Shown: positions 1-64,000 of the stretch, one piece after another | Layout: every line of letters begins with the position of its first letter | Position numbering within the stretch: position 1 is the stretch's first letter | Assembly: GCA_964522405.1 (NCBI GenBank) | Contig: CAZFTR010000004.1 | Coordinates: 22,349 to 86,348, forward strand | Direction of reading: 5' to 3' | DNA from: an uncultured Gammaproteobacteria bacterium | GTDB lineage: Bacteria; Patescibacteriota; Patescibacteriia; Magasanikbacterales; UBA922 | Length of the DNA stretch: 64,000 bases | Program-made: the position numbers and the translations under genes | Notes under the pieces: model-generated | Databases searched by the model: none | Seen by the model: the letters and a program-made list of their open reading frames with translations, nothing else | Told to the model about the DNA's origin: nothing

Positions 1-114
1 AGAAGGTTCATCAATAACTATTCCTTTGTCCTGGGTATATAAAAGTGTGTTTGCAGTACCAAGATCTATACCAATGGCCTTATTTGTGATACTTCCAAAT
101 GAAAATTTAAACAT
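1..114 (-). CDS. mreB: Rod-shape protein MreB, N-terminal fragment (gene continues beyond window start)
   Basis: The reverse-complement of 1-114 translates to MFKFSFGSITNKAIGIDLGTANTLLYTQDKGIVIDEPS, matching the MreB/actin N-terminal phosphate-1 motif (IDLGTANTLIY...GIVLNEPS). Confidence 0.6.
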   Translation of the reverse strand, partial: MFKFSFGSITNKAIGIDLGTANTLLYTQDKGIVIDEPS

Positions 115-146
115 AAAATTTTGTTGCGACAGGCAGCAAAATTAAT

Positions 147-1397
147 CTATTTTAAGCTATCTACTATTTTTCCCAAATCCAATAGACTAGATTGATCACC
201 GGTTCGTTCTTTTATTTCTACTGAATTTTTTTCTAAAGTCTTTGGGCTAATTACAATTCGTTTACTAATTCCAATTAAGTCGCTATCAGAAAATTTCTCA
301 CCAGGCCTAACACCATCTCGATCATCATACAGTACCTCTATACCAGCCTCAAGTAAGCTATTATAGAGCTTATTGGCCTGATCAATGTCTTTTGCTTCCC
401 TGCATAGCGAAACCAAATGCACCTTAAACGGAGAGATAGACTCTGGCCAAACAATACCATTATCGTCAGCAAAAGCTTCCACCACAACACCCATCAAACG
501 TGCTACTCCAATTCCGTAAGAGCCCATCACTACAGTTTGTTTTTGACCATTCTCATCAGTAAAATCTAATCCCAAAGGCTCTGAATATTTGGTTTTCAAA
601 CTAAATATATTTCCTACTTCAGCTGCATTTACTTCTTCTAGATCTTCTTTTTTTAAATTAAGATCTGCAATTACTTCGTCTGAGTAAACTTCTTTGTTAA
701 TAGCTATCTTCTTTGCTCTGTTCAGATAGATTGTATCTTCTCCTGCTTCAACCAAAGTTTGAAATTCATGAGAATATTTTGAGAAAGGTCCACCAGATGA
801 AAAAGTAATATAAGTTAGCTCACCAAGACCAATTTTCTCAAAAATCTTTAGATATGCATCTGAACACTGCTGATAAAATTCCTCATGTTCAGTTTCTGTA
901 CGTGAAAATGAATATAAGTCTTTCATAATAAACTCACGAGTTCTCAAGATTCCACTCTTTGCTCGAGTCTCATTTCTAAGTTTAGTTTGAAATTGATAAG
1001 CGCTAAAAGGAAGATCCTTGTATGAATTTATATATTGTAGCATAGCTCGAGTCATTGGCTCTTCATGACTCCAAGCCAAACCAAGCTGGGTTTTGTTTTT
1101 TAATTCTGTCTTAAACCAAGCATCAACACTTTCCTCTGACCAACGATCAGTTAATTTCCAAATTTCTTGATCCTGAAGAGTAGTCATAAACATCTCTTGA
1201 CCACCAATAGCATTGATTTCCTGACGTATAATATTTTTTATTTTTTCTATAACCCTTAAACCGAGTGGTAGAAAACTATAAACTCCGGCCATTTCCTTGT
1301 GTATAAAACCTGCCCGAGCCAAAAGCTGGGCATTTTTACTAATCTCGTCCTTTGGAGCTTGTTTTACTGTTTTGGTTAATAGTTTGGATTGGCGCAT
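147..1397 (-). CDS. proS: Prolyl-tRNA synthetase, short form without editing domain
   Basis: 416-aa ORF with class II aaRS motifs and clear ProRS-like segments (HEEPMTRAML..., FSAYQFQTKLRNETRAKSGILRTREFIMKDLYSF). Confidence 0.9.
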   Translation of the reverse strand: MRQSKLLTKTVKQAPKDEISKNAQLLARAGFIHKEMAGVYSFLPLGLRVIEKIKNIIRQEINAIGGQEMFMTTLQDQEIWKLTDRWSEESVDAWFKTELKNKTQLGLAWSHEEPMTRAMLQYINSYKDLPFSAYQFQTKLRNETRAKSGILRTREFIMKDLYSFSRTETEHEEFYQQCSDAYLKIFEKIGLGELTYITFSSGGPFSKYSHEFQTLVEAGEDTIYLNRAKKIAINKEVYSDEVIADLNLKKEDLEEVNAAEVGNIFSLKTKYSEPLGLDFTDENGQKQTVVMGSYGIGVARLMGVVVEAFADDNGIVWPESISPFKVHLVSLCREAKDIDQANKLYNSLLEAGIEVLYDDRDGVRPGEKFSDSDLIGISKRIVISPKTLEKNSVEIKERTGDQSSLLDLGKIVDSLK

Positions 1398-1424
1398 ACA
1401 AAATCTCTAGATTTAAAAATGATT

Positions 1425-1835
1425 TTAATCATTATCGCTAAGAACAAAACTGTCCTGCTTGTTTTTAAGGGTTGCTTTAAATGATATTACTAAAATAAAA
1501 ATAAAAAATAATAGACCAAAATTCCAAATACTTAACCAATCCTTAATCTGTAAATAAAGCACAATAGTAAAAAAAATAGAAACAAAAACAGAATCTCTAA
1601 AACTCAGACTAACGTATTTGAATAAGGGCATGGCCTGTTTGGAAAAAAACTTATGAGCAAAGAAGAGTAATACTGAACTTATTCCAAGTACACTGAAAAA
1701 AACCGTTGAATAGAAAAAAGCAAAGGTTAAATTGGTTCCCTGATAAGGATCAACATTGGATATAACAAAAAACAAAGCACTTATGCAAAGCAATGTTGCC
1801 AGTCCCATTGTAAGTAAATATTGCTTTAAATTCAT
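1425..1835 (-). CDS. Hypothetical polytopic membrane protein
   Basis: 136-aa ORF with about four hydrophobic helices and host-like A+T-rich codon usage. Confidence 0.45.
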   Translation of the reverse strand: MNLKQYLLTMGLATLLCISALFFVISNVDPYQGTNLTFAFFYSTVFFSVLGISSVLLFFAHKFFSKQAMPLFKYVSLSFRDSVFVSIFFTIVLYLQIKDWLSIWNFGLLFFIFILVISFKATLKNKQDSFVLSDND

Positions 1836-1899
1836 AAAAAACAGCTTTTAGCTGTAGTGTAAGTTTACCTTGATCCTAATTATTTTGCAAGAGGATATT

Positions 1900-2232
1900 T
1901 TAGAGTAAATATCGTATTCGATCTACTTCATTTTTGCCTAATTTATCATTAACTTTTTGTACTATTGCTGACTGATTAAGACGAATCTCCTGAGCCATAC
2001 TTGAGCTGGTACAGCTTATAGTTAAAGTTCTATTTTTCAAAAAAAGCGGTTTAGCGTATATAGCTAAATCTGAACCAAACATCTCCTCCAGAACTTCTGT
2101 AGCAACCTCAATAATCTCAGCACTCTCAAGCTGTTTTTTTAATGGTGAATTTTTTCCGATTTTGTCATGCAAGGCATCACCAAGAGGAGTAAAACCCATA
2201 TGGTCTTCAAATAAATCAGTAAGAAAAATCAA
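1900..2232 (-). CDS. DciA/DUF721-like protein
   Basis: C-terminal segment TLTISCTSSSMAQEIRLNQSAIVQKVNDKLGKNEVDRIRY follows the DciA/DUF721 pattern (TLLVAVDSPVWLHQLNFMKREIL...IRFRLG). The true start may be the internal Met near 2199. Confidence 0.4.
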   Translation of the reverse strand: MIFLTDLFEDHMGFTPLGDALHDKIGKNSPLKKQLESAEIIEVATEVLEEMFGSDLAIYAKPLFLKNRTLTISCTSSSMAQEIRLNQSAIVQKVNDKLGKNEVDRIRYLL

Positions 2233-2297
2233 TTCAACAGTCTATAAAAAACTAAACTGCTCCATCCTAATATTTGAAATTTGCTGTACCAAAATTA

Positions 2298-2951
2298 TTA
2301 AACTCGATATAGATATACTTTACCATGTTTTTTTTCAAATTTCCAATTTGGAAAGGTAAAATCGTAAGAAACAACCACTGATCCCGGTTTCATTTCCTTT
2401 TTTATTTTTTTAGCTAATTTATCCATTTTGTGAGGAATAAAAAACAAAGTAGCCACATCAAACTTGGAAAAACTATATTTCCAAAAATTTTTTCTAATTA
2501 TTTTACCTTTTTTTCTACATTTGGCTGCAACTCTGGACTTGCTAAGCCAATAAAGATAAGGTTGTATTTCAATTCCAACGGCACTGGCACCTCTTGCTGC
2601 CGCAGCACAAACTATCCTACCATCCCCCGAGCCCACATCCAATACTGTCTTTGCTTCATCGACTTCTGCCAGATCTAACATCTCCTCCACGATTTCAATA
2701 GGTGTGCTGGCAAATGGAGCGCCACTGGCCGTTGCCTGAATTTTGAAAAATAAGATATAGAGCAATATCAATAGAAAAACAAAGAAAAGCAATATCAATA
2801 AAACAATAACAAGAAAAATTATAAAATCCTTGCTTTTAATATAAAAAAAGGCCATTCCCACTAGTAGTAAAATATCAACTAAGAGCAGAGTAAAAATTGC
2901 AATAGGTGCGTTGCTGGCTATTTTATTATCTGAAAAAAGTTTCTTTAGCAT
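2298..2951 (-). CDS. Membrane-anchored class I SAM-dependent methyltransferase (paralog 1)
   Basis: Two N-terminal TM helices followed by SAM-binding motif I (VLDVGSGDGRIV). The C-terminus (KKEMKPGSVVVSYDFTFPNW) is shared with the adjacent paralog. Confidence 0.6.
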   Translation of the reverse strand: MLKKLFSDNKIASNAPIAIFTLLLVDILLLVGMAFFYIKSKDFIIFLVIVLLILLFFVFLLILLYILFFKIQATASGAPFASTPIEIVEEMLDLAEVDEAKTVLDVGSGDGRIVCAAAARGASAVGIEIQPYLYWLSKSRVAAKCRKKGKIIRKNFWKYSFSKFDVATLFFIPHKMDKLAKKIKKEMKPGSVVVSYDFTFPNWKFEKKHGKVYLYRV

Positions 2952-2953
2952 AT

Positions 2954-3463
2954 TTAAACAATGTACAGCCTTATATTATCATCTTTTTGCTCAGCTTCCC
3001 AGTCTGGGAAGATAAAGCAATGCGAAACAATGCGAGATCCTGGTTTCATTTCTTTTTTAATCTTCTGCATAAGTTTATCCATTTTATTTGAAATAAAATA
3101 AATAAATAGTACATCAACCTCACTTAAATCTGTTTTCCAAAGATCCTCTCTAATTATCTGGGTATTTTTGGAGCCAATAAGTCGCAATCGACTATACCAG
3201 GATAAAATCGGATTAATTTCAACACCAATTGCTTTTTTAACAATAGCCTTAGTCTTTCTAATAACTCTACCATCTCCAGAACCAAGATCCATGAGTATAT
3301 CAGTCTTTCTCAGTTCAGCAATTTTAATCATTTTTTCAAGTTTTTTTGAAAGAGTGGGCACATATGGAGCAGCTTTCACAACAGCAAAGACAGTATATAT
3401 CATAAATACTGCAATAATTATCAATAGAATTGTACCAAAACTAAGTACTAATAAACTTTCCAT
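2954..3463 (-). CDS. Membrane-anchored class I SAM-dependent methyltransferase (paralog 2)
   Basis: One TM helix followed by motif I (ILMDLGSGDGRVI). The C-terminus (KKEMKPGSRIVSHCFIFPDW) is homologous to 2298..2951, so this is a tandem duplication. Confidence 0.6.
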   Translation of the reverse strand: MESLLVLSFGTILLIIIAVFMIYTVFAVVKAAPYVPTLSKKLEKMIKIAELRKTDILMDLGSGDGRVIRKTKAIVKKAIGVEINPILSWYSRLRLIGSKNTQIIREDLWKTDLSEVDVLFIYFISNKMDKLMQKIKKEMKPGSRIVSHCFIFPDWEAEQKDDNIRLYIV

Positions 3464-3505
3464 AAATACTAAATTAGTTGACAGTTAAATCATTAGTTGG
3501 TTAAA

Positions 3506-3533
3506 TTTACAGTATTGCATTTGCAATTTTAAT
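3506..3533 (+). promoter_or_regulatory. Candidate promoter of GC island A (TTTACA-N16-TTTAAT)
   Basis: The hexamers sit directly upstream of the purine-rich tract AAGGGGGAAGG (3542-3552) and the GTG at 3555. Confidence 0.3.
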
Positions 3534-3554
3534 CGAACGACAAGGGGGAAGGAC

Positions 3555-3935
3555 GTGCATCGCGCTTTCAGACGTGAGCATTGCTCGGCCATATACCAGG
3601 GTGATATGGAAGTCGATCTCGGTCGTCTCACCCCGAGTGAGAGATTCGGCCTAGACGTCCTGTTGCGCCTGTTTCGTGGTCGGATCAAGATGAAGGATAC
3701 GGGCATGGGAAATTCAGCATTGGTCTTCCGCCTCTCGGAACTCCGCTGCAGAATGAACTCGAGAGGGCCGGATCTACAGGATCTGACCGTGGAGACAGGT
3801 CTGAACGGTCACATCACACTCTCGACCGGTGATCCGGAATCGGCTCATCGGATGCGCGTGGACTTCAGCGAACCGCCACCGGACGGCGATCATTCGCGCC
3901 ATCGGCGCGTGTTCCCGCCTGACTGGGCCGTGTGA
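3555..3935 (+). CDS. Hypothetical protein encoded in G+C-rich island A
   Basis: 126-aa ORF with GC3-rich codons (CGC, CTC, GAC) in an A+T-rich neighbourhood. An SD-like tract lies upstream, but only 2 nt from the GTG; the internal ATG at 3606 is an alternative start. No recognisable domain. Confidence 0.35.
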   Translation: MHRAFRREHCSAIYQGDMEVDLGRLTPSERFGLDVLLRLFRGRIKMKDTGMGNSALVFRLSELRCRMNSRGPDLQDLTVETGLNGHITLSTGDPESAHRMRVDFSEPPPDGDHSRHRRVFPPDWAV

Positions 3936-3972
3936 GTTACCCACGGTTCTAGTCCTTCGCTGTCCAAGCATC

Positions 3973-4005
3973 GCCCCTGGCGCTGGATTTATCCACGCCA
4001 GGGGT
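3973..4005 (+). terminator. G+C-rich hairpin closing island A
   Basis: CCCCTGGCG-ctggatttatcca-CGCCAGGGG, a perfect 9-bp stem, followed by ttcgccatttatat. Confidence 0.5.
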
Positions 4006-4058
4006 TCGCCATTTATATGGGGTATATAGAGCAACTATGGCACTACTACCAAATACCA

Positions 4059-6998
4059 TTAGACACCAAACTCACAAATATCTCGATAATCACAATAACC
4101 ACAGGAAAATTTACTTGGAGCAGCCTTGAAATCTCGTTCATGTATATTATCAATTAAAGCAACCAATTTATCTCTTAATTTTTCTATTTGTTTATCTTCG
4201 CCAGTAAATTCTGCTTTTATATTATCATTGAGATACCAAAAAGTAAGTGTTCCAACCGGACCAATATTTCGATATTCCGGCAGACTCTGCGCTGCAATTT
4301 GATAAATTAAAAGCTGCTCCTTATCATCAGCAGTTAATTTCTCTTTTGATTTTCCGGTTTTATAATCAATTATATCCAAATTCCCTTCTGAATTCTGATC
4401 AATTCGGTCAATCTTACCACGAAGAAGATAATCCCCTACTTTGATTTTAAAACCACTTTCAATCTTTACTGGAACTGTCCAATTTCCTTCTTGAGCAGCA
4501 TAAAAAACTCGTAATATTTCTTTTCCTTTTTTAAAATAATCCTCTCTTTGTCTTTTTGATTTATACCAATCGCCTATCCAGGATTTCTCATAAATTTCAA
4601 GCAGTTCATCAAGTGATGGTACAGAAACTTGATCAGTTTTTTCTTTTTTGGGAGAGCTATCAAAAAGTGATCCTTGATTGGCACTGTTTAGCTCAACTAC
4701 TCTTTCGTAAAATTTCTGAAGCGTATTATGAATTGTGTTTCCAAAACTAAAGCTTGCACTTCCACGAGCTGGGATTTTTAAAATATGCTGTAATTTATAT
4801 TTATAAGGACAAGTATCATAAGTTTTAACCTGCGAAAAAGAAAAGGCCTTGGGAATTTCATATACAAATTCTGATTTCTCTTGATTGTTTTTGCTTGGTT
4901 CAGATATAACTCCACTCTCCTTACCAACGACTTGATTTCCACTATCTTCAACACCAGTCTCTCCTATAAATCTACTTGCTTTCTTTTTTCTAGCTCCACC
5001 ATAATCTATAGAGCTGACCATAAATAATCTCTTTTTTGCTCGAGTCATGGCAACATAGAACAATCTTCTCTCTTCCTGGATATGTGCATCACCTTCCGGA
5101 AGCTGCTCCCTTACTAATTGATCTGGAATCTGAATATCTCCCCCTCGTCTCCGACTTGGTATACGATCTTCAACCATGTTAACCACAAAAACATACTTGT
5201 ATTCAAGACCTTTGGACTTATGAATGGTCATAATATTAACACTGTCAGGCGTATCAACTGGCTGAAACATAATACCCTGATCTCCAGACTCGATAACTGC
5301 ATTGAAATATTCTACAAAATGAGAAACATTTGAGTCTCCAATTGCAGATTCATATTTATCAAGAAAACCAAAGAATTGCTGAAGCTGATAAATCTGGCGG
5401 ATTACTTTGCCATTTCCTTGATCTTCCTCGTGAGTTAGATACGTTAGATAGCCACTTTTTTCCAAAAAATTAAAAAGTGCACGACTGGTTTTCTCATATC
5501 TGGAATCTTTCATTCCAGAGTGAAGTAAATCAATTACTTTGTCACAAACAGCAATCCCCTCTTTTGAAACTCCAAATTGAGCTGCTCGTTTTAATGCTTC
5601 ATAATAAGTTACACTTTTTTTACCTTTTTGATGGGTTATTTTCTGCAAATCTGATTCTCTAAGCTCAAGAAAGGGCATTTTCAACAATCTAAATATGCCA
5701 TGCTGTTCATGATAATTATTTATAGATCGTAGAAAACTCATGCAATCAAGTACAATTGGCTGGCGATAAAGCCCGGCTGAAGCAATATATTCATAAGGAA
5801 TCTTTGCTGACTCAAGCGCATTTACAAATGGCTCAACATGACTGTTGGCTCGAACCAAAATTGCAAAATCATCCCAAACAGCTTCTTTATCCTGCTCTTT
5901 TATCTCAACAATTTTCTCAAGCACTCCTCTAGCCTCATTTTCAAGCTTATCAAAACATAGATGCTGTACTTTTTGAACTTGGTTTTTCTCGCTATTAATT
6001 TTTGAAACTAATTTTTTATCAATTTTCAATTTCTCTTCCAATCTATCTGGATTGTTGTTTTGAATAAGCTCATAAGCTGAATCAAGAATCTCCTGAGCTG
6101 AGCGATAATTTTCAGTTAAAACAATTTCTTTGGCTTTTGGATAATCATCTTTGAAACGCATGATATTACTAACACTGGCTCCACGAAAGGCATAGACACT
6201 CTGATCATCGTCACCTACCACAGTTAATTTTGAATTTTCAGCCAGTAATTTAACAAATTCGTACTGAGCATAATTAACATCTTGAAATTCATCTACCAGA
6301 ATATACTTATATTGATTTTGTAATTGCTTTTTAATATTTTCTCTATCTTGTAAGAGTTTAACTGTATAAAAAATTAGGTCACCAAAATCTAAAGCATTTT
6401 TATCTAATAATAATTGATTGTACCTGTGATAAGCGCTTGCAATTTCAGTAAGTCTGGTTTTTTCATCCATACTTGCTGAATCTTTTTCTAACTTCAATTC
6501 CTCTGCATAATCCAGATATTCTTGCGGTGTGATAAGTTCATCTTTGCATTTTGAAAAATGCTTGAGAAAACCATGAATATTTTTCATTGGATTTCCAAGA
6601 GGTCGATAATAATCCAACTCAAAATCATACAGGTGTTCGCGCATCAAGAGCCAAGCCTCTGTATCTGAAACTAATTTAAATTCATTTGGCAAACCAATAT
6701 TCAAACCATAATGTTCAAGAATTCTTTGGCAAAATCCATGAAAGGTTGAGATTTGCACGTCAGTATAGCCAGTATCAAGTAACTGATCCACTCGCTCTTG
6801 CATCTCATTAGCTGCGTTTTCATTGAAAGCCAGTGCCAAAATTTCTTCTGGTTTAGCCAGACCCCTTTTTACAATATCTGCAATTTTTTCAGTAATTACA
6901 GTGGTTTTTCCAGTTCCTGCTCCGGCAATAATAAGGAGTGGACCGTCATGGTATTCAACAGCTTGTTTTTGTGATTTGTTTAGCGATTTTTCAGCCAT
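4059..6998 (-). CDS. UvrD/PcrA-family helicase fused to a C-terminal RecB/Cas4-like nuclease domain with Cys cluster (AddA-like)
   Basis: Walker A AGAGTGKTT, the UvrD motifs and C-terminal CGYCDYRDIC. Confidence 0.85.
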   Translation of the reverse strand: MAEKSLNKSQKQAVEYHDGPLLIIAGAGTGKTTVITEKIADIVKRGLAKPEEILALAFNENAANEMQERVDQLLDTGYTDVQISTFHGFCQRILEHYGLNIGLPNEFKLVSDTEAWLLMREHLYDFELDYYRPLGNPMKNIHGFLKHFSKCKDELITPQEYLDYAEELKLEKDSASMDEKTRLTEIASAYHRYNQLLLDKNALDFGDLIFYTVKLLQDRENIKKQLQNQYKYILVDEFQDVNYAQYEFVKLLAENSKLTVVGDDDQSVYAFRGASVSNIMRFKDDYPKAKEIVLTENYRSAQEILDSAYELIQNNNPDRLEEKLKIDKKLVSKINSEKNQVQKVQHLCFDKLENEARGVLEKIVEIKEQDKEAVWDDFAILVRANSHVEPFVNALESAKIPYEYIASAGLYRQPIVLDCMSFLRSINNYHEQHGIFRLLKMPFLELRESDLQKITHQKGKKSVTYYEALKRAAQFGVSKEGIAVCDKVIDLLHSGMKDSRYEKTSRALFNFLEKSGYLTYLTHEEDQGNGKVIRQIYQLQQFFGFLDKYESAIGDSNVSHFVEYFNAVIESGDQGIMFQPVDTPDSVNIMTIHKSKGLEYKYVFVVNMVEDRIPSRRRGGDIQIPDQLVREQLPEGDAHIQEERRLFYVAMTRAKKRLFMVSSIDYGGARKKKASRFIGETGVEDSGNQVVGKESGVISEPSKNNQEKSEFVYEIPKAFSFSQVKTYDTCPYKYKLQHILKIPARGSASFSFGNTIHNTLQKFYERVVELNSANQGSLFDSSPKKEKTDQVSVPSLDELLEIYEKSWIGDWYKSKRQREDYFKKGKEILRVFYAAQEGNWTVPVKIESGFKIKVGDYLLRGKIDRIDQNSEGNLDIIDYKTGKSKEKLTADDKEQLLIYQIAAQSLPEYRNIGPVGTLTFWYLNDNIKAEFTGEDKQIEKLRDKLVALIDNIHERDFKAAPSKFSCGYCDYRDICEFGV

Positions 6999-7095
6999 AT
7001 TCTCTACTTTATATGTTTAATTGTAGCAGATAGAAGAGCAGGAATCAAAAACTGCTTTTTTATAACTTAAATTAGCCAAATTTAATTAAGAAATA

Positions 7096-7124
7096 TTGAC
7101 AAAAGCACTAAAATATGCTATACT
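7096..7124 (+). promoter_or_regulatory. Consensus sigma70-type promoter of island B (TTGACA-N17-TATACT)
   Basis: TTGACA at 7096-7101, a 17-nt spacer, then TATACT at 7119-7124. Confidence 0.5.
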
Positions 7125-7148
7125 TTTTTGTTCGTTCGTCAAAGGAAA

Positions 7149-7661
7149 ATGCTAGTGAACAGATCAGATCGCGGCTGGACTGCCGCCTTCACGGTCGGGA
7201 GCTTGCTCCTGATCGCGATGCTCGTTGTGGACTACACGGTTCATGACCTTAAAATGAGAGAGCTGCACCAGGCCGTCGTCACGGACTTCGACGAGTTGGT
7301 GCCGGGCATGTGCTACGGCATGGAGATCGAGAGCGGCAAGTTCCAGGTGGTCTGCATCCACCAGTCGCGGAACTGCCCGGACCCCAAGTCCGACGACTAC
7401 GGCGTGGTCAAGCCAAGCGAGTGCCGCCTCGAACGCCCCGAATGCATCGAGTCGGCCAAGGTCACCGAGTTCGGCGCCCTGCAGTACCCTCAGTGGGTGG
7501 TGGTTGGCGAGAGCTACGAGATCTCGGGAAGCCGCCACACCCTCGACCTCGACGACCAGGACTACTGCGTGTTCACGCCCCACAAGTGGCCTGAGCCGTC
7601 CGACGAGTGGGAGTGGCAGGACGTCATCGAGGACACCGGGGACTCCCCCGACGCGCAATAG
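7149..7661 (+). CDS. Hypothetical signal-anchored Cys-containing protein with acidic C-terminus (G+C-rich island B)
   Basis: AAAGGAAA SD at 7141-7148, then ATG 7149 or GTG 7155 (the ORF-track TTG at 7128 has no SD). Contains an N-terminal TM helix (WTAAFTVGSLLLIAMLVV) and six Cys, with GC3-rich codons. Confidence 0.45.
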   Translation: MLVNRSDRGWTAAFTVGSLLLIAMLVVDYTVHDLKMRELHQAVVTDFDELVPGMCYGMEIESGKFQVVCIHQSRNCPDPKSDDYGVVKPSECRLERPECIESAKVTEFGALQYPQWVVVGESYEISGSRHTLDLDDQDYCVFTPHKWPEPSDEWEWQDVIEDTGDSPDAQ

Positions 7662-7792
7662 CGCAATCCGGCATCCTGCCGGGGCAGCGCGAGATGTGCG
7701 AGATTTTGACGACGAACGACGCCGCCCATCCCGAACTGCTTGAGCATCTAAAATCTGGAAATTCAAGCGGAGGCGGGATGTGCCGCTTAATT

Positions 7793-7827
7793 TAAAAATC
7801 CTACTCATTGTAGGATTTTTATTTTGT
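7793..7827 (+). terminator. Rho-independent terminator of island B
   Basis: AAAATCCTAC-tcatt-GTAGGATTTT followed by TATTTT. Confidence 0.6.
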
Positions 7828-7836
7828 ATGAATTTG

Positions 7837-8601
7837 TTATCTTCTAGTATCTTCTCCGAGTAAAACTCTATCTACGAATTTCTTTATAAGTGAATTGGAG
7901 TCTGGTGTTGGCTTGGCATTTTCAGCAATTTGTCTAAGCTCTTCTGCTGCTGATTCATCAGAATAATACCTGTCTACATATCTGGTAATTCTAGCTATCA
8001 GGTCTTGATCATCCACTTCTGGATGAAACTGTGTTGCATAAAACGGCTTGTCTTTTAGCTTTATGGCATGGATCGGACATTTCTCACTCGAAGCCAGAAG
8101 TATAGCTCCATCTGGAATTGACTCTGCCCTCTCCCTATGACCTGACACTGCTTGAAAACCATCTGGAATATCATGAAAAAGTAAATCTTTGTTAGCTTCT
8201 TCTGTTTTCTTGATTGGATAGGTACCCATTTCCATATTTTCTTCATCAACAATAACTTTTTTTCCAAGAGCTTCGGTAACACACTGAAAACCAAAACAAG
8301 AAGCAAAAACCGGAATTGAATTATCTGCACAATATTTTATTAATTTTTTGGAAGACTCTACAAATGGATATTTCTCCGGTTGAATAACTGAAGCATCACT
8401 TGAGCCACCAACAAAAAGTGCATCATAACCAGCGATAATATCTGATTCAAATTCTGGAGTATCAAAAACATTCAAAATAGTGAATTGATTTTTATCTAAT
8501 TCACTATACCTAACAAATTCTTCAAATTCTTCATTCTTTGTTACTTCATCATCACGAATTTGCATGTATAGAATTTTTAAATCTCCTCTTTTTTTATTCA
8601 T
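7837..8601 (-). CDS. Class I glutamine amidotransferase-like protein
   Basis: Catalytic Cys in SCFGFQ and His in QFHPE, a GATase1 signature, with a ~60-aa C-terminal extension. Confidence 0.7.
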   Translation of the reverse strand: MNKKRGDLKILYMQIRDDEVTKNEEFEEFVRYSELDKNQFTILNVFDTPEFESDIIAGYDALFVGGSSDASVIQPEKYPFVESSKKLIKYCADNSIPVFASCFGFQCVTEALGKKVIVDEENMEMGTYPIKKTEEANKDLLFHDIPDGFQAVSGHRERAESIPDGAILLASSEKCPIHAIKLKDKPFYATQFHPEVDDQDLIARITRYVDRYYSDESAAEELRQIAENAKPTPDSNSLIKKFVDRVLLGEDTRR

Positions 8602-8616
8602 ATTTTTGACATTAAT

Positions 8617-8646
8617 AAACCCCGCTTTTTGCGGGGTCTTTTTTAT
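8617..8646. terminator. Bidirectional intrinsic terminator
   Basis: AAACCCCGC-ttttt-GCGGGGTCT with T-runs on both strands, between two minus-strand genes. Confidence 0.6.
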
Positions 8647-8791
8647 TTAGGTAGAGTTATGATTTAGACACCGCAAAATTATCATGGTTGACCACCACTA
8701 CAGTCAGGTTCAGAATAATACTATTTTTAGCTAAATTCATATTATATTCAGATTATCAGAGATTAACTTAGCTGTCAAATTATGACTAAAT

Positions 8792-10552
8792 TTAAGGAAT
8801 AAACCCACCTGCCTGCAAGTCCCAGAGCTTCTTGTAAAGCCCATTTTTGCGTTTTAAGAGTTGCTGATGCGAACCTTGTTCAACTATATCACCTTGATCA
8901 ATTAAAATGATTCTGTCCATTCTCATAATGGTTGAAAGTCGATGAGCAATTACAATAACTGTTTTATCTTTCATCAGCTTATTCAATGCATCCTGGATCA
9001 GCATCTCTGATTCTGAATCAAGACTAGATGTAGCTTCATCAAGAATAAGTATTGGAGAATTACTAAGTATTGCTCGAGCAATTGCTACTCTCTGACGCTC
9101 ACCACCAGATAATTTAACACCTCTTTCACCAACAAAGGTTTGGTACTTTTCTGGAAGAGAATCAATAAATTCATGACAATGCGCAGCTTTTGCAGCTTCT
9201 ATGACTTCTTCATCAGTGGCTTCTGGTTTTCCATATCGTATATTCTCCATCAAAGTTCTATGAAAGAGAATTGGGTCTTGTGGAACCATGCTAATTGCTC
9301 TATGAAGTGAATCCTGAGTGATTTTTCTAATATTTTGACCATCAATATTTACCTTACCTTTTGCTGGGTCAATTAATCTGAGTAGTAATTTAACAACAGT
9401 TGATTTTCCTGCCCCACTTGGACCGACTAATGCAATTCTCTCCCCTGCCTTAATTTTGAAATTAAGATTCTTGATAATTGATCTGGTTTGATGATAATTA
9501 AATCGCACTGATTCAAATTCTATCTTTCCTTTTTTAACTTCAAGTTCTTTGGCATTATAAGCATCTCGCACCTTGTGAGGAGTATCAAAAATTTCAGTCA
9601 TTTCTTCGGCATCAGCAAGTGCTTCATAGTATTTTCGGATAATTCTTCCAAAATTCCAGAGCTTCATAAATATTGCGATCAAATATGCTTGGATCAAAAC
9701 AAAATCACCAATTGTAATTATCCCCTGATTCCAGAGCTTAATTGCTATATAGAAAATGACAAACTCAAGAATAATCATCAGCAATGTCTGAACTGCTTCG
9801 AATCCTGTAGCAAGATCCCAACAAAATCTTCTTATTTTGCGTAATTCATCTGTAATTTTTTTGAATCTAAGACCTTCACGTTCATACCCAGCAAATAACT
9901 TGATAGTAGAATAATTTGTAATTGAATCTGCAAGAACACCAGTTGTTTTTGAATCCATCTCACTGCGTTGAACATCAAATTTTAACTTATACCTAGAGAA
10001 TAAAAAATTAGTAAAACAATAAATAAAAATCCAAACCAAAATAAATATTCCAAGAGCAGAATTTCTCCTCCACAGAATAATATTGATAAGACCTATTTCC
10101 ATGATGATCGGCAAAAGTTCCCAACTTATAATATCTGCAAGAGTTTCAAAGGCGCGATAAAATCTATTTACTTTCTTGACTAGTGAACCTACAAAATTTC
10201 CTTCAAAAAAACCAATAGCATGTTTGTGCATGTATGCAAAACAGGTATTTGGCAAATCAGCCATGATATGAGTCTGAAAATATGAGTTCAAAAAAGCTGC
10301 TCCACGCCAAAAAATCCAACCAATCAAATGGATAATAACTACTTTTATTAAAATTCCGATTAAGACATCTGAATTTGCTCCACTATTTAAATCATCAAAA
10401 AATTGTTTATAAAAAAGAGGCGCAATTACATTTGTAATAGAAGCTAGTATAATAAACAAGACAGTGAAAAAACCTGACTTTTTATACTTGAGCACATGTT
10501 GCCAATAAATTTTTACAGTAAGTTTTTTCCTATATTTCATAAAACTTGGCAC
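8792..10552 (-). CDS. ABC transporter, fused permease/ATP-binding exporter (MsbA-like)
   Basis: Six TM helices, then Walker A GPSGAGKST, the LSGGERQRVAIARAIL signature and a Walker B. Confidence 0.85.
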   Translation of the reverse strand: MPSFMKYRKKLTVKIYWQHVLKYKKSGFFTVLFIILASITNVIAPLFYKQFFDDLNSGANSDVLIGILIKVVIIHLIGWIFWRGAAFLNSYFQTHIMADLPNTCFAYMHKHAIGFFEGNFVGSLVKKVNRFYRAFETLADIISWELLPIIMEIGLINIILWRRNSALGIFILVWIFIYCFTNFLFSRYKLKFDVQRSEMDSKTTGVLADSITNYSTIKLFAGYEREGLRFKKITDELRKIRRFCWDLATGFEAVQTLLMIILEFVIFYIAIKLWNQGIITIGDFVLIQAYLIAIFMKLWNFGRIIRKYYEALADAEEMTEIFDTPHKVRDAYNAKELEVKKGKIEFESVRFNYHQTRSIIKNLNFKIKAGERIALVGPSGAGKSTVVKLLLRLIDPAKGKVNIDGQNIRKITQDSLHRAISMVPQDPILFHRTLMENIRYGKPEATDEEVIEAAKAAHCHEFIDSLPEKYQTFVGERGVKLSGGERQRVAIARAILSNSPILILDEATSSLDSESEMLIQDALNKLMKDKTVIVIAHRLSTIMRMDRIILIDQGDIVEQGSHQQLLKRKNGLYKKLWDLQAGGFIP

Positions 10553-10670
10553 GTTTAAACTTGAACAAAATACCCAGTTTAGGTGCTAGGTCTACTAATG
10601 AAGACGTAAAATTCGAAATTTTGTTACAAAATTAACAGAAATTACCAAATTATCCCATAAAATCTCAACC

Positions 10671-10696
10671 AAAAAACCGGCTTATGCCGGTTTTTT
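10671..10696. terminator. Bidirectional intrinsic terminator
   Basis: AAAAAACCGGC-ttat-GCCGGTTTTTT. Confidence 0.6.
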
Positions 10697-10706
10697 GGAG
10701 TCAATT

Positions 10707-10886
10707 CTATTCTGCTGGATCTACTGGAGTTTCTCCCCCACCTTCTGGCATTGGAGCTACTTGCTCTCCACCTGCTTGAGTAGACATTTCTCCGCTTCCA
10801 CATGAGCATGTGCTACAAGCTGAACATCCACCACACTCCATGCATGCTGGACCGCTACAACTTGCGCAAGTCTTTAATTCTTCCAT
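10707..10886 (-). CDS. Small Cys-rich (metallothionein-like) protein, not present in the supplied ORF track (59 aa)
   Basis: The reverse-complement translates to MEELKTCASCSGPACMECGGCSACSTCSCGSGEMSTQAGGEQVAPMPEGGGETPVDPAE, with 10 Cys in the first 30 residues. A terminator lies immediately downstream. Confidence 0.45.
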   Translation of the reverse strand: MEELKTCASCSGPACMECGGCSACSTCSCGSGEMSTQAGGEQVAPMPEGGGETPVDPAE

Positions 10887-10965
10887 AGAAAAATTAAGGT
10901 TAAAAATATGTAATAAAGTATAGATTAGAAAAAACCTTTCGTCAAATTTGGATAAATTTCCTTTG

Positions 10966-10999
10966 CTGCACCCGAATCGCCGAAGCGAGACGGGTGCAG
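10966..10999 (-). terminator. Hairpin at the 3' end of the island C gene
   Basis: CTGCACCCG-aatcgccgaagcgagac-GGGTGCAG, a 9-bp G+C-rich stem. Confidence 0.4.
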
Positions 11000-11048
11000 C
11001 GTGAATCAGTAAAAAATCCTGGTGAAAAACCCGGTAGGACCTCGAGTT

Positions 11049-11354
11049 CTAGATGAAGTCGTGCTTGCGACACTTGCGCACCATGTGCAGCGCGCCGTCG
11101 ATGCGCATTGCCGGAATGCCGAGCGCGTAACGCACAACCTTACAGCCGACTTCGCCCAACTGCTCGTAGGCGAGAGCGATCCTGCTCTCCTGACCAAAGA
11201 TCCACTTCACAGCCGAGCACTCGAGAGCAGTGACCCTCTCATTCGCCGTCCCGATGGCCATGATTCCGTCGAGCGTCAACTCTCCGATGACCACAGCGCA
11301 GTCTTGAACCACCAGCTCGCCCATGAACAGAGCACTTCCCAATACTTCTTTCAT
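11049..11354 (-). CDS. Hypothetical protein of G+C-rich island C (101 aa, begins MKEVLGSALFMGELVV...)
   Basis: ATG at 11354 is preceded by GGGGGG and by TTGACA-N16-TATTAT. The longer track start at 11369 lies upstream of the SD. GC3-rich codons. Confidence 0.45.
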   Translation of the reverse strand: MKEVLGSALFMGELVVQDCAVVIGELTLDGIMAIGTANERVTALECSAVKWIFGQESRIALAYEQLGEVGCKVVRYALGIPAMRIDGALHMVRKCRKHDFI

Positions 11355-11385
11355 TGGCCCCCCGACCAATTATTGATCCAGGGAA

Positions 11386-11413
11386 ATAATAGCTCATTTA
11401 TATTTATTGTCAA
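11386..11413 (-). promoter_or_regulatory. Consensus promoter of the island C gene (TTGACA-N16-TATTAT, read on the minus strand)
   Basis: -35 at 11408-11413 and -10 at 11386-11391 (reverse-complement). Confidence 0.45.
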
Positions 11414-11437
11414 CCCTGGCGTTCGCGAACGCCAGGG
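11414..11437. repeat. Perfect 24-bp palindrome CCCTGGCGTTCGCGAACGCCAGGG abutting the island C promoter
   Basis: It shares the CCCTGGCG/CGCCAGGG stem with the island A hairpin and the CGTTCGCG core with the island E palindrome. Confidence 0.6.
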
Positions 11438-11518
11438 TGAACCGAGCAGAAGACAGTACTGAGTCAAAATTAAAAAACTGCCCAAGTGGACAGTTTTTTA
11501 GAAGTAATTCTTCTTTAG

Positions 11519-12823
11519 CTAAATTGCTTCACCTAGGGGTTTGGGCTTTTCTCCTGTTTCTTTCATTACTCCCTTCTCAAACAAAATTGCACCAAGAACA
11601 GTCACAAGAATAACACCAAGAAGTGCAGCTGCTGCCATAGTTTCACTGAGTACATTGTTGGCAATTGCAACTGCTACGAAAACTAAACCAACTTCACCAC
11701 GAATTGACATTGCATAACCAACAAGTTTTCCTTCGTTGCGGTCCTTGAATAAATATTTAACAATATATTTTCCATAGAATCCAAGAACTGTAAATATAAT
11801 TGCATAAATCCAAGCTTTTGGAGACATAATTGCTTCACGGGTAAGCATGGTTCCAATACTTACCAGGAATCCACCAACAAAGATATGTATATATCCCTCG
11901 ATCTTTTCCCAAACTTCATGTTTGATCTCATTATCAACTTTTGAAAGTACCACACCAATACCAAAGGCACCAAGAACAGGCTCAAGACCAACCACAGCTG
12001 CAAGTGCTCCAGCAATAATCAAGGCACCAAAGAAAAATCTAGTATAAGGCCCTGTTGTAGTTTTTACGTAATGCTTATCAAGATATTTGGCAATCTTATC
12101 AGCAACACCCATACTCCACATTAGATAAGCTCCACCAAAGAAAGCAAGAACAGCAATAGCAAGCCAGATAAGACTCATAGCTTCTAGGTGACCTTGAGAT
12201 AATTTTGCAAGCACAGTTAGAACCAGCACACCAAGAATATCATCAATCACAGCAGCCCCAACAATTCTGTTTCCCATGTTTGTACTAAGTTTTCCAGCAG
12301 CTTTTAGAGCTTCTACTGAAAGACCAACTGATGTTGCTGTGAAAATACCACCCAAGAAAATAGCCGGAAGCCATTCCATACCAAGAGCATAATGTCCTAG
12401 AAGCGCAAAAGTAACCAATGGAATAAAGACACCACCAAAAGCAACCAGACTGGCAATCCCAATATTTTTCTTGAGAAGTTCCATGTCAAAATGAAGTCCA
12501 GCTTCAAATAAAATAAAAAGCACACCAGCTAGGCGAGCAATTTCAACTCCGTGAGCATATGGATCAAGAACACCCATAGCTGCAGGACCAGCAATAATAC
12601 CCATTACAATCTTACCTGCCATTGGTGCAATACCAAATACTTTGGCAAGTCTTCCACCAAAAGATGCAAAAACAGCAAGAAATGCAATATCAATCAAAAT
12701 CGGCATGATGGTATTGATCTCATGATGATGACTGTGCAACAAGGCCTCGCGCAAATAGTGCAGACCAATTGCGAATACCACCACTTCTATAGTTAGAAGT
12801 GCTAGTGTCTTCAATTTATTCAT
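11519..12823 (-). CDS. Cation:proton antiporter (CPA2 / Na+/H+ exchanger family)
   Basis: 434 aa with about 12 TM helices; architecture and motifs are Kef/NapA-like. Confidence 0.75.
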   Translation of the reverse strand: MNKLKTLALLTIEVVVFAIGLHYLREALLHSHHHEINTIMPILIDIAFLAVFASFGGRLAKVFGIAPMAGKIVMGIIAGPAAMGVLDPYAHGVEIARLAGVLFILFEAGLHFDMELLKKNIGIASLVAFGGVFIPLVTFALLGHYALGMEWLPAIFLGGIFTATSVGLSVEALKAAGKLSTNMGNRIVGAAVIDDILGVLVLTVLAKLSQGHLEAMSLIWLAIAVLAFFGGAYLMWSMGVADKIAKYLDKHYVKTTTGPYTRFFFGALIIAGALAAVVGLEPVLGAFGIGVVLSKVDNEIKHEVWEKIEGYIHIFVGGFLVSIGTMLTREAIMSPKAWIYAIIFTVLGFYGKYIVKYLFKDRNEGKLVGYAMSIRGEVGLVFVAVAIANNVLSETMAAAALLGVILVTVLGAILFEKGVMKETGEKPKPLGEAI

Positions 12824-13038
12824 AAATTTTTCCTAATTGTCATCCCGAGCGAAATGCTAGAGAGTCAAGAGATCTCCTTTTCAAAGAATATTTTCCTTAA
12901 AAGGGTGATTCCTCCACTCTATTCAAGATAACCTATAAATTATATTAAATTACGACTGCAATATTATACAGTTAAATAGCTTAAAAATCAATACAATTTG
13001 GGGATAAAGCCAAGTTACAAAATTGTGAAAAATGCTGA

Positions 13039-13067
13039 TTTACAAGTAAGTAGAAATATGCTAGGAT
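13039..13067 (+). promoter_or_regulatory. Candidate promoter of island D (TTTACA-N17-TAGGAT)
   Basis: Lies upstream of the GGGAGG SD at 13087-13092. Confidence 0.35.
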
Positions 13068-13102
13068 ATTTCAGTAATCTGGAACCGGGAGGAAAAAACC
13101 GG

Positions 13103-13849
13103 ATGTTTCTTTTGGAATTCACGAAAAAGCACCCCTACCTGGTAATCGCCAGTGTGGCTCTGACCACTCTGCTGATTGCTGCCATGGTGATGATTCAGCA
13201 GAGGATCGATACCAGCAAGGAGCGGATCGCGACTGCATGTCTCGAGAGAATCGCCAACCCCTGCACCTTCTACAAGGTCTCAGACTCGGGCTACACCTGT
13301 GAGAAGTGGCACGTCGCCGACGGCACTGATTGCAAACAGAGCGCCTGCATGACAGGCGACTGTGTCTGCAAGGACGGCAAGCCGACTTCCGACTCCTGGC
13401 GGGACTGCTCTTCGCCGAGCGATCCCTGTCGGGTCGACGTTTGTGTTCCTGACGACGCTGAAGAGCTGGGCTACAGATGCGTGCCCGGGGTGCATGAGGA
13501 CCGGAATCGCAAGATCTGGCTCGATCACAAGCCCGACTTCACCCCCTGCCTGGACGATGGCATCTGCATCGGACGTACCTGCATTGGCCCCGAAGGTCGC
13601 GTGCTGGCTCCACTACCGATCAAGTTCACCGAAACCAAGGCTCGGGACATGCCGACAGGCTTCGAGCTCAATCTCTGCGGGAACTGCCATCGCTACAGCT
13701 ACGACTGGAACTACAGCGGTCCTGTCACCTGTGGCAGCTGCCACCTGGAAGGCGCCGACATGCTCAACCGATCATCCGATAGACTGCTCTGGCATCTCGA
13801 GATCGAGGAAGGGCTGCCGGCCAAAGAGTTCCTGGGGGAGGTGATGTAA
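13103..13849 (+). CDS. Signal-anchored Cys-rich protein with two CxxCH motifs (putative dihaem c-type cytochrome), G+C-rich island D
   Basis: GGGAGG lies 10 nt before the ATG at 13103 (the ORF-track start at 12998 lies in A+T-rich DNA upstream of the SD). One TM helix, then 20+ Cys including CGNCH and CGSCH. GC3-rich codons. Confidence 0.4.
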   Translation: MFLLEFTKKHPYLVIASVALTTLLIAAMVMIQQRIDTSKERIATACLERIANPCTFYKVSDSGYTCEKWHVADGTDCKQSACMTGDCVCKDGKPTSDSWRDCSSPSDPCRVDVCVPDDAEELGYRCVPGVHEDRNRKIWLDHKPDFTPCLDDGICIGRTCIGPEGRVLAPLPIKFTETKARDMPTGFELNLCGNCHRYSYDWNYSGPVTCGSCHLEGADMLNRSSDRLLWHLEIEEGLPAKEFLGEVM

Positions 13850-13978
13850 TGCCGCAGACACGAGCACGAGGGCCACCAAGTAGAGGCGCCGGCACCAGCC
13901 CCGGCGGGAGCATGTCAACTGCTGCTCTGCACCGGCTGGCGACTCTCTTATTATTTTAATTTTAGAATGATGAGAAAG

Positions 13979-14007
13979 AAAAAACTCGCTTATTGCGAGT
14001 TTTTTTA
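13979..14007. terminator. Bidirectional intrinsic terminator (end of the atp operon)
   Basis: AAAAAACTCGC-ttat-TGCGAGTTTTTTT. Confidence 0.6.
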
Positions 14008-14046
14008 AACTATTAACTGTTGTTATCTGTAAACTATCAACAATTT

Positions 14047-14472
14047 TTACTTCCTATACTTCTTCCCCACTCTAATCCTATTCATTTCTCGATCAATAAC
14101 TGCTTGAAGTTTTGCAAAATCAACATTTGATTCTTTTCCAGCTTTTTCCAGCTGTTCTTGTGCACGTTTTCTTGCTGCTTCTGCTCTATCCAGATCAATA
14201 TCCCCTGCTCGCTCTGCGTTGTCTGCAAGAATTATAATTTCACTATTTCCCCGAACTTCCAGAAATCCACCAGCAACTGCTATTGGATGCTCACCATCCT
14301 TATCTTTTATTTTCAATTCTCCAGCTTGTAAAACCGAAATTATTGGAATATGCATTGGAAGAACTGTAATCTCGCCTTCCATTGTTGGAATTGTAACTTG
14401 AAAAATCTCATCTTCGTAAACTACTGATTCAGGTGTTACAATTTTGAATTTTAGGATTTGTTCTTTTTTCAT
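14047..14472 (-). CDS. atpC: F1 ATP synthase epsilon subunit
   Basis: 141 aa; N-terminal beta-sandwich and C-terminal helical hairpin, with conserved epsilon residues. Confidence 0.85.
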   Translation of the reverse strand: MKKEQILKFKIVTPESVVYEDEIFQVTIPTMEGEITVLPMHIPIISVLQAGELKIKDKDGEHPIAVAGGFLEVRGNSEIIILADNAERAGDIDLDRAEAARKRAQEQLEKAGKESNVDFAKLQAVIDREMNRIRVGKKYRK

Positions 14473-14594
14473 TTTTTTATTAAATTGAACTTATTACTGA
14501 ATAGGTAGGTATCTCTCGACTGCGTTTTTCTTTCAGAAAACTTCGCTCGAGATGAGAACCAAGATGTGAAATTTTGATCAATGACCACTCACAG

Positions 14595-16773
<2,179 letters not shown>

Positions 16774-16776
16774 AGA

Positions 16777-17706
16777 CTATAATGCCGCTGCACCTGCTGC
16801 AATCTCCGCAATCTCCTGCGTGATTCCAGCCTGTCTAGCTTTGTTAAAACTTAAAGTTAATTCATCAATCAATTCTCCAGCATTTTCACTGGCATTTTTC
16901 ATTGCTACCATTCTTGCTGAATGTTCTGATGCTGTTGACTCTAGAACTGCCTGCAATAATTGTGATTCAACTAATCTTGGTAAAACATTTTCTATTATTA
17001 CTTTCACATTTGGTTCAAATTCATAGGCATCAATATCTTCTTCTACTTTTTCCTCTTTAGTATTTTTTGCATCTTCACCAATTTCATCTATCATCTTATC
17101 TATATCAACCGAAGAGACTGGCAAAAGTTGTCTAACTTCTGCAACCTGTTCTAAACTCGATTTAAAATTTGTATAAAAAACTACCACTTTATCGTATTTT
17201 TTTTCTTTAAATTCACTAATCATGATCTTTGTAATTGGCAGAATATTTTCCAGGCTTGGTTTTTCACCAATTTCGTCATACATTTGTACAAGATTGTAAC
17301 CGTACCTTTTGGCAAAAATTGCTGACTTCTTACCTACTCCTATCAGATCAATTTCAAGTTCAGCATCTGCATCATCAGCTAAAATTTCTTTATTTGATAA
17401 TGTTTGATGAGCTTTTTTGTATAAGTTTGCATTGAAACTTCCGCAAAGCCCTCTATTTGAACTAACCAAAATTGCTAGGACTTTTTTCACAGGCCTCTCC
17501 TCAAGAAGTTCAACTTTATCCATTTCAATTTTACTAAGACGATCAAGAAGGCCTTTTGCTGTAACTGCATATTCACGTGTTGCAAGTGTGGCATCAACTG
17601 CTCGACGCATCTTTGCAGCAGCAACCATCTCCATTGCTTTGGTGATTTTCTTGGTATTGGTCACGGACTTGATTCGTCCTTTAATTGCTTTTGTATTGAC
17701 TGCCAT
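16777..17706 (-). CDS. atpG: F1 ATP synthase gamma subunit
   Basis: 309 aa with conserved gamma N- and C-terminal helices (...ITQEIAEIAAGAAAL). Confidence 0.9.
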   Translation of the reverse strand: MAVNTKAIKGRIKSVTNTKKITKAMEMVAAAKMRRAVDATLATREYAVTAKGLLDRLSKIEMDKVELLEERPVKKVLAILVSSNRGLCGSFNANLYKKAHQTLSNKEILADDADAELEIDLIGVGKKSAIFAKRYGYNLVQMYDEIGEKPSLENILPITKIMISEFKEKKYDKVVVFYTNFKSSLEQVAEVRQLLPVSSVDIDKMIDEIGEDAKNTKEEKVEEDIDAYEFEPNVKVIIENVLPRLVESQLLQAVLESTASEHSARMVAMKNASENAGELIDELTLSFNKARQAGITQEIAEIAAGAAAL

Positions 17707-17751
17707 ACATTATTAGTGTGTAGTTTATAGTTACTAGTTTATAGATATAAT

Positions 17752-17777
17752 CTGTTAACTGTGATCTGTTAACTGTC
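17752..17777. repeat. Two direct copies of ATCTGTTAACTGT in the atpA-atpG spacer
   Basis: Same GTTAAC-core repeat family. Confidence 0.5.
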
Positions 17778-17779
17778 AA

Positions 17780-19270
17780 CTATTTCTTAAATTCTTCACA
17801 AGCACTCTTCAACTCTCCCTCAATCTCATCACTCCACTCTCCACCTGCAATTTTTTCTAGCAATGAAGATTTTGAATTAGACATGAATTCAACAAATTTT
17901 GCTTCTGTTTCCTTAATTGAACTGATTTCAATTCCATCAAAATACCCTTTTGAAGCTGCGTAAATTACAGCAACTTGATGTTCTACTGCCATTGGTGAAA
18001 ATTGTTTTTGTTTCAAAAGCTCTACCATTAATCTACCACTTTCAATTTGCTTTTTTGTTTCCGGGTCAAGATCACTTGAAAATTGCGCAAATGCTTCTAA
18101 TTCTCTAAACTGAGCAAGTGTTAATTTCATACTTCCGGCAACTTTCTTCATTGGCTTAATCTGAGCAGATCCACCTACACGTGAAACTGATAAACCCACA
18201 TTCAACGCAGGACGAATACCCTTGAAAAATAGATCTGTTTCAAGGAAAATCTGCCCATCTGTAATTGAAATTACATTTGTTGGAATATATGCTGACACAT
18301 CTCCAGCCTGTGTTTCAATAATTGGCAACGCTGTAATTGATCCTCCACCATGTTTGTCATTTAAGTTACATGCTCTTTCAAGTAAACGTGAATGAAGATA
18401 GAAAACATCTCCAGGATAGGCTTCACGACCTGGTGGACGACGAAGAAGGAGTGAAATTTCACGATATGCCCAAGCTTGCTTGGTAAGATCATCATAAACT
18501 ACAAGTACATCTTCACCTTTGTCTGCAAAGTATTCTGCAATTGTAACTCCGGCATATGGCGCAAGATAGGCCATGGCTGCAGGGTCAGAAGCACCTGCCA
18601 AAACTATAGTTGTGTATTCCATTGCTCCTGCTTCTTCAAGTTGAGATACTATACGAGCAATTTTTGATTCTTTTTGACCAACTGCAACATAAATACATTT
18701 ACAATTTTTTCCTTTTTGATTGATAATAGTGTCGATTGCAACTGCAGTTTTTCCAGTCTGTCTGTCACCAATAATAAGCTCACGTTGTCCACGCCCGATT
18801 GGGATAAGTGCATCAACTGCTTTGATTCCTGTTTGGAGTGGAGTGTCAACTGGTTGACGTGTCATAACTCCCGGAGCAACTCTCTCCATTGGATAAAATT
18901 CCTTTGTTTTTATGTGACCTTTTCCATCAATTGGTTTTCCAAGCGCATTTACCACTCTTCCGATAAGCTCATCTGCCACAGGAACTGAAAGAATTTTCCC
19001 AGTTCTCTTCACTGTATCACCTTCTTTGATGTGCTTGTACTCGTCAAGAATAATGGCACCAACTGTTTCCTCTTCTAAATTCAGAGCAACTCCCATACTT
19101 CCGCCTGGGAACTCAAGCATTTCCTGTGCCTGACACTTATCAAGTCCACTCATGCGAGCAATTCCATCTCCAACCTCAATTACTGCTCCAATTTCTTCAG
19201 TCTTAATCTCCTTTTTAAAAGCATCAATATTTTGTTTTAGTTGTGCTACTATTTGATCTGTGTGTGACAT
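17780..19270 (-). CDS. atpA: F1 ATP synthase alpha subunit
   Basis: Walker A GDRQTGKT; 496 aa. Confidence 0.95.
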
Positions 19271-19276
19271 ACTTTT

Positions 19277-19302
19277 TAGTTAATAGTTTATAGTTAACAG
19301 TT
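19277..19302. repeat. GTTAAC-core repeats (TAGTTAATAGTT / AGTTAACAGTT) in the atpH-atpA spacer
   Basis: Same repeat family. Confidence 0.45.
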
Positions 19303-19313
19303 TGTAGTTTTTA

Positions 19314-19703
19314 TTATTTAGTTAGTTTAGTATTTAAATTTGATAACTGTGTTTTTACACTAGCGTCATAAATAACATTTCCTTTTTTTACTTTTACTCC
19401 ACCAATCAGAGACTTATCCGTATCAAGCTCAAGCTCAAAATGCTCACTAAATTTTGTTGCAATTTGCTCTGCCATTCCTTTTGAAATCTTATGAGCGCTT
19501 GTGATTTTGATGGTTTCAATTCCTTCTTGTTCTTTTGTGTACTTAAGAAAATGCTCCACTATTATGTCCACTTTTTTCAATGAATTATTTTTCTTAAGAA
19601 GTTTGAAAAATTCAAGAACTGCAGAATCTAGATCTTTTCCTGAAAGCTCTTTGGTAATTCTATATAAAACTTTTGCGTATTGTCTTGGGAATAATTTCTG
19701 CAT
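19314..19703 (-). CDS. atpH: F1 ATP synthase delta (OSCP) subunit, short form
   Basis: Position between atpF and atpA, delta-like C-terminal region; 129 aa. Confidence 0.65.
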   Translation of the reverse strand: MQKLFPRQYAKVLYRITKELSGKDLDSAVLEFFKLLKKNNSLKKVDIIVEHFLKYTKEQEGIETIKITSAHKISKGMAEQIATKFSEHFELELDTDKSLIGGVKVKKGNVIYDASVKTQLSNLNTKLTK

Positions 19704-19706
19704 ATA

Positions 19707-20300
19707 TTATTTAGCAAGCCCTTTAATAATCTCATCAATAAGTTTTTCATCCTTTTTTGGGTCAATTTTTTCTGGTAGAATTTTCCCAAGTGCTAGTACA
19801 ACTAACTCTGCTGTTTCTTTTCGAAGATCGTCTCTCATTGATTCTTTGTCTTTTTCAATTTGACCACGTGCTTTTGTAACCAGTGACTCAATTTCTGTTT
19901 TTGTCTTATCTCTTAGCTTGTCTGCTTGTTCTTCTGCATCTTCGCGAGCTTTGGCCACTATTTCATTTGATTCTTTTTTTGCTTCTGCAAGTTTTTCATC
20001 AAATTTCTGCTCACTCATTTGCAGGTTTGATTCTACTGCTTTGGCATTGTCCAGACTTTCATCAATAATCTTTTTTCTTTCTTCTAATTGCTTTGTTAAT
20101 GGTTTTAAAATTAGAAACCAAACAATAAGTGCTACAACTGCAAAGTTAATAAGCTGAAATCCAAATAATTGACCGTTTAGTCCAAGTGAGGCTAGAAGAC
20201 TCTGCTCACCTGTTGCTGCAGTCTCATGACCAACTTCTCCATATGTATCTTCTACATGAATTTCCTCCACTTCAGTTGTTTTATGTGTATTTTGTGACAT
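19707..20300 (-). CDS. atpF: Fo ATP synthase b subunit
   Basis: Single TM helix followed by a long charged coiled-coil region; position in the operon. Confidence 0.75.
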   Translation of the reverse strand: MSQNTHKTTEVEEIHVEDTYGEVGHETAATGEQSLLASLGLNGQLFGFQLINFAVVALIVWFLILKPLTKQLEERKKIIDESLDNAKAVESNLQMSEQKFDEKLAEAKKESNEIVAKAREDAEEQADKLRDKTKTEIESLVTKARGQIEKDKESMRDDLRKETAELVVLALGKILPEKIDPKKDEKLIDEIIKGLAK

Positions 20301-20310
20301 AATATTAATT

Positions 20311-20357
20311 TAGTTAACAGTTGGCAGTTTACAGTTAACAGAAATTTACTGTTAACC
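20311..20357. repeat. GTTAAC-core repeats with an 8-bp hairpin GTTAACAG-aaattta-CTGTTAAC in the atpF-atpE spacer
   Basis: Contains AGTTAACAGTT, TTTACAGTTAACAG and CTGTTAACC. It is followed by a GCCGGG-caaaa-CCCGGC hairpin at 20379-20395. Confidence 0.5.
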
Positions 20358-20402
20358 TATTAAATAAGCCGATTGGGCCGGGCAAAACCCGGCTTGATCG
20401 AT

Positions 20403-20642
<240 letters not shown>

Positions 20643-20708
20643 CTATATTTGTGTCAGAGCCGTTCGAGTTTGCTTGGATTTTTATACTCGCGGCTGACTT
20701 GAATTAAT

Positions 20709-20737
20709 TTAGTTAACAGTTTTACAGTTAACAGTTA
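20709..20737. repeat. GTTAAC-core repeats (AGTTAACAGTT, TTTACAGTTAACAGTT) in the atpE-atpB spacer
   Basis: The exact 14-mer TTTACAGTTAACAG is shared with the 20327-20341 spacer. Confidence 0.5.
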
Positions 20738-20788
20738 TAAGTTAAATAAATTCTTAACTAATAACTACTAACTATAAACTACCCACTA

Positions 20789-21568
20789 TTAATGTGCTCC
20801 ATGTGGTTTTTCTATTGCAACTGTCATGTATACAAGTGTTAACATAGCAAATACAGCAGCTTGAATCAGACCAACAAGTAGCTCAAGTAACATAAATGGT
20901 GTAGGTACCAGCAATGTAACAAGTGCAGAAATCACTGTAATAAGAACTTCTCCGGCAAAAATATTTCCAAATAAACGCAATGAAAGTGAAAGAACCTTAG
21001 CTATTTCACTAACTATCTCAATCAGACCAACTCCAAATTCAATAACAGCAGTAAGAACAGCAACCGGTCCTTTGGTAATAGCTTTAAAAACATTTTTTAT
21101 CTGAACAAATTTTCCAAGATGTGTAAAAACTCCAATACTAACAAATCCAAGTATATGAGATCCAAGCACAGCAACAAGAGCCATGGCAGCAGTAAGATTC
21201 AAATCACTATTGGCTGGTCTAAGTAGAAAATTATGTCCAACAGTAATACTTCCTGTTCCTGGTAGAAGGCCTAACCAATTTGAAAGTAAAATAAAAAAGA
21301 AGATAGATCCGACAATTGGCAGAAAGCGAATTGTCTTTTTTCTATCTCCTGTTACTTGGTCAAAGAATGGAAGTAGCATGTCTACTATATATTCACATGC
21401 GTTTTGGAATTTTCCAGGACGAAGTTTAATGTTTTTTTTGATTGTAATACCCACTGCGAGCAAAATTAATACAGCTATCCAAGCATTTATCATGGTATTA
21501 GTAATATTGATTGATCCAATATTAAATAAAACTTCTGGTGCCAATGTTGGAATATGTATTTCTGCCAT
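20789..21568 (-). CDS. atpB: Fo ATP synthase a subunit
   Basis: 259 aa with 5-6 TM helices and a conserved Arg in the penultimate helix (LSLRLFGNIFAGE). Confidence 0.85.
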   Translation of the reverse strand: MAEIHIPTLAPEVLFNIGSINITNTMINAWIAVLILLAVGITIKKNIKLRPGKFQNACEYIVDMLLPFFDQVTGDRKKTIRFLPIVGSIFFFILLSNWLGLLPGTGSITVGHNFLLRPANSDLNLTAAMALVAVLGSHILGFVSIGVFTHLGKFVQIKNVFKAITKGPVAVLTAVIEFGVGLIEIVSEIAKVLSLSLRLFGNIFAGEVLITVISALVTLLVPTPFMLLELLVGLIQAAVFAMLTLVYMTVAIEKPHGAH

Positions 21569-21577
21569 ATATAATTA

Positions 21578-21865
21578 TTACTTATCAGTGTCTGTTTTTT
21601 GTAAAATGCTTTTCTTTTCTATTGATTCGTATTCTCGTCCGTAATTTCTGGCTTTTTTCTTGATGCTCAGAGTTGATAGCACTGCCGCAACAATAAAAGC
21701 TAAAATCAGAAATTTTGGAGCTGAATCATATTTTGCATCGAGCCATTGCCCAATCAGTACTGAAATGATCAGCGGCACAGCAATAGTTGCCCCAAAATCA
21801 CTGGCAATCCTCAAACCGAGCATAATATACTTGCGATCAGTGTTATTTTTGGGCTTTTGGTCCAT
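21578..21865 (-). CDS. AtpZ/AtpI-like small membrane protein at the head of the atp operon
   Basis: 95 aa, two TM helices, position upstream of atpB. Confidence 0.5.
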   Translation of the reverse strand: MDQKPKNNTDRKYIMLGLRIASDFGATIAVPLIISVLIGQWLDAKYDSAPKFLILAFIVAAVLSTLSIKKKARNYGREYESIEKKSILQKTDTDK

Positions 21866-21954
21866 ATAAAAAAGAAAAGAACGCTCTATTTAGAGCGCCC
21901 ATATTATATACTATATATTTAGGTTAGTCAATGGTATTTTTTTGTGGATGTGGA

Positions 21955-23436
21955 TTACCTGTTTGGCTTAGGTGGGAGGCGATACTGCGCTTCTCTAAAT
22001 TCATCTGATGGACCTTTTCTGAATTGAATTTCATCTTGGAGTATTCTATCTGTTTCAATTGGAACATTTCTAGTTTCTTTTTGCCATTTTTCTGCCAATT
22101 CATCACGTGATTCTTGATCTTCTGGATATTCAAAATCATTTTTTCTGGCTAAGTGCGCATACATTGTCTGAACTTTTTGAGGTAATTTTTCTATTGCTTC
22201 GAGTACAGCCTTACTATGAACTTCGAAAACTCTTAATTCGATTCTACCGGCACCACTACCTTCAATTTCATCTGCGCCTTTTACGAAAAAAGGTGCATCC
22301 CATTCATCATCATCAAGTCTTTTTCTGGAAGACACACGGTCTTTGAGAAAAATATTTTGTAATTTCATAATCTCCTCATATTCAGAGGAGCTACTATCTA
22401 ACACATCTCGACTTCTGGTTTTTAAACCATATTGTGCCCTCTCTAACACATCAAAAAGTTCCTCAGATGGAATTTCAAGATTTAGATGCATGGTAGTCTT
22501 CCCTTCTTTTAATCCACTCTTCGGAATAAACCCGGATTCAACCAATGATTCAAGTGAAAGTGAAGCTAATTTGGCATTTTTAAATGGCCGAGATACTAAC
22601 TCGATATACTTTCCATGCTCTCTGTCCAACTGCAAATCAGACATTGAGCGTAAATTATTGTAGTCTCGTTTTGCTGGGGTATTGTCTACGTAATTTGGTA
22701 TTTCTACCTCATAACCGATCATAGGCAAATCCGGGTCAGACTCGTCGGCAAGTGCTTCTTTTATTCTTCGGACATAATCAAATATTCTGTCATGCTCAAC
22801 AACCCCATCCTGATTTTGTGATAATAACATCGGCCCGACAATTCTTAGAAATTCATTGAAGCTAATTTCTTCTTCCTTAAATTGATTTCTATCATATATT
22901 TCTCGTGCTTTATTAAAAAGCTTGCTAAGTTCTTTGAGCTCTTTTTCAAATGAATCAGGAAGTGTTAAAAAAAAATAAAACTTTGGATGCCTTAAAATTA
23001 CCGGTACGTATTCATGATTAACTCTTCCCCAAGTTTTTTCAGGAAAATCCTTAGTTATATGTAAAAGTTTGAGTAAATCAGGAGATTCAAAAATCATTAA
23101 ATGAAATTTTTCCGGTATGGTTTGCCAAACTTGTGGTGTTGCTGCTGAAATAACATTTGCAACTGTTTGAAATTCATCATCACCAGCAAAGGAAAGACCT
23201 AATACACGCTTAAGAACTACTTTTGGCATAGCCAATATGTTTTCTAAGTAATGCTTCAGCAGGTAGCTATTATCTGCCTTATCCTCTAGCAGGATTTCCA
23301 AATTATAAGGTATCTGACCATCTCCCCCCACCTGATCAGGATGATTTCTAAACAAAACATCAAGACTTAATTTCTGATCTGGATATTTATCTAGCAAATC
23401 TCTATAAGCTTTGGTATCTCTAAAAGCGTCAGTCAT
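21955..23436 (-). CDS. Hypothetical protein (493 aa)
   Basis: Long hydrophilic ORF, host-like composition, no recognisable motif. Its start abuts the tatD stop. Confidence 0.5.
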   Translation of the reverse strand: MTDAFRDTKAYRDLLDKYPDQKLSLDVLFRNHPDQVGGDGQIPYNLEILLEDKADNSYLLKHYLENILAMPKVVLKRVLGLSFAGDDEFQTVANVISAATPQVWQTIPEKFHLMIFESPDLLKLLHITKDFPEKTWGRVNHEYVPVILRHPKFYFFLTLPDSFEKELKELSKLFNKAREIYDRNQFKEEEISFNEFLRIVGPMLLSQNQDGVVEHDRIFDYVRRIKEALADESDPDLPMIGYEVEIPNYVDNTPAKRDYNNLRSMSDLQLDREHGKYIELVSRPFKNAKLASLSLESLVESGFIPKSGLKEGKTTMHLNLEIPSEELFDVLERAQYGLKTRSRDVLDSSSSEYEEIMKLQNIFLKDRVSSRKRLDDDEWDAPFFVKGADEIEGSGAGRIELRVFEVHSKAVLEAIEKLPQKVQTMYAHLARKNDFEYPEDQESRDELAEKWQKETRNVPIETDRILQDEIQFRKGPSDEFREAQYRLPPKPNR

Positions 23437-23438
23437 AT

Positions 23439-24332
23439 TTAATTTAAAATCTTTTTGAATAATCTTTTTGAATTCTCAACTAATATTTCTTTTAATTCTT
23501 TCTCCTCAACTCCACGCAAGTTTGAAATAAATTTGATCTGCTCTTCGCACATCCAAGGTTCAGATCTTTTTCCACGATATTTCTGAGGAGCAAGATAAGG
23601 CGAATCAGTTTCCACTAGAATTCTATCAAGTGGAATATTTTTTACTACTTCTAATAAATCTTCTTGCTGTTTTGGATTGGTTTTCTTTGCCGGAAAGGTA
23701 ATAATTCCTGTGAAACCCAAATAACAGCCCAGATTCAGATATTCCTGAGCTACTTGCCAATTTCCACTAAAACAATGCACTGTAGCGCGAATTTCTTCAT
23801 TCAATGATTTTAATAATTCGATCAAATGTCCATGCGCACTTGAATTGACACTTAGTTTTGCATCCGGTTTTGCGTCACGAGTATGAATAACAAGAGCAAG
23901 ATTGTTGTTTTTGGCAAATTTATAATGATCTAAAAAAACTTTTTTTTGTTTTTCAAGGACTATTTCTGTATCAATCTCATTTGGATCCGGTATATGAAAT
24001 AGATCTATTCCAGTCTCCCCTACTCCAATAATTTTGTCTGGGGCTGAATTATATAACTCTTGATAGTAATCAACATCAAAATCTTCTTCCTTACTGGTAA
24101 AACTGCTCTCTTCTTCATCTATATAAGTAGGAAATAGATGATTGGGATGGGTTCCAATGGTTGCGTACATATCTTCATGCTCTCGAGCAAGCTCTACAGC
24201 CAACTTACTGGTATTTTTTTGAGTACCTACCAGATTCACAATGGTGTTTTTCTCTCTAATTCTTTTTATTATTTCCTCTCGATCTTGATCCAAGCCCTTA
24301 AATTGTAAATGTGAATGTGTATCAATTATCAT
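23439..24332 (-). CDS. tatD: TatD-family metal-dependent hydrolase/DNase
   Basis: MIIDTHSHLQF N-terminus and conserved His/Asp/Glu metal ligands of TatD. Confidence 0.85.
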   Translation of the reverse strand: MIIDTHSHLQFKGLDQDREEIIKRIREKNTIVNLVGTQKNTSKLAVELAREHEDMYATIGTHPNHLFPTYIDEEESSFTSKEEDFDVDYYQELYNSAPDKIIGVGETGIDLFHIPDPNEIDTEIVLEKQKKVFLDHYKFAKNNNLALVIHTRDAKPDAKLSVNSSAHGHLIELLKSLNEEIRATVHCFSGNWQVAQEYLNLGCYLGFTGIITFPAKKTNPKQQEDLLEVVKNIPLDRILVETDSPYLAPQKYRGKRSEPWMCEEQIKFISNLRGVEEKELKEILVENSKRLFKKILN

Positions 24333-24459
24333 ATTAATCCTTAAATGTAATCAAATTATACAGTAAATTAAAATTTAATGAAATTTTTGACAAAATAATT
24401 AATCTTAAATACTATAAGTTATAGAGACCAAGTCGGCACCCCCGGCAAGGAAAATAGCC

Positions 24460-24588
24460 GTGAGCAAATTCAGAGATAATCCCAAACTGTCGGACAAGCC
24501 TCCTGTGTTCACCATCGAGTGCAATCACTGCTTCGTCCGGATCATGATCTGGGCCAATAGGTGTTGGTACTGCGGCCGCGCTCGATGA
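24460..24588 (+). CDS. Small zinc-ribbon protein (42 aa) in G+C-rich island E
   Basis: AGGAAA lies 7 nt before the GTG. Product is MSKFRDNPKLSDKPPVFTIECNHCFVRIMIWANRCWYCGRAR, with CxxC...CxxC. The overlapping minus-strand track ORF 24412..24603 lacks an SD. Confidence 0.3.
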   Translation: MSKFRDNPKLSDKPPVFTIECNHCFVRIMIWANRCWYCGRAR

Positions 24589-24632
24589 GTACCTGTGAAC
24601 CAAGCAAGAACATCAACCGCTCACCGGCGACC

Positions 24633-24707
24633 AAGCTCGTTCGCGTCGCCAACAATATTTTAAATTCAAATTTTAAAATATTGTTGGAGGAATACGCGAA
24701 CGAGCTT
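24633..24707. repeat. 75-nt nested palindrome at the edge of island E
   Basis: A 13-bp G+C-rich outer stem (AAGCTCGTTCGCG / CGCGAACGAGCTT) encloses a 14-bp A+T-rich inner stem (AACAATATTTTAAA-ttcaaat-TTTAAAATATTGTT). Confidence 0.6.
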
Positions 24708-24715
24708 TTGGTTAC

Positions 24716-24743
24716 AAAAAAAGCACCATGAAATGCTTTTTTT
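24716..24743. terminator. Bidirectional intrinsic terminator
   Basis: AAAGCA-ccatgaaa-TGCTTT flanked by A- and T-runs. Confidence 0.55.
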
Positions 24744-24759
24744 GTCTAAAATATAGATT

Positions 24760-25296
24760 TTATAAAAGTATCCCTTCAGTATAATCTACAGTTGATTTCA
24801 ATAACTGAAAAGCATCTGGCAAAAGAGGAACCAGTAAATTAGCAATATTACTAAAAAAAGCTGCCATATCTGACTGAGCAAGCTTTTGCATAAGAGCTTC
24901 TGAAATTGGAAACCTCTCTATGAAATATACAATTGCTGCCAGCGTCAGAGTTCCTTCGAGCGCACCAAACACAGCGCCAAGAAGTCTATTTACAGTTCCA
25001 ACAAGCGGTAAATGAGTGAAAACAGACAAAATTTTTCTAAAAAACCAAAAAGCTATTCCTACTAACCTGACAATCAACAAAAATCCGACCACAAACAAAA
25101 CGATTTTCGCTGTATTACTTTCCCATCCAAGAAAACCTGCTAACCATGATGCAGCAAGATCATAGTATCTACTAGCTAAAAAAATTCCCAAAACCACACC
25201 CAGTAGTGATCCAAGAGCATGGATAAGACCAAAGCGCAAACCTGCTATTGCAAATATGGCGATTACTGCTATAAAGATAATATCAAGCGAAGGCAT
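24760..25296 (-). CDS. cvpA: CvpA-family membrane protein
   Basis: 178 aa, four TM helices, CvpA-like layout and motifs. Confidence 0.65.
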   Translation of the reverse strand: MPSLDIIFIAVIAIFAIAGLRFGLIHALGSLLGVVLGIFLASRYYDLAASWLAGFLGWESNTAKIVLFVVGFLLIVRLVGIAFWFFRKILSVFTHLPLVGTVNRLLGAVFGALEGTLTLAAIVYFIERFPISEALMQKLAQSDMAAFFSNIANLLVPLLPDAFQLLKSTVDYTEGILL

Positions 25297-25373
25297 ATTA
25301 ATCTATTGCTTTAATATTTAAAATGTGATATTTTTAGCGCTGTAATCCAGACTCGAGACAGGAGAAAGCCATC

Positions 25374-25706
25374 ATGGCAAAAGGAGACAAGAATCGCGGT
25401 CTGCGGCGCCGACGGCGGCGGCAGGAGGCCAAGAAGCAACGTCAGCTGCGGCAGGCGATCGCCACCATGGAGGAGCGACGCGGCGAAGAGCCTCAGTGGA
25501 CCTGCGGTGCCAACATCGGTACCCATCGAGAGCCCAAGCCCTGCGGCACCAAGGTGCTGATGACGAAGGGCAGCTGCCCCAAAGGCCACACCTGGCCGAA
25601 GATGACGGGCGGCAAGGCTCGCGAGCAGGCCGGCGTGGATCACGGCCGCGGCCACGGCTACCGACCCTACACACCGCCCCGCGACGACTACGACTACCCC
25701 TGGTAG
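25374..25706 (+). CDS. Hypothetical highly basic protein with a Cys/His cluster (G+C-rich island F)
   Basis: AGGAGA lies 8 nt before the ATG. N-terminal RRRRRRQEAKKQRQLRQ, then C-x6-H...C...C-x3-H. GC3-rich codons. Confidence 0.4.
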   Translation: MAKGDKNRGLRRRRRRQEAKKQRQLRQAIATMEERRGEEPQWTCGANIGTHREPKPCGTKVLMTKGSCPKGHTWPKMTGGKAREQAGVDHGRGHGYRPYTPPRDDYDYPW

Positions 25707-25744
25707 GCAGAAGGAGGCTTCAGAACCTACGATCGCACCCCCAC

Positions 25745-25776
25745 CCCCGTGTCTGTTCTCGAGAAGACGCGGGGGC
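25745..25776 (+). terminator. G+C-rich hairpin closing island F
   Basis: CCCCCGTGTCT-gttctcgag-AAGACGCGGGGG (one mismatch), followed by cagacagacttttctt. Confidence 0.45.
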
Positions 25777-25818
25777 AGACAGACTTTTCTTAAATTTGAG
25801 TTTTAAAAAACTCTTTTT

Positions 25819-27327
25819 TTATTTTTCTAATCTTTTAAATAATATTTCTCCTTTTTTTATTATAGCATCTTTTTGCAATCTTCCCCACTCTTTTTCCAAC
25901 TCCAGCGCTTCTAATTTTTCTGAATCAATTCCAAGCTGAGATAAAATCTTTTTTGCTGATTCCGGGATTACTGGAAGAAGTGCAATTGCAATATGACGAA
26001 GTGCTTCTGCAAGCTGATATAGTAGCTCTGAAATATCTTCACCATTTTTTGCCTTTTCCCATGGTTTTTGATTTGAAATCTTTTCATCACATTTTGAGAC
26101 TAAGCTATTTATGTGATTTATCAAATCATCGAATTTGTATTGATTAACTAAGTCAGTGTAGTATTTCCAAAACTTATCTAAATCGAAAATATCTTGAGCT
26201 ACTTCTGGCACACTACCATCACTATACTTCTCAAGCATAGTCAAAATCCTCGAAGTCAAATTCCCAACTCCATTTACCAAGTGCGCTGTATAAAATTCCT
26301 CAAATCTGGAAATACTAAAATCACCATCATCATGAGCCGGAATTGCCCCAAGAAGATAATACCTTACTGCATCTATCCCGTATTTCTGGACAGTTTCATA
26401 AGGATCAACTACATTTCCAACGCTTTTACTCATTTTTTGACCTTCTGAAGTTATAAATCCATGAATAAATACTTGTTTTGAAGGTTCTACACCTGCTGAA
26501 AGCAGCATAGCTTGCCACATAGCGGTCTGCTGGCGAAGGTTGTCTTTTCCGGCAACCTGAACTCCCGGCCAAAAATCTGCAAAATCGCCCTTTTCATTCG
26601 GCCAACCCAGTGTTGAGATATAGTTAATAAGCGCGTCAAACCAAACATACATAACATGATCAGGATCTCCAGGAACATCCACTCCCCAAGGCATTTTCTC
26701 TCGCAATCTGGAAATACTAAAATCCCTTAAACCTGATTTAACAAATGTTTTTATTTCATTGAAACGATAATCTGGAATTACAAAATCTGGCTGATTTTCA
26801 TAAAGCTCAAGTAATTTATCCTGGTATTTACTAAATAGGAAAAAATAATTTTCTTCATCAATTAATTCAATTTCATAGGTGGGATGAATTGAACATTTTC
26901 CATCAACCAGTTCTGAATCTGTTTTCTCTAGTTCACAACCCACACAATACTTTACTTGGTATTTTCTTTTTTCAATATCTCCATTTTTATTGCATAGTTC
27001 CCAAAAATGTTGTGCTGCTTTTTTGTGATCTGGATTAGTTGTTTGAATAAATGTCAAACCATTCCAAAGCCCAAGAAGATTTTTCAGATCTCTAAACTTA
27101 TCAGCATATTCATCTACATATTTCTGTGTTTCCACTCCTGCCTCCTCGGCATTTCGGTAAATCTTAAGTCCATGCTCATCTGTTCCAGTATTAAAAAAGA
27201 CTCTCTCTCCTAAAAGTTCATGATAGCGCGCAATGACATCTGCCTGAATAATTTCTAAAGCAAAACCGATATGAGGCTTGGCGTTCACATATGGAAGTGT
27301 TGTTGTGATGTAGAAGTTTTTTGGCAT
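25819..27327 (-). CDS. metG: Methionyl-tRNA synthetase
   Basis: HIGH-type motif PHIGFALE, KMSKS, and a Zn knuckle CVGCELEKTDSELVDGKCSIHP. Confidence 0.9.
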   Translation of the reverse strand: MPKNFYITTTLPYVNAKPHIGFALEIIQADVIARYHELLGERVFFNTGTDEHGLKIYRNAEEAGVETQKYVDEYADKFRDLKNLLGLWNGLTFIQTTNPDHKKAAQHFWELCNKNGDIEKRKYQVKYCVGCELEKTDSELVDGKCSIHPTYEIELIDEENYFFLFSKYQDKLLELYENQPDFVIPDYRFNEIKTFVKSGLRDFSISRLREKMPWGVDVPGDPDHVMYVWFDALINYISTLGWPNEKGDFADFWPGVQVAGKDNLRQQTAMWQAMLLSAGVEPSKQVFIHGFITSEGQKMSKSVGNVVDPYETVQKYGIDAVRYYLLGAIPAHDDGDFSISRFEEFYTAHLVNGVGNLTSRILTMLEKYSDGSVPEVAQDIFDLDKFWKYYTDLVNQYKFDDLINHINSLVSKCDEKISNQKPWEKAKNGEDISELLYQLAEALRHIAIALLPVIPESAKKILSQLGIDSEKLEALELEKEWGRLQKDAIIKKGEILFKRLEK

Positions 27328-27332
27328 AATTA

Positions 27333-27361
27333 TTGTTTAGTGTGTTTTTTTATGATATAAT
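27333..27361 (+). promoter_or_regulatory. Plus-strand promoter-like element TTGTTT-N17-TATAAT pointing into G+C-rich element G
   Basis: The hexamers overlap the region just upstream of the metG start codon, on the opposite strand. Confidence 0.3.
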
Positions 27362-27374
27362 CTTTGTTGCGATG

Positions 27375-27600
27375 TGCATCAATTGATGTGGGCGATTGTC
27401 GGTTACTCCAGTTTTCATAATTGTTGGTTCTGCCAACTTCCGATCGGGTTGAAGCCTGGACCGTCCTGGAAGGATCCCGAAACAAGCTCCGTCGCTGTCA
27501 GGGGACAAAAACCGCAAGCTCCTCACGCTTGCCGACCATGAATTCAGAACATCTACGTCGGATCGCCGGTAGAGAGTAGGTTGCGTCCCCTGGCATCCAA
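27375..27600. other. G+C-rich ~225-bp element G between rsmI and metG with nested stems; candidate structured RNA, no convincing ORF
   Basis: Stems: CAGGGGAC (27499-27506) with GTCCCCTG (27586-27593), enclosing GCAAGC-tcctcac-GCTTGC and CCGAC...GTCGG; also GTTGG-ttctg-CCAAC. The only ORFs lack an SD. Confidence 0.3.
27505..27532 (-). terminator. Minus-strand intrinsic terminator inside element G (candidate rsmI terminator)
   Basis: On the minus strand: GCAAGC-gtgagga-GCTTGC followed by GGTTTTTG. Confidence 0.4.
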
Positions 27601-27602
27601 CT

Positions 27603-28271
27603 CTACTTGCCAACCACTACAACAAACTCGCCTTTTTCTTTAATTTTTAAATTACCGATCTCACTAATTTTTCCGCGATAAACTGTTTCAAATTTCTTGG
27701 TTAATTCTCGACAAATACAAATTTTTATTTCTGGATCAAGCACTTTTGATAAATTATCAAGTGTTTTTTTAATTCTATGACTTGACTCATATAGCGCAAC
27801 AGTATATTTCTGATTAGACAACTCTTCAAAATATTTATTTCTTGCTTTTTTGTGGGGTGGAAATCCCAAAAAAACAAACTTATCTGTTGGAAATCCTGAA
27901 ATACTCAAGGCTGTAGTCACTGCAGAAACTCCCGGAATAGGGATTATTTGCAAATCTTCAACATTATTTAACAGATCTTCAATTAATTTATTTCCCGGAT
28001 CGCTTATCCCCGGAGTTCCAGCATCAGTAACAAGAGCTAGATTCAAACCCTGATTTAATAATTCTGAAATCTCTTTTATTCTCTTAGTAGAACTATGCTG
28101 ATGATAAGTTTTTACCTTAGTATCTATCTGATAATGGTTTAAGAGCTTTCTAGTTACTCGAGTATCTTCACATAAAATAAAATCTACGCTTTTAAGAGTA
28201 GCAATGGCTCGAAGAGTGATATCTGCCAAATTACCAATTGGCGTAGAAACTATGTATAAAATGGGATTCAT
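27603..28271 (-). CDS. rsmI: 16S rRNA (cytidine1402-2'-O)-methyltransferase RsmI
   Basis: Tetrapyrrole-methylase fold and N-terminus LYIVSTPIGNLADITLRAIATLKSVDFILCEDTR. Confidence 0.85.
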   Translation of the reverse strand: MNPILYIVSTPIGNLADITLRAIATLKSVDFILCEDTRVTRKLLNHYQIDTKVKTYHQHSSTKRIKEISELLNQGLNLALVTDAGTPGISDPGNKLIEDLLNNVEDLQIIPIPGVSAVTTALSISGFPTDKFVFLGFPPHKKARNKYFEELSNQKYTVALYESSHRIKKTLDNLSKVLDPEIKICICRELTKKFETVYRGKISEIGNLKIKEKGEFVVVVGK

Positions 28272-28371
28272 AGTGCTTAGTTTAGCAAAGAAAAGCTAAA
28301 TTTGCAAACAAATTTATTTCGATTATAGGCTGATAGTTTTTTAATATAAATTATGATATAATAATCTCAAT

Positions 28372-30654
28372 ATGAAAATATCAAATAAAAAGTTATTGTT
28401 TTTTGTCATTACAGTTGGCCTTTTTTTGCCAATTTCAAAAGTATTTACAGCAGAATTCAATCCCAACCACATAATCAGTGATCAGGATATGCAGGATTGG
28501 AAAAGTATGGGTCGTGGAGAAATCCAGGCTTTTTTGAAAAACCGAGGTCCATTTTTGGCCAAATTTATTACCAAAAATCTAGAAGGCAAGAAGAGAAGAG
28601 CAGCTGACATTATCTACGAAGTTGCCAAGGAATATAAAATAAGTCCGAAATATATTCTGGTAAAGCTCCAAAAAGAACAAAGTCTAATCACAGCAAAAAA
28701 CCCAACCAATTACCAACTAAACTATGCTACAGGTTATGGAGTATGTGATGATTGTGATACTGATGATCCAAATGTTTCAAAACATTCAGGATTTGCCAAG
28801 CAAGTAGACTCAGCAGCAGGAATTATACGCTGGTACTATGAAAATTTTGAAAAAGAAAATTGGATCAAGAGAGATAACACCGAATACCAGATCGATGATC
28901 AGCTTGTTACTCCGGCAAATTTGGCAACTGCTTTTCTGTATACCTACACTCCTCATCTTCATGGAAATAAAAATTTTTGGAAACTATGGCAACAATGGTT
29001 TGATCAGGTCTATCCAGATGGAAGTATTTTAAAAGGTGAAAATGAATCTAATATTTATGTTATCAAAGATGGCAAGAAAAGCGCTATCAAAAGCATGTCT
29101 GTACTGATCTCAAGATATGATCCAAAATCCATAATTACTGTACCGGTTAGCGAGCTAGCTAGGTATGAAAATGGACCTGAGATAAAATTTGCTAACTTTT
29201 CTTTGTTAAAAATTTCTAATAAATACTATTTAATAAATTTTGATGAATTGCGACCTTTTAAGGACTATGATGTTATTCGGAAATTAGGTTATCATCCAGA
29301 TGAGATAATCGAGGCCACTGGAGAAGACAAAGAAAATTTCAAAATCGGGGCCACAATCGAAGAAAGTGAACAATATCCTTTTGGAAGAATCATAAAAACA
29401 GATTCAGGACAAATTTATTATATAAACCAAGGACAGTATCATGTAATTGCAGATAAATTAATTGCCCAAAAGAAATATCCACAACTAATGATTGAAAAAG
29501 GATCTGCAAAATTACTCAAGGGACTTACTCGTGGCAATTCTGTTTTATTTCCTGATGGAGTTTTAATAGGAAATGATCTTACTAAGATGATTTATGTTAT
29601 AGAAAATGGATCGAAACGTCATATCACTTCAGAAAAGGTATTTAATGGACTAGGTTATAAATGGTCAAATGTAATTTGGGCAAGTGATTTTGTTTTAAAT
29701 CTTCATAAATTTGCAGAACCTGTCTACTTAAAAGAATCTGCCAGTCCAGCTGTTAAAGATGATTTTGTACTAACCTCAGCAAAATATCAACCAGTAGATT
29801 ATGATGCACCCAAGCAAACTGTTCCTATTGAAATAAATAGCAGAGGAAAAGTTCTCGCCACCTCAAAGGAAGATACAAAATATATTGGCGAAAAAACCTT
29901 TAATACTGGAATTTATACTTATATAGCAGCAGATTTTGAAACCGGGGAAATACTTGCCGGCAAGAACATAGATGTTATTCGACCAATGGCATCCTTTACA
30001 AAAGCAATGACGGCTCAGGTTTTGTTTGACGCTGGAATTGATATAGAAGCTAGCTCAACATATGATGCCTACACTCAAAAATCAGGTCATCACCGATATA
30101 GAATTGCGCACGGAGAATCAGTCAAAAATGACGATCTATTAAAAGTATTTTTAGCAATTTCACATAATACTCCTGGAAATATTCTGGCAAGCAATGTCGG
30201 TGGGGCTGAAAATTGTGTAAAAAAAATGAATGCCAAACTAAAGGAATGGGGTCTGGTTAATACTTATTTTGAGGATACTCATGGTCTTGGACTCAAAAAC
30301 CAGACAACTGCTCGAGATTACTTGTATATATTTAAAAATGTACTACAAGACCAGAGAATTCTGGATTATATGGGTGAAAAAAGATTTTCATATGTAGAAA
30401 CCGTTGATAAAGACTGGCAACCAAACCATAGTGGAGCACATAGTAATACACTTATCTTGCAAAATCATGCTAATTTTGAAATACTTTCTAGTAAGACCGG
30501 TTATCTATATGAATCTGGCTTTAATCTGGCAAACCTAATAGAGAGAAAAAGTGATGGCAAAAAATTTATTGTCATTACTATGGGTGAACCAGACTATAAC
30601 AATCGTCTTTATAATGCCAAAAGATTTGCTAACTGGGTTGTCAAAAATTTCTAA
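28372..30654 (+). CDS. Secreted multidomain protein with a C-terminal D-Ala-D-Ala carboxypeptidase (peptidase S11/PBP5-like) domain
   Basis: Signal peptide; SxxK motif in ASFTKAMTAQVLF; SxN- and KTG-like elements (SKTGYL). Confidence 0.65.
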   Translation: MKISNKKLLFFVITVGLFLPISKVFTAEFNPNHIISDQDMQDWKSMGRGEIQAFLKNRGPFLAKFITKNLEGKKRRAADIIYEVAKEYKISPKYILVKLQKEQSLITAKNPTNYQLNYATGYGVCDDCDTDDPNVSKHSGFAKQVDSAAGIIRWYYENFEKENWIKRDNTEYQIDDQLVTPANLATAFLYTYTPHLHGNKNFWKLWQQWFDQVYPDGSILKGENESNIYVIKDGKKSAIKSMSVLISRYDPKSIITVPVSELARYENGPEIKFANFSLLKISNKYYLINFDELRPFKDYDVIRKLGYHPDEIIEATGEDKENFKIGATIEESEQYPFGRIIKTDSGQIYYINQGQYHVIADKLIAQKKYPQLMIEKGSAKLLKGLTRGNSVLFPDGVLIGNDLTKMIYVIENGSKRHITSEKVFNGLGYKWSNVIWASDFVLNLHKFAEPVYLKESASPAVKDDFVLTSAKYQPVDYDAPKQTVPIEINSRGKVLATSKEDTKYIGEKTFNTGIYTYIAADFETGEILAGKNIDVIRPMASFTKAMTAQVLFDAGIDIEASSTYDAYTQKSGHHRYRIAHGESVKNDDLLKVFLAISHNTPGNILASNVGGAENCVKKMNAKLKEWGLVNTYFEDTHGLGLKNQTTARDYLYIFKNVLQDQRILDYMGEKRFSYVETVDKDWQPNHSGAHSNTLILQNHANFEILSSKTGYLYESGFNLANLIERKSDGKKFIVITMGEPDYNNRLYNAKRFANWVVKNF

Positions 30655-30664
30655 ATTAAAACCT

Positions 30665-31432
30665 ATGTCACTAGTATTTGCTGGAATAACACCTCATCCC
30701 CCGCTTCTAATTCCAAATATTGGCAAAGAAAAAACTGATCTGGTCAAAGAAACAAGACAGGCACTGGATACTCTTGAGCAAAAGCTCTACACTTCGAGAC
30801 CTGACATTATTATGATCATTTCTCCTCATACTGGTCTTTTTGAAAATGCCTTTTCTGTGAATGCTCACAATCAATTTACTTCTGATTTTGGAGAATTTGG
30901 TGACCTTGTTACCAAAAAAACATGGATAGGCTCTCCTGGATTAGCTGCCAAGATTGCTCACGCAGGAAATACTCATGGAATTAATATTAGACTAATAAGT
31001 GATGAAACAATTGACCATGGCGCTGCAGTACCGCTTTATTTTCTAACTGATCATCTTGAAGAGGTCAAAATATTACCTCTTGGGTATAGTGGATTTAATA
31101 GAGAAACCCATATTAATTATGGAGTACTGCTCAAGGAGCTGATAATGAAATCAGAAAAACGTATTGCTGTTATTGCTTCTGGAGATCTGTCTCATAATAG
31201 CAACAAAAGTAGTAGTGAGCTTGATCAGACACTTATTGAATTGTTTGAAAAGAGGGAATTAGAAGAAATTATGAATCTAGATCAAGACCTGATTGAGCAA
31301 GCAAATGAATGTGGATATAGATCGATTTTGATCTTGCTTGGAATAGTCAAAAATATGAATTTTAAATTTGAAAAACTTTGCTACCAAGCTCCTCTGGGTG
31401 TTGGATATTTAACGGCAAATTTTGATATATAG
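30665..31432 (+). CDS. LigB-family (class III extradiol dioxygenase-like) protein
   Basis: GITPHPPLLIP, IDHGAAVPLYF and SGDLSH resemble the LigB metal-binding segments. The real start is at 30665, not 30551 as in the ORF track. Confidence 0.5.
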   Translation: MSLVFAGITPHPPLLIPNIGKEKTDLVKETRQALDTLEQKLYTSRPDIIMIISPHTGLFENAFSVNAHNQFTSDFGEFGDLVTKKTWIGSPGLAAKIAHAGNTHGINIRLISDETIDHGAAVPLYFLTDHLEEVKILPLGYSGFNRETHINYGVLLKELIMKSEKRIAVIASGDLSHNSNKSSSELDQTLIELFEKRELEEIMNLDQDLIEQANECGYRSILILLGIVKNMNFKFEKLCYQAPLGVGYLTANFDI

Positions 31433-33311
31433 AATGTTAGCGAAAATAATTCCGCTTAAGCGCTTACCAAAGGGACTTGATCTGTTTGATTATCAAGTAC
31501 CAAAATCACTGGAAGCAGATATTAAGCCAGGACAATTAGTTACTATCCCCTTTCGCAAGTCCGATCTATATGGACTTGTTTTTGACTTGAAAAATGATCA
31601 GTTAGGAAATAGCAACACAAAAGAAATTAAATCAATTGTAAATAAAATCCCTTTTTTATCAAAAAAGCAACTCTCTTTTCTTGAATTAGCAAAAAATATT
31701 TATGGAATATCTTTTGGCAGTATGACAAAAATTGCCATGATTCCCCTTCAAAAAAGAAAATTAAAAAAAATAGAATTAGTGGAAATAGTATCAGACCAAA
31801 AAAATATTAATAAAACTAAATATCTTAATTATCAAGATGAGACAGAGCATATAGAAAAACTAAATAATCAAATTGAAGACAATACTTTGATCTTAGTTCC
31901 GGAACTACAAATGATTGATCAGATTTTGGAACAGCTTGATCCAAAAATAAAATCTAAAATACTGGTCTGGCATGGTAGTTTATCCACAAAAGAAAAATTT
32001 GATAACTGGCTAGATATTAGAAACTCCAAAAAAACTATTGTTCTTGGAACTAGAGGGGCTTTGTTTCTTCCCTTTCAAAAACTAAAGAAAATTATTATTG
32101 ATTTTGAACAAGATGAAAATCACAAGCACTGGGATCAGTCTCCCAGATTTCACACTCATGATTTATCAAAAATTCTCAGTGATATTTATGGGTCTGAAAT
32201 TATTAAAATGAGCTATTCAATCAGTTCAGATACTTATCATGCAATTTTCAAAGGTGATACAGAATTTGCTGAAAAGAAAGGAATAGGACCAGTATTCAAA
32301 AAAAGAAATCTGCAAACTCTGAGCATAATTGATATGACTCGACAATCCTCAACAAAAGAATATTCAAATTTATCTGTCAGCAGCAAAAGAGAAATCCAAA
32401 AATCAATATCAGAGAAAAAGGATATATTTATTCTTCTAAACAGAAAGGGATACGCAACATCACTTAATTGCTTGGATTGTGGATATCGCAAACTTTGCAC
32501 AGATTGTTCTCTTCCAATGGTATTTCACTCAAATGACAAATTATACTGTCATTGGTGCAGAAAACAAGAAAATCTAAGCATCAGATGTCAAAAATGCAAT
32601 TCAGAAAAATTAAAACTTTATGGATCTGGAATTGAAACTATCAAAAAAGAACTGAACAAAGAATTAGACATTGGTTCTGACTATGAAATAATTTGCCTTG
32701 ATAGTGAGAAAGAACAACCGCCCAGCAGCAGTCATAATAAAATTATTATTGGAACAACTCATGCCTTCAATTATATTAATTGGCAAAAAACAGGTTTTAT
32801 ATGTATGCTTGATTTTGATAGACAGATATCAATTCCTGAATTCAGTGCCCATGAAAATGCCTGGCATTTAATAAATAAAATGCTTTATTTAAAAAACCCT
32901 CTGGCCAATTTCTTCATACAGAGCTATAATATAGAAAATTACCTTCTTAAATCATTGGCAGAACCTGATAAATTCTACAGGCTTGATCTTAATCATAGAA
33001 AAAAACTGGAAAATCCTCCCTATTCATACTTGGTAAGATATTTTATTGGCGATTTTAATCAGGAAAAAGCGCTAAAGCAAGCCAAAAAATTAGATAGCAA
33101 AATAGCCCAGCAATTGACAAAAGACCAAAAAAATATTAAACTTGTTGGTCCACTGGAGATGCATCCCAAATTCTATAGAGAAAGGCACTGGTTTATGATT
33201 ATAGCTAAATTTGATGCTAGATCATGGATTGATAACCTTATTTATTTAAATTCTTTTATACCACATAATTGGAAAATAGATCCTAACCCTATTTCAATAC
33301 TTAGACCATAA
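31422..33311 (+). CDS. priA: PriA-like primosomal protein N' with degenerate ATPase motifs
   Basis: PriA N-terminal 3'-DNA-binding pattern (LDLFDYQVPKSL...GQLVTIPFRKSDLYGLV) and two Cys4 fingers. Walker A is absent and the DEEH motif is replaced by DFEQDENH. Confidence 0.55.
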   Translation: MIYRMLAKIIPLKRLPKGLDLFDYQVPKSLEADIKPGQLVTIPFRKSDLYGLVFDLKNDQLGNSNTKEIKSIVNKIPFLSKKQLSFLELAKNIYGISFGSMTKIAMIPLQKRKLKKIELVEIVSDQKNINKTKYLNYQDETEHIEKLNNQIEDNTLILVPELQMIDQILEQLDPKIKSKILVWHGSLSTKEKFDNWLDIRNSKKTIVLGTRGALFLPFQKLKKIIIDFEQDENHKHWDQSPRFHTHDLSKILSDIYGSEIIKMSYSISSDTYHAIFKGDTEFAEKKGIGPVFKKRNLQTLSIIDMTRQSSTKEYSNLSVSSKREIQKSISEKKDIFILLNRKGYATSLNCLDCGYRKLCTDCSLPMVFHSNDKLYCHWCRKQENLSIRCQKCNSEKLKLYGSGIETIKKELNKELDIGSDYEIICLDSEKEQPPSSSHNKIIIGTTHAFNYINWQKTGFICMLDFDRQISIPEFSAHENAWHLINKMLYLKNPLANFFIQSYNIENYLLKSLAEPDKFYRLDLNHRKKLENPPYSYLVRYFIGDFNQEKALKQAKKLDSKIAQQLTKDQKNIKLVGPLEMHPKFYRERHWFMIIAKFDARSWIDNLIYLNSFIPHNWKIDPNPISILRP

Positions 33312-33314
33312 AAT

Positions 33315-33842
33315 ATGTTTGAAATTGTAACTCTACCCTCAAAAAATCTAAGAAAAAGATCAGAAGATATTGATCCAGATATCTTGTCTTTGGATGAAAC
33401 CAAACAATATATTGAAGAGCTTATTGAGACCATGTATGCCAGTGACGGCATTGGTATTGCCTCTCCCCAAGTAGGTAAAAATATCAGAATCTGCATAATT
33501 GGCAAGGCAGCAATACAAAAAAATCATCAGCTTTTCGGCAAAGACTTGGTACTAGTAAATCCCAACTTTCAAAAAACCAGTAAAAAAACAGGTATTGAAA
33601 CCGAGGGCTGTTTGTCTGTCCCAGGAATTTTCGGAAATGTAAAAAGAAATAAAGATATTTTAGTTTCAGCAATTGACAGAGATGGTAAACCACTTGAATT
33701 CAATGCCAAAGGTTTTTTTGCAAGAGTAGTTCAGCATGAAATAGATCACCTCGACGGAATATTATTTATTGATAAGGCAACCAATATCCAAAAAGCTGAT
33801 CAACTTGAATCAGAACTTAGAGAAACTAAATTGGCAATATAA
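33315..33842 (+). CDS. def: Peptide deformylase
   Basis: GIGIASPQVG, EGCLSVPG and HEIDHLDG motifs. Confidence 0.9.
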   Translation: MFEIVTLPSKNLRKRSEDIDPDILSLDETKQYIEELIETMYASDGIGIASPQVGKNIRICIIGKAAIQKNHQLFGKDLVLVNPNFQKTSKKTGIETEGCLSVPGIFGNVKRNKDILVSAIDRDGKPLEFNAKGFFARVVQHEIDHLDGILFIDKATNIQKADQLESELRETKLAI

Positions 33843-34745
33843 ATGAAAATAGCTTTTTTTGGCACACATCAATTTGCAGCAAATATACTAAAAGGTCTAA
33901 CAGCAAACCCTGAATTTGAGGTTGATTTAGTAATTACTCAACCGGATAGACCTGTCGGTAGAAAGCAGGAACTTCAAAAAAGCCCGGTAAAAATTGAAGC
34001 TGAAAAGAGTGGTTTAGAAATTGATCAACCAAACTCCTTGAAAAATTGCCAATTTAAGACAGATTTTGACATTTTTATTGTTGCCCAATATGGGTTAATT
34101 ATTCCTGAAGTAGTTATAAAAACTCCAAAATTTGAAACAGTAAATGTACACACTTCCCTACTCCCAAAATATCGAGGTGCCTCCCCTATTCAGTCAGCAC
34201 TAAGAAATGGTGAAAAAGAAACTGGAATTACTATAATGAAAATGGATAAGGGGATGGATACAGGACCAATTTTAACTCAGCAAAAGATTACTATTGATCC
34301 GGATGATACCTATCTAGAGCTGGATCAAAAAATGTCTGAAATTGCTATTCAACTCTTGATCAAAATTCTTCCCAAATATATTTTAGGTGAAATCAAACCT
34401 GAAAACCAAGATGATTCACAAGCAACTTATTGCAAAAAATTGACCAGAGAAGACGGTAAAATAGATTTTTCAAAAGACTACACTGCAGTTTACGATTTAT
34501 ATCGTGGATTAACCCCCTGGCCCGGTGTTTGGACTACTTTTGAAGACAAAAGATTAAAATTATTAAAAATAAAACCATCTGAGAAATCAGTTAGCATTAG
34601 CCAACTTGCAACAGAAGATGATAAACTATATATAGGATGTGCCAGTGGATCAATTGAAATCCTAGAACTTCAACCTGAAGGTAAGAAGAAAATGACAGCC
34701 AGCCAATTTTTGAATGGACACCAAGAAAAAATAAAAAAGCTCTGA
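33843..34745 (+). CDS. fmt: Methionyl-tRNA formyltransferase
   Basis: N-terminal formyltransferase fold with HTSLLPKYRGASPIQ and a C-terminal Fmt domain. Confidence 0.9.
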   Translation: MKIAFFGTHQFAANILKGLTANPEFEVDLVITQPDRPVGRKQELQKSPVKIEAEKSGLEIDQPNSLKNCQFKTDFDIFIVAQYGLIIPEVVIKTPKFETVNVHTSLLPKYRGASPIQSALRNGEKETGITIMKMDKGMDTGPILTQQKITIDPDDTYLELDQKMSEIAIQLLIKILPKYILGEIKPENQDDSQATYCKKLTREDGKIDFSKDYTAVYDLYRGLTPWPGVWTTFEDKRLKLLKIKPSEKSVSISQLATEDDKLYIGCASGSIEILELQPEGKKKMTASQFLNGHQEKIKKL

Positions 34746-34784
34746 TAATTTTTTTACTAGGAGATATTACTGCTCATTGAGATT

Positions 34785-36266
34785 ATGCAGAATAGACTTA
34801 CAACTAAGGCGATTTTCTTTGATAAACAAACCTGGCTTTTATTTGCAGGGTTTTTCTTGGCTAGAATTGTCTCCTTTGCATTGCATGGGCATCAGATAAT
34901 ACAAGCACTACTTGTATTTTTTATTTTAATGCTACTGGGCATTTTATATTATAAAAATGAATACTATGGCTGGGCCATTGTACTCACAGAACTATTCTTG
35001 GGCGGCTCTGGGCATTTTATAGAATTTTTTGGATTGTCACTACGAACTTGTATAGTCCTAACTTTTATAACACTTTGGGCGCTTTTTAATATTCTTGATC
35101 CCGGTCGCAAACATCGATTAAAAATTCCTCATGGTCTGTTCTGGATTTTTATACCTTTGATCATTTTTGCTGCTATTTCAGCAGTAATAGGCTTGTTCAA
35201 TGGACACTCAGTTGCACGTGTGATCCAAGATTTTATGCCTTTTAGTTTTTTGGTACTTCTTCTCCCGGCTTATCATATGTTTGAAAATGAGAAGATACGT
35301 CATCATTTTATACGACTTGTAATGGTATTTATAATTGGATCAGCCCTCTTTGCTCTTTTTACCTTTGTTTTATACAGACTTGGCCTAAGTGAGTTGCAAG
35401 ATCCATTTTATAAATGGATGAGAGATGTTGCTATGGCAAAAATAACTCAAGTTACCCCATTTTTCTATCGAGTGGTCTTGCCAGAGCATTTACTAAGTGT
35501 TCCTGTGATTCTGATAACCATGTCTCTACTAATGAGAGACGAGAAACACCATACTATGTGGAGAATCTTACTCTTTTTTGGATTGTTCTTATTAGCTATA
35601 AATTTTTCACGAGCTTATCTATTGGGTTTTGCTGTTGGAATTTTAGTTCTCAAGTACAGACACAGCTTTAAGCAATGGTTCAAAGAATCAGCTGTTGCTG
35701 TCCTATTATTTCTGTTTATTTTTTCATCTATGTCTGTCATATCAAGCATAGGAAAAAGTACTGGCCTGGAAATACTAGGATTAAGAATTGGGAGCATTGT
35801 AAGCCCTCAAACTGAAGTAAGTACCAATGCTAGAATGGAAAAACTTGCTCCCATCATATCCTTGATAAGAAAGCATCCTTTTGTTGGAAATGGACTGGGA
35901 GCCAGTATTTTATACTATGACAAAACTATTGGCGCAGTAACCCCAAGTATTCACTTTGATTGGGGCTACTTAGAAATGTGGGCTGAACTTGGTATCTTGG
36001 GTAGTGTTTGGCTCTTACTCATAGCGTTATTTATTGTTTTTGAGATAATTAAAAAAATCAGAACTGTTGCTGATTTTCATGATTTCAAAGTTGGACTTTT
36101 GGCAGCAATTGTATCAATGTTAATTATTAATATTACCACACCTGCACTGTTTCATACTCTAAGTATCTTTGCTTTAACATTTGTTATTGCCTTTATTACC
36201 AGACCTGTGGAAGTATTTGATTATTTTATTACTATGATTTACAGAATATTTAATAGATTAGATTAA
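34785..36266 (+). CDS. Polytopic membrane protein (O-antigen ligase/Wzy-like topology)
   Basis: 493 aa, 10 or more TM helices and a large loop near the C-terminal third. Confidence 0.45.
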   Translation: MQNRLTTKAIFFDKQTWLLFAGFFLARIVSFALHGHQIIQALLVFFILMLLGILYYKNEYYGWAIVLTELFLGGSGHFIEFFGLSLRTCIVLTFITLWALFNILDPGRKHRLKIPHGLFWIFIPLIIFAAISAVIGLFNGHSVARVIQDFMPFSFLVLLLPAYHMFENEKIRHHFIRLVMVFIIGSALFALFTFVLYRLGLSELQDPFYKWMRDVAMAKITQVTPFFYRVVLPEHLLSVPVILITMSLLMRDEKHHTMWRILLFFGLFLLAINFSRAYLLGFAVGILVLKYRHSFKQWFKESAVAVLLFLFIFSSMSVISSIGKSTGLEILGLRIGSIVSPQTEVSTNARMEKLAPIISLIRKHPFVGNGLGASILYYDKTIGAVTPSIHFDWGYLEMWAELGILGSVWLLLIALFIVFEIIKKIRTVADFHDFKVGLLAAIVSMLIINITTPALFHTLSIFALTFVIAFITRPVEVFDYFITMIYRIFNRLD

Positions 36267-36291
36267 GCTTAATCTAATCTATTAAATACTT

Positions 36292-37002
36292 TTAATCAAA
36301 GCCGTGCTTTTTCTTAATAATACTTCTTGCCTCTTCATACTTTTTAACTTTTTTACTTACCATGGGAAAATACTTCCATGGTTTTTTATATGCAAAACTT
36401 GGCAGCCATGAACTTATTGTTCCGCCCTGAGGCGTTTTGTATAGATATTGATCCAACCATATGCCTTTTTTACCCTGCTTTGCTATTCTTAACCACAAAT
36501 CCCAATCCTGAAACCTTTTGAGAGATTGATCAAAACCTAGAAAATCTTCTCGTCTCATCAAACTAGTACTTGGAATATAGTTCATTTTCTTTAATTCTTG
36601 ATAATTATATTTCTTTGCTGGAAATTTTTTTCTTCCAAGAACATGATTAGAATAAACAAAACTTGCATTTGCATTATTCAAAGTTTGATACATTTTTTCA
36701 ATCATATCAGGCTGCGCAAAAATATCTGCATCAAAAAAGATCACGAATTGACCTGTTGATAACTTGAATCCCCTATTTCTGGCTGCCGGCGCTCCACGAT
36801 TTTCCTGTTTTTTAAATTTAATTTTATCCTTATCAAAATTTCCTAGATCTAACTCATCAAACCGGAGTGCTGGATCACTTCCATCATCAATTATAACTAT
36901 TTCCAAATTTTTATAAGATTGAGAAATAACTGAAGCAAGACTTTTTTTGAAAATATCAATCCTGTTAAAAACAGGAATTATAACACTAATTAGCGGTTGC
37001 AT
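36292..37002 (-). CDS. Family 2 glycosyltransferase
   Basis: ISVIIPVFNR and the DDGSD/DAD motifs of the GT-A fold. Confidence 0.8.
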   Translation of the reverse strand: MQPLISVIIPVFNRIDIFKKSLASVISQSYKNLEIVIIDDGSDPALRFDELDLGNFDKDKIKFKKQENRGAPAARNRGFKLSTGQFVIFFDADIFAQPDMIEKMYQTLNNANASFVYSNHVLGRKKFPAKKYNYQELKKMNYIPSTSLMRREDFLGFDQSLKRFQDWDLWLRIAKQGKKGIWLDQYLYKTPQGGTISSWLPSFAYKKPWKYFPMVSKKVKKYEEARSIIKKKHGFD

Positions 37003-37005
37003 ACT

Positions 37006-38382
37006 CTAGTTAATTGTCTTTAGAGAAGTTCTGGCAATTTCTCGATCATCCCAAGGAATCATTTTACCACCAGCAACACACATTCTTTGTTCACTTCCTT
37101 TTCCGGTTATCAAAATCATATCGCCCTTTTTTGCCAGCTCTATTGCTTTTTTGATTGCTTGTTTTCGATCAAGCACTTTGAATAAGGTCTCATCTTCAAC
37201 TTTTCCTGCTTCAAGAGCAGCACGAGCTACATCATCTATTATTTCCATAGGATCATCATCGTAAGGATCTTCATCTGTAACTATACAAATATCTGCTTTT
37301 TCTCCTACAAATTCACCCACTGTAAATCTCCTCTTAATATCACGGCCTCCACCTGTTGAACCAAAGACATGGATAATTCTCTCTGGCTCAAGCAATTCTA
37401 CAACCTGATAAAGTGCTTTCATAGCTCCCGGCTCAAAAGCATAGTCAACAATCACACTAAATCCATGCTCTTCTGCTTCCTCTATAAATTCATTTCTTCC
37501 TGGAGCATTTTTTAACCGATTTACTGCTTTTTTAGTGATTTCAGGATCAATATTCAAAATTTTTGCAATAGATACTGCTACTGCACAATTCCAGGCATTA
37601 TGCTCTCCATAAATCACCGGATCAAAACTCTGATCATCTATTTTAAAATGAAGACCTTTTTTGTCTACTGAAATTTCTGAAAGTTTGAATTGACCATCTA
37701 TACTCTCCAAATTAGATTTTTTTGTTCCAAAAGTATAAATTGTATCAAAAACAGCCCCCTCAATAAATTCCTGAGCATACTTAGAATCACCATTTAATAA
37801 AGCTACTTTAGGTAATTCAGAACAACATCCTTTTTGTAAATTTTTAAATCCAATCTTTTCTATGGTTTTACCACCATGAAAATAAGTACTTGCGTCTACA
37901 AAAATATCAATTTTAGCTTTTTTATAATTTTCAAAACTTCCATGAGACTCGATATGCTCTGGATAAAGATTGGTCAAGACCATCAGATCATATGCAATAA
38001 ACTTATGCCTATACTGAACACGCCCCTCTGAAGTGGTCTCTACAATAGCAATGTCGCATCCGGCATCAACCATTTCTCGTAAGTATTTCTGGGTTTGCAT
38101 TTTTCCGAGCATAGTCATCTTCTGGTCATTGAGCTTGTTTTCTCCGGCAATATAAAAGTCAATTGTTGAAAGTGAACCAACTTTGTATCCAGCTGATTCA
38201 AGAACCTGTCTCAAAAACAAAACAGAAGTAGATTTTCCACTGGTCCCAGTAATTCCAATTACAAATAGTTCTTTTGAAGGGTGAGAGTACTTGTGAGCGC
38301 CATACCAAGCATAGAAAAAATGGCGAAGATTAAAAACCTTCTTAGGAAATATTTTTTTTAATATTTTTATAAAAAAATTCAT
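37006..38382 (-). CDS. Mur ligase family protein (MurE-like)
   Basis: P-loop GITGTSGKSTS and a Mur ligase central/C-terminal layout. The start is MNFFIKIL at 38382; the 107-aa N-terminal extension in the ORF track runs through G+C-rich island H and is not credible. Confidence 0.75.
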   Translation of the reverse strand: MNFFIKILKKIFPKKVFNLRHFFYAWYGAHKYSHPSKELFVIGITGTSGKSTSVLFLRQVLESAGYKVGSLSTIDFYIAGENKLNDQKMTMLGKMQTQKYLREMVDAGCDIAIVETTSEGRVQYRHKFIAYDLMVLTNLYPEHIESHGSFENYKKAKIDIFVDASTYFHGGKTIEKIGFKNLQKGCCSELPKVALLNGDSKYAQEFIEGAVFDTIYTFGTKKSNLESIDGQFKLSEISVDKKGLHFKIDDQSFDPVIYGEHNAWNCAVAVSIAKILNIDPEITKKAVNRLKNAPGRNEFIEEAEEHGFSVIVDYAFEPGAMKALYQVVELLEPERIIHVFGSTGGGRDIKRRFTVGEFVGEKADICIVTDEDPYDDDPMEIIDDVARAALEAGKVEDETLFKVLDRKQAIKKAIELAKKGDMILITGKGSEQRMCVAGGKMIPWDDREIARTSLKTIN

Positions 38383-38390
38383 GATTTCTA

Positions 38391-38419
38391 TTGACAAACT
38401 GATTTTTTTGAGTATACTT
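38391..38419 (+). promoter_or_regulatory. Consensus promoter TTGACA-N17-TATACT of island H, immediately divergent from the Mur ligase start codon
   Basis: Same hexamers as the island B promoter; 38391-38396 and 38414-38419. Confidence 0.45.
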
Positions 38420-38424
38420 TTGGC

Positions 38425-38634
38425 ATGCGGTCTATGAAGTACGCACTCCCGATTAAGTTCGGGGATCTGCCAATGTGGTCGCGGTTCCAGTTCAGCGGAA
38501 CCTCGCGCTGGATCAAGACTGGTCACAAGTCCGCTGCGACGCTGACACCGGCGCCTCGTAGCTCCACCTTCTCCAACTCCTGTGGCGCGCCGCGCCGAGT
38601 GGATAGGTGCACGACCGTCTTCCCCTGCATCTAG
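38425..38634 (+). CDS. Questionable small ORF (69 aa) in G+C-rich island H
   Basis: It follows the consensus promoter but has no SD, and the product is low-complexity and S/R/T-rich. The island may instead be noncoding. Confidence 0.2.
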   Translation: MRSMKYALPIKFGDLPMWSRFQFSGTSRWIKTGHKSAATLTPAPRSSTFSNSCGAPRRVDRCTTVFPCI

Positions 38635-38676
38635 GGACACCTGATCCGTCTCTCGAAGCATCAATGATCGCCGCTG

Positions 38677-38700
38677 CCGGGGGTTCTTCGGAACCCCTGG
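38677..38700. other. Very stable hairpin with a UUCG tetraloop at the distal edge of island H
   Basis: CCGGGGGTTC-ttcg-GAACCCCTGG, 10 bp with one G·U pair, and no flanking T-run. Confidence 0.5.
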
Positions 38701-38777
38701 CAAAACTCATAATTGAACTAATCTCTAGATAAAATCTAGAGATTTTTTATCACAATTTAGCTAAATTTGCAATAGAT

Positions 38778-39356
38778 CTACTTATCGCTTCGCAAACTAA
38801 GATCATAGACAATCCCTTCTATTTTTCTACTAGCTTGCTTTGCTTGATCAAATTTCGTTCTTAGATATCTGGTTAAATCAAATTCTATGAGCTCGCCAAT
38901 AATTTTCTCTGCCATTTCTGCACATTTTTGTACTGTTTGATGGTCTTTTACAGTTGCTGCTCTTACAGCGTATCTCTGCAGCTCTCCAGGCACGTCACAA
39001 AGCCCAGCCAGATATAACTCTGGAACAATTTCAAAATCTTTTATAGTTCCGATTTTACCTGTTTTAACAAACTGCATCATAAGTACCGCCTCAACATACT
39101 CCTCTACTCCAGCCTTGTATGCACCCTCTTGGGTGATCTCTGGATTTTTCTGATATTTTTTATGAAGTGCTTTGAAAATTCCCAAAGCTTCTTTTATTTT
39201 TAACTCAGCTTCTTTTAGATTTCCCCGATGGATAGCAAAAATCGCTCTTTTGGAGTGATGAAGCGCGTCACCTGATAACTTAATTATATCTCTCCTGATA
39301 AGGGCGTATTGGTGAAGTCCTTTTTTGATTGAACGTAGGTTTTTCTTATCTAGCAT
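38778..39356 (-). CDS. Hypothetical protein (possibly translin-like)
   Basis: 192-aa helical ORF; YLAGLCDVPGELQRYAVRA is reminiscent of translin, but the similarity is weak. Confidence 0.4.
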   Translation of the reverse strand: MLDKKNLRSIKKGLHQYALIRRDIIKLSGDALHHSKRAIFAIHRGNLKEAELKIKEALGIFKALHKKYQKNPEITQEGAYKAGVEEYVEAVLMMQFVKTGKIGTIKDFEIVPELYLAGLCDVPGELQRYAVRAATVKDHQTVQKCAEMAEKIIGELIEFDLTRYLRTKFDQAKQASRKIEGIVYDLSLRSDK

Positions 39357-39379
39357 AGATTCTTAATAATAATTTTAAA

Positions 39380-42076
39380 TTAAACTATTTTGCGCTCTTT
39401 GACAATAAAAATACCCTTTACAATTTCTATCAAGGTGATATTTAAAAGACCAAACAGCAATAGGACTAACCAATAATTAATTGACAATGGCACAGTTCGC
39501 AGCAAAGTCTGTAAAATAGGTAAATGCACAGCACCTATAAGCAGAAGCCACCCAAATAATAATGAATAGTTAAGATACTTATTTCCAAACAGATTCATTT
39601 GCCAAATATGATACCTCATACTTCTAACTGAGTAGATGTAGAGTAATGAATCAATACCAAGTCCCACAAAAATAATTGTTCTAGTTAACTCAATATTGCC
39701 GGTTGTCTTGTAAAAATAAATAAATAATCCCAGCAAAACAATATTTGAAACTATGGTGATAATTGCAATCATATACTTCATTTCTTTATCAATAATCGGC
39801 TCGTTTTTCTTTCTTGGGTTTTTTTTCATATTTTCTTTTTCACTCTCATCAAATGCTAGCGCCATATTTGGAAAAGCATCTTCAACAATATTTACCCATA
39901 AAATTTGAGCCGGTAAAACTGCCAGTGGCATGCCCAGTACAAGACTTGCAGCAATCAGTATAACCTCTGCAAAACTCCCTGAAAGCAGATACAAAACAAC
40001 CTTTTTGATATTTTGATAAATTCCCCTACCCTCTTCTACTGAAGAAACAATAGTACTATAGGCATTGTTCATAAGAACTATATCAGCTGACTCCTTGGCA
40101 ACATCTGTTCCAGAACCAAGAGCAACGCCAATATCTGCGGCCTTGATAGCTGGAGCATCGTTTACTCCATCTCCTGTCATGGCCACCACATCACCATTTG
40201 CCTGAAAAGCCCTAACAATACGAATTTTATGAACCGGATCAACCCGAGCAAAAATACTTACATTCTTAACAGCAGAACGCAATTCAACATCGCTCATATG
40301 TTCAAGCTGCTGCCCATCAAAAATATTGTTAATATTATGAGATAAACCAATCTGCTTGGCAATTGATTGAGCTGTTTTGACATGATCTCCAGTAATCATT
40401 ACTGTCTTGATTCCAGCAGTATGAGCAAGAGAAATAGTTTGACTAACCTCAGCGCGAATTGGATCAGAAAGAGCAGCCAAACCAACAAAAACCAAATTTT
40501 CTATTTGATTATCACTTAATTTATCCTGTTTTTTGGCAGACTGTTTATAAGCAAGAGCAATAACCCGAAGTCCTTTTTCAGTTAATTTCCTGTGCTTTTC
40601 TTCAAAAAAACCAATTTGCTTAGCTGTCATTTTCTGAGCTTTTCCATCTTTCTCAAAAAAACCAGATTTGGAAAGCAAAATTTCAGGTGCACCCTTTATA
40701 TAAGTTATATATTCATGATCTATATTTTCAAGTTTAGCAATGTACTTTCTTTCACTGGAAAAAGGAATTTCATCAATTTTTTTCATTGAAGACTCAAGTG
40801 ATTCCTTGGTGTAGCCAATATTCAATCCAGCATAGAGAAATGCACTATCAGTACTGTCTCCGACAAATTCAATATGGGCGCGTTGATCATTTGCTGGCAA
40901 ACTAACAGCATCATTTGCTATGACACCGATTTTAATAGCAAAAACTGCATCTTCATGCTTTCCAGGCTTTTCAGCACTTAAGCTCTTAATTTTATCAAAG
41001 TCCAAATGATCATTTTCAGTAATTATCTGGGTAACTCTCATTTTTCCTTCGGTAATAGTCCCGGTTTTGTCTGTACAAATAACATTTACTGATCCAAGAG
41101 TTTCAGCTGCTACCAACCTACGCACAAGTGCCTTTCGTTTGAGAATATTTCTCATACCAACAGCCAAAATAACAGTCAAAGTAATTGCCATACCCTCAGG
41201 AATAGCAGCAACAGCAAGAACAACAGCAATTTCAAACATTTCTACGACACTATGATGAATTTTGGTTGTAAAAATTCCAAATAAAAAAATAAGGGAAGAA
41301 ATAGAAACAACAATAATTGCAATATACTTACTCAATCTTCCCAGTTGAATCTGCAAAGGCGTCTTATCTTCTTTGGTTTCTTTTACAAGAGAGGCAATTT
41401 TGCCAATTTGAGTTTTACTACCAGTTTCAGTTACCACAATTACTGCTCGTCCATTTAGGATTATAGTTCCTCGGTGGAGCATATTTTTGCGATCAGCCAT
41501 GTTAGTTTTCTCAGCAATCTTGTTTTTGTGCTTTGAAACCGGCTCAGACTCACCAGTTAGTGAAGACTCATCCACCTCACAATCAACAGCCTCAATAATT
41601 CGTCCATCAGCCTGTATTTTATCCCCTGCCTCAAGAATTAGAATATCTCCTTGGACAACAAGCTTACTACTTATATATTCTTTTTTTCCGGCTCGAAGCA
41701 CCAGAGCCTTACTCTCAATCATCTGATGTAATTTTTTTAGAGATTCATTTGCCTTGTCTTCTTGTATAAACCCGACAACCGTATTCATAGCAACAGTTAT
41801 GAAAATAACTGTCATATCCAAAACCTCTCCCACTAAACCGCTAACAACTCCGGCAATCAGAAGAATAAGAATAAGCGGACTGGTAAATTGGTCAAAGAAA
41901 ATCTTGACTCTACTACTTATTTCTCCAGAGCTGGGCAGAGTATTGGGTCCAAAAAAATTAAGCCTTTTTTCAGCGGCTTTGTCAGAAAGTCCATCCTTGG
42001 AACTATTTACCTCCTCGAGAACCTGTGATATACTTTTTGAGTAAAAATCCATAAAATATGTACAAAATCTTGACAT
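39380..42076 (-). CDS. Cation-transporting P-type ATPase (P2A, Ca2+/Mg2+ type)
   Basis: DKTGTIT phosphorylation site, MITGDHVKTAQ and GDGVNDAPAIK. Confidence 0.9.
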   Translation of the reverse strand: MSRFCTYFMDFYSKSISQVLEEVNSSKDGLSDKAAEKRLNFFGPNTLPSSGEISSRVKIFFDQFTSPLILILLIAGVVSGLVGEVLDMTVIFITVAMNTVVGFIQEDKANESLKKLHQMIESKALVLRAGKKEYISSKLVVQGDILILEAGDKIQADGRIIEAVDCEVDESSLTGESEPVSKHKNKIAEKTNMADRKNMLHRGTIILNGRAVIVVTETGSKTQIGKIASLVKETKEDKTPLQIQLGRLSKYIAIIVVSISSLIFLFGIFTTKIHHSVVEMFEIAVVLAVAAIPEGMAITLTVILAVGMRNILKRKALVRRLVAAETLGSVNVICTDKTGTITEGKMRVTQIITENDHLDFDKIKSLSAEKPGKHEDAVFAIKIGVIANDAVSLPANDQRAHIEFVGDSTDSAFLYAGLNIGYTKESLESSMKKIDEIPFSSERKYIAKLENIDHEYITYIKGAPEILLSKSGFFEKDGKAQKMTAKQIGFFEEKHRKLTEKGLRVIALAYKQSAKKQDKLSDNQIENLVFVGLAALSDPIRAEVSQTISLAHTAGIKTVMITGDHVKTAQSIAKQIGLSHNINNIFDGQQLEHMSDVELRSAVKNVSIFARVDPVHKIRIVRAFQANGDVVAMTGDGVNDAPAIKAADIGVALGSGTDVAKESADIVLMNNAYSTIVSSVEEGRGIYQNIKKVVLYLLSGSFAEVILIAASLVLGMPLAVLPAQILWVNIVEDAFPNMALAFDESEKENMKKNPRKKNEPIIDKEMKYMIAIITIVSNIVLLGLFIYFYKTTGNIELTRTIIFVGLGIDSLLYIYSVRSMRYHIWQMNLFGNKYLNYSLLFGWLLLIGAVHLPILQTLLRTVPLSINYWLVLLLFGLLNITLIEIVKGIFIVKERKIV

Positions 42077-42121
42077 TTAATGGATTATAGTATATCATAT
42101 TGCTTACTTACTATAAACAGC

Positions 42122-42194
42122 GGTCCGGTAGCTCAGCTGGTAGAGCAGCAGCCTTTTAAGCTGATGGTCGTGGGTTCGAGCCCCACCCGGATCA
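42122..42194 (+). tRNA. tRNA-Lys (anticodon UUU)
   Basis: 73-nt cloverleaf with acceptor GGTCCGG/CCGGATC, GTTCGAGCC T-arm and anticodon loop CTTTTAA. Followed by an AAAACTCTGCAT-tatg-CAGAGTTTT terminator. Confidence 0.85.
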
Positions 42195-42731
42195 CATTTT
42201 AAAACTCTGCATTATGCAGAGTTTTAGATTTTACCATTTAGAGTCGTCAGGCGCCTTTTTGAAATTAACTGCTTATATTTGCTTATCTAGACCCTCTCCA
42301 AGGTCGTTCATTTTTTGGATTTGCATTAAATACAATCTCCTCTATCTCTCGCAACTTTTGAGCCACTGCATCATTAGCTTCGGTAGGAAGATTTGCAGAT
42401 GCTTTCATCTTCAATTCAACATAAGCATTCATTACACCTTCGAAATCCCCACCACCTTCTTGAATGGCAGCGACCCTCTCATGATGTGCTTATAATCCTT
42501 CTGACATATTTTCAGTTTAAAAATTATAAATAAACCATATCAGATTATGAGTATCATTGCAATAATATTTGATTTTCTACCAATTAGGCAAATTAAGATA
42601 TAAGGCATACGTTGTTTTACTAATATCAAGCTGTTAATACATCCAATCAGTTTTTTATCATGCTCTAAAGTGTTCCAGCCTAATCCCAAATAAATCAGAT
42701 ATCATCGCCCTGCGGGCTACGTCATGGGAGC

Positions 42732-42768
42732 AAAACAAAAATGCACCTAGGGGGCGCATTTTTGTTTT
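42732..42768. terminator. Bidirectional terminator with a 13-bp stem
   Basis: AAAACAAAAATGC-acctagggggc-GCATTTTTGTTTT. Confidence 0.6.
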
Positions 42769-42782
42769 AGAATATATATTTA

Positions 42783-43880
42783 CTACCTCAACTCAGTCTC
42801 AATATTAATCTCTCCATGCATATCTTCAAGCATCTTTTGTTTAATATCTTCATATTTTGTCTTTTGAGCAAGTAACCAGGCCATTTTCACAGTCATGGAT
42901 TCAATACTCATATCATGCGCTGGAATTGCCAGGTCATGTTCTCTTAGATATGGACCAGTTACATTTACCTGAAAATTGGAAATACCATTTGGCGCTTGAG
43001 TGGTAACAACAATTGGAATTTTCTTTTTCTTAAGATATTCAAAGGCTGGAAATAAATGCTCACTTGGATCCCCAGCACCAAAAGACCGAAAAATAAAAGC
43101 TTTTATTCCATTGTTTTCCACTAATGACTGAAATAAATCAACTTTCATGCCAGGAAATTCAGTCAAGGAAGCAATACTTTTTGTATCAAAATCTTTTTTC
43201 ACACTTAGTACTCTAGATTGGATTGCCAAAGGCATATATTTTGACAGGTATTCAGTATGTTTTTTGAGTGCTGGCTCATTTATCCTCATAAATCTGCCAA
43301 TATTTCCAAGTGATCCTGTTTGAAAAGCTTTGAAAGGATCATAATCAAAATCTGTCCCCTTCTTTACTCTAGATCCAGTAATAATCTTACTTCCAAACAC
43401 AGCCATTACTCCTTTTATATCATGGTAACCCCAAACAGCCATTCTCAGAGAATTTACAAGATTGGTAACAGAATCAGTTCCAAGATACCCAAGAGGAACT
43501 TGCGCGCCGGTTAAAATTACAGGTTTGTTTATATTCTCAAGAGCAAAAGTAAGAGCTGCAGCAGTGTATCCCATTGTATTTGTTCCGTGCAATACAACAA
43601 AAGAGTCAAATTCATCATACTTACTTTGTATTTCTTCTATCAAAGTAGTCCAATTTTCTGGTTGCATATTTGAGCTGTCAATATTGAGAAGCTCAGAAAT
43701 AGATGCCTCAATTTCAATATTCCAATTTTTCTTAACAATATCTATTGAATTTTCAAGAACAGCCATAAAACTATTTGGATCATGTTTTACATTTTCAGAA
43801 ACATCGCTATGCGCTACATTCCCCGCCACTGTTCCACCTGTGAAAATAACTAGTATTCTCTTCTTAGTGTAAGTTGCCAT
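42783..43880 (-). CDS. Type I L-asparaginase
   Basis: N-terminal VIFTGGTVAG Thr-motif and asparaginase fold; 365 aa. Confidence 0.8.
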   Translation of the reverse strand: MATYTKKRILVIFTGGTVAGNVAHSDVSENVKHDPNSFMAVLENSIDIVKKNWNIEIEASISELLNIDSSNMQPENWTTLIEEIQSKYDEFDSFVVLHGTNTMGYTAAALTFALENINKPVILTGAQVPLGYLGTDSVTNLVNSLRMAVWGYHDIKGVMAVFGSKIITGSRVKKGTDFDYDPFKAFQTGSLGNIGRFMRINEPALKKHTEYLSKYMPLAIQSRVLSVKKDFDTKSIASLTEFPGMKVDLFQSLVENNGIKAFIFRSFGAGDPSEHLFPAFEYLKKKKIPIVVTTQAPNGISNFQVNVTGPYLREHDLAIPAHDMSIESMTVKMAWLLAQKTKYEDIKQKMLEDMHGEINIETELR

Positions 43881-44016
43881 AAATTTATATTATTTTATAA
43901 AATTTCAATATTCACACTTACAAACAGTATGAAGCATTGCAATAATTCAGTCAAATCTACCCAAAAAAATACAAATAAGCTATACTTAATACTGTTATTA
44001 AACAAACTAAATTATC

Positions 44017-44973
44017 ATGCTAGTAATCCTCCAATCCTCGCTTTCAATATTTGTATTGATCCTAATCGGGATTATCGCCCAAATAGTCGTCAACAAGAAA
44101 AAAACCAAAACCGAAATAATTCTTTGTAAAATAGGAATTAATTGTCATACCTGGACAGAAGTGCTCAACAAATTTGTACTCTATCTAGCTTTACCTGCTC
44201 TTATCTTCATGAGCCTGTCCAGCATTTCAACAGGCCAATTAATCAGCACAAAAATAATTTTGATAAACGCTGTTATTCTTGCTATTTTTATTCCTGTTCT
44301 GATTCTTGCGAGTAAATTTTTCAAAGCAAAAAAAGATATTGCTAATGCCTATATTTTTGGTGCTTTTTTTGGAAATGTAGCTTATATTGGCTTTCCTTTT
44401 GTAGGGTCGGTAATTCCTGGCTCTGAACCTGAAATCAGTATACTTGTTGCTATTCACGTACTTATTGCCTTTACTATTGGACTTTTTTATCTAGAGCACT
44501 CCAAGAGCTCTCATCATGGTTTTAAGAGTATAATTAAAAAAATAATCATGAATCCGCTTATTGGCGCGGTTCTCTTTGGTCTAATTGCCTTGTTCTTAAA
44601 TATAAATCTTCCACAAATACTTAGTAATGCCTTATCTATGCTAGCGGCTAGCGCCTCCCCTGTTGTTCTCATTGCTCTTGGCATGTTTATTGCTGATAAA
44701 ATCAAATTTGATAAAGAACTTTGGCATGCTGTTGCCATCAGTTCTATGAAATTGATTTTAATGCCGCTTATCTTTATTGTAGTTGCAATTACCCTCAAAC
44801 TAAAAGCTGAGTTTGATATATCAATCCTAGAAGCTGCCATGCCGGTTGCTTTGACCAACTTTGCACTTGCTGAAATTTACCCGATTGATAAAAAAATAAT
44901 TGCTAATTCGATAATAATAAGTACGGTTTTATCCTTGATTACTCTAACAGCTCTTTCTGTTATTCTTATCTAA
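44017..44973 (+). CDS. AEC-family (auxin efflux carrier-like) membrane transporter
   Basis: 318 aa, about 10 TM helices in two inverted repeats. Confidence 0.55.
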   Translation: MLVILQSSLSIFVLILIGIIAQIVVNKKKTKTEIILCKIGINCHTWTEVLNKFVLYLALPALIFMSLSSISTGQLISTKIILINAVILAIFIPVLILASKFFKAKKDIANAYIFGAFFGNVAYIGFPFVGSVIPGSEPEISILVAIHVLIAFTIGLFYLEHSKSSHHGFKSIIKKIIMNPLIGAVLFGLIALFLNINLPQILSNALSMLAASASPVVLIALGMFIADKIKFDKELWHAVAISSMKLILMPLIFIVVAITLKLKAEFDISILEAAMPVALTNFALAEIYPIDKKIIANSIIISTVLSLITLTALSVILI

Positions 44974-44976
44974 AAT

Positions 44977-45195
44977 ATGAATAATCTCAAACCAGGCATT
45001 TATGAGCATTACAAAGGAAAGCACTATCTGGTAATCTGTATTGCTAACCACAAAGAAACACTTGAGGAACTTGTCATTTATAAGCCGCTATATGAGTGTG
45101 AATTTGAATATTTTGCCCGCCCCCTATCTGAATTTACCGGTCTTGTTGAAATAGACGGAATTGAAAGAAAAAGATTTATCTTTGTTGAAAAATAA
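44977..45195 (+). CDS. DUF1653 protein
   Basis: GIYEHYKGKHYLVI...PLSEF pattern. Confidence 0.55.
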   Translation: MNNLKPGIYEHYKGKHYLVICIANHKETLEELVIYKPLYECEFEYFARPLSEFTGLVEIDGIERKRFIFVEK

Positions 45196-45198
45196 TAC

Positions 45199-45864
45199 CT
45201 AGACTTGCAGTTTATAACCTTTTTTGGGAACAGTGTGAATAAGCTTTTTATTGGATTTCTCATCTATCTTCTTTCGCAAATGGCGAATATGGACATCTAC
45301 AGTATTGGTGAAAGGATCAACATGCATATCCCAAACTTTTTCTAATATCATTTCTCTAGAGAGAACAGAACCAACATTTCGCATAAAATATTCAAGCAGT
45401 GCAAATTCCTTGTTTCGAAGTTTGATTTCTATACCATTTCTGGTTACTTTGCATGAACTTGTATCTAGTTTAAGATCTGCTACTTCTAAAATATTGTTAT
45501 AAAGAGGCAAACCTCGCCTATTCAAAGCTTTTAATCTAGCAGCCAACTCAGCAACATCAAAAGGCTTAGTAATATAGTCATCACAAAGCTTGAGAACTTC
45601 CAATTTGTTGTCTATATTGCCTTCAACTGTAGACATAATAATTGGCATAGATTTTTTGTGTACTCTAATTTTCTTAACAACCTCAAGACCTGTCATGCCA
45701 GGCATGTACATATCTACTATTACAGCGTCATATACCCCAATCAGAGCCTGTTTAAGGCCTTTTCCAGGATCTGCGATACTGTCTACTATCATTGACTCTG
45801 CTTCAAGCCCCTTTTTAACAAAATTTCTAATTTCTGCCTGGTCATCGATTATTAATACCTTCAT
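45199..45864 (-). CDS. OmpR-family response regulator (no adjacent histidine kinase)
   Basis: Receiver domain (DD...D...K) plus a winged-helix C-terminus. Confidence 0.85.
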   Translation of the reverse strand: MKVLIIDDQAEIRNFVKKGLEAESMIVDSIADPGKGLKQALIGVYDAVIVDMYMPGMTGLEVVKKIRVHKKSMPIIMSTVEGNIDNKLEVLKLCDDYITKPFDVAELAARLKALNRRGLPLYNNILEVADLKLDTSSCKVTRNGIEIKLRNKEFALLEYFMRNVGSVLSREMILEKVWDMHVDPFTNTVDVHIRHLRKKIDEKSNKKLIHTVPKKGYKLQV

Positions 45865-45993
45865 AAATTCCTTTTTTATTGAATAAATAGTATACTCTAG
45901 CTATACTATTATACATAAAGTATTTTTCAGCTACAATCAAAATATTAAATTTTTCTAAACTCTTGTCTCACAAGCGTTTAAACTTTAAAAAAT

Positions 45994-47499
45994 ATGAATA
46001 AAAATAAACTTCTTCTACTGGCTTCCACTATATTAACCATCTCTTTGCTCTTTGGAACTTCAAATCAAGCGCAGGCTGACAGTAAATATAATGGACTAAT
46101 TTTAAAAGGAGATATTGGTTCAGAAATATATTATGTTGCAACTGATGGTAAAAAATACGTTTTTCCAAATGAGCAGGTTTATTTTTCCTGGTTTCATAGC
46201 TTTTCTGTAGTAAAAACAGTGCCACAAATTGTTGTTGCTGAAATGCTTAATGGTGCAACTCAAGTAACCTTGTTTCCAGGAAACCAATTAGTTCAGTTTG
46301 GAAACAATCCAGAAGTTTATATGGTTAGAAGAAAAGCAACCCTAAGGTGGATACCAGATGAAAAAACTGCAGAAAAATTATCTGGAAAAAACTGGACCAA
46401 GCATATTATCAGGCTACCTGAAAATAATCTTAAATCATACAATATTGGTGAAGTGATTACAGACCCAGCTGAAATAGTTGGTCCATATGTCCTAAGACGA
46501 GCCCAATCAATAAATGATGAACTATCTTCAATGGGTTTTATCAAAAAAACTAAAAAGACTGGAGCTTCAAAATTAATTTTTACGGATAAACCAACTCTTG
46601 AGAGCATAAGTGAAAATCTTTCAGCAAATCTCAACCCATCTTTTTCAAAAGGTATTACCAGCTATACACTTACTGCAAAAAACACTGAAGAATCAATTGA
46701 ATTACTATCAAAAGCAACAAATGAAAATGCAACTATAAAAGTCAACGGAATAAAAGTCCCAAATGTTGCCATAAAATATAAACTAAATGAAGGAAGTAAC
46801 AAATTTACCATCAATGTAACTCTGGATAACGGAGAATCACTTAACTATATAATAAATGTAACCAGATTAAAGGTGGGCGCAATAGACAAATCAACACCTT
46901 CCTTAAGTTCCTTAAAGGAAAACCTAAAAGGAAATTTTTCTCCAGGATTTGCCTCAAATAAATACGAATACTCACTGCAAGCAGCATACAACGAAAGTAT
47001 AGTAGAAATAACTCCTGAGACAGAAGATGATGCTGTAATAACTATAGGCTCATACCAAAACCAAGCCAGATCTATTTATACCTCTCAAAAAGTAGTATCT
47101 GGAAAATCTCTACCAGTAGTAATATATCAGGGAGAAAATAAAATTAGAGTTGATGTAAAAAAAGCCAATGGAAGATCAAGAAATTATGTCATAAATGTCA
47201 ACAAAGTAGAATATGCAACTGCTGAGTATTCTCAGTTAAACTCAATAACGATCACTAATATCAAATCAATGATCCCATCCTTTGACCGAGTATTAACAGA
47301 TTATGAAGTCATAGCCCAAGGATCAGCCACCTCAGTAACTATAAAAGCTGTACCAAGAGATGGTCAATCAAAAGTTACCATAAACGGATCTCTGGGCCAA
47401 GAGAAAACAATCAATATAAAAGACGCAGCCCTAGTCACAATTGAGGTTGAATCAGTAGATGGTTTGAAAAAAATATACTATCTCAATATTTCCAAATAA
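45994..47499 (+). CDS. Secreted protein with repeated cadherin-like beta-sandwich domains
   Basis: Signal peptide, then three or more ~90-aa repeats (F.PGF....Y.L.V......V.V.....D.A...V.G). Confidence 0.55.
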   Translation: MNKNKLLLLASTILTISLLFGTSNQAQADSKYNGLILKGDIGSEIYYVATDGKKYVFPNEQVYFSWFHSFSVVKTVPQIVVAEMLNGATQVTLFPGNQLVQFGNNPEVYMVRRKATLRWIPDEKTAEKLSGKNWTKHIIRLPENNLKSYNIGEVITDPAEIVGPYVLRRAQSINDELSSMGFIKKTKKTGASKLIFTDKPTLESISENLSANLNPSFSKGITSYTLTAKNTEESIELLSKATNENATIKVNGIKVPNVAIKYKLNEGSNKFTINVTLDNGESLNYIINVTRLKVGAIDKSTPSLSSLKENLKGNFSPGFASNKYEYSLQAAYNESIVEITPETEDDAVITIGSYQNQARSIYTSQKVVSGKSLPVVIYQGENKIRVDVKKANGRSRNYVINVNKVEYATAEYSQLNSITITNIKSMIPSFDRVLTDYEVIAQGSATSVTIKAVPRDGQSKVTINGSLGQEKTINIKDAALVTIEVESVDGLKKIYYLNISK

Positions 47500-47551
47500 A
47501 TATTCTTTAACAAAAAATCAGCCTGGTCGGCTGATTTTTATTTTCTTAAAT

Positions 47552-48298
47552 TTATTCAAGTAACAAAAGCGCCAGCATGGCAACAATTCCCAGGATAAAA
47601 GAAATTAGTTGAATAGTAGATCTTGAAACTTTAAGTTCTTTGTGCAATTCCGGAATAAGATCAGCGCTAGCAATATAAATAAAAACACCTGCAGCAAAAG
47701 GAATAAAATAAAATACAAATTTATCAGTCTGATTTGCCAAAATAAAAGCAATCACGACACCTAAAAATGAAGTTAGAGCAGTAATGAAATTCAAAAAAAT
47801 AGCCTTTCTTCTGGAATATCCACCATGGACCAGTACTGCAAAATCACTAATCTCTTGAGGAATCTCATGCATGATAACCGCAAAAGTAGTGGCAATTCCT
47901 ACCGGAATACTTACCATATAGCTAGCTGCTATTATCAAACCATCAATAAAATTATGCACCCCATCCCCAATTAGATTTGTAATAGCAAAAGGATGGACAT
48001 GATGATTACCATGTTCTGAATGATGACAATGATGCCAATGTATAACTTTTTCCACCAGAAACATGACAATAATACCAAGAAGTACAGCAAGGGAAATTTG
48101 CAATGTAAAACCGGATTCTTCTACTGCTTCTGGTAAAAGATGAATAAAACTATCACCAATAAGGGTTCCGGCAGCAAAGCTAACTAGAAAAAAAATGAGA
48201 AGTTTAATTCTTTCTAATTTTAAACTCAAGAGAATTACTCCAGCCAATGAAATAAGACTGACCAGTAAAACACTTAATAATGAATATGTTAATATCAT
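47552..48298 (-). CDS. ZIP-family metal transporter (ZupT-like)
   Basis: His-rich loop HHCHHSEHGNHHVHP and the HEIPQE/HGG ZIP signature. Confidence 0.8.
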   Translation of the reverse strand: MILTYSLLSVLLVSLISLAGVILLSLKLERIKLLIFFLVSFAAGTLIGDSFIHLLPEAVEESGFTLQISLAVLLGIIVMFLVEKVIHWHHCHHSEHGNHHVHPFAITNLIGDGVHNFIDGLIIAASYMVSIPVGIATTFAVIMHEIPQEISDFAVLVHGGYSRRKAIFLNFITALTSFLGVVIAFILANQTDKFVFYFIPFAAGVFIYIASADLIPELHKELKVSRSTIQLISFILGIVAMLALLLLE

Positions 48299-48358
48299 AA
48301 TTCTTATATTTTATTTATTATGTTAAACATCTTAGCAGATTTAGCTCAAATAAGCAAA

Positions 48359-49177
48359 TTATTTTTTACAAACTGCCAGTAAATCCAGATACATACTTTC
48401 TCTGTACCCTACACTGAAATCATCTAGGCTGTACTTATCCAAAATAGATTTATCAAAATTTTCTGCCTGCAAAGTATTTACCGGACCATGCATTTCTTTA
48501 ATTTTTTTTAATTTAGAAATAAAAACATCAGGAGTAGCTTTTCTGATTTGATTTTTGATATAAATATCAAAAGGCCTCTGATGTACTCGATTTTTTTCAA
48601 TTTTATTGATTTCTTTGCTTCCATAAACACCCATAATGTCAATATCTGAAAATACTTTTTTTAAATCTTTTTTTAATTGTCTAACACTGTACTCCCTGAG
48701 ATGCTCAGGATGCCAAGGCTTTTGCATGGGCAGTAAACGATATTTTCTATTTGGAGTAGTTATCATTAGGATTCCACCAGGTTTTAAAACTCTTTTCAAT
48801 TCGGACAAATAGGCCTTAGTATCTTTGATATGCTCTATAACCTGAAATGAAGTAATAAGATCAAATGATCCACTTTCAAATCTAAGTTTAAAATCCGGAG
48901 TCACCAACTCAAAAGATAAATTTGCTGATTTGAAAGTCTCACTACAATATGCTATTGCATCTTTATTCACATCAACACCAATAACTGATTTTGCTTGTTC
49001 AGAAAGCAAATCAGAACCATAACCACTTCCACAACCAAAATCCAAGACATTCTTTCCTTCTGCCTGCCCGGTTGCATATTGATAAGCTTTTTTTTGTTTT
49101 AGAAAAAGTATATATTCCTCAAGATTCCTCCATTGGTCTTTTTCAGATATCAAACGATTTTGCACTATATTTGCCAT
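48359..49177 (-). CDS. Class I SAM-dependent methyltransferase
   Basis: VLDFGCGSGYGS motif I. Confidence 0.7.
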   Translation of the reverse strand: MANIVQNRLISEKDQWRNLEEYILFLKQKKAYQYATGQAEGKNVLDFGCGSGYGSDLLSEQAKSVIGVDVNKDAIAYCSETFKSANLSFELVTPDFKLRFESGSFDLITSFQVIEHIKDTKAYLSELKRVLKPGGILMITTPNRKYRLLPMQKPWHPEHLREYSVRQLKKDLKKVFSDIDIMGVYGSKEINKIEKNRVHQRPFDIYIKNQIRKATPDVFISKLKKIKEMHGPVNTLQAENFDKSILDKYSLDDFSVGYRESMYLDLLAVCKK

Positions 49178-49284
49178 AAAATCTTTATATTTAATTCAAC
49201 TGTATTATATCTAAATTAACCAAATTATAAAAGTAAAAAAACCCAGCCCCTAAATAGGAGCTGGGATATTGATAGTAAAATCAA

Positions 49285-49563
49285 TTATCTGTCACGTCGT
49301 GCATTCATGCACTCGCGGCAGTAAACTGGCTTGTCATTTGACGGTTGAAATGGAAGTTGGGTAATTTTTGTACCACATTCTCCACAATCAATATCTACGT
49401 CATATAGTCTGCGCTGTGGTCTGTTCTCACGACTTTGTCTAAATTCGCGATTACAATCAGCACAGTAAACAGGTCTGTCGCCAGATGGTTGAAATGGAAG
49501 TTGTGAAATGTGAGTATTACACTTAGCACAGCTTAGATCCACATCATACATTTGTCTGTCCAT
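49285..49563 (-). CDS. Tandem zinc-ribbon protein
   Basis: Two repeats of YDVD.xC.xC...QLPFQPS.D.PVYC..C. Confidence 0.55.
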   Translation of the reverse strand: MDRQMYDVDLSCAKCNTHISQLPFQPSGDRPVYCADCNREFRQSRENRPQRRLYDVDIDCGECGTKITQLPFQPSNDKPVYCRECMNARRDR

Positions 49564-49732
49564 AGTATGTTTTTTGTGTGTTTCTCAAATGAAGTTTGAG
49601 AAAATTTATAAATCGACCTTGTCGATTGGAAACGTCCTATGTCGAAGACAAATTCTCGTTGCCAATTGGTCTCTATAGTAGCATAAAATGAAGAAAAATG
49701 CAAGGGTGGCTGTTAATAAGAAATTAAATTCT

Positions 49733-49760
49733 TGACAAACCTCGTTTTTTATGCTATTTT
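49733..49760 (+). promoter_or_regulatory. Promoter of island I (TTGACA-N16-TATTTT)
   Basis: Lies upstream of the AGAGGAGAA SD at 49827-49835. Confidence 0.4.
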
Positions 49761-49840
49761 CAGATATCAATGATCCGAAACTCTAATGTTTTCGCTGTGC
49801 ACAAAAATTGCTCATAACGAGAACCTTAGAGGAGAACCTG

Positions 49841-50059
49841 ATGGTTGTCACCATCATCCAAGTAGTAATGGTTGTTCTCATGTTTCTGGCCGGCCTCTGT
49901 CTGATCATTGATGGCGCGCTCCGGGTTTTCAAGCCCAGCCTCAGCCACAGGCAGATGATTCCTCGAGCCGACTACTGGAAGCAGCGCATGGCAGGACTGA
50001 TCGAGATGGCTGTTGGCTCTGCCCTGCTCGCCATCCTGCTGACCATTGCACTGGTCTGA
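49841..50059 (+). CDS. Small two-TM membrane protein (72 aa) in G+C-rich island I
   Basis: GAGGAG lies about 6 nt before the ATG at 49841 (the ORF-track start at 49808 lies upstream of the SD). Product is MVVTIIQVVMVVLMFLAGL...LLAILLTIALV. GC3-rich codons. G+C-rich hairpins GGCTGCG/CGCAGCC follow at 50080-50101. Confidence 0.45.
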   Translation: MVVTIIQVVMVVLMFLAGLCLIIDGALRVFKPSLSHRQMIPRADYWKQRMAGLIEMAVGSALLAILLTIALV

Positions 50060-50210
50060 AACATGAAACAACTGATTCGGCTGCGCCGCAGACGCAGCCT
50101 CGCTCATTCTGGGGCTTTCTCCCCACCAACCACAACAAGGAGGTGAGGACGAACTCTGCACTCGTCCCTCCGAATATTTTCAGTAGTTATAATGCAAATT
50201 GAGGAGTATT

Positions 50211-50237
50211 AAAAAACAGCCGATTTGGCTGTTTTTT
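50211..50237. terminator. Bidirectional terminator
   Basis: AACAGCC-gattt-GGCTGTT flanked by A- and T-runs. Confidence 0.55.
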
Positions 50238-50255
50238 AGATCTCAACTTTAACTT

Positions 50256-50981
50256 TTATTCAGCTAAAATAAAATTCAAATCAAGATTAAAGCTAATATC
50301 ATCCTTGATAGCCTTGTCACCCAACTCTTTAAATATTGAACCTGATTTAAAATTAATACCCCAACGAGTACGATCAATATCAAAATCAGCCTTAACATTG
50401 AAAACACCTCCCTCATCTATAGTCTTTGCCTGAAAACTGATTTCTTTAGTCTTATCAAGAATTGTTAAATTACCTTCTACTTCATAAAGTTCTAGCTCTA
50501 TCTGCTTAAGAAAGGTTAAGACAAATTTAGTCTCAGGAAAATTTTCTACATTAAAAAAATCTTCTGAGCGAATATGTTTTAAAAATAATTCACTTTCCTT
50601 ATCATCATCAATACTTTGCATATCTATTATAAACTCTCCAGAATCAAAAAATCCCTTTTCTTTCATAAGCAAACCACTCTTCAAATCAACACTACCAGTA
50701 TGCCCACCCCCCGCTACATGCGATGCTGACCAGTTTAATTGAGAATTAGTAGTATCCAAAGTATATTTTTGAGAAGGCATTATTTCCTGATTTTCTTCTT
50801 GTAGCTCTTCTTTTTCCTCAGCAGGCACTACTTCTTCTACTGCCACATCTTCATTTAACTGTTCTGTCTCAAGAGCAGGCACGACTTGCTCCACCGGCAC
50901 TTGTTCAACCCCTTTTGAACAACCCGCGCCAATCAATAAAAACAATACCAAAAATCCTCCTATTTTCAAATATTTTTGCAT
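50256..50981 (-). CDS. YceI-like lipoprotein, distal gene of the copper/redox operon
   Basis: Lipobox LIGAGCSK and a YceI-like core (TGSVDLKSG...ENFPETKFVLT). Confidence 0.6.
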   Translation of the reverse strand: MQKYLKIGGFLVLFLLIGAGCSKGVEQVPVEQVVPALETEQLNEDVAVEEVVPAEEKEELQEENQEIMPSQKYTLDTTNSQLNWSASHVAGGGHTGSVDLKSGLLMKEKGFFDSGEFIIDMQSIDDDKESELFLKHIRSEDFFNVENFPETKFVLTFLKQIELELYEVEGNLTILDKTKEISFQAKTIDEGGVFNVKADFDIDRTRWGINFKSGSIFKELGDKAIKDDISFNLDLNFILAE

Positions 50982-51064
50982 AGATAAAAATAATAATAAC
51001 TAATTAAGTTTACATTATTAAGAAATAATTTCAATTGTGTATAATTGAGAGCAAAATTATACTA

Positions 51065-53218
51065 CTATAATTTCTTTCTCCTGATCCTCAAGCTATTTCC
51101 CACAACTGAAACACTACTCATACTCATAGCTGCAGCAGCTATAATAGGGCTGAGTACTCCAAACATGGCAAGTGGTATTGCCACTACATTGTAGATAAAA
51201 GCAAAGAATAGATTTTGCTTAATAGAAGAAAATGTTTGACGAGAAAGTCTGATAGCTTCTACAACTTTTTGAGGATTACTCTGCATCAGCACTATACTTC
51301 CGGCTTCTATTGCCACATCTGTTCCACTACCCACCGCAATACCAAGATCTGCTTGTGCAAGAGCCGGAGCATCGTTTATTCCGTCCCCTACAAATGCCAC
51401 CACTTCTCCCTTTTTTTGCAGTTTTTGAACTTCTTCTGCCTTATGATCAGGCATTATATTTGCCACTACGTGCTCAATATCAAGTTGCTTTGCTATTGCT
51501 TGCGCTGTTTTCTCGTGATCCCCAGTAATCATATAGACATCTATATTCTGAGAACCAAGCTGCTGCACTGCTTTTTTTGCAGTGTCACGCACCACATCTG
51601 CCACAGCTACGATAGCAATTATTTTTTTATCTTCTACTACATACATTGGTGTTTTTCCATCATTTGCCAATCTCTCAAAAACTTCACTATACTTTTTGTT
51701 TTGTTCAACACCAACCTCTTCAACTAATTTAGAGTTACCAAGCTTAATACTTCTTGATTCAATCACACCCTCTACACCTTTACCAGATATTGCTCGAACA
51801 TCAGTTACTTTTTTAAGATCAAACTTATTGTTTTTTGCATATTTAGCAAATGCAGAAGCTAACACATGCTCGCTTTGAGATTCAATAGAACAAGCAAGAA
51901 CCATGATGTCTTTTTCATCTGTGTCTTTAGCAAATATCTCTATATCTGTAACAACCGGCTCGGCTTTTGTCAGAGTACCTGTCTTATCAAACATTACAGA
52001 TGTAATTTTGTGAGCAATTTCAAGACTTTGAGATTCCTTGATAAGTATTCCGTTTTCTGCACCTTTTCCGCTTCCAACCATAATAGCTGTTGGGGTTGCA
52101 AGACCAAGAGCGCACGGACAAGCAATTACAAGCACGGCAACCGCATGAATAATACTTGCCTCAAGTCCTGCTGACACCATAAACATCCAGACTAGAAATG
52201 TAGCAAGCGCTAGCAACATAACAATCGGAACAAAAACCCCAGCCACTTTGTCTGCAAGTTTTTGAATTGGAGCTTTTGAACTCTGTGCTTGTTCAACCAG
52301 CTTTATAATTTGTGAAAGCACAGTATCTTCCCCAACCTTTGTTACTTTTACTTCAATTACACCGGAACCATTGATAGTTGCTCCATAGACAAGATCGCCT
52401 ACATTTTTTTCTACCGGAATACTTTCACCTGTAAGCATTGATTCGTTTACAGAAGTTGATCCTTTTAGCACTTCAGAATCAAGTGGAATTTTCTCTCCAG
52501 GCTTTACCAGTAACAGATCTCCAACACGGATTTTCTCTACATCCATTTCTTGCTCCTCTCCATCTACAAGTACTCGTGCTTTTTTAACACCAAGCGCTAA
52601 TAGTTTTTGTATAGCACTTGAAGCCCTACCTTTACTCTTCTCTTCCAGATATTTACCAAGAAGTATAAGCGTAATAATAACTGCAGCAGTTTCAAAATAT
52701 ACATGACCATCAAAGAGCATTGCATAAACCGAGTATGCAAAGGCTGCAATCGTACCAACAGATACCAGTGTATCCATATTTGCCCGAAATCTCTTTAGCT
52801 GAATTAACATCCCTTTGTGAAACTGCCAACCAACGACAAAAACTACCCAAGCTGTCAATATAGCCATTATCATCATGACTGTTTGATTTTTCATGAGAAC
52901 AGGAACAAACATGGTCAAAAGCAGTGGCAATGTCAGAACAAAGGCAGTTATAAATTTTTTTCTTGCTTTTTGAGTAGCAGTATCATGTTGAGGCTTCTTG
53001 GCACCCTCACGCTCTACTTGGTAATCTCCTGCTTTTGAAATTGCCTCATCAATCGCCCCTTCACTCACCATATTTTCATCATACTCAACATAAGCCTTGC
53101 TCATACCATAATTAACTGATGCTTTTTTTATTCCATCAATTTTACCTAATTGTTTTTCAATATTAAGAGCGCAACTTGTACAGTGCATCCCTTGAATTTT
53201 TAAGCTATCTTTTTTCAT
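51065..53218 (-). CDS. copA: Copper-translocating P1B-type ATPase
   Basis: N-terminal HMA (GMHCTSCA), TM CPC motif, DKTGTLT and GDGINDAP. Confidence 0.9.
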
Positions 53219-53219
53219 A

Positions 53220-54557
53220 TTATTCTATTACATTAAATGAACCGCGGATCATCCCCATCCAGCAGCTAAATGAGACTGTACCTGCGCTTGTAGGAGTAAA
53301 TTCTACAATATTTTGACCAGGTGTAAGCTTTTTACTGATTCCATATTTTGGAACAATAACCTCATTTGAACAACCTGTAATTTGCTTACCATTTATAATC
53401 CATTTTACTGGTACGCCTTTTTTAATTTCAAATCTATTTGGTGTAAATCCGTAATAGTCTACATCCATTTCTATAACTTGTACTCCATTCTCAACAGCAA
53501 TACCTGAATTGTTGGATTCCCTTACTTCTCCTCCCCCAAGAACTATACCATTGGCTGCAAGTCCTGACGAGAGGGTATACCAGGCAAAAGCAAGAATAAC
53601 AAATCCAATTACTTTTTTGAGTACAATACGATCTAGGTTTTGACTTTTTGTACTCATCACACCCACCCCAAGCAAAACCGGCATAGTTCCAAAAGCAAAA
53701 AGCGCAAGTGTCATACCACCTACAAAGAAACTACCGGAAGCTACAGCAAAAAGTTGCATACTTTGTGTAAATCCGCAGGGCAAGAAAAAGGTAAATGCGC
53801 CAAGCACAACCGGAGCCATAGCATGTTCAGATTTTTTTATCTTATTCCAGTACTTAATGACTCCTTTTGGCATATGAAATCCGGTACTAGTGATAGATGG
53901 CAGAACCCCAAGAATATTTAATCCCATCCAAGCAAGAACAACAGCAATAAACACAGTAAACCAACCCATTGCGGAAATTGAAAGCTCAAAGAAATTTCCA
54001 ACTGTCGCCAACAATCCACCCAAGATAAAGAAGGCACCAATGCGACCTACGTGAAACAGTAAATGTGGTTTGGTATTTCTCTCAAACTTCGAACCTTTTG
54101 ACTGGTATTTTGCACCAAACGAGATGACAACCGCACCAACTACTGCCAAACATGTAGAAAGTGAGGCTACTATACCGACTAGAATCGCTGCGCCATAGCC
54201 AATATTTACAGTCTCAATCTCCAGAAAACTCAATATTCCTATCCATTTAAAGTATCTATATACCCAATACAGACAAAACACGACAAATAGAGACCAATAC
54301 CACTGCGCTTTGGTTGCTTTTTTCTTTGGCTGAACCTTAGAGTCAGATGTTTCAGATACCGCATATCCGAGCTTTTTAAGTTTATGCATTATCTTTCCCA
54401 TGTTCAGTGAATTTCCAGAAAATTGTATCTCGGCAATCTGTTTTTTATGACAAACAACCACTTCTTCTATATTTTCAATTCCATTGAGTTCGTCTGAAAT
54501 AATGGTCTCACAAGAGACGCAGGTCATGCCCACTATTTTAAATTGTTTTTTTCCCAT
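53220..54557 (-). CDS. Fusion protein: HMA metal-binding domain, CcdA/DsbD-type thiol-transfer membrane domain and a C-terminal cupredoxin-like domain
   Basis: HMA motif GMTCVSCE; two TM cysteines ([17 protein letters not shown]); C-terminal beta domain with GCSNEV...FSCWMGM. Confidence 0.55.
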
Positions 54558-54605
54558 ATAAATATGAATTGTCTATTTACTAACTATATTGCTTATCCCA
54601 CTAAA

Positions 54606-54989
54606 TCAAACTTCATCAATCACTTTTTTTAATTTCTCTTCTACCAGCATACCGACTTCTTCTAACTCAGGATTACCTATCATACCCATAGCAGCTGAAG
54701 GTAACATGGCAGATACATAAACCTTTCCATCACGCTCATAGACAATAACATTGCAGGGCAAAAATAGTCCAATTTCTCTTTCTACTTGCAAGACCTGGTA
54801 TGCAGATTCAGGATTGCAAACACCAAGAATTAGATAATTATCAAAATCCACATCAAGTTTTTTCTTAAGAGTTGCCTTTACATCTATTTCAGTCATAATG
54901 CCAAAACCTTCCAAATCTAATTGTTTTTTAGTCTTTTCAATTGCCTCGACAAATGATATATCTAATTGTTTAGTGTATCCGTATTTCAT
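54606..54989 (-). CDS. DUF302 protein
   Basis: ILGVCNP motif and a DUF302 layout. Confidence 0.7.
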   Translation of the reverse strand: MKYGYTKQLDISFVEAIEKTKKQLDLEGFGIMTEIDVKATLKKKLDVDFDNYLILGVCNPESAYQVLQVEREIGLFLPCNVIVYERDGKVYVSAMLPSAAMGMIGNPELEEVGMLVEEKLKKVIDEV

Positions 54990-55054
54990 ATTATTAAAGT
55001 TAATTTAGACAGATCACAGAATCCTGTGACCTGTCTAACTAATTTAGCGGTTTT

Positions 55055-55933
55055 TTATTCTGCCTTTGGTTTTACTATTTTACCTGTACTTAAATCCTTG
55101 TATGGTTGTCCAAGAGCTGTCATTTCTCTAAAAACAAACATACCGTCAGGCTCTACTGTTCCAACCTGATTCCAAAGTTGAGTTAGAGCTGGATAATTCT
55201 TTGTTTCACTTGAAAGAATAATAGTCGGCAATCCCTTTATTTGATATTTTTCTATCAATTCTTTTCCAATATTTTCAGAAATATCAAAACTCTCGATATT
55301 AGAGAAACCTAACCCAAAACGTTGTAAAATAGGTTGCTGAACAGCCACCACATCATAACAATCAGTACAAGTTTTATCGGTTATATAAATCAAATTAACC
55401 AAACCCATAGTCTGATTTTGGGCTAAATTGAAATATGGAACAATCTCTGACTCCCAAACAATAACCTTATTATTAACTTTCCGAGAACCTTTTTCAAGAG
55501 CTTGTGCTAATTTACTATTTATTTCTTCTTCAGCAACAAATATCAAAGCTGGTAATTTCTTTAATTCAAACCGCTCAATAACTTCTTTTGCTTTTTCAGT
55601 GCCAAATGTATAAATTTTATCATCACTTAATTCTACATTTTGACTACTAAGAACCTTCTTCTCAGCTGCCATATCACCACATTGCGGACAACTCTCTGGT
55701 AAAACCAATAATAACTCCCCTTCTTGTGGCTTTGTTATTTCAATTGCTTGATTTAATTTATTATTTACTGTAAATGTAAAAAATCCCATTACAATAATAT
55801 TTAGAACCACAACAATACCAAGTATTATTGCTAATATCTCAATAGTATTTTTTCTTTGTGGCCTTTTTTTCTCTTCTTTACTTTGACAACAACCCTTTTC
55901 AGGATTAAGATCTTTTTTTATTTCTTCAGTCAT
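55055..55933 (-). CDS. Membrane-anchored thioredoxin-like protein with two CxxC motifs
   Basis: N-terminal TM helix, then CPQCGD and CTDCYD in Trx-like contexts. Confidence 0.6.
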   Translation of the reverse strand: MTEEIKKDLNPEKGCCQSKEEKKRPQRKNTIEILAIILGIVVVLNIIVMGFFTFTVNNKLNQAIEITKPQEGELLLVLPESCPQCGDMAAEKKVLSSQNVELSDDKIYTFGTEKAKEVIERFELKKLPALIFVAEEEINSKLAQALEKGSRKVNNKVIVWESEIVPYFNLAQNQTMGLVNLIYITDKTCTDCYDVVAVQQPILQRFGLGFSNIESFDISENIGKELIEKYQIKGLPTIILSSETKNYPALTQLWNQVGTVEPDGMFVFREMTALGQPYKDLSTGKIVKPKAE

Positions 55934-56043
55934 AATTTATTATTTATTAATGAATAACCACCCCCTAGCCCCCCCTTGAAAAGAGGGGGAATGAATTTGT
56001 TTTCAATCACTTGTTAATTACGAGTTGTTAATTGTCAATTAAT

Positions 56044-56229
56044 TTAGCATCCCCCTACCATTTGTGGCGCAGAACCATCATCACTGAAACTTACTGCTGA
56101 TGGAGAAGATCCTAAACCGACTTCTGCTTCTACTAATTTTTTATTTACACTGGCCAGAGCCGCTGTCTGAAATGATAGAGCAATCACTGCTGCCGCAAGC
56201 ATAATTGTTAGATTTTTTTTACTGAACAT
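56044..56229 (-). CDS. Small secreted peptide ending in ...PQMVGGC
   Basis: Signal peptide (...ALASV) and a ~35-aa mature part. Its C-terminal MVGGC is identical to that of the upstream gene. Confidence 0.45.
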   Translation of the reverse strand: MFSKKNLTIMLAAAVIALSFQTAALASVNKKLVEAEVGLGSSPSAVSFSDDGSAPQMVGGC

Positions 56230-56263
56230 ATTCTATTTATTAGTTATTAATTCTTAAATAAAT

Positions 56264-57433
56264 TTAACATCCCCCAACCATACCCGGAGCTTTGGTATCA
56301 GGAACAAAACCGGATTTTTTTGCCTTTTCGCTTAAATCTTTTATCTCCTCTTCAGTTAAATTCATTGTTAGATACTTAATATCCGGAAGATAATCCTTTT
56401 TTTCACCGGAAAGTGACTCTGCCATGCGTTTTTGCATTTGCGATGGAAAATATAAACCTTTTTGTCGCATAAGCTCATAAGAAATATCTGCATTTGTAAG
56501 TTCTGGATAATTTCGAATAAGGTATGCAGCGGTTCCACGCATAGCTATTGAGTGAGCGCAACCACAAGTAGGTGTGCCATCTTCACGAACCAAGGTTTTT
56601 ACTCCACAACAAAATTCACAGGTAATGTATGGCTCTGTTCCTATGGCAACATATCTTTTCATTTCTTCATCAGTCAACTCTATTGGATTTGATCCTTGTT
56701 TGGGCGCCATTTTTGATAATTTTGCAATTGAAGCATTTATAGCATTCAAATTAGACATATCTAACCCAAGTTCCGGACCATAGAATGGTAATTGAGCGGG
56801 AGTAACCAAAGAAGCTATATCCTTTGCAAAATCACCTGAAAGAGCGATTTCACCATTCATATCATGACCAATCATAGTGTTTCCAATTTGCATGGCATAA
56901 GCCTGATTTGTTATGAAAAGTACTGCAACAAAGACAACTGCAAATTTTTGAAACAATATATGCAGATCAGCCTTTGGCAATTTCCTTGGCTGGAAATTTT
57001 TTACTAATAAAAATATTCCAATACCAAGCAAGACAATGGAAAGCAATCTAATCCACCAGAAATATGGCGCAAGAGCCAAAACTGTTGTTGAAAGTCCAAA
57101 ATATGCCAGGAAAAATACCGGGCAGACCGGACAAAGCATTGTAAACAATGCTAATATTCCTGATCCTGAACCAATTGAACATGATGCCGCATTGAACTTT
57201 CTAGCTATGGCAAATAAAGCAGTTCCAAATCCAAACAAAATTGCAAATAATCCTGCGAAAGCCAGATCAAATCCGCTCACCTCTGACATAAATGGAATTC
57301 GATACTGAATTACCGGTAATTTCCACAGCCCGAGAAACAGGGTTTGGATTCCAAAAACCGCTATTGACGATCCCAGAAACCACAACCAAAATTGCTCAAG
57401 CCAGACTATAGATATTATTTTCTTTTTTAACAT
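56264..57433 (-). CDS. Membrane protein with a TM CPVCP motif, a Cys-rich soluble domain (CEFCCG...CGC) and a C-terminal ...PGMVGGC
   Basis: 389 aa: an N-terminal polytopic domain and a C-terminal soluble domain. The last 18 nt are nearly identical to the 3' end of the 56044..56229 gene. Confidence 0.5.
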   Translation of the reverse strand: MLKKKIISIVWLEQFWLWFLGSSIAVFGIQTLFLGLWKLPVIQYRIPFMSEVSGFDLAFAGLFAILFGFGTALFAIARKFNAASCSIGSGSGILALFTMLCPVCPVFFLAYFGLSTTVLALAPYFWWIRLLSIVLLGIGIFLLVKNFQPRKLPKADLHILFQKFAVVFVAVLFITNQAYAMQIGNTMIGHDMNGEIALSGDFAKDIASLVTPAQLPFYGPELGLDMSNLNAINASIAKLSKMAPKQGSNPIELTDEEMKRYVAIGTEPYITCEFCCGVKTLVREDGTPTCGCAHSIAMRGTAAYLIRNYPELTNADISYELMRQKGLYFPSQMQKRMAESLSGEKKDYLPDIKYLTMNLTEEEIKDLSEKAKKSGFVPDTKAPGMVGGC

Positions 57434-57466
57434 AGAGCTTTTTTCTTAATTAATTCTTATTTTTTA

Positions 57467-57919
57467 TCATGTCTTTGTGCAAGACATATTCTTTTGTTTT
57501 TTAACCCTTAACCACATGTACCAAATACCAAATATATTTACTACAGCGCCAATCGCAAGAAATAAATCTTGATACTTACTCATAGTTGTGGCAATACCCA
57601 TAAATCCCAGAACCGGAAAAAGATCTGCAAGATGATGGGCGCAACATGCGACCATAGCCACTCCTCCAGCACTGGCAGAAGCACCTGCCATGGCCAGCTT
57701 ATTTTCGTGAACAATAAAACGCAATTTTTGAAATAAATACATTTGTATTCCAAATCCAATCATTATGGGAGCTAAAAAATACCATCTTTCCAGAAAAAAT
57801 AAAAATGGATGCAATGGATCTTTTGTAGTTAGTAGGAGCAACAAGTAATAGAATACTATCATTATCAAGAAACCAATAGAACCAATCAGATATGGATTTA
57901 GTTTTGGCTTATTCATCAT
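57467..57919 (-). CDS. Small membrane protein with an intramembrane CC pair (ACCAHH)
   Basis: Start ATGATG at 57919/57916 overlaps the upstream stop (the ORF-track start at 57955 is an extension). About four TM helices. Confidence 0.45.
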   Translation of the reverse strand: MMNKPKLNPYLIGSIGFLIMIVFYYLLLLLTTKDPLHPFLFFLERWYFLAPIMIGFGIQMYLFQKLRFIVHENKLAMAGASASAGGVAMVACCAHHLADLFPVLGFMGIATTMSKYQDLFLAIGAVVNIFGIWYMWLRVKKQKNMSCTKT

Positions 57920-58451
57920 ACCTAAGATTATTAAACTCAAGCAATACTTCTCCAACCGGCATATCTGCTATTCTGAGAATAAGGGGCTCGTCAACATATT
58001 CAAAACTTAAAATACCAGCTATGTGATGTCCACCAATAGCGTCTGAAAAGGCATTCCAAGCTATAGCTTTTTCTCCATTTAACTCTGAAATTGATTTGTA
58101 ATCAAATTCAGCAAGATTAATTCTGTGATTATCTAGATTTAGCAGAATATTTGTATTTTTCAAATCAATATCTTCAGATAGAAATTCACTGCCAAATTCT
58201 TTTTCTAACTTCTCAATATTTTCCTCTGTTATCACTTCTGCGTCAAACTGTATAAAACCAACTTGTGAATTTGCTTTTTGTACTTTTATCTCTTCTTTTT
58301 CATTTGACTGAAGATGATTTTCCAAATCTTCCATACTGCTTTCCACTACAGAATTTATATTTGACGCAGCATAGAGATCCTTACCAACTTTCACCACCAC
58401 AATCAGCACAAATCCAATTAAAAGAGCAAGCAATATCTTTTTCATAGGCAT
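57909..58451 (-). CDS. Signal-anchored hypothetical protein
   Basis: N-terminal TM helix then an acidic soluble domain; part of the same operon. Confidence 0.45.
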   Translation of the reverse strand: MPMKKILLALLIGFVLIVVVKVGKDLYAASNINSVVESSMEDLENHLQSNEKEEIKVQKANSQVGFIQFDAEVITEENIEKLEKEFGSEFLSEDIDLKNTNILLNLDNHRINLAEFDYKSISELNGEKAIAWNAFSDAIGGHHIAGILSFEYVDEPLILRIADMPVGEVLLEFNNLRYDE

Positions 58452-58463
58452 AAATTAATTGAT

Positions 58464-58904
58464 TTACCAATTTTTACAACATTCAATTATACGTTTTACA
58501 ATTCCACTAAGTCTTGAATTTGATCTATAAAAATATGCAAATCCAAACAATGTCCAAAGCGCCAGCAACAAGGCAATGGATTTTCCAATATTTTCAGTGT
58601 GTCCAAGAACTACAAACACCAGAAAAGTGGCTGTTAACAAAAAAGGCAAGCGGAAAATTAAAAAATCCTTTTTTACCTTCTTCTCAAGTAGATAATACAA
58701 CCCAACCACGCTCTGTCCCATAAGCGCTGCTATAATTATTGGATATTCAAATTTTCCTAACCAGTATAACATAAGTAAAATAATCCAAGTTATACTAACA
58801 CTGGCGCAAATCGCGCAAATTTCAAGCTTTGTGAGTCTTTTGAATATCAAAAATACTGGAAACAGAGCTGAAATGCTGACTAACACTAGAAATACAGGAC
58901 TCAT
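58464..58904 (-). CDS. Small polytopic membrane protein with a TM CxxC (CAIC)
   Basis: 146 aa, four TM helices, overlaps the upstream gene by 4 nt (ATGA). Confidence 0.45.
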   Translation of the reverse strand: MSPVFLVLVSISALFPVFLIFKRLTKLEICAICASVSITWIILLMLYWLGKFEYPIIIAALMGQSVVGLYYLLEKKVKKDFLIFRLPFLLTATFLVFVVLGHTENIGKSIALLLALWTLFGFAYFYRSNSRLSGIVKRIIECCKNW

Positions 58905-59425
58905 AGAGCAAATTGCATAATAAGAGAAGTTATGAATAGTAAAACAAAGGTGATGGCAATACCTTGATAAGGAATTATTTTGCCATTTCTTAATTTTGAC
59001 AACTCTCTACTCAAGTAAGGAGAAACAAACATGATTAATGTACCTATGATCACACCAATCAAAAAACGATTGAACATATAAGTACGATTAAACATGGCTC
59101 CATACTCACCAAACCAATATATATTTACAGATGTATAATGTCGCATCATGGGCATAAGCGGGAGAATGGTTGAAAGAAAAACCAGAGCTGCCAAAATTGG
59201 TTTTTGGTGCTTTATATATTTCTTTTTTACCAATTTTACTATCCACAAAGACAATGCTAGAGCAAAAGCACCAATCAGAATTCCCACAACATAGGTACTA
59301 ACACCGATATATGCCGCGCCAACAGCCAGAGCTCCTGCTCCCGCAGTACACAATGGGCAATGAGCTTTGGCAACACCCGGAATAAGAGCAAAAACCACTA
59401 ATAAACCAAAGAATTTTTTCTTCAT
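58901..59425 (-). CDS. Membrane protein with an N-terminal CPLC motif
   Basis: Signal/TM helix, then HCPLCTAGAG and four TM helices. Confidence 0.45.
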   Translation of the reverse strand: MKKKFFGLLVVFALIPGVAKAHCPLCTAGAGALAVGAAYIGVSTYVVGILIGAFALALSLWIVKLVKKKYIKHQKPILAALVFLSTILPLMPMMRHYTSVNIYWFGEYGAMFNRTYMFNRFLIGVIIGTLIMFVSPYLSRELSKLRNGKIIPYQGIAITFVLLFITSLIMQFAL

Positions 59426-59434
59426 ATTTACAAA

Positions 59435-59902
59435 TTAAAGTTCTGTAAATAATGAAGTGTTTCCCTCTGCGTCAACGCGATGAATTTTAAACACAGCCTT
59501 TGGTCCCGGCATTCCAGGAGAACCGGATGGCATTCCCGGCATGGCGATCATATGCTCGTCTGAATCCATCATCATTTCAATTCCCTTCACTGGAATATGC
59601 CCTTCTACAACTTTTCCATCTTCAAAAACAGAAGTGTGACAACTTTCCATATGAGCTGGAACACTGTGCTCTGCTTTTATAGCTGCCATATTTTCTGTTT
59701 CAATTACCTCCACATCATAACCCTCGCGACGAAGATAAGTAGCATAATTAGCACAACATCCGCAAGTTGGTGACTTATACACTTTTACAGATTGAGCTGA
59801 AGCAATCCCGGCATTTTCTGAAGTATTAAACAATCTGGGAGCAAAGAGCGCAGCTCCAACCAGAAGCACCACAATCGCAATTACTTTTTTTTGTTTTTTC
59901 AT
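59435..59902 (-). CDS. DUF411/CopG-like periplasmic metal-binding protein with a Met/Pro-rich tail
   Basis: CGCC, SCHT and EGHIP motifs of DUF411; C-terminal MMMDSDEHMIAMPGMPSGSPGMPGP. Confidence 0.65.
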   Translation of the reverse strand: MKKQKKVIAIVVLLVGAALFAPRLFNTSENAGIASAQSVKVYKSPTCGCCANYATYLRREGYDVEVIETENMAAIKAEHSVPAHMESCHTSVFEDGKVVEGHIPVKGIEMMMDSDEHMIAMPGMPSGSPGMPGPKAVFKIHRVDAEGNTSLFTEL

Positions 59903-59971
59903 ATAAGTAGATAAAAATTAAATATTAAAAAACCACATCAAAAAAATCAATGTGGAAAATTTAAAATCTAT

Positions 59972-60397
59972 TTACCAAGTTTTGGGATGAAGAATTCCAA
60001 TTCTAAAAAGTTGCCTGAAATGATCTAATATTTGCCAACTTCCGTACCTATGCCGGAGATGAACCATGTACTGATGAAAATCTTGTTTGAGTGCATAAAT
60101 TCTCTGTTTATTCAAAGCAACAGTCAATAAAATAAGAGAAAAACCAGCCAAACTAAGCAAAATTGCTTTTAAAATTTCTTCTAAACTAGTCAACATTGGT
60201 AAGTAATCATGATTCATTTGACTAGCCGGAACCTCCATAGCGCAACAAGGCATCATTTCCATATCTGCACTTGCTCCGGGCATAATATGGCCCGGCATTG
60301 CAAATACTCCAAGACGTAGACCCCCACAAAAAAAGGCAAAGCTGGTAATAGTGATTGCAATCACCAATGTTTTTATATGCTTTTTACTAAAATTCAT
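59972..60397 (-). CDS. Met-rich membrane-anchored protein, first gene of the operon
   Basis: MPGHIMPGASADMEMMPCCAMEV followed by one TM helix. Confidence 0.45.
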   Translation of the reverse strand: MNFSKKHIKTLVIAITITSFAFFCGGLRLGVFAMPGHIMPGASADMEMMPCCAMEVPASQMNHDYLPMLTSLEEILKAILLSLAGFSLILLTVALNKQRIYALKQDFHQYMVHLRHRYGSWQILDHFRQLFRIGILHPKTW

Positions 60398-60497
60398 ACC
60401 TGATTATGATAGCAAAAATATTATTAAATGTAAATATGTTAATTATTTTGCCTACAAAAAAGAGGCTTCAAACCTCTTTTTCTTATTTCTATAAATT

Positions 60498-62285
60498 TTA
60501 CTTTTTCCTCGAAGCCCTAACCCTATCCACTTCTTTTAATTGCTGTTTGCGCAATCGTACACTACTCGGTGTAATTTCCAGATATTCGTCTTCTGACATT
60601 ATTTCCATTCCTCGCTCAAGTGTTAAATCCATTGGTGGAACAAGCTGGGTAGCTATATCTGCTCCGGAAGCGCGCATATTTGTAAGTTGTTTTCCTTTTA
60701 TTGGATTTACTGTCATATCCATTCCTTTTGCTGTATTCCCTATTACCTGACCTTCATAGACATCTACATTTGGCTCAACATACATAACTCCTCGCTGTTG
60801 CAAGTTTGCCAGAGAATAAGAAAGTACTTTTCCGGTTTCTCCGGAGATCATAGAACCAACATCGCGTTTTTCAATCTCACCAACGTATTTTTCAAACCCA
60901 ATAACTTCACTACATAAAATTCCCTCCCCACGAGTGTCTACAATAAACTCACTTCTGTATCCAAGTAATCCTCTGGTTGGAATTTTATAAATCATACGTG
61001 TGTGACTTTGCTCTGGAGCCATTGATAGCATTTGCCCTTTGCGCTTTGCCATTTTTTCGATCACTACTCCTGAAGCTTCTTCTGGAATATCAAGAGTTAC
61101 TTCTTCAAATGGCTCATGCTTAACTCCATCTATTTCTTTGATAATAACTTGAGGTTGAGAAACCTGAACTTCGAAATTTTCACGACGCATATTCTCAAGC
61201 AAAATTGCAATATGCAATTCCCCTCTTCCATACACTTTGAAATAATCTGCTGAAGAAAAATCTATTTTTAAACCAACATTTACTTCCAGTTCTTTTTCCA
61301 GTCTTTTCTTGATTTGCTGACTGGTTACATATTTTCCTTCTTTTCCGGCAAATGGAGAATTATTTACCAAAAAATTCAAGCAAATTGTTGGTTCATCAAT
61401 TTTAATTACCGGCAAAAGCTCTTGATTTTCATCTGAACAAATGGTATCACCAATATATATTTCAGGAAGACCGGAAACCATAACAATGTCCCCTGCACCT
61501 GCTTCAGCAACTTCTTTTCGATTCATTCCTTCAAAAGTAAAAAGTTTTAAAATATTTCCTGATGTAGTTTTTCCATCATGTTTTTTTACAAAAACCTTGT
61601 CACCTGTCTTGATCTTTCCTTGATACACTCGTCCGATTCCAAGACGACCCAGATAATTATCATAAGCCAAATTAAATGGCTGAAAAGCAAAAGGCGCTTC
61701 TGTTGTTACTTGCGCTGCTGGAACTTTTTCTAGAATTGTATCAAGAAGTGGAACTAGATTGTCTGGCTCATCAGATAAGTCCATCTTTGCAAGACCATCT
61801 TTGGCATTTGCATAAACTGTAGTGAAATCGAGCTGCTCGTCATTTGCACCAAGATCCATAAACAGTTCGAGAACTTTATCATGAGCCCAATCAGGTCGAG
61901 CTGCCGGTTTGTCGATTTTATTGAGAACTACAATTGGTTTTAAACCTAGTTCTAATGATTTTTTCAAAACAAACTTAGTTTGAGGCATTGGACCTTCTTG
62001 CGCATCTACAATTAGCAAGACAGAATCAATAGAACGCAAAACCCGCTCCACTTCAGAACCAAAATCCGCATGACCCGGAGTGTCCACAATATTAATCTTC
62101 GTATCTTTATAAAAAACCGAAGTATTTTTTGAATAAATAGTAATTCCACGCTCACGCTCCAGATCATTTGAATCCATACTGGCGCTTTCATCAGTAATCA
62201 TCCCGGTTTGATGCATCAGAGCATCAGTCAGGCGGGTTTTACCGTGATCTACATGGGCTATAATTGCAATGTTTCTAATTTCCAT
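60498..62285 (-). CDS. typA: Translational GTPase TypA/BipA
   Basis: AHVDHGKT, DTPGH and NKID GTPase motifs with EF-G-like domains. The start is at 62285 (MEIRNIAIIAHV); the track's upstream extension is ignored. Confidence 0.9.
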   Translation of the reverse strand: MEIRNIAIIAHVDHGKTRLTDALMHQTGMITDESASMDSNDLERERGITIYSKNTSVFYKDTKINIVDTPGHADFGSEVERVLRSIDSVLLIVDAQEGPMPQTKFVLKKSLELGLKPIVVLNKIDKPAARPDWAHDKVLELFMDLGANDEQLDFTTVYANAKDGLAKMDLSDEPDNLVPLLDTILEKVPAAQVTTEAPFAFQPFNLAYDNYLGRLGIGRVYQGKIKTGDKVFVKKHDGKTTSGNILKLFTFEGMNRKEVAEAGAGDIVMVSGLPEIYIGDTICSDENQELLPVIKIDEPTICLNFLVNNSPFAGKEGKYVTSQQIKKRLEKELEVNVGLKIDFSSADYFKVYGRGELHIAILLENMRRENFEVQVSQPQVIIKEIDGVKHEPFEEVTLDIPEEASGVVIEKMAKRKGQMLSMAPEQSHTRMIYKIPTRGLLGYRSEFIVDTRGEGILCSEVIGFEKYVGEIEKRDVGSMISGETGKVLSYSLANLQQRGVMYVEPNVDVYEGQVIGNTAKGMDMTVNPIKGKQLTNMRASGADIATQLVPPMDLTLERGMEIMSEDEYLEITPSSVRLRKQQLKEVDRVRASRKK

Positions 62286-62452
62286 AATGTTATATAAAAA
62301 AACCTCTGGAATGGAGCTGTCGCCAAATACGCTTTTGGCAATACTACCATTAACGAGGCTTGAATCTGAGAATACAGTATTATATACTAAAAGCCTTAAA
62401 AAGTCAATTCTATATGCAAATCCCAAAACGCAAACTAGGAAAATATGCCCAA

Positions 62453-62896
62453 ATGCCCACAGATCATGTCATGAGCAAGGCAAAATATCAAGAGCTGGAA
62501 CTTGAGCTCCAAAAACTAAAAAAGAAACGACCTCAGGCAGCACAAGAAGTAGTCAGACTGGCAGAACTGGGAGATTTTTCAGAGAATGTGGAGTATCAGC
62601 TAGCCAAAAGACGACTTCGAGGAATAAATGGCGCCATGCTCAAACTAGAATACAGAATTAACAATGCTGAGATTGTAGAAGCGAGTAACGGCGAGGTAGT
62701 AGAACTTGGTAGTACAGTGGAGCTCAAAACCCCTAAAGGAAGGCGAAAATACACGATTTTAGGCGCTTCTGAGGCAGATCCGGCAAAAGGTGTGATATCT
62801 CATCAGTCGCCTCTAGGAGAAGAGCTGATGGGGAGGAGAGTTGGTGATAAGTTTAGTGCGAGGATTGGAGAGTGTGAGGTGGTGGGTGTAAATTAA
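62453..62896 (+). CDS. greA: Transcription elongation factor GreA
   Basis: GDFSENVEY acidic finger-tip motif and an FKBP-like C-terminus. The start is MPTDHVMSKAK at 62453 (or 62471), not the track's 62360. Confidence 0.8.
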   Translation: MPTDHVMSKAKYQELELELQKLKKKRPQAAQEVVRLAELGDFSENVEYQLAKRRLRGINGAMLKLEYRINNAEIVEASNGEVVELGSTVELKTPKGRRKYTILGASEADPAKGVISHQSPLGEELMGRRVGDKFSARIGECEVVGVN

Positions 62897-62967
62897 GTAA
62901 AGTTTAATTTTATTTAATGAAATTGACTAATAGAGATTGAAGGTAGTAATAATAAATGTTATAGTAT

Positions 62968-62996
62968 TGACAGATGAATATTTTTATGCTATAAAG
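62968..62996 (+). promoter_or_regulatory. Consensus promoter TTGACA-N17-TATAAA upstream of hicB
   Basis: Perfect -35 and near-perfect -10, 17-nt spacer. Confidence 0.45.
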
Positions 62997-63018
62997 ATAA
63001 CTGCTTAATTTTCATATT

Positions 63019-63444
63019 ATGAGTAATCTATCTCCTATACAATATAGATTTTCTGTCTTATTTTCTCAGATTAAGGCTTTTTTATTCAAAAAAACTGAAA
63101 TAATTCCTGAAGCCTATAATTGTTACAGAGATAAATTACCTAAAATAGTAAAGGTTGATTGGGAAAGATTTGAGGACGGATTTATTGTTGGAAAAGTTAG
63201 TGCTGATGACTTTAATTTTGTAACTCAAGGTAAAAATGCTAAGGAATTTGTTAGAATGGTAAATGATGCTATTTATACAGCTTATGAAATACCGCCAAAA
63301 TATTTTTATGCATTAGGTGGTTTTACAACTTTTTCACCACCAGAAGAAGAACTACTAAAACTAAAAAATAAAAAAATAAAAAAAGCTTCATTTGGTAATA
63401 AAATATCTTTAATGCCTAAAAAAGAATTAGTGATTGCAAAATAA
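63019..63444 (+). CDS. hicB: HicB-like antitoxin (RNase H-like fold)
   Basis: DGFIVGKVSADDFNFVTQGKNAKEFVRMVNDAIYTAYE resembles the HicB core (DGGYVV..PDLPGC.TQGDT.EEAL.NA.EAI). Confidence 0.45.
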   Translation: MSNLSPIQYRFSVLFSQIKAFLFKKTEIIPEAYNCYRDKLPKIVKVDWERFEDGFIVGKVSADDFNFVTQGKNAKEFVRMVNDAIYTAYEIPPKYFYALGGFTTFSPPEEELLKLKNKKIKKASFGNKISLMPKKELVIAK

Positions 63445-63450
63445 AAAAAT

Positions 63451-63699
63451 ATGGGAGAATTTGCTGATATCAAACGAAAGAAATTTTTGCAATTATTGAA
63501 GAAAATATCAAAAAATAAAAATTTTGACATAAACTGTGGTGGTAATCACCAGTGGAAAATATCTCATCAAACCTTTAAGCGACCATATCCTATCCCCTTT
63601 AAAAGAAATAAGGTCAAAGGAGTTTATCTTAAAGAGATTATAAAACTTATAGCCAAAACTGGCGAATTCACAGAAGATGAACTTAAAGAGATGATTTAA
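63451..63699 (+). CDS. hicA: HicA-like mRNA interferase toxin
   Basis: KKFLQLLKK...GGNHQWKISH....RPYPIPF.RNKVKGVYLKEIIKLI fits the HicA pattern (K.LIK.L...GW.....GSHH.F.H...........P.H...L..GTL..I.K). Confidence 0.55.
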   Translation: MGEFADIKRKKFLQLLKKISKNKNFDINCGGNHQWKISHQTFKRPYPIPFKRNKVKGVYLKEIIKLIAKTGEFTEDELKEMI

Positions 63700-63718
63700 T
63701 AAGCCACATGTCGATATG

Positions 63719-63746
63719 ATAAAAAAAACCGCTCAATCAAGCGGTT
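63719..63746 (+). terminator. Intrinsic terminator after hicA
   Basis: AAACCGC-tcaatca-AGCGGTTTT. Confidence 0.55.
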
Positions 63747-63798
63747 TTAAGTTTAAATTAATAACTGGTCCTTCACTCACACTTTCTTCTTTCTACTC

Positions 63799-64000
63799 TT
63801 AACTTTCTACCACTACTTGCTCCGGCTTAGTTCTATAGATGAAAAGTATGGCTATTAAAAGTACTACAAGTGTCAATACTGTGGTTTGTAAATTAAATAC
63901 ATTAAAGACTTGCACCCAAAAATTTGTATCTACTTTAAAAAGTTTGATATTGCTTGGTTTGGTTCTAACTTTTGCTTTTTTATCAACGGAAACTGAAAAT
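63799..64000 (-). CDS. Partial ORF, C-terminal end of a membrane-anchored hypothetical protein (continues beyond the window end)
   Basis: The minus-strand frame is open from the window edge to a TAA at 63801-63799 and ends ...LTLVVLLIAILFIYRTKPEQVVVES. Confidence 0.25.
   Translation of the reverse strand, partial: FSVSVDKKAKVRTKPSNIKLFKVDTNFWVQVFNVFNLQTTVLTLVVLLIAILFIYRTKPEQVVVES

What the first reader, a model, noticed from the sequence alone, without database searches (positions are those of the whole stretch)
13039..13908. Island D: signal-anchored, Cys-rich protein with two CxxCH haem-binding motifs
The ORF 13103..13849 encodes one TM helix followed by a domain with more than 20 Cys, including CGNCH and CGSCH 16 residues apart. 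That is the hallmark of c-type cytochromes. The rest of the window shows no respiratory chain. Only a CcdA-like thiol transporter exists, fused inside the copper operon. A foreign G+C-rich cytochrome-like gene in a fermentative-looking backbone is unexpected. Alternatively the CxxCH pairs may be metal or disulfide sites.
Basis: partly seen in the sequence, partly recalled or inferred. Interest (0 to 1): 0.65.

Follow-up and report, generated by a model that had tools for sequence, protein, structure and literature searches.

The report
Foreign orphan gene with two haem-binding motifs
A small G+C-rich foreign gene inserted between two housekeeping genes of a tiny A+T-rich CPR bacterium (Candidatus Magasanikbacteria) encodes a membrane-anchored, disulfide-rich protein whose tail carries two cytochrome-c-type CxxCH motifs, but nothing shows that it is a working cytochrome in this host.

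Summary
The ORF 13103..13849 (+) is real. It has one TM helix, 18 Cys (not >20), and CGNCH and CGSCH at residues 192 and 210. Its codon signature is coding and foreign: GC3 is 0.75 against 0.21-0.25 in the backbone. Three independent Logan contigs from two runs reproduce the island, including both junctions, at 100% identity. Relatives keep atpC and the antiporter gene adjacent; the spacer is 7-391 nt and A+T-rich in about 15 of them and holds unrelated inserts in about 8. Island D is therefore a horizontally acquired single-gene islet, one of nine in this window.

The protein is an orphan: 1.84 billion representatives gave only itself and one marginal hit. Residues 42-160 are two degenerate copies of a Myxococcota-type Cys-rich repeat, probably disulfide-bonded. 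Residues 161-248 contain no Cys except the two CxxCH motifs. Their spacing matches adjacent haem sites of multihaem cytochromes, but every profile match is below threshold and AlphaFold predicts no fold there.

No Ccm/Ccs or haem genes occur in the window, and no WWD motif occurs in 715 kb of clade DNA. The best reading is a donor-derived dihaem-like module on a disulfide-rich stalk, probably not matured here. The cytochrome interpretation is partly supported. Interest is moderate.

The parts
13039..13067 (+). Promoter-like site (TTTACA, 17 nt spacer, TAGGAT, with TG extension) in the A+T-rich flank upstream of the ORF
   Evidence: Consensus scan. This is a prediction only; 2 sites were found against 1.2 expected in shuffles.
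13088..13092 (+). Shine-Dalgarno GGAGG, 10 nt upstream of the ATG at 13103
   Evidence: Read directly from the sequence.
13103..13849 (+). Orphan ORF of 248 aa: membrane anchor, two Cys-rich modules and a C-terminal di-CxxCH segment
   Evidence: GC3 0.75; longer than any ORF in 2000 shuffles. Gene callers in public assemblies started it at 13058 (263 aa), 12998 (283 aa) or 13103 (248 aa).
13136..13195 (+). Single transmembrane anchor (residues 12-31); no plausible signal-peptidase site close to it
   Evidence: Kyte-Doolittle maximum of 2.64 at residues 13-31. AF2 helix 11-48 at pLDDT 79-92.
13238..13408 (+). Cys-rich module 1 (residues 46-102, 8 Cys)
   Evidence: Aligns with the repeats of P0002 with cysteines in register. 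AF2 with the alignment gives pLDDT 81-92.
13427..13582 (+). Cys-rich module 2 (residues 109-160, 6 Cys), a degenerate copy with a 17-residue insertion
   Evidence: BLASTP alignment with P0002. AF2 gives pLDDT 68-79 for its end.
13583..13846 (+). C-terminal segment (residues 161-248) holding CGNCH (nt 13676-13690) and CGSCH (nt 13730-13744) and no other Cys
   Evidence: Sub-threshold matches to Cytochrome_C7 and TmcA.
13849..13959 (+). 36-codon ORF whose ATG overlaps the stop codon (ATGTAATG) and which runs out of the island into A+T-rich DNA; possibly the cut-off 5' end of the next gene of the donor operon
   Evidence: Translation. This is an inference and was not tested further.
13878..13950 (+). 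Long imperfect G+C-rich hairpin at the 3' edge of the island, followed by a T-rich tract
   Evidence: RNAfold gives -30.6 kcal/mol for 13878-13967.
13979..14005 (.). Backbone bidirectional terminator hairpin (AAAAAACTCGC / GCGAGTTTTTT) shared with atpC
   Evidence: repeat I4.
13129..13947 (.). Extent of the G+C-rich island D (61% G+C). The true 5' edge may be near 13080, because the 5' UTR and first 9 codons are A+T-rich.
   Evidence: Two-state Viterbi segmentation.

Best explanation
Island D is a recently acquired foreign single-gene islet. It was inserted into the normally short spacer between atpC and a Na+/H+ antiporter gene of a Candidatus Magasanikbacteria (Patescibacteria/CPR) genome.

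The gene encodes a protein held in the membrane by one N-terminal helix. Its extracytoplasmic part is a stalk of two degenerate, disulfide-bonded Cys-rich repeats of the kind found in extracellular proteins of Myxococcota and 'Deltaproteobacteria'. After the stalk comes an 88-residue tail with two CxxCH motifs, spaced like adjacent haem sites of small multihaem c-type cytochromes.

In the G+C-rich donor the tail most likely bound two covalent haems. In the present host, which shows no haem synthesis or cytochrome c maturation genes, it is probably made as an apoprotein if at all. It would then act at most as a disulfide-rich surface protein, not as part of a respiratory chain.

Shown: the gene is real and coding, it is foreign, it is an insertion, it is an orphan, and it has this domain layout. 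Inferred: outside orientation, disulfide bonding, haem binding in the donor, and lack of maturation here.
For: Coding and foreign: GC1/2/3 is 0.55/0.46/0.75 against backbone GC3 of 0.21-0.25, and the ORF is longer than in all 2000 shuffles. There is no excess RNA structure (z = -0.5 and -0.95).

Real insertion: contigs from runs SRR31802802 and SRR8146441 are 100% identical to the window across both junctions.

Slot: atpC-antiporter synteny is conserved. The spacer is 7-391 nt and A+T-rich in about 15 relatives, and 726-1756 nt with unrelated genes of GC3 0.35-0.86 in about 8.

Orphan: the only matches are itself and P0002 (E 3.2e-4) among 1.84 billion representatives. There is nothing in phage, plasmid or viral collections.

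Stalk: BLASTP against P0002 gives 35% identity over 120 residues with 11-12 of 14 Cys in register. P0002's family carries Dicty_CTDC and DUF7107 and is annotated from Myxococcota/Deltaproteobacteria MAGs, some as MYXO-CTERM proteins. AF2 with that alignment gives pLDDT 81-92 for module 1.

Tail: the only Cys are in the two CxxCH motifs, and 0 of 200,000 shuffles reproduce this. The best PDB sequence matches are multihaem cytochromes with both motifs aligned: 4qo5, 1m1p, 1duw, HAO and c3. Pfam Cytochrome_C7 scores E 0.0084.

Host: there is no Ccm/Ccs/ResBC or haem gene in the window. No WWD motif and no other ORF with two or more CxxCH occur in 715 kb of window plus clade loci. Patescibacteria almost universally lack electron transport chains (PMC7507113).
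Against: No cytochrome match reaches significance. AF2 predicts no fold for residues 171-248 (pLDDT below 40). Foldseek found nothing at E below 0.7, and no cytochrome.

There is no His between the two motifs, where small multihaem cytochromes usually place a distal ligand. The candidates (H231, H142, H131, M183, M220) are unverified.

The positive-inside rule does not decide membrane orientation, since both flanks have net charge +1.

Only 64 kb of the genome was available, so a maturation system elsewhere is not excluded. One Parcubacterium with multihaem cytochromes has been described (PMC5220378).

The island is identical in two sequencing projects. It is therefore stably kept, which fits a useful gene as well as a neutral passenger.
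Confidence: 0.55

Rival explanations
1. It is a working surface-anchored dihaem c-type cytochrome in this CPR bacterium. Haem would be scavenged from a host or the environment and attached by a System II-type machinery encoded outside the window, with the CcdA-like DsbD_2 protein and thioredoxin-like protein supplying reductant. It would transfer electrons at the cell surface.
For: Two CxxCH motifs lie in an otherwise Cys-free segment of a probably exported protein. Their spacing matches real haem pairs. DsbD_2 and thioredoxin-like genes are present in the window. Multihaem cytochromes have been reported once in a Parcubacterium (PMC5220378). The island is kept unchanged in two sequencing projects.
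Against: No CcsA/ResC/CcmC/CcmF-type WWD motif and no other CxxCH-rich ORF occur in 715 kb of window plus clade DNA. The DsbD_2 protein is fused to HMA and cupredoxin domains inside a copper cluster, so it points to copper handling and not to cytochrome maturation. There is no quinone or redox partner in the window. Patescibacteria generally lack electron transport chains (PMC7507113). All cytochrome profile matches are below threshold.
Confidence: 0.12
2. The CxxCH pair is not a haem site. The four cysteines (CxxC, 14 residues, CxxC) form a zinc-ribbon or rubredoxin-like metal knuckle, or two more disulfides. The whole ectodomain is then a non-haem Cys-rich surface or adhesion module.
For: The spacing CxxC-x14-CxxC fits zinc knuckles (established knowledge of the motif; not tested here). 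The rest of the ectodomain is a disulfide-rich repeat. The weak Foldseek hits are all disulfide-rich extracellular modules and none is a cytochrome. The host has no visible haem machinery.
Against: Both CxxC are followed by His, although only 7 of the 248 residues are His. Two CxxCH arise in 0 of 200,000 shuffles of the segment. Zinc ribbons are unusual in extracytoplasmic domains. CxxCH is rare in the Cys-rich repeat family (3 of 119). The top sequence matches are cytochromes.
Confidence: 0.22
3. It is neutral passenger DNA. A fragment of a donor operon was captured at this spot, and its ORF is intact only because it arrived recently. It is not expressed and not useful.
For: GC3 shows no drift toward the backbone value. 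There are no homologues, so no sign of purifying selection can be measured. A possible cut-off start of a second donor gene lies at the right edge. The window holds eight other orphan islets.
Against: The gene has a good Shine-Dalgarno sequence, a promoter-like site and a terminal hairpin. The ORF is complete from membrane anchor to stop. The island is identical in two sequencing projects.
Confidence: 0.1
4. It is not a gene or not really there. It would be a chance ORF in G+C-rich non-coding or structured-RNA DNA, or a chimeric assembly.
For: G+C-rich DNA has few stop codons. Rfam and tRNA scans cannot exclude unknown RNAs.
Against: The ORF exceeds all 2000 shuffles and has a codon-position signature. 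The fold z-scores are -0.5 and -0.95. Both junctions are reproduced at 100% identity in independent assemblies, and the backbone synteny is restored on both sides.
Confidence: 0.01

Closest known systems
Small multihaem c-type cytochromes (c7/c3 class, Pfam PF14522 Cytochrome_C7; Shewanella small tetrahaem cytochrome 1m1p; haem pairs of the octahaem/HAO family 4qo5, 4fas)
   Same: Two CxxCH motifs lie 18 residues apart in a segment with no other Cys. Both align with adjacent haem sites, for example 4qo5 'CTACHpRHSFDIEIArSPYTCGQCHLD' against 'CGNCH.RYSYDWNYS.GPVTCGSCHLE'. The segment is probably exported.
   Different: No match is significant. There is no His between the motifs. The protein has only two motifs, on a large disulfide-rich stalk. 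No fold is predicted. The host shows no maturation system.
Cys-rich repeat proteins of Myxococcota and 'Deltaproteobacteria' (Pfam PF00526 Dicty_CTDC, PF23416 DUF7107; some named MYXO-CTERM proteins by their sources)
   Same: Residues 42-160 align with two repeats of P0002 with 11-12 of 14 Cys in register. The module is modelled confidently when these proteins serve as the alignment. The G+C-rich composition fits such donors.
   Different: There is no Pfam hit to either family. The profile comparison gives probability 3%. Only P0002 of 120 family proteins is detectable by phmmer. The repeats here are degenerate, with lost Cys and a 17-residue insertion. The family does not carry a di-CxxCH tail.
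Phage 'morons' and bacterial genomic islets (single foreign transcription units inserted between conserved genes; comparison from established knowledge, not tested against a database)
   Same: It is one small gene with its own ribosome-binding site and terminal hairpin. Its composition is sharply different from the neighbours. It sits between conserved genes at a variable slot and has no integrase, inverted repeats or target duplication.
   Different: It lies in a cellular CPR chromosome, not a phage. Nine such islets occur in 64 kb, all orphans. The capture mechanism is unknown.
Multihaem cytochromes of the 'Parcunitrobacteria' genome (PMC5220378)
   Same: Both are c-type cytochrome candidates in a CPR bacterium.
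   Different: Those are recognisable family members (HAO, NapC/NrfH) inside a respiratory gene cluster. Here there is a lone orphan gene with no partners.

Membership tests
c-type cytochrome | At least one CxxCH haem-attachment motif | tested here: met
   CGNCH at residue 192 and CGSCH at residue 210. This is non-random: 0.035% of whole-protein shuffles and 0 of 200,000 tail shuffles.
c-type cytochrome | The motif-bearing domain is exported to the extracytoplasmic side | tested here: inconclusive
   There is one TM anchor. The flank charges are +1 and +1, so orientation is undecided. An outside location is inferred from the 14 Cys of the repeat domain.
c-type cytochrome | Significant match to a cytochrome c profile or fold | tested here: not met
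   Cytochrome_C7 scores 16.4 bits against a cut-off of 24.8. TmcA scores 13.1 against 114. PDB sequence matches have E of 0.47 or more. AF2 pLDDT is below 40. Foldseek returns no cytochrome.
c-type cytochrome | Distal axial ligands (His or Met) available for each haem | tested here: inconclusive
   There is no His between the motifs. Candidates are H231, H142, H131, M183 and M220, and no structure is available to test them.
c-type cytochrome | A maturation system (Ccm, or CcsBA/ResBC with CcdA and ResA) and a haem supply in the same genome | tested here: not met
   None was found in the 64-kb window. No WWD motif occurs in 715 kb of window plus clade loci. Only a DsbD_2 fusion and a thioredoxin-like protein are present. 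The rest of the genome could not be searched.
c-type cytochrome | Covalently bound haem | not testable with these tools
   This needs haem staining, pyridine haemochrome or mass spectrometry.
Dicty_CTDC / DUF7107 Cys-rich repeat proteins | Match to the Pfam models above the gathering score | tested here: not met
   Neither PF00526 nor PF23416 appears at E up to 10.
Dicty_CTDC / DUF7107 Cys-rich repeat proteins | Sequence similarity to family members with cysteines in register | tested here: inconclusive
   P0002 scores E 3.2e-4 library-wide, with 35% identity and Cys in register. However, hhalign against the family profile gives probability 3%, and no other member is detected.
Horizontally acquired genomic islet | Composition and codon usage unlike the host | tested here: met
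   The island has 61% G+C against 36%, and GC3 0.75 against 0.21-0.25.
Horizontally acquired genomic islet | Absent from the same site in relatives | tested here: met
   The slot is empty in about 15 relatives and holds different content in about 8. There is no tblastn match to the gene in any locus.
Horizontally acquired genomic islet | Identifiable donor or mobility functions | tested here: not met
   There is no homologue in any collection. There is no integrase, terminal inverted repeat or target duplication.

The most novel reading that the evidence does not exclude
Island D is one of a class of G+C-rich, orphan, single-gene transcription-unit cassettes that Magasanikbacteria capture into intergenic spacers by a mechanism not yet described. 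On this reading, the cassette gives the CPR cell a surface-anchored dihaem cytochrome that is loaded with scavenged haem and exchanges electrons with a partner organism.
Probability: 0.06. Interest if true: 0.8.

Novelty: new variant of a known kind. Interest (0 to 1): 0.4.

Why it matters
CPR bacteria are thought to have lacked electron transport chains from the start. A functional exported cytochrome c acquired by transfer would be a rare exception and a possible route for redox exchange with a host.

The more solid point is the context. A roughly 1-Mb-class streamlined genome carries nine sharply bounded G+C-rich orphan islets in 64 kb. Each holds at most one small gene (no convincing ORF was found in island G), and some sit at slots that vary among relatives. 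This raises two questions: where such genes come from, and how a reduced symbiont captures and keeps them. Island D is the largest and best-defined example, and it is directly testable by recombinant expression.

Tried and rejected
- Single-sequence AF2 gave mean pLDDT 44.5, so it was unusable apart from the TM helix.
- AF2 with a 34-row alignment resolved only the Cys-rich modules.
- Foldseek against the PDB gave nothing at E below 0.7. The afdb50 library was not available.
- A PDB sequence search with the full protein gave no hit.
- The word-index search and the exhaustive HMMER search gave no informative homologues.
- The phage, plasmid and IMG/VR collections gave no match.
- Comparing the islands with each other and with relatives' islands showed no shared sequence. 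No terminal inverted repeats or target-site duplications were found. A common mobile element is therefore rejected.
- The structured-RNA reading of island D is rejected: z is -0.5 and -0.95, and there are no Rfam matches.
- The HNH-endonuclease reading of CxxC...CxxCH is rejected on spacing (14 residues against roughly 30 or more) and on the probable exported context. This is reasoning from established knowledge, not a test.
- Lipoprotein and cleavable signal peptide readings are rejected. The ATA|C at residues 43-46 lies 12 residues past the hydrophobic core.
- Chimeric assembly is rejected.
- An exact look-up of AtpC and of the 283-aa form found nothing on record.
- Literature searches for the run accessions and for G+C-rich islands in Patescibacteria found nothing.

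Full report
**1. The observation**

The ORF at 13103..13849 (+) exists and encodes 248 aa. Some details of the finding need correction.
- It has 18 cysteines, not more than 20.
- CGNCH starts at residue 192 and CGSCH at residue 210. That is 18 residues start to start, with 13 residues between the motifs.
- One hydrophobic anchor is present. The Kyte-Doolittle maximum is at residues 13-31, and AlphaFold2 models helix 11-48 at pLDDT 79-92.
- A GGAGG lies 10 nt upstream of the ATG, and a promoter-like site lies at 13039-13067.

The region is a sharply bounded G+C-rich island: 13129-13947, at 61% G+C in a window of 36%.

The ORF is a real gene.
- Its stop-free run of 269 codons exceeds all 2000 shuffles of the island.
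- G+C by codon position is 0.55/0.46/0.75. Backbone genes have GC3 of 0.21-0.25.
- The island has no excess RNA structure (z = -0.5 and -0.95) and no Rfam match.
- Two CxxCH motifs arise in 0.035% of shuffles of the protein and in none of 200,000 shuffles of the C-terminal 88 residues.

**2. The insertion is real**

Public Logan assemblies contain identical sequence.
- L001 (run SRR31802802) equals window 12361-13861.
- L058 (run SRR8146441) equals window 12921-14002, so it spans the whole island and both junctions.
- L056 (SRR8146441) equals 10120-12943 and verifies the neighbouring island C. L057 (SRR8146440) equals 14526-19998.

A chimeric assembly is excluded. The island is kept unchanged in two sequencing projects.

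**3. Host and context**

The backbone is a Candidatus Magasanikbacteria (Patescibacteria/CPR) genome. The closest genomes and metagenome contigs share 79-83% amino-acid identity on the antiporter.

The window encodes housekeeping functions: tRNA synthetases, AddA-type helicase, PriA, Def, Fmt, Mur ligase and an F-type ATP synthase operon. It also holds a copper and thiol-redox cluster with CopA, an HMA-DsbD_2-cupredoxin fusion, a thioredoxin-like protein, DUF411, DUF302 and YceI.

There is no respiratory complex, no haem synthesis gene and no Ccm or CcsBA/ResBC gene. In 715 kb of window plus clade loci, no ORF of 80 or more codons carries a WWD-type haem-handling motif, and none other than this gene has two CxxCH motifs.

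Patescibacteria almost universally lack electron transport chains (PMC7507113). One Parcubacterium with recognisable multihaem cytochromes has been described (PMC5220378).

**4. The site is a variable slot**

In the clade, atpC is followed directly by the antiporter gene.
- In about 15 relatives the spacer is 7-391 nt and A+T-rich.
- In about 8 relatives it is 726-1756 nt and carries unrelated genes, with GC3 from about 0.35 up to 0.86.
- No locus has any similarity to island D at the protein or DNA level.
- There are no terminal inverted repeats, no target duplication and no mobility gene.

Just past the stop codon, an ATG overlapping it (ATGTAATG) opens a 36-codon frame that runs out of the island. 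This may be the cut-off start of the next gene of a donor operon. That is an inference.

**5. Island D is one of nine**

Two-state segmentation finds nine islands of 56-66% G+C, each 207-819 nt long, all between backbone genes.
- Seven hold a plausible small ORF on the + strand, which is antisense to their neighbours. Island C's best ORF is on the - strand.
- GC3 reaches 0.87 (island B) and 0.81 (island F).
- Five islands end in strong hairpins.
- None of the ORFs has a Pfam hit. A concatenation of six of them found no relative in 5.8 billion clusters.
- The islands share no sequence with each other.

Close relatives have similar islets at lower density.

**6. The protein**

It is an orphan. 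The word-index search found only itself. The exhaustive HMMER search of 1.84 billion representatives found itself plus P0002 at E 3.2e-4.

P0002 is a 351-aa protein from an environmental record (AAFX01), made of tandem Cys-rich repeats. Its family of 139 hits carries Pfam Dicty_CTDC and DUF7107. Where sources name the organism, it comes from Myxococcota or 'Deltaproteobacteria' MAGs, and several members are named MYXO-CTERM proteins.

Residues 42-160 of the island D protein align with two P0002 repeats at 35% identity, with 11-12 of 14 cysteines in register. Module 1 has 8 Cys and module 2 has 6, so both counts are even. With P0002 and its relatives as the alignment, AF2 models residues 42-101 at pLDDT 81-92 and the end of module 2 at 68-79.

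Membership in that family is not established.
- There is no Pfam hit.
- The profile comparison gives probability 3%.
- Only P0002 among 120 family proteins is detectable.

So the stalk resembles this disulfide-rich extracellular repeat, but it cannot be called a member.

**7. The CxxCH segment**

Residues 161-248 contain only four cysteines, all in the two motifs. CxxCH is not a feature of the repeat family, where it occurs in 3 of 119 members.

The only profile hits are cytochromes, all below threshold: Cytochrome_C7 at E 0.0084 (16.4 bits against a cut-off of 24.8) and TmcA at E 0.066.

Against PDB sequences the segment gives nine matches at E 0.47-2.7. Eight of them are multihaem cytochromes: octahaem 4qo5, small tetrahaem 1m1p, nonahaem 1duw, hydroxylamine oxidoreductase, c3 and 6hr0. 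In the printed alignments both motifs align with adjacent haem sites at nearly the same spacing. This shows that the spacing is that of a real haem pair. It does not show homology.

There is no His between the motifs. Possible distal ligands are H231, H142, H131, M183 and M220. AF2 gives no fold for this segment (pLDDT below 40). Foldseek gives nothing significant and no cytochrome.

**8. Interpretation**

Firmly supported: a recently acquired, compositionally foreign, orphan single-gene islet that encodes a membrane-anchored protein with a disulfide-rich stalk.

Most likely (about 0.5): the tail derives from a small dihaem c-type module of a G+C-rich donor, possibly related to Myxococcota.

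Unlikely (about 0.1-0.15): it is matured to a holocytochrome in this host.

A non-haem metal or disulfide role for the four cysteines remains a serious rival (about 0.2). Neutral passenger status is also possible.

Its alternative is right for the 14 N-terminal cysteines but does not explain the two CxxCH motifs.

**9. Novelty and interest**

The building blocks are known: HGT islet, Cys-rich repeat and CxxCH. The architecture and the orphan status are new, so I rate it a new variant of a known kind.

Interest is moderate (0.4). A working cytochrome c in a Magasanikbacterium would be surprising but is not supported. The dense set of G+C-rich orphan islets in a streamlined CPR genome is the more intriguing observation, and it deserves a genome-wide study.

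Noticed in passing
window 3534-4010, 7170-7786, 10965-11367, 24424-24650, 25337-25784, 27426-27632, 38422-38701, 49886-50172: Eight further sharply bounded G+C-rich islands (56-66% G+C) lie between backbone genes. Most carry one small orphan ORF with its own SD: A 3555-3935 (+); B 7128-7661 (+), TM-anchored, GC3 0.87; C 11049-11369 (-); E 24460-24588 (+), a 42-aa CxxC...CxxC peptide; F 25374-25706 (+), GC3 0.81; H 38425-38634 (+); I 49808-50059 (+), two TM helices. There are no Pfam hits, no homologues and no shared sequence. A, B, D, F and H end in strong hairpins. A, B, C and H have fold z-scores of -2.5 to -3.6 on the + strand.
   Followed up: partly
window 12824-14046, compared with loci L002-L039: The spacer between atpC and the antiporter gene is a variable slot across Magasanikbacteria. 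It is empty (7-391 nt) in about 15 relatives. In about 8 it holds unrelated genes, with GC3 ranging from host-like to 0.86 (for example L007 3701-4273 and L009 9305-9793).
   Followed up: yes
window 10707-10886 (-); L010 1686-1850: A 59-aa Cys-rich, Ala/Gly/Pro-rich peptide (MEELKTCASCSGPACMECGGCSACSTCSCGSG...) lies between the antiporter gene and an ABC exporter (8792-10552, -). A similar peptide (MDGQACPGCGNAPCTCG...) sits at the same place in relative L010. This suggests a conserved small Cys-rich peptide next to a transporter, possibly metallothionein-like or a modified-peptide precursor.
   Followed up: no
window 16000-16773 (-): A 257-aa ORF with no significant Pfam match lies inside the ATP synthase operon, between the beta (14619-15998) and gamma (16777-17706) subunit genes. 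It is also called as a gene in the independent contig L057.
   Followed up: no
window 50256-59902 (-): A copper and thiol-redox cluster is present: YceI-like, CopA P-type ATPase (51065-53218), an HMA-DsbD_2-cupredoxin triple fusion (53220-54557), DUF302, a thioredoxin-like membrane protein (55055-55933), four ORFs without Pfam hits, and a glutaredoxin-like/DUF411 protein (59435-59902).
   Followed up: partly
window 12921-12943 and 14002: Logan contigs of run SRR8146441 break at 12921-12943, where L056 and L058 overlap by 23 nt, and at 14002, inside the palindromic terminator. The first break, about 150 nt left of the island, could reflect a second allele in the population, such as one without the island, or only an assembler limit.
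   Followed up: no
L007 about 3660-3700 (- strand ORF) and L025 6304-6426: Translated 'PACRQAGN' strings mark a G+C-rich palindrome (GCCTGCCGGCAGGC-like) that recurs in CPR loci near island ends. It may be a common terminator or repeat element.
   Followed up: no

Follow-up and report, generated by a model that had tools for sequence, protein, structure and literature searches.

A predicted orphan transcription unit ending in a large nested hairpin in the cvpA–tatD gap of a Magasanikbacteria chromosome

Introduction

What is a small G+C-rich insert doing between two housekeeping genes of an A+T-rich bacterium, and why does it end in a hairpin far larger than termination of transcription needs? 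This question is raised by a locus in a 64-kb stretch of Magasanikbacteria (CPR) chromosome with 36% G+C (hereafter, the window). The 427-bp gap between cvpA and tatD in this window holds a unit on the + strand, here referred to as island E, which has a G+C content of ~52% vs 36% in its surroundings. Both flanking genes are on the − strand, and tatD (23439–24332; PF01026) is divergent from island E while cvpA (Colicin_V family; 24760–25296; PF02674 and synteny) is convergent with it. Along the + strand of the unit, the order is promoter, Shine-Dalgarno (SD) sequence, ORF, hairpin followed by TTTTGGTT, and a bidirectional terminator of the host type. The original prediction for this locus proposed that the ORF encodes a zinc-ribbon protein and that the hairpin could be a cruciform, an operator, an RNA processing element or a recombination site.

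Three independent SRA assemblies from different sequencing runs are 100% identical over island E (L001, spanning 24171–25858; L083, 23164–24647; and L084, 23368–24529). Misassembly thus does not account for the sequence.

Results

Island E is absent from the cvpA–tatD loci of relatives

The MetRS–cvpA–tatD synteny is conserved among relatives, and in most of them cvpA directly adjoins tatD. In a count over the relatives' loci other than L001, cvpA and tatD overlap or lie no more than ~25 bp apart in 18 of 36 loci, and no more than ~125 bp apart in 23. The island E sequence is absent from all the relatives' loci examined. In L002 and L008, this slot is occupied by G+C-rich ORFs that are unrelated and much longer (147 and 121 aa). 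Homology between island E and the inserts of L002 (based on the 13-mer ATTGTTGGAGGAA) and L009 (based on the 12-mer TTTAAATTCAAA) is not convincing because, in an empirical control, random 550-nt segments shared k-mers of ≥13 nt in 2.9% and of ≥12 nt in 9.4% of cases. Searches with tblastn using the L002, L008 and L015 proteins against the island E gap returned noise. Homology with the L015 unit was also rejected, as the DNA alignment is unconvincing and the peptide motif FxDN..KPP (E = 0.003 in a single comparison) is insignificant after multiple testing.

Island E has a predicted promoter and a 42-codon ORF for a candidate micro-protein

A sigma-70-type promoter (TTGACA-N17-TACTAT; 24387–24415, + strand) is predicted from its match to the consensus at 10 of 12 positions, and the predicted transcription start at ~24422 is the boundary between AT-rich and GC-rich sequence. 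The same type of promoter lies ahead of islands A, B, C and I in the window and of units in relatives. On the − strand, a perfect TATAAT (24360–24355) 22 nt upstream of the tatD ATG is the putative −10 element of that gene.

The predicted 5' leader of the unit (24422–24459, + strand) carries the SD-like AAGGAAA at 24448–24454 and is followed by an ORF of 42 codons (24460–24588, + strand) with a GTG start codon at 24460 and a TGA stop codon at 24586–24588. The product, VSKFRDNPKLSDKPPVFTIECNHCFVRIMIWANRCWYCGRAR, has the cysteine pattern CNHC-x10-CWYC, i.e. C21-N-H-C24 and C35-W-Y-C38 with a spacing of 10 residues. Accordingly, all these elements of the original prediction are in place. An SD-preceded + strand ORF of at least 42 codons is found in 2.9% of shuffles; a pair of CxxC motifs within a single stop-free stretch turns up in 0.46% of shuffles, but the window has such a pair in 14 of its 966 stop-free stretches, too; and G+C by codon position in the ORF is 0.40/0.48/0.71 (G+C3 = 0.71). 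Taken individually, these features are modest and statistically weak.

The candidate micro-protein is an orphan. A word-index search of 5.8 billion clusters identified no homologue, and exhaustive phmmer searches of 1.84 billion representatives gave just two weak multi-stretch matches; one of them was inspected and is a repeat protein. There was no match in Pfam, PHROGs, NCBIfam or PADLOC, and comparison with PDB sequences gave E ≥ 1.3 at best. As a consequence, conservation cannot support coding. In a single-sequence AF2 model (pLDDT 64), strands are predicted at residues 16–21, 24–31 and 34–41 and flank each CxxC pair; Foldseek with this model against the PDB returned no match better than E = 2. 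The two CxxC knuckles of the peptide fit the spacing of ~10–30 residues expected of a C4 zinc ribbon, and neither a match to a C4 zinc ribbon family nor homologues keeping the cysteines were found. The zinc-ribbon label originally given to it has the CxxC pattern as its basis and is not backed by sequence, profile or fold matches.

Two overlapping ORFs were dismissed. The 56-aa ORF (24561–24731, + strand) lacks an SD sequence, and so does the 63-aa antisense ORF (24412–24603, − strand), in which codon-position G+C is mirrored (0.62/0.47/0.45), marking it as an antisense shadow. In G+C-rich DNA, stop-free stretches are usual.

The body of the predicted transcript (24422–24632) does not fold significantly better than shuffles (z = −1.45 on the + strand and +0.34 on the − strand), and a structured RNA body was rejected on this basis. 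Rfam searches over the window, with gathering and E-value thresholds, identified one tRNA and nothing else; over the hairpin, generic miRNA-precursor models alone appeared, far below thresholds. A known RNA family was rejected on these results, and an SRP RNA was dropped for want of an Rfam match.

The unit ends in a single nested hairpin of high stability

A G+C-rich 3' spacer (24589–24628, + strand) separates the hairpin from the ORF. The hairpin itself (24629–24713, + strand) is 85 nt long and consists of a basal extension of 5 bp, an outer stem of 14 bp (24633–24646 pairing with 24694–24707) and a perfect, A+T-rich inner stem of 16 bp (24649–24664 pairing with 24672–24687) that is capped by a loop of 7 nt (TTCAAAT), while an internal loop of 2x6 nt separates the outer from the inner stem. 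Thus, the nested palindrome with its 7-nt loop is real, and the stems are longer than the 13 and 14 bp first assigned to them. Folding yields the composite structure at −44.9 kcal/mol vs −14.0 ± 2.8 kcal/mol in shuffles (z = −11.0), a stability surpassed by just one other 100-nt segment of the 64 kb, although its G+C content is only 39%. The hairpin has ~35 pairs, distributed over two coaxial stems with an A+T-rich upper half, and is indeed far larger than ordinary terminators, those of this genome having 10–13 pairs.

On the + strand, the G+C-rich base of the stem (...CGCGAACGAGC) runs directly into TTTTGGTT, 41 nt past the TGA, and the U-tract 3' of the hairpin, UUUUGGUU, is short. On the − strand, the sequence that comes after the hairpin, TTGGTCGC, is not rich in U. 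In other words, the hallmark of an intrinsic terminator, a G+C-rich stem directly followed by a U-tract past a stop codon, is found on the + strand only. By contrast, a nested stem in which an internal loop interrupts the 5 + 14 + 16 pairs does not conform to a compact terminator hairpin with a stem of ~5–20 bp and a loop of 3–8 nt. A consensus terminator scan did not call the nested hairpin because the stem and loop limits of the scan exclude such structures.

Immediately downstream, a bidirectional terminator with an A-tract, a short core and a T-tract (24714–24745) lies 14 nt past the cvpA stop codon and folds at −11.4 kcal/mol on the + strand and −14.0 kcal/mol on the − strand. The same design is present after other host genes (7793–7821, 13979–14005, 38720–38744 and 50210–50238). 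The original prediction was to fall if the structure proved to be two independent terminators of the flanking genes with an outer stem not conserved elsewhere. The outer stem is indeed not conserved elsewhere, but the nested palindrome is one structure, and the hairpin at 24714–24745 is separate from it.

The nested hairpin is single-copy in everything searched

The window contains no second copy of the hairpin with up to 3 mismatches, and 1.3 Mb of relatives' loci contain neither the hairpin nor its outer stem. Searches with blastn against phages and plasmids gave no match, and neither did the inner palindrome in viral contigs. In the JGI metagenomes, the outer-stem pattern matched once, in a 240-bp perfect fold-back at the end of a contig from a G+C-rich organism. 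The interior of this sole match is unrelated, the fold-back itself being an artefact of the contig end, and the search that had been proposed for the outer stem in metagenomes has, therefore, revealed no genuine copy. The CGTTCGCG core does occur in the island C palindrome (11420–11431), as reported previously; however, 64% of resampled islands have at least one 8-mer in common with the outer stem, and the link to island C is thus not beyond chance.

Among 14 island 3' regions, there is no common motif and no shared 6-mer beyond A-tracts. An attC-like hairpin consensus across islands was rejected, the excess of GTTCG/CGAAC being post hoc and double-counted in palindromes. The 20 large ORFs scanned are all housekeeping, and no recombinase (integrase, transposase or reverse transcriptase) is among them. 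A retron and an IS200/IS605 element were dropped because reverse transcriptase and TnpA/TnpB are absent nearby, and a leader-peptide attenuator was dropped because a + strand gene is absent downstream.

The layout of island E recurs in the window and in relatives

Including island E, the window contains ~10 sharply bounded G+C-rich orphan units of similar layout (52–68% G+C), most of which run opposite to the neighbouring housekeeping genes. They are scattered rather than arrayed. The layout, i.e. a promoter and an SD sequence ahead of a G+C-rich ORF that is followed by one or two hairpins, likewise G+C-rich, and then by the convergent host gene's A/T-tract terminator, recurs in islands A, B, D, F, H and I of the window and in L002, L008, L015, L019 and L012 of the relatives. 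In L015, the ORF (73 aa) is Cys-rich and is accompanied by a nested hairpin in which the outer stem is G+C-rich and the inner stem A+T-rich. Judged by their sequences, the sister islands clearly look coding, with G+C3 of up to 0.87; no other island is as short, as low in G+C content or as weak in codon periodicity as island E. The proteins of island B (170 aa) and island D (248 aa) have no homologues apart from D itself; that of island B has no homologue in viral contigs, and its AF2 model (pLDDT 43) is uninformative. A literature search on G+C-rich islands in CPR bacteria returned nothing relevant.

Discussion

We suggest a model in which island E is a transcription unit that is complete in itself and specific to its lineage, and in which the nested hairpin functions as a + strand terminator and as a barrier to 3' exonucleases. 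Based on the sequence features, this model may well be correct, and we hold it with middling confidence. In this model, a unit was inserted between cvpA and tatD in the orientation opposite to theirs. The promoter at the AT/GC boundary would drive the synthesis of a transcript of ~300 nt that carries the SD-preceded 42-codon ORF for a four-cysteine micro-protein. The RNA past the stop codon would form the G+C-clamped stem-loop, with the 3' side entering UUUUGGUU, giving the unit its own intrinsic terminator and a 3' end that may be protected from exonucleases. The host-type bidirectional terminator would back up the nested hairpin and would also end cvpA transcription. In this way, the two hairpins together would keep the convergent transcripts apart. 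Island E would then be one of a set of G+C-rich, promoter-equipped orphan units that are moron-like in design. Most likely, the hairpin acts at the RNA level. Because the 35-pair nested stem far exceeds what a terminator needs, it may serve a different or a further function; moreover, termination does not explain the perfect 16-bp A+T-rich inner stem, which suggests recent formation of the palindrome or its active maintenance.

Several findings could also be accounted for if the ORF is not translated and the unit is a gene for a small non-coding RNA, or an antisense or insulating unit, with a hairpin that serves, e.g., as a substrate or decoy for RNase III or blocks read-through from cvpA to tatD. 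A near-perfect duplex of more than 30 bp is the kind of substrate that RNase III cuts, and the length of the hairpin duplex fits. The peptide is an orphan with modest ORF statistics, promoter and terminator delimit a transcript whether it is translated or not, and the unit is antisense to any cvpA–tatD read-through, these two genes being ancestrally contiguous. Nevertheless, we consider this unlikely: the spacing of the SD sequence, the periodicity in G+C3 and the pair of CxxC motifs all speak for coding, as do the coding-like sister islands, while the transcript body folds no better than shuffles and Rfam offers nothing beyond sub-threshold generic hairpin models. The short length, low G+C content and weak periodicity of island E relative to its sisters, together with the lack of homologues and the much longer ORFs in the same slot of relatives, would also fit with a functionless remnant of decaying foreign G+C-rich DNA, in which the ORF is a chance or truncated frame and the palindrome arose as an inverted duplication by template switching during replication. 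Indeed, the perfect inner arms, the asymmetric 7-nt centre and the 2x6 internal loop resemble a young inverted duplication. However, drift toward 36% G+C is expected to erode such an island, and island E is still sharply bounded, retains a consensus promoter, an SD sequence and an unbroken frame in which the CxxC motifs are paired, and does not differ between three assemblies made from different sequencing runs; a remnant is, in our view, improbable.

We think it very unlikely that the hairpin works at the level of DNA, as a cruciform, as an operator for a dimeric protein, or as the site or end of a mobile cassette of the attC-like, MITE-like or IS200/IS605 type. Such an element could explain how G+C-rich cassettes arrive. 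The palindrome is long and near-perfect on both strands, its size of 75–85 nt is within the range of attC sites, and in each of GTTGGAG and CGCCAAC, 6 of the 7 positions agree with attC core boxes. Moreover, units that resemble cassettes and have a 3' hairpin are seen repeatedly, and L002 and L008 hold unrelated ORFs in the cvpA–tatD slot. Yet, the absence of any other copy from the window, the relatives and the viral, phage and plasmid collections, with an artefact as the sole metagenome match, leaves the cruciform, operator and recombination site of the original prediction without evidence. The island 3' regions have only A-tracts in common, the islands are not arrayed, and the 20 large ORFs scanned include none for an integrase, a transposase or a reverse transcriptase. 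In addition, the attC-like boxes are internal, at the junction of the inner and outer stems, instead of terminal, and the stems contain no extrahelical bases.

The transcription unit that we propose shares features with several known systems, among them phage morons, which are transcription units that stand on their own and have been added between conserved genes. Morons carry a promoter and a terminator of their own, differ in G+C content from their flanks and are absent from relatives (Cumby et al. 2012, PMC3594210). Similarly, island E has its own promoter and terminator, predicted from consensus and stability, respectively, contrasts in G+C content with its surroundings and lies between genes that are adjacent in relatives. 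However, unlike phage morons, it is in a chromosome amid housekeeping genes (metG, cvpA, tatD and the atp operon), matches neither PHROGs nor phage DNA, and belongs to a set of ~10 units per 64 kb with G+C-rich cargo in an A+T-rich host. Its hairpin resembles intrinsic and bidirectional terminators in having a G+C-rich stem base directly followed by a + strand U-tract 41 nt past the stop codon, and in being paired with an A-tract/T-tract hairpin that serves the convergent gene; it differs from them in its ~35 pairs in two coaxial stems vs the 10–13 pairs usual in this genome.

As a long extragenic palindrome at the 3' end of a gene and between convergent genes, the hairpin is also similar to REP/BIME and Correia/MITE elements, which act as 3'-UTR stabilisers of mRNA and RNase III targets, and stabilisation or processing at the RNA level is plausible for it, too. 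However, these elements form multi-copy families, while the island E hairpin is single-copy in everything searched. Integron cassettes likewise have an ORF followed by an imperfect palindrome (attC, 57–141 nt) at the 3' end and vary in content between genomes; by contrast, island E lacks terminal RYYYAAC/GTTRRRY boxes, extrahelical bases, an integrase, an array and a structural consensus, and each island unit carries its own promoter. Finally, the CPxCG µ-proteins of Haloferax are small one-domain C4 zinc-ribbon or zinc-finger micro-proteins. With 42 aa and two CxxC pairs 10 residues apart, the island E peptide is similar to C4 zinc-ribbon micro-proteins, but its motif is CNHC/CWYC, metal binding is putative, and sequence, profile and fold matches are absent.

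On its own, island E is of modest importance; its value lies in the pattern of ~10 similar units. We speculate that these units represent an undescribed class of G+C-rich orphan cassettes in Magasanikbacteria, with host-type promoters and often Cys-rich micro-proteins, that turn over in fixed intergenic slots of a streamlined, A+T-rich genome and in which the G+C-clamped 3' hairpin is a boundary or processing signal, although we regard this as quite unlikely. If true, such a class would imply a dedicated route by which foreign-looking genes are acquired or generated, e.g. from a G+C-rich host of these episymbionts. If the pattern is real and general, it would bear on how ultra-small symbiotic bacteria gain small, possibly host-directed proteins and on the origin of orphan genes. 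The G+C-rich units are concrete targets for metatranscriptomics and peptide work. The cvpA–tatD slot itself holds three unrelated ORFs in three species.

Genomic setting of island E

Island E is a small G+C-rich insert (24425-24745) in the 427-bp gap between cvpA (24760-25296, minus strand; PF02674) and tatD (23439-24332, minus strand; PF01026). The window has 36.3% G+C, and its MetRS shares 60-69% identity with the MetRS of Candidatus Magasanikbacteria (CPR/Patescibacteria) MAGs. The order metG-cvpA-tatD is kept in dozens of CPR loci. Among the 36 relatives' loci with both cvpA and tatD (the window's own sequence, L001, left out), the two genes overlap or lie at most ~25 bp apart in 18 and at most ~125 bp apart in 23, and a sequence like island E or its peptide is absent from 80 of 80 related loci. 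Together, these observations argue that the two genes were ancestrally contiguous and that island E is a lineage-specific insertion. Island F (25320-25807), in the metG-cvpA gap, is another such insertion. Candidate homology of island E with the same-slot sequence of relatives amounted to a 13-mer in L002 and a 12-mer in L009, both within the random range (2.9% of random segments have a match of at least 13 nt and 9.4% one of at least 12 nt).

The sequence of island E is no product of misassembly. Over 24171-25858, which takes in island E and both flanking genes, a Logan assembly of SRR8146440 (L001) agrees with the window at 100% identity, and assemblies of two further runs do so over 23164-24647 and 23368-24529. 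One of these contigs (L083, from SRR31802803) ends at 24647, exactly within the left palindrome arm described below; breaks of this kind may account for the under-representation of such units among assembled contigs and called genes.

A predicted sigma-70-type promoter, TTGACA-N17-TACTAT (24387-24415, plus strand; 10/12 matches), lies within an A+T-rich spacer, and its predicted start at ~24422 coincides with a jump in G+C from ~27% to ~52%. The leader, SD, ORF, large hairpin and an A/T-tract hairpin then follow in this order. The promoter would fire divergently from tatD, which would retain beside it its own putative -10 element, a perfect TATAAT read from the sequence (24360-24355, minus strand).

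A candidate gene for a four-cysteine peptide

With small corrections only, the SD-preceded GTG ORF of the original prediction was recovered: AAGGAAA at 24448-24454 precedes a GTG at 24460, and the ORF (24460-24588, plus strand; TGA at 24586-24588) has 42 codons with the product VSKFRDNPKLSDKPPVFTIECNHCFVRIMIWANRCWYCGRAR. Its G+C per codon position is 0.40/0.48/0.71, and this third-position excess is the pattern expected for a coding sequence of a G+C-rich source; an antisense 63-aa ORF mirrors the pattern. On the promoter strand, 2.9% of shuffles of the transcript body gave an SD-preceded ORF of 42 codons or more. A double CxxC within one stop-free stretch appeared in 0.46% of shuffles. A double CxxC is also present in 14 of 966 real stop-free stretches of the window, so that a few chance finds are expected for a reader scanning all frames. 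The evidence that the ORF is a real gene is, therefore, suggestive, not strong.

A single-sequence AlphaFold model of the peptide is of modest confidence (pLDDT 64) and has beta-strands at 16-21, 24-31 and 34-41, flanking both cysteine pairs; it matched no solved fold (best E = 2). No relative was found among 5.8 billion clusters, and searches against Pfam, PHROGs, NCBIfam, PADLOC and PDB sequences returned nothing. When 1.84 billion representatives were scanned exhaustively, only two matches came up, both weak and multi-stretch; of these, the one examined is a repeat protein. Thus, the label of zinc ribbon comes from the motif, the one zinc-ribbon feature identified in the peptide; sequence, family and fold searches gave no match.

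A nested hairpin and an adjoining putative terminator

The nested palindrome lies where it was predicted, with somewhat larger stems. It spans 24629-24713, including a 5-bp basal extension, and begins 41 nt after the ORF stop. The outer stem (24633-24646/24694-24707) has 14 bp, not 13, and the inner stem (24649-24664/24672-24687) is a perfect 16 bp, not 14; the two are separated by an asymmetric 2x6 internal loop, and the hairpin loop is the claimed 7 nt (TTCAAAT). The fold energy is -44.9 kcal/mol compared to -14.0 +/- 2.8 for shuffles (z = -11.0), and the complementary strand is nearly as stable (-43.3 kcal/mol). In a sliding 100-nt scan of the 64 kb the hairpin ranks second in stability and, for its 39% G+C, is by far the most stable.

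On the plus strand, the G+C-rich hairpin base (…CGCGAACGAGC) passes straight into TTTTGGTT, the arrangement by which an intrinsic terminator is defined; the sequence after the hairpin on the minus strand, TTGGTCGC, is not rich in U. The hairpin thus has the stem and U-tract at the core of intrinsic terminators and exceeds their size norm, and termination alone accounts for neither the extreme stem length nor the perfect A+T-rich upper half. Its duplex of more than 30 bp would also be a natural substrate of RNase III. A second, separate hairpin (24714-24745; 12 bp, A-tract/short core/T-tract) lies 14 nt past the cvpA stop codon and has the design of terminators after other host genes (7793-7821, 13979-14005, 38720-38744, 50210-50238). 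Because it is symmetrical, it could serve cvpA on the minus strand and provide a second stop for the island transcript on the plus strand. A consensus terminator scan called neither hairpin, as both designs fall outside the stem, loop and tail limits of the scan.

A model for island E and its alternatives

We suggest that island E works as an autonomous unit specific to this lineage, with a hairpin that ends and protects its RNA, a reading that as a whole has about an even chance of being correct. In this model, the transcript would possibly be translated into the four-cysteine micro-protein, the G+C-clamped stem-loop with its U-tract would form the end point and the protection of the RNA, and the bidirectional terminator just downstream would be a backstop for this transcript as well as cvpA's own terminator. 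With both hairpins acting as terminators, we propose that the convergent transcripts would be insulated. Phage morons are defined by their own promoter and terminator, a composition unlike that of their neighbours and absence from relatives (PMC3594210); island E has the same design but does not reside in a phage, and it matched no phage or plasmid record.

Island E could instead give rise to a non-coding RNA or act as an antisense insulator, which we consider rather improbable. The transcript body (24422-24632) shows no more folding than its shuffles (z = -1.45 on the plus and +0.34 on the minus strand), and Rfam returned only generic hairpin look-alikes at ~30 bits against thresholds of 70-150. 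Equally doubtful is a decaying remnant with a palindrome born of template switching. An operator, cruciform or recombination site at the DNA level is less probable still. The symmetry of the palindrome is compatible with it; a further copy of the hairpin arms is absent from the window with up to three mismatches allowed and from 1.3 Mb of related loci, and a search of IMG/VR with the inner palindrome gave no match. Accordingly, in everything searched, the hairpin lacks the multiple copies of REP and MITE elements. Island E also differs from attC/integron elements in each feature tested, and the 20 large window ORFs scanned include no recombinase, transposase or reverse transcriptase, all being housekeeping genes.

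The original prediction thus holds as an observation at its coordinates, and its interpretation is supported in part only. In metagenomes, the outer-stem pattern gave a single match: this JGI contig (Ga0070660_100000687; L082 1-240) has a 240-bp perfect fold-back at the contig end of a G+C-rich organism with an entirely different interior. The fold-back is an assembly artefact, which trivially yields any 13-mer plus its complement. Such fold-backs are a source of false inverted-repeat matches in pattern searches. The claimed recurrence of the CGTTCGCG core within the palindrome of island C is real, but 64% of resampled islands have at least one 8-mer in common with the outer stem.

Comparable units in the window and in relatives

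Island E itself is ordinary to modestly interesting; worth following is the unexplained family of G+C-rich orphan units. The window has ~10 sharply bounded intergenic islands of 52-68% G+C, those besides E (~nine) including 3517-4065, 7126-7812, 10700-11470, 13111-14002, 25308-25817 (covering island F), 27383-27640, 38401-38740 and 49821-50189. Eight of nine inspected (A, B, D, E, F, G, H and I) point along the plus strand, against flanking minus-strand host genes; island C alone has the direction of its host neighbours. Most have an SD and begin with a TTGAC(A/T)-N16-18-TAnnnT promoter where the composition changes. Past the stop codon, most have one or two G+C-rich hairpins, after which the convergent host gene's terminator, of host type, closes the unit. 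Codon-position G+C, computed for the ORFs of A, B, C (106-aa), D, E and F, is 0.65-0.87 at the third and 0.38-0.55 at the second position. Several products are cysteine-rich (8/59, 18/248 and 6/170 residues) and some are membrane-anchored; none matched a family in Pfam, PHROGs, NCBIfam or PADLOC.

The membrane-anchored 248-aa protein of island D (13103-13849, plus strand; 18 cysteines, G+C3 0.70) has itself, from a Logan contig, as sole match among 5.8 billion clusters, and the 170-aa product of island B has no homologue. Island F (68% G+C) adjoins island E and has a 110-aa ORF (25374-25706, plus strand; G+C3 0.82) with an Arg-rich N-terminus, Cys/His clusters and no family match; the Logan gene caller called an antisense 114-aa frame in its place. 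In island C, a 59-aa ORF with eight cysteines (10707-10886, minus strand; MEELKTCASCSGPACMECGGCSACSTCSCGSGE...) lies behind a TTGACG-N17-TATACT promoter; it is the G+C3 exception (0.25), has no family match and looks like a metallothionein or peptide precursor. A perfect 26-nt loopless palindrome (11413-11438; ACCCTGGCGTTCG|CGAACGCCAGGGT) abuts the -35 hexamer of the minus-strand island C promoter and has CCCTGGCG in common with the island A hairpin (3974-4004).

In two Magasanikbacteria loci, L002 (12098-12724) and L008 (3571-4116), the cvpA-tatD slot is occupied by a unit of the same orientation as island E, each with a TTGACT promoter, a G+C-rich ORF (147 and 121 aa, respectively) and two hairpins. 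Neither ORF is related to the other or to that of island E; the two units have promoter and terminator sequence in common (ATATTGACTTTTT; TTCTGTTTTATAGA). The nearest structural parallel to island E is a unit between typA and proB in L015 (1945-2375, minus strand), with a TTGACA-N17-TTAACT promoter, a 73-aa ORF with eight cysteines, a nested hairpin whose outer stem is rich in G+C (GTTCGGTC) and whose inner stem is rich in A+T (apex CATTTTAAAATG), then a host-type terminator. It has no detectable homology to island E, and a short peptide likeness (FxDN..KPP) is not significant. Across 14 units of this kind, the 3' hairpins have no motif in common beyond terminator A-tracts.

Across the clade, intergenic hairpins as long as 25-30 bp seem to be common. 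The cvpA-tatD gap of L009 has a long nested hairpin (12781-12880) beside the tatD start, again with a loop of 7 nt. In the window, A+T-rich repeats on GTTAAC-containing units (CTGTTAACTGT..., TAGTTTATAGTTA...) occur in direct and inverted orientation in intergenic gaps of the ATP synthase operon (14595-14635, 17707-17792, 19273-19314, 20303-20366 and 20755-20795), and a perfect 42-nt loopless palindrome (36247-36288; TATTTAATAGATTAGATTAAG|CTTAATCTAATCTATTAAATA) lies between convergent O-antigen ligase-like and glycosyltransferase genes.

Follow-up and report, generated by a model that had tools for sequence, protein, structure and literature searches.

Between rsmI and metG, in the patescibacterial DNA analysed here, lies a short stretch of G+C-rich sequence, island G, that carries no credible gene, belongs to no recognised RNA or protein family, has no counterpart at the same junction in relatives and shares its architecture with other islands of the same genome. 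Our preferred reading, which we hold tentatively and at somewhat less than an even chance, is that island G is a 'moron-like' insert without an open reading frame (ORF) and without a plus-strand terminator, being either a cassette that is truncated or in decay, or an orphan RNA unit of recent origin. Noncoding DNA of foreign composition (about 207 nt at 54% G+C) has been inserted into a normally tight rsmI–metG junction, and probable transcription from a TTGTTT-N17-TGaTATAAT element (27333-27361) would give rise to an orphan plus-strand noncoding RNA. Since the operon junction never had a native terminator, this plus-strand transcript would read antisense into rsmI, extending unterminated into the 3' end of the gene, and on the minus strand a weak hairpin would at most partly uncouple rsmI and metG, which are co-transcribed neighbours in relatives. 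Throughout, 'the window' is the whole 64-kb stretch of DNA that was analysed, and positions are counted from its first nucleotide.

Table 1. Features of the rsmI–metG junction and of island G
Feature	Position	Strand	Basis
metG (methionyl-tRNA synthetase), 502 aa	25819-27327	minus	Pfam PF09334 at 2e-90
rsmI (16S rRNA cytidine-1402 2'-O-methyltransferase), complete, 222 aa	27603-28271	minus	Pfam PF00590 (TP_methylase) at 6e-35; homologues named RsmI
rsmI–metG intergenic spacer, 275 nt, 48% G+C	27328-27602		ORF map, Pfam, composition
G+C-rich core of island G, 207 nt, 53.6% G+C	27396-27602		composition
Promoter-like TTGTTT-N17-TGaTATAAT	27333-27361	plus	read in the sequence; own promoter scan
Second promoter-like site, TTGTGA-N16-TGgCATAAT	27303-27330	plus	promoter tool scan
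Weak candidate metG promoter, TTGATG-N19-TATCAT or N17-TATATC	27352-27382	minus	own scan
Terminator-like hairpin downstream of rsmI	27504-27532	minus	terminator scan
Candidate three-way junction	27496-27595	plus	inverted repeat I2, MFE z
Stem CAGGGGAC / GTCCCCTG, extending to an 11-bp helix	27499 / 27585; helix 27496-27506 / 27585-27595		
Stem GCAAGC / GCTTGC	27514 / 27527		
Stem CCGAC / GTCGG	27532 / 27557		
Stem GTTGG / CCAAC	27423 / 27433		
Stem TCGGG / CCCGA	27444 / 27476		

Composition and lineage-specific insertion

The flanks of island G are chromosomal housekeeping genes, syntenic with metagenome-assembled genomes (MAGs) of Magasanikbacteria. In alignment with its homologues, RsmI runs to their C-terminal end; its stop codon, TAG, is at 27605-27603 on the minus strand, and the core of island G begins directly after this native stop codon. 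The G+C fraction is 0.489 over 27333-27600 and 0.536 in the core at 27396-27602, against 0.363 for the window; rsmI and metG themselves stand at 33-35%, compared with 53.6% in the core, and the metG-side part of the spacer (27328-27395) is A+T-rich at 31% G+C. All 207-nt windows that reach at least 54% G+C in the 64-kb window fall within nine G+C-rich islands, of which island G is one, and its composition is clearly beyond chance. The original prediction had described a G+C-rich noncoding element between rsmI and metG, and all the features that it named were found where it had placed them.

The closest relatives of MetG come from Candidatus Magasanikbacteria and other Patescibacteria MAGs (57-73% identity, in genome and metagenome collections), and the nearest relative of RsmI among the 5.8 billion proteins searched is 71% identical. 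Exact protein look-ups of metG, rsmI and P0122 returned no record. With identities of at most 73% for MetG and 71% for RsmI, the collections searched thus hold no close relative of the organism.

Of 160 related metG loci, 89 have rsmI as the immediate upstream neighbour of metG in the same orientation; their spacer has a median of 59 nt and a lower quartile of 17 nt, and rsmI and metG are often directly adjoining or overlapping. None of these 89 rsmI–metG loci contains the sequence of island G (0/89), and blastn, nhmmer and tblastx searches of the island against all 160 loci detected no homologue. Nor was there a match to an exact 24-mer of island G in metagenome contigs, to two of its 20-mers in viral contigs, or to the island by blastn in plasmids and phages. 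A few relatives (L004, L006, L019 and L084) have rsmI–metG spacers of 250-370 nt, which are unrelated in sequence to island G and to each other; a leader shared by three of these long spacers (L004, L006 and L019) was considered and rejected, there being no sequence similarity and no Rfam match. As the spacers of relatives are short and without island G, sequence comparison identifies the island as a lineage-specific insertion at a site that varies between genomes and not as a leader conserved upstream of metG.

Within the window island G occurs only once. A miniature inverted-repeat element (MITE) or insertion sequence (IS) remnant was also set aside, given short repeats at chance level only, the single copy and the lack of terminal inverted repeats in the other islands.

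Promoter-like sites and the class of G+C-rich islands

The plus-strand promoter-like site consists of TTGTTT (27333-27338), a 17-nt spacer and TATAAT (27356-27361), with a preceding TG that gives TGATATAAT at 27353-27361. Taken as a sequence match, it corresponds to the sigma-70 extended -10 form (TGnTATAAT, with a -35 element optional at 17 nt), and the predicted start, at about 27367-27369, would direct transcription away from metG, into island G and antisense to rsmI. As a -35 element TTGTTT matches at 3/6 positions only, so that the site is not listed by the promoter tool scan. The same TGATATAAT recurs at 28354, ahead of a neighbouring gene of 760 aa that appears leaderless and whose ATG, at 28372, follows 10 nt downstream. 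This recurrence lends plausibility to the TTGTTT-N17-TATAAT promoter pointing away from metG that had been read here originally, and we consider it a plausible real promoter. Against our preferred explanation as a whole stand the poor -35 element, the frequency of TGNTATAAT in the window, which is at chance level (5 against 4.6 expected), and the lack of a plus-strand terminator.

Two further sites lie close by. Since the second plus-strand site is derived from metG coding sequence, being the reverse complement of metG codons 1-8, it may be fortuitous; the same motif occurs in the relative L006. The candidate metG promoter on the minus strand scores below the threshold of the promoter tool and overlaps the plus-strand -10 inside a near-palindromic AT-rich stretch.

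The nine islands occur at about one per 7 kb, and they are grouped as a class by composition and architecture, not by homology. They have no common sequence, no enriched k-mer and no terminal inverted repeats; that island G has no sequence or motif in common with the other islands also counts against the explanation we prefer. Islands A, G and H each have the 8-mer CCCCTGGC close to their 3' ends; it was tried as a shared element and rejected, a single 8-mer common to three islands being below the 3.3 expected.

Every island (9/9) adjoins a sigma-70-type promoter-like site that points inward, and for 8/9 the site is directed opposite to the flanking minus-strand housekeeping genes. Perfect TTGACA-N16-18-TAnnnT sites number 11 in the window, six of them at island edges (islands A, B, E, H and I on the plus strand, C on the minus strand) and one more before tRNA-Lys, with the inward-facing edge zones covering, by our estimate, less than 1% of window positions. 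The distance from promoter to island body is 35-65 nt in island G and 0-126 nt in the others. Most islands end in a hairpin, adjoining a terminator of the A-tract/stem/T-tract kind. Seven have coding periodicity and a third-position G+C content (GC3) in the range 0.65-0.87, that of native genes being about 0.25, and Shine-Dalgarno-like motifs stand before island ORFs, for example AGGAG 9 nt before the ATG at 25374, GGGAGG before the ATG at 13103 and GAGGAG before the ATG at 49841, while the ORF of island H appears leaderless. Among native genes, 3/47 have even a 4-nt motif of this type. Island E, also without an ORF, is strongly folded on the plus strand (z -7.2). Island G is the smallest of the nine and the only one to lack an ORF, a terminator and significant folding together.

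The island proteins are themselves orphans in the searches made: the island D protein matched only itself among 5.8 billion proteins, the island B protein had no database match, and islands B and F had no relatives in viral contigs. Contigs from two SRA runs that are independent of each other (SRR31802802 and SRR8146441) contain island D and both of its junctions at 100% identity, and this island is therefore not an assembly artefact. Related MAGs carry analogous G+C-rich islands, 6/9 of those examined having an inward promoter-like site; in the islands of L001, L004, L011, L099 and L127 the promoter is opposite to metG, and in 3/5 it has a perfect TTGACA. Our literature search found nothing on G+C-rich intergenic islands in the candidate phyla radiation (CPR) or Patescibacteria, nor on either of the two SRA runs.

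These observations bear on the reading of island G as inert, untranscribed foreign or junk DNA, brought in by illegitimate recombination and bearing promoter-like, terminator-like and stem motifs that are chance matches within an AT-rich flank and a G+C-rich body. The promoter tool scan found 6 promoter-like sites where 6.5 were expected, a chance density, TGNTATAAT is likewise at its chance frequency, the island folds at chance level with a hairpin at z = +0.37, and its sequence is not conserved, all of which agree with inert DNA. Such a reading leaves unaccounted for the inward edge promoters at all nine islands and the strong enrichment of perfect TTGACA sites there, a geometry into which island G fits, and G+C-rich DNA should erode in a genome of 36% G+C unless it is recent or maintained. 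We regard inertness as rather unlikely, though as a serious competitor to the moron-like insert.

Folding of the predicted plus-strand transcript

The stems listed in Table 1 had been put forward as a multi-branch set, and a structured small RNA (sRNA) was named as a possibility. All of the stems exist at the positions given for them, but jointly they do not go beyond chance: against dinucleotide shuffles, the minimum free energy (MFE) of the whole spacer gives z = -0.65 on the minus strand and -0.90 on the plus strand, and that of the core -0.51 and -0.68. The predicted plus-strand transcript, taken as 27368-27650, has z = -0.66, and the left 100 nt fold more weakly than shuffles (z >= 0).

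One part of the island departs from this pattern. The candidate junction, in which the 11-bp closing helix surrounds the GCAAGC/GCTTGC hairpin and a second hairpin, gives z = -3.6 for the plus strand and -1.2 for the minus strand when 27494-27598 is folded; one pair of the closing helix is T·G as read on the plus strand and would become A·C if the minus strand were read. A fine scan singled out just the 105-nt window framing this helix as unusual (27492-27596, plus strand, z -3.54). Since the junction window was picked post hoc, around the longest stem, this value is to be read beside 852 random windows from the same sequence, about 1.8% of which reach z <= -3.5. The 11-bp helix is also absent from the MFE structure of the full predicted transcript. 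We grade the fold signal of the junction (z -3.5) as marginal and treat the junction, of about 100 nt, as the sole candidate structured module of island G. A single-sequence covariance model built on it and run over 63 sources recovered only itself and one misplaced match, in L028 at E = 0.09.

Were island G a functional structured sRNA, acting in trans or as a cis-antisense RNA, it would be transcribed from the plus-strand promoter with 27496-27595 as its core. The perfect extended -10, the lack of an ORF, the local fold confined to the plus strand (z -3.5 to -3.6) and a transcript that would run antisense to the rsmI 3' end are all in keeping with such a role, and the strong fold of the ORF-less island E suggests that RNA-only islands may exist. 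Set against them are the near-random fold of the full predicted transcript, in whose MFE structure the junction is missing, the weakly folding left 100 nt, a search for a plus-strand terminator that found none, the lack of a homologue in the loci, contigs, plasmids and phages searched, and the lack of an Rfam family match. As a global fold no better than shuffles and one post-hoc window do not sustain a structured sRNA, the original prediction is unsupported on this point, and we hold a functional sRNA to be unlikely.

The minus strand and the proposed metG leader

The minus strand had been read as an intrinsic terminator of rsmI followed by a long metG leader. The pattern of the former is there, in that a stem at 27532..27514, of 6 bp (GCAAGC/GCTTGC, with 4 G-C pairs) and a 7-nt loop, is followed by GGTTTTTGTC, with a GG spacer between the stem and the U5 tract. 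Its strength is another matter: the hairpin alone reaches about -10 kcal/mol, a stability that shuffles equal (z = +0.37), and the terminator scan returned 2 overlapping matches where 0.8 were expected, so that the hairpin is at best a weak terminator-like element. A long leader or cis-regulator of metG is not supported, the leader region being unstructured (z +0.19 on the minus strand) and relatives having a short spacer from which the sequence is absent.

Searches for known RNAs agree. All 4227 covariance models of Rfam 15 were run over the window at gathering thresholds and over 27200-27750 at E <= 10. The former scan matched tRNA-Lys at 42122 only, which is also the only tRNA or tmRNA that ARAGORN finds in the window, with none in island G; the latter returned only a fragment of STnc320 at 18 bits against a gathering score of 50. 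The Rfam comparison proposed with the original prediction thus produced no known leader or sRNA, the kind of match that it had named as telling against it. Its remark that a T-box consensus is lacking is borne out, as the best match to the T-box core AGGGTGGNACCGCG has 5 mismatches on either strand and RF00230 has no match at E <= 10.

The idea that island G acts on the minus strand, as a terminator of rsmI together with a regulatory leader of metG (a riboswitch, T-box or attenuator), draws on the hairpin and U5 tract 70 nt past the rsmI stop, on the roughly 175 nt from hairpin to metG ATG and on the T-box control of metG or metS in many Firmicutes. It meets a weak hairpin, an unstructured leader region, a metG promoter candidate that is weak only, a T-box core with at least 5 mismatches and no match to the T-box or any other leader in Rfam at E <= 10. 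In relatives, moreover, rsmI mostly abuts metG without such a leader, and where the spacer is expanded, in L004, L006 and L019, its sequence is unrelated and without Rfam matches. We consider a minus-strand regulatory role quite improbable.

Coding potential

The claim that island G contains no credible ORF is confirmed on several counts. The 3-nt periodicity of the core is flat (chi-square 0.8, p = 0.9965), while among control pieces of 207 nt all those from island ORFs gave p <= 0.028 and 6/7 from metG gave p <= 0.006, the seventh giving 0.08. Pfam found no match in island G ORFs or in six-frame translations, the plus strand of the island has no pair of Shine-Dalgarno motif and start codon, and none of ten candidate products (0/10) was present by exact look-up in a collection of 15 billion proteins. 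A phmmer search with the 87-aa ORF of island G against 1.8 billion proteins matched only giant repetitive proteins, whose scores are repeat-inflated, being sums of many weak repeat alignments. Sliding windows likewise detected no local frame signal; a coding cassette in decay should retain some residual periodicity of frame, and the absence of it even locally counts against that form of our preferred reading.

That island G encodes a small protein, either a 55-aa plus-strand product of 27374-27541, possibly leaderless, or a 52-aa minus-strand product from TTG 27508, is very improbable: both ORFs exist, apparently leaderless starts are seen in island H and for the gene at 28372, and a Shine-Dalgarno-like GAGGAG lies 10 nt upstream of TTG 27508, but this GAGGAG is part of the hairpin loop, the TTG falls within the U tract, G+C is flat over the three codon positions (0.54/0.54/0.52 and 0.51/0.51/0.49), and the periodicity, Pfam, look-up and phmmer results all speak against translation.

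Significance of the island class

Island G alone matters little, being a singleton for which neither structure nor conservation nor function could be demonstrated, and it is not to be advanced as a candidate riboswitch or sRNA family. The main lead is the class to which it belongs, that of G+C-rich orphan transcription units with consensus promoters and Shine-Dalgarno motifs in A+T-rich, Shine-Dalgarno-poor Patescibacteria. In its boldest form, which we think fairly unlikely, the nine islands would be chromosomal 'morons' of Magasanikbacteria-like Patescibacteria, genome-unique and placed mostly antisense in the spacers of housekeeping genes, with island G an RNA-only member that modulates the rsmI–metG operon through its unterminated antisense transcript. 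If true, this would amount to an undescribed genome habit of having orphan high-G+C mini-units with their own consensus sigma-70 promoters and, in the coding ones, Shine-Dalgarno motifs that the genome otherwise lacks. Should the island pattern prove general, it would bear on the gain and expression of accessory genes in ultra-small episymbiotic bacteria, on the origin of their orphan genes and on the tolerance of insertions into operons.

Comparison with known systems

T-box and other leaders of aminoacyl-tRNA synthetase genes (RF00230) resemble island G in their upstream position and in the terminator-like hairpin of the upstream region. They differ in that island G lacks a T-box sequence, the architecture of a specifier loop and an alternative antiterminator, its hairpin is 175 nt from the metG ATG with unstructured sequence between, and the element is missing from relatives.

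Klein, Misulovin and Eddy reportedly used G+C-rich noncoding islands, in 2002, to locate genes for structural RNAs in genomes rich in A+T. Island G is similarly G+C-rich, ORF-free and promoter-preceded in an A+T-rich genome. The signal of such islands works because the RNAs concerned are conserved and strongly folded, whereas island G is not conserved, folds no better than shuffles and has no Rfam family.

Divergent transcription from symmetric -10 elements is said to have been described by Warman et al. in 2021, with a canonical arrangement of 18 bp. Beside the metG start, the plus-strand -10 hexamer TATAAT (27356-27361) overlaps a -10-like TATCAT on the minus strand (27357-27352) in near-palindromic AT sequence, an arrangement of this kind, but the predicted starts of island G would be about 23 bp apart and not the canonical 18 bp. 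A plus-strand transcript of island G would also resemble a cis-antisense RNA, in being antisense to rsmI.

The closest parallel to our preferred reading, the moron-like insert, comes from phage. Morons are extra DNA between genes, of deviant G+C and with their own promoter and terminator (Cumby et al. 2012, PMC3594210), and form independent add-on transcription units in prophages, first described in HK97/HK022 (PMC3594210). Island G differs in lying in a housekeeping operon of a Patescibacteria chromosome, not in a prophage, with no phage matches and no homology to any known moron gene, and the lack of an ORF and of a promoter-strand terminator makes the resemblance a partial one. Like a moron, it is extra DNA of deviant G+C between genes that are adjacent in relatives, and it has what may be its own promoter, of sigma-70 type by sequence; the other islands, which also have a terminator and a single ORF, come closer still, F and D for example having a promoter and a terminator around a protein-coding gene.

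Composition and orientation of the islands

The G+C content of the nine islands (A-I, lettered along the window) is 50-61%, against 36% for the genome, and no sequence kinship was found among the nine, which are mutually unrelated. A predicted inward-pointing promoter of sigma-70 type lies at the edge of all nine. The window holds 11 perfect TTGACA-N16-18-TAnnnT sites, of which six fall at island edges. Eight of the nine islands run counter to the housekeeping genes on either side. Island D, together with both of its junctions (12361-14002), is present at 100% identity in two Logan contigs, L161 and L162, that come from separate SRA runs (SRR31802802 and SRR8146441), so a single-assembly artefact does not explain the islands.

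Islands A, G and H have the 8-mer CCCCTGGC in their terminal stems, and the window contains five copies of it where 0.4 would be expected. Its sharing is nevertheless probably due to chance, because one 8-mer common to three islands was observed, fewer than the 3.3 that island shuffles predict.

Positions of islands and associated features (window coordinates unless a related metG locus, L001-L143, is named)
Feature	Position	Remarks
Island A	3534-4010	G+C-rich
Island B	7170-7786	G+C-rich
Island C	10965-11367	G+C-rich
Island D	13129-13947	G+C-rich
Island E	24424-24650	G+C-rich
Island E unit	24387-24716	plus strand; promoter-like site and predicted RNA
Island F	25337-25784	G+C-rich
Island G	27396-27602	G+C-rich
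Island H	38422-38701	G+C-rich
Island I	49886-50172	G+C-rich
CCCCTGGC	3974, 3997 (minus), 27587, 38694
Island ORF starts	3555, 11354 (minus), 13103, 25374, 49841	SD-like motif
Island H ORF start	38425	apparently leaderless
-10/start region, 760-aa gene	28354-28374
-10/start region, island H ORF	38391-38428
Island, L001	6263-6603	inward promoter-like site opposite to metG operon
Island, L004	7170-7468	inward site opposite to metG operon, perfect TTGACA
Island, L011	7812-8109	inward site opposite to metG operon, perfect TTGACA
Island, L099	6175-6491	inward site opposite to metG operon, perfect TTGACA
Island, L127	599-974	inward promoter-like site opposite to metG operon
Island, L143	4619-4815	inward promoter-like site in same direction as metG operon
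Expanded rsmI–metG spacer, L004	3722-4000
Expanded rsmI–metG spacer, L006	3608-3907
Expanded rsmI–metG spacer, L019	3749-3964
Expanded rsmI–metG spacer, L084		

Protein-coding and RNA-like islands

The island ORFs encode orphan proteins and have a GC3 of 0.65-0.87, compared with ~0.25 in native genes; they also carry Shine-Dalgarno (SD)-like motifs, whereas even a 4-nt motif of this kind is found in only three of 47 native genes. The island D protein combines a TM helix with a Cys-rich domain, and no relatives of it or of the island B protein were found among 5.8 billion proteins. In the rsmI–metG–cvpA operon, three consecutive spacers each hold one island (G, F and E). Island F, which lies between metG and cvpA, genes that are adjacent in relatives, encodes a basic, zinc-ribbon-like orphan protein of 110 aa (ATG at 25374, SD AGGAG); a terminator hairpin of 12 bp (25750-25781) closes the island.

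Island E has no coding periodicity and matches no Rfam family. Its TTGACA-N17-TACTAT site (24387-24415) precedes a predicted plus-strand RNA (24422-24716) that is far more stable than its shuffles (folding-energy z = -7.2) and is closed at the 3' end by a long, nearly perfect hairpin (24633-24707). On these folding predictions, island E is a better structured sRNA candidate than island G, for which the original prediction had raised that role.

A -10 hexamer stands 7-10 nt before the start codon both of the island H ORF and of the gene for a 760-aa protein with a D-Ala-D-Ala carboxypeptidase domain (ATG 28372); this genome may commonly have mRNAs with little or no leader.

Islands and expanded spacers in relatives

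Related Magasanikbacteria-like contigs carry G+C-rich islands of their own, unrelated in sequence; the predicted transcripts of two of them give folding z values of -2.8 (L004) and -5.1 (L127). In a few relatives (L004, L006, L019 and L084) the rsmI–metG spacer extends to 250-370 nt with mild G+C enrichment, that of L004 including a terminator-like hairpin (3747..3724) read in the direction opposite to metG. These expanded spacers show no sequence kinship with island G or with one another, which suggests that the rsmI–metG junction is prone to insertion.

Follow-up and report, generated by a model that had tools for sequence, protein, structure and literature searches.

The window analysed here, a stretch of DNA of 64,000 nucleotides from a tiny-genome bacterium (Patescibacteria), holds a run of 13 genes in which copper proteins stand beside cysteine-rich membrane and exported proteins, and the question is what such a set may do together. 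Judging from sequence, we give a probability of about 45% to the reading that the cluster is an undescribed cell-surface system that handles Cu(I) and protects thiols, built on proteins that end in a cysteine tail.

Gene layout and members of known families

The list of open reading frames with translations places 13 genes between 50256 and 60397, all on the minus strand, as the first-pass annotation had stated; no competing long frame was found on the opposite strand of this segment. All features given below with coordinates also lie on the minus strand, and the genes are numbered g1 to g13 in the order of transcription. Spacing is looser than the 0-40 nt given earlier, since five intergenic gaps exceed that range: g10-g11 (48 nt), g9-g10 (65 nt), g1-g2 (69 nt), g12-g13 (83 nt), and g8-g9 (110 nt). 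Three of the five contain hairpins, and given such gaps the 13 genes may form more than one transcript. The order also needed correction, because the three membrane proteins with CPLC, CAIC, and CC do not come first as a block; the signal-anchored g5 precedes g6, giving g3 (CPLC), g4 (CAIC), g5, and g6 (CC). g4 overlaps g3 via ATGA, and the start of g6 is most likely the ATG at 57919 (150 aa, 11-nt overlap with g5) rather than the TTG at 57955. Directly upstream of g1 lies the best sigma-70-like promoter match (60406..60434; TTTACA-17-TATCAT with an extended TG), which is a match to the consensus only. A hairpin followed by a T-run in the g1-g2 gap (59933..59955) is a candidate terminator or attenuator, and a 34-nt near-perfect palindrome in the g9-g10 gap (55005..55038) is a candidate operator or terminator. 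No regulator is encoded within the 13-gene cluster. A ZIP transporter gene is found 2 kb downstream of it.

Six of the 13 genes belong to known families, and Pfam backs the earlier assignments of DUF411, DUF302, an HMA-CcdA-cupredoxin fusion, CopA, and YceI. The signal-anchored g2 (59435..59902) matches DUF411 with 49.7 bits (cut-off 27) and the CopG structure PDB 6WIS with an E value of 2.4e-18; its motifs CGCC, SCHT, and VEGHIP, which align with that structure, are followed in the translation by the tail MPGMPSGSPGMPG. As a true homologue of CopG, it has the CxCC motif and the Met residues. g10 (54606..54989) is a DUF302 protein (93.1 bits), and g11 (53220..54557) joins HMA, a CcdA-like DsbD_2 membrane domain (100.9 bits) with one Cys in each half (STCLAV, LPCGF), and Cupredoxin_1. 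g12 (51065..53218) is a P1B-type ATPase, CopA, with an N-terminal HMA domain, supported by the Pfam E1-E2 ATPase and HMA models; the motifs CPC, YN, and MSMSS, read from its translation, are of the Cu(I) type. g13 (50256..50981) is a YceI-like lipoprotein (96.6 bits; lipobox LIGAGC) with no recurrent neighbour role in other loci. The remaining member, g9 (55055..55933), had been described as a double-CxxC thioredoxin-like protein. It is a signal-anchored tandem thioredoxin-fold protein with CPQC, CTDC, and an N-terminal GCC on the cytoplasmic side; the Pfam Thioredoxin match is weak (E 2e-6), and its profile finds the two-unit protein disulfide oxidoreductases (PDOs) 1A8L and 1J08 as closest solved relatives. 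It resembles the archaeal and Aquifex PDOs (1A8L, 1J08, 2AYT) in having two thioredoxin-fold units with a CxxC each, but the similarity is distant (E 2e-7), and PDOs are soluble cytoplasmic proteins, whereas g9 is membrane-anchored with its domains predicted outside. Versions of g9 from DPANN archaea have three thioredoxin units.

Seven families without known relatives and a shared cysteine tail

The first-pass annotation had allowed that the seven other proteins (g1 and g3 to g8) might belong to known families. None of the seven matched Pfam (E up to 10) or NCBIfam (E up to 0.1), and the Pfam models of MerT, MerC, DsbB, VKOR, and DsbD in particular gave no match among them; profile searches exclude these proteins as MerT, MerC, MerF, DsbB, or VKOR. 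Families of 14-29 diverse members built for g3, g6, and the C-terminal domain of g7 (g7C) matched nothing consistent in Pfam, and g7C members had no match in NCBIfam. Relatives of the g5, g6, and g7C profiles were absent from PDB sequences, and comparison by fold of two AlphaFold models, among the families taken further, gave nothing specific. Canonical cop, pco, and cus loci lack the seven new families; the earlier remark was that the middle block has no obvious counterpart in cop, cus, or mer operons.

g1 (59972..60397) is an anchored protein of 141 aa with a Met/His-rich stretch, PCC, and a conserved C-terminal GILHPKTW; its homologues occur at the same position only in the close relatives L003 and L005. 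In the membrane protein g3 (58901..59425), AHCPLC follows the signal peptide immediately and is invariant in the 14-member alignment A4 (A21 H22 C23 P24 L25 C26), so that the mature N-terminus is probably His-Cys-Pro-Leu-Cys; g3 is present in 16-20 related loci. In the polytopic g4 (58464..58904), a transmembrane helix begins with CAIC, and the C-terminus reads ECCKNW. Its homologues end in CC(K/R)(N/D)(W/F) or CC, and a tail of this type is also found on a soluble 165-aa family. g5 (57909..58451), a signal-anchored protein with a predicted outward-facing domain, has an invariant NNH...GGHH with three His (alignment A8); hhalign finds no relation to cupredoxins. The four-helix membrane protein g6 (57467..57919) shows an invariant M..CC.H, here ACCAHH, and YQ, and a Cys near the C-terminus is frequent in its family. 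g5 and g6 are paired in related loci (34/82 and 29/82, respectively).

g7 (389 aa) and g8 (61 aa) end identically in MVGGC, a feature missed in the first-pass annotation. The N-terminal membrane module of g7 (residues 1-189, 56867..57433), with LCPVCP, is elsewhere a separate ~160-aa "GCPTCGAP" protein (27/82 loci). The C-terminal, predicted outward-facing domain (residues 190-389, 56264..56866) holds a Cys/His cluster, CEFCCG-(13)-CGCAH (CxxCC…CxCxH, five Cys and one His), encoded at 56552-56620, and the terminal MVGGC at 56267..56281. g8 (56044..56229) is a signal-anchored or secreted peptide whose MVGGC is encoded at 56047-56061. Among g7 homologues, 66/67 tails read [M/Q][V/I]G[G/E]C, 64 of them with GGC; further g7C representatives end in GGC in 109/145 cases and in G-x-C in about 19 more, and the tail is nearly always [M/Q][V/A]GGC. 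In 73/77 loci, a small GGC-tailed reading frame follows the g7 homologue at a distance of no more than 1.5 kb. Endings in GGC account for 173 of the 11,413 reading frames in related loci, the next commonest tripeptide ending for 28. The tails of the two proteins also vary together: the dipeptides before GGC are MV/MV in 62 loci, QV/QV in 5, MA/MA in 3, QQ/QQ in 1, and mismatched in 2, with agreement in 9/11 of the loci that depart from M-V. Over the six residues before GGC, 4.04 are identical within a locus versus 3.09 (sd 0.085) in shuffled pairs. This likeness would be expected if one partner recognises both tails. The tail of g7 scores a pLDDT of 74-80 in the AlphaFold model, more than would be expected of a free coil. 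As Met is replaced by Gln in some clades, it cannot be an obligatory Cu(I) ligand.

Recurrent neighbours and the link to copper

Among CPR bacteria and DPANN archaea, no fewer than 504 species genomes encode a g7C domain; the pair of proteins with the common tail recurs in several hundred species of these ultra-small organisms, and the synteny of the same gene set in dozens of further genomes. Clustering of these genes is far above chance, so the suspicion that they co-occur only by chance does not hold across CPR bacteria and DPANN archaea. In 82 non-redundant g7C loci, the neighbours include tandem thioredoxin (59), CcdA/DsbD-type proteins with DsbD_TM (41), CopA (25), and CsoR-like proteins (16); other Cys/His families are also among the conserved neighbours. 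Proteins of the CcdA/DsbD type rank directly behind the core as partners, and in this window the g11 fusion would take their place. Membrane proteins with Cys pairs had been put forward as the central feature, but the most conserved core is g7C, g8, and g9, which are predicted to face outward. For these three, as for g2 and g5, domains outside the membrane are predicted from a K/R-rich N-terminus followed by a single hydrophobic helix.

Copper handling had been proposed from CopA and DUF411, and it gains from the Cu(I)-type motifs of g12, from the alignment of g2 to a CopG structure, and from recurrent CsoR-like regulators, HMA proteins, and cupredoxins (CuA-like and Cys/Met types) in related loci. 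In 30/87 loci, g7C has a CopA homologue no more than 10 kb away; where at least 7 kb is available on both sides (n=36), CopA is found in 16 and at least one copper marker in 23. For one gene near g7C in a genome of ~1 Mb, chance would be expected to give roughly 2%. The C-H-C fingerprint, which we take to be the mark of a Cu(I) sensor, is present in 12 of the 16 CsoR-like proteins, and C-H-H in the other four. Together with the Met/His/Cys composition of the proteins, these neighbours lead us to infer that the metal is copper. About a third of the full-flank loci have no copper marker within 7-10 kb, and the g7C-g8-g9 set may thus have a more general thiol role.

A possible mechanism and its alternatives

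In the proposed system, CopA would export Cu(I) to the outside of the cell membrane, in hosts without a periplasm enclosed by an outer membrane, and membrane-tethered ligands would take up the exported ion there. Possible ligands of this kind are HCPLC at the N-terminus of g3, the site with three His in g5, the Met-rich g1, and the CxCC cluster of CopG; the foremost would be the end thiolate on the flexible tails of g8 and g7. These tails may act as swinging arms that bring Cu(I) or a thiol/disulfide to the Cys/His site of g7, in the manner of the C-terminal GGCGG arm of SoxY or the C-terminal Cys pair of MerA. Electrons from the cytoplasm would reach the tandem thioredoxin by way of the CcdA-like domain, and the thioredoxin may keep the single tail Cys and the cluster reduced against copper-catalysed oxidation; DsbD-DsbG and ScsB-ScsC are analogous pairs. 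Cys pairs would be available on the cytoplasmic side in g4 and, in other genomes, in a soluble CCKEW-ended protein, and within the membrane in g6 and the g7 N-terminal module; such pairs may move metal or electrons across. More simply, the outward-facing cysteines may merely form disulfides, and the cluster of five Cys and one His may bind Zn in a structural role. Of the first-pass proposal of an undescribed membrane thiol-relay or metal-transfer system, the novelty is supported by the profile and co-occurrence tests, and relay or transfer is suggested by composition and context.

Parts of this arrangement recall known systems. Like the Scs (suppressor of copper sensitivity) and DsbD-DsbC/DsbG systems, it has a DsbD/CcdA-type electron transporter, exported thioredoxin-fold proteins, and a link to copper stress; in the Scs system, ScsB and ScsC protect thiols of the envelope or repair them, and both proteins bind Cu(I) (PMC10907172). 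However, g9 is a PDO-like tandem thioredoxin and not DsbA/DsbG-like as ScsC is, g3, g4, g5, g6, g7C, and g8 have no Scs counterparts, and the hosts here belong to the CPR bacteria and DPANN archaea. Linkage of CopG genes to copA is common (PMC7558416), and here g2 shares a cluster with the Cu(I)-type g12, but canonical cop, pco, and cus loci lack the cysteine-tail pair.

The same genes might serve copper-protein maturation instead of detoxification. The ATPase would supply Cu(I) outside, and the tail proteins, g5, and g3 would be chaperones loading cupredoxins, that is, the C-terminus of g11 here and CuA-like or Cys/Met cupredoxins elsewhere, by analogy with Sco/PCuAC and TlpA. Cupredoxin domains do recur in the loci, and CopG has been proposed as a Cu donor to cuproproteins (PMC7558416). 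We nevertheless consider maturation unlikely, given that many loci with the g7C-g8-g9 trio have no cupredoxin and that none of the Sco, PCuAC, and Cox11 families was detected. Sco/TlpA-type CuA assembly requires a thioredoxin that reduces the Cys ligands of the target, which counts in its favour; CsoR-type repressors typically govern efflux and detoxification, which counts against it.

It is about as improbable that the system serves the thiols and disulfides of exported proteins in general and merely neighbours copper genes. It could then be a reductive pathway guarding single cysteines, or a quinone-free catalyst of oxidative folding in organisms without quinones, DsbB, or VKOR, with the g7 domain as redox centre and the cysteines of the tails as shuttles, comparable to the C-terminal CGC arm of Erv2. 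The ranking of g7C partners, in which tandem thioredoxin and DsbD_TM exceed CopA, agrees with such a role, as do the DsbA-like and peroxiredoxin-like genes of some related loci; CPR and DPANN organisms also lack electron-transport chains (PMC7507113). Without copper, however, there is no easy account of the enrichment of CopA, CsoR, HMA, cupredoxin, and DUF411; a fold that binds flavin or quinone was not recognised, and an obvious terminal electron acceptor is absent.

Carriage of sulfane sulfur or persulfide, with the terminal Cys binding sulfur intermediates covalently and rhodanese-type partners, seems very unlikely. The CsoR family includes persulfide sensors, rhodanese domains are fused to or adjoin g5-type proteins in L003 and the DUF411 protein in L066, and DoxX and DUF302 (the latter in 9-11 related loci) are neighbours. 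SoxY is likewise an exported protein with a single glycine-flanked Cys at its extreme C-terminus, and the Cys of its GGCGG end is a mobile arm that enters the active sites of partners (PMC5336275, PMC6067878). In contrast, the chain here stops at the Cys, with no GG behind it, and the longer motif, LPxMVGGC, is shared by two distinct proteins from adjacent genes. The SoxY beta-sandwich, any Pfam SoxY match, SoxZ, SoxAX, SoxB, and other Sox enzymes are absent, rhodanese occurs in few loci only, the hosts have no respiratory chains, and the setting is copper and thioredoxin rather than sulfur oxidation.

Least probable of all is Mer-like transport of mercury or another thiophilic metal (Ag, Cd, Zn) by ligand exchange between helix Cys pairs: the vicinal CC in a membrane helix of g6 and the membrane CxxC of g4 and the g7 N-terminal module recall MerT, MerF, and MerC, C-terminal CC tails recall MerA, both kinds of Cys site in the Mer proteins serve to pass a thiophilic metal along, and the ZIP gene would fit, but no sequence or fold relation was detected, MerA, MerR, and MerP are absent, and the ATPase is of the copper type.

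Gene content and layout of the cluster

The cluster comprises 13 minus-strand genes, numbered g1 to g13 in transcription order. An ORF listing of the window returned all 13 at exactly the coordinates given by the first-pass annotation, and every motif quoted there is present in the translations. The tight spacing it described is true of part of the cluster: g3 and g4 share an ATGA overlap, g5 and g6 overlap, and four gaps measure 1-34 nt, but five intergenic gaps are longer (48, 65, 69, 83 and 110 nt). A hairpin with a T-run (59933-59955) lies directly after g1, and a G/C hairpin (CCCCCTC...GGGGGGG, approximately 55960-55985) is found in the 110-nt gap after g8. The two hairpins together suggest attenuation or a division of the cluster into several transcription units; the genes are co-directional and compact, and, given the long gaps and hairpins, one common transcript is only putative. 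The best promoter-like site (60406-60434) is just upstream of g1. Between g9 and g10, a 34-nt near-perfect palindrome with a 15-bp stem (TTAGACAGGTCACAGGATTCTGTGATCTGTCTAA, 55005-55038) could act as an operator, or as a terminator lacking a T-run. According to Pfam, TypA/BipA flanks the cluster upstream, and a zinc-finger protein, a methyltransferase and a ZIP transporter flank it downstream; these genes are housekeeping or unrelated. The ZIP-family metal transporter and the zinc-finger protein, a duplicated treble-clef type, are on the same strand, just downstream (47552-48298 and 49285-49563).

Six genes, g2 and g9 to g13, belong to known families. The g2 protein (59435-59902) scored 49.7 bits against the DUF411/CopG family (Pfam PF04214, cut-off 27) and matched the CopG structure 6WIS over residues 39-132 (E 2.4e-18), where its CGCC, SCHT, VEGH and PGMPSGSPGM segments align with the same residues. 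In CopG, the CxCC motif and adjacent Met residues hold a tetranuclear Cu cluster (PMC7558416). By profile, structure match and motif, g2 can be assigned to the CopG/DUF411 family, and copper binding is predicted. Pfam identified g10 (54606-54989) as a DUF302 protein, g13 (50256-50981) as a YceI lipoprotein, and g11 (53220-54557) as a fusion of HMA, DsbD_2 and Cupredoxin_1 domains. The membrane domain of g11 scored 100.9 bits against DsbD_2 (cut-off 24.9) and has one Cys in each half (STCLAV and LPCGF), which places it in the DsbD/CcdA superfamily, with a putative role in electron transfer. The g12 protein (51065-53218) contains E1-E2 ATPase and HAD domains and an N-terminal HMA domain. The transmembrane signatures CPC, YN and MxxSS mark P1B-1 Cu(I) ATPases; all three occur in the g12 translation, in ACPCALG, FIYNV and MSMSS, and g12 is assigned on these domains and residues as a P1B-1 Cu(I)-type ATPase, CopA.

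As a single sequence, g9 (55055-55933) gave only weak thioredoxin matches in Pfam. A profile of 20 homologues found its closest solved relatives in the two-unit protein disulfide oxidoreductases (PDO) 1J08 and 1A8L (E 2e-7) and also matched 2AYT and 2YWM across both units (E about 2e-3). The alignment contains invariant C82/C85 and C189/C192 pairs, together with P128 and P236, in line with two thioredoxin-fold units that each have a CxxC and a cis-Pro loop. These features point to a PDO-like tandem thioredoxin, distantly related, whose activity is predicted. A cytoplasmic N-terminal CC pair occurs in g9 and its closest relatives (GCCQSK, DCCSEKK, DCCAEHD) and is missing from distant homologues; anchored tandem thioredoxins with this pair are also encoded in two related loci from other genomes (L005 10957-11838 and L016 11118-12020).

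Seven families without known relatives and a shared cysteine tail

The first-pass annotation had supposed that the uncharacterised genes might form an undescribed thiol-relay or metal-transfer system, unless they belonged to families such as MerT, DsbB or VKOR. Profile searches placed the seven proteins concerned, g1 and g3 to g8, in no known family: no Pfam family was matched at E up to 10, and no NCBIfam model at E up to 0.1. Pfam likewise returned no family for 29 diverse g7-domain, 24 g6 and 14 g3 members, nor did NCBIfam for diverse g7-domain members, and the profiles of g5, g6 and the g7 domain found nothing meaningful among PDB sequences. Two AlphaFold models compared by fold likewise gave no specific match. 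DsbB and VKOR bind quinone in a fold of four helices, with one Cys pair in a loop and another in a CxxC. Neither this fold nor DsbB/VKOR profiles matched g3, g4, g6 or the N-terminal membrane module of g7. Literature searches on the tail motif, PCYCGC and CPR/DPANN copper or cysteine families gave no description of the g7-domain family; the g7 domain, the tail peptide and g3 to g6 are in no Pfam or NCBIfam model, solved structure or paper found in the searched literature.

Each family has its own conserved residues. The g1 protein (59972-60397), found only in close relatives, is Met/His-rich with a PCC motif. In g3 (58901-59425), an invariant A|HCPLC directly follows the signal peptide, so the mature protein probably begins His-Cys-Pro-Leu-Cys. 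Three invariant His residues (NNH...GGHH) were aligned in g5 (57909-58451), which is fused to a DUF1573 or rhodanese domain in some genomes. It was suspected of being a degenerate cupredoxin since BLAST clustering lumped the two; hhalign of its profile against cupredoxin domains of the same loci aligned signal peptides only, and Pfam gave no match. In the g6 alignment (57467-57919 from the ATG start; the mechanical ORF extends to a TTG at 57955), M..CC.H and YQ are invariant. The g4 protein (58464-58904) has a CxxC where a membrane helix begins, and its C-terminus is CC(K/R)(N/D)W. A soluble family of ~165 aa without a Pfam match has a tail of the same type as the CCKNW of g4, with CCKE(W) or CCDE as its last residues, at L009 7483-8037, L027 14917-15408, L086 6261-6764 and 13 other loci; in L009 it occupies the g4 position after g3. 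By the positive-inside rule, the CC tails of both would face the cytoplasm, and CCKE(W)/CCKNW amounts to a second conserved terminal-cysteine tail of the system, probably on the cytoplasmic side.

The g7 (56264-57433) and g8 (56044-56229) proteins share the C-terminal end MVGGC and are the only GGC-ending ORFs in the 64-kb window. The tail [M/Q][V/I]G[G/E]C is present in 66 of 67 database homologues of g7, with GGC in 64. The g7 domain, the C-terminal part of g7, has ~200 residues and is predicted from its AlphaFold model to be all-alpha with a small hairpin. It contains invariant C272, C275, C276, C290, C292 and H294, corresponding to CE[FY]CCG-13-C[GS]CAH, followed by a variable linker and LPxMVGGC; both the terminal Cys and the Cys/His cluster are conserved. 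Among 1.84 billion cluster representatives, its profile found 274 members at E<=1e-3 and 233 at E<=1e-10. Within the 150 listed, 145 had not previously been retrieved; GGC ends 109 of these and G-x-C ~19 more, and most of the remainder are fragments. In the window, the domain is fused to a membrane module with CPVCP. In 27 other loci, the CPxC module is encoded on its own as a 'GCPTCGAP' protein of ~160 aa, and there the g7 domain has a single N-terminal anchor only. Together with g2, g5, g8 and g9, the g7 domain is predicted to face outward.

Other identities were considered for the domain and its tail. That it is a divergent PCYCGC (PF13798) protein was rejected, with hhalign between the two profiles giving 5.6% probability; true PCYCGC proteins are separate genes in 7 related loci. 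A lipobox-like or sortase-type sorting signal was rejected for VGGC because nothing hydrophobic or basic follows the motif, which forms the very C-terminus, and because N-terminal anchors are already present. A RiPP precursor was rejected for g8, as the same tail is found on the large domain protein g7 and maturation enzymes are absent. In some DPANN loci there is a third MVGGC-ending protein, of 75-112 aa, with a Met/His-rich 'W(T/S)ENE.MNYEMHG' motif (L062 10974-11294, L071 7406-7633, L082 955-1209 and L068 20240-20578).

Distribution and genomic neighbours of the g7 domain

A scan of one genome per GTDB species revealed that the g7 domain is encoded in at least 504 genomes, of which the best 80 were kept as loci. 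Among these best 80, 26 are labelled as DPANN archaea (Woese-, Pace- and Nanoarchaeota), and most others as Patescibacteria/CPR (Magasanik-, Peregrini-, Buchanan-, Uhr-, Parcu- and Saccharibacteria); L073, L080 and L083 bear the Saccharibacteria label. GGC ends 173 of 11,413 ORFs in the related loci, against 28 for the tripeptide that ranks second. In 73 of the 77 loci with enough downstream sequence, an anchored small ORF bearing this tail was found at most 1.5 kb downstream of the g7-domain gene. The paired tails were MV/MV (62 loci), QV/QV (5), MA/MA (3) and QQ/QQ (1), and 2 were mismatched. The six residues before GGC have 4.04 identities within a locus versus 3.09 between loci (sd 0.085), a likeness that partly reflects shared ancestry. 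Where the tail departs from M-V, both proteins depart in the same way in 9 of 11 loci, which points to a common recognition partner even allowing for that ancestry.

All genes within 8 kb of the g7 domain were clustered and given Pfam labels in 82 non-redundant loci. The same neighbours recur across these loci, so the co-occurrence of the uncharacterised genes, which the first-pass annotation had left open to chance, is not accidental. The most frequent were the tail peptide (66 of 82 loci, plus the third tail protein in 9 DPANN loci), the g9-type tandem thioredoxin (59) and DsbD_TM/CcdA (41), followed by a BlaR1-like M56 protease (37), a BlaI/CopY-family repressor and g5 (34 each), g6 (29), the CPxC module (27), DUF1573 (26) and a P1B ATPase (25). 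Less frequent were g3, a CsoR-like repressor and the soluble protein ending in CCKE(W) (16 each), g4 (14), DUF302 and DsbA-like proteins (9 each), DUF411 and peroxiredoxin-like proteins (8 each) and PCYCGC (7). The g7 domain is partnered with tandem thioredoxin and CcdA-type proteins, and copper-efflux and copper-sensing genes are enriched. Of the 36 loci flanked by 7 kb or more on each side, 16 encode CopA, 23 at least one copper marker and 29 g9; the C-H-C fingerprint is present in 12 of the 16 CsoR-like proteins. In 34-37 loci, the BlaI/CopY-family repressor and a BlaR1-like M56/M48 membrane protease are encoded directly upstream of the g7 domain (L027 8123-9722, L060 8262-8648, L006 8805-9877 and about 30 other loci). 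No regulator gene is encoded within the window's own cluster.

Possible roles at the cell surface

Tethered ligands at the membrane surface may capture the Cu(I) that CopA exports. The tails of g8 and g7 would then serve as flexible thiolate arms that bring metal, or a disulfide, to the Cys/His centre of g7, while CcdA and the tandem thioredoxin would keep the single tail cysteines reduced. We give this reading a probability of roughly 0.45. CopG with CopA is one of its closest working analogies (PMC7558416), with g2 and g12 as family matches; the Scs and DsbD-DsbG systems (PMC10907172) are matched in family through g11 only. The SoxY GGCGG arm (PMC5336275, PMC6067878) is an analogy without family match, the g7/g8 tail ending instead in GGC-COOH. 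Copper and thiol-redox defence of the envelope, with CopA, CopG, CcdA and thioredoxin as its basis, is already known as a general kind; novelty lies in the core components and in the pairing of the cysteine tails.

The system might serve copper-protein maturation instead, an unlikely alternative in our judgement. The Cu(I) reading has its weak points: a third of complete loci have no nearby copper marker, the tail Met is replaced by Gln in some clades, and the Cys cluster could be structural. A thiol-disulfide system independent of copper is just as unlikely as maturation. That the arm carries sulfane sulfur, as its likeness to the SoxY arm might suggest, is improbable. SoxY proteins have a beta-sandwich domain, a SoxZ partner and a C-terminal GGCGG. 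In g7 and g8, there was no SoxY Pfam match, the g7 domain is predicted to be all-alpha, and the related neighbourhoods contain no Sox genes. Mer-like transport of another metal is more improbable still. Mer operons are abundant on plasmids, where tblastn found no match to g6, and neither MerT/MerC/MerF profiles nor the MerF fold matched g3, g4, g6 or the g7 membrane module.

If surface capture by thiolate arms is true, it would be the first account of CPR/DPANN copper handling and of the protection or processing of exported cysteines, and, alongside SoxY, the second natural case of a 'swinging arm' with a C-terminal cysteine. Its invariant end, LPxMVGGC, would provide a simple searchable marker and a direct experimental handle. 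About ten genes, seven of them from families without Pfam or NCBIfam relatives, form a module conserved across several hundred bacterial and archaeal species. A large part of microbial diversity belongs to the CPR bacteria and DPANN archaea, which have genomes of about 1 Mb and many proteins of no known function; to our knowledge, they lack an outer membrane and quinones. A broader and rather doubtful proposal is that the g7 domain, the g8 tail peptide and g9 constitute a new kind of cell-surface carrier-arm machine common to both groups. Two tethered proteins would each hold out the same terminal Cys, borne by a flexible arm, to a novel redox or metal centre of Cys and His residues, providing a route to oxidise, reduce or metallate exported thiols without quinones, a respiratory chain or an outer membrane. 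One candidate chemistry is quinone-independent, possibly copper-dependent, disulfide exchange, and bacteria and archaea would share the module as a result of inter-domain transfer.

Some loci bear other titles: 'uncultured Gammaproteobacteria' (L024, L032, L035, L036, L039, L041, L044, L047, L052, L055, L072 and L074), 'Methanosarcinales' (L018 and L021) and 'Udaeobacter' (L077). These record titles clash with CPR/DPANN-like proteins and gene order and are probably mistaken; were they correct, the module would also occur outside CPR and DPANN. DPANN loci also encode small lipoprotein-like cupredoxins with a CuA-type ligand pattern, H...CxxxCGxGHxxM (L018 4364-4810, L019 8199-8645, L023 8044-8487 and L025 6497-6952), an unexpected feature in organisms thought to lack respiratory oxidases.
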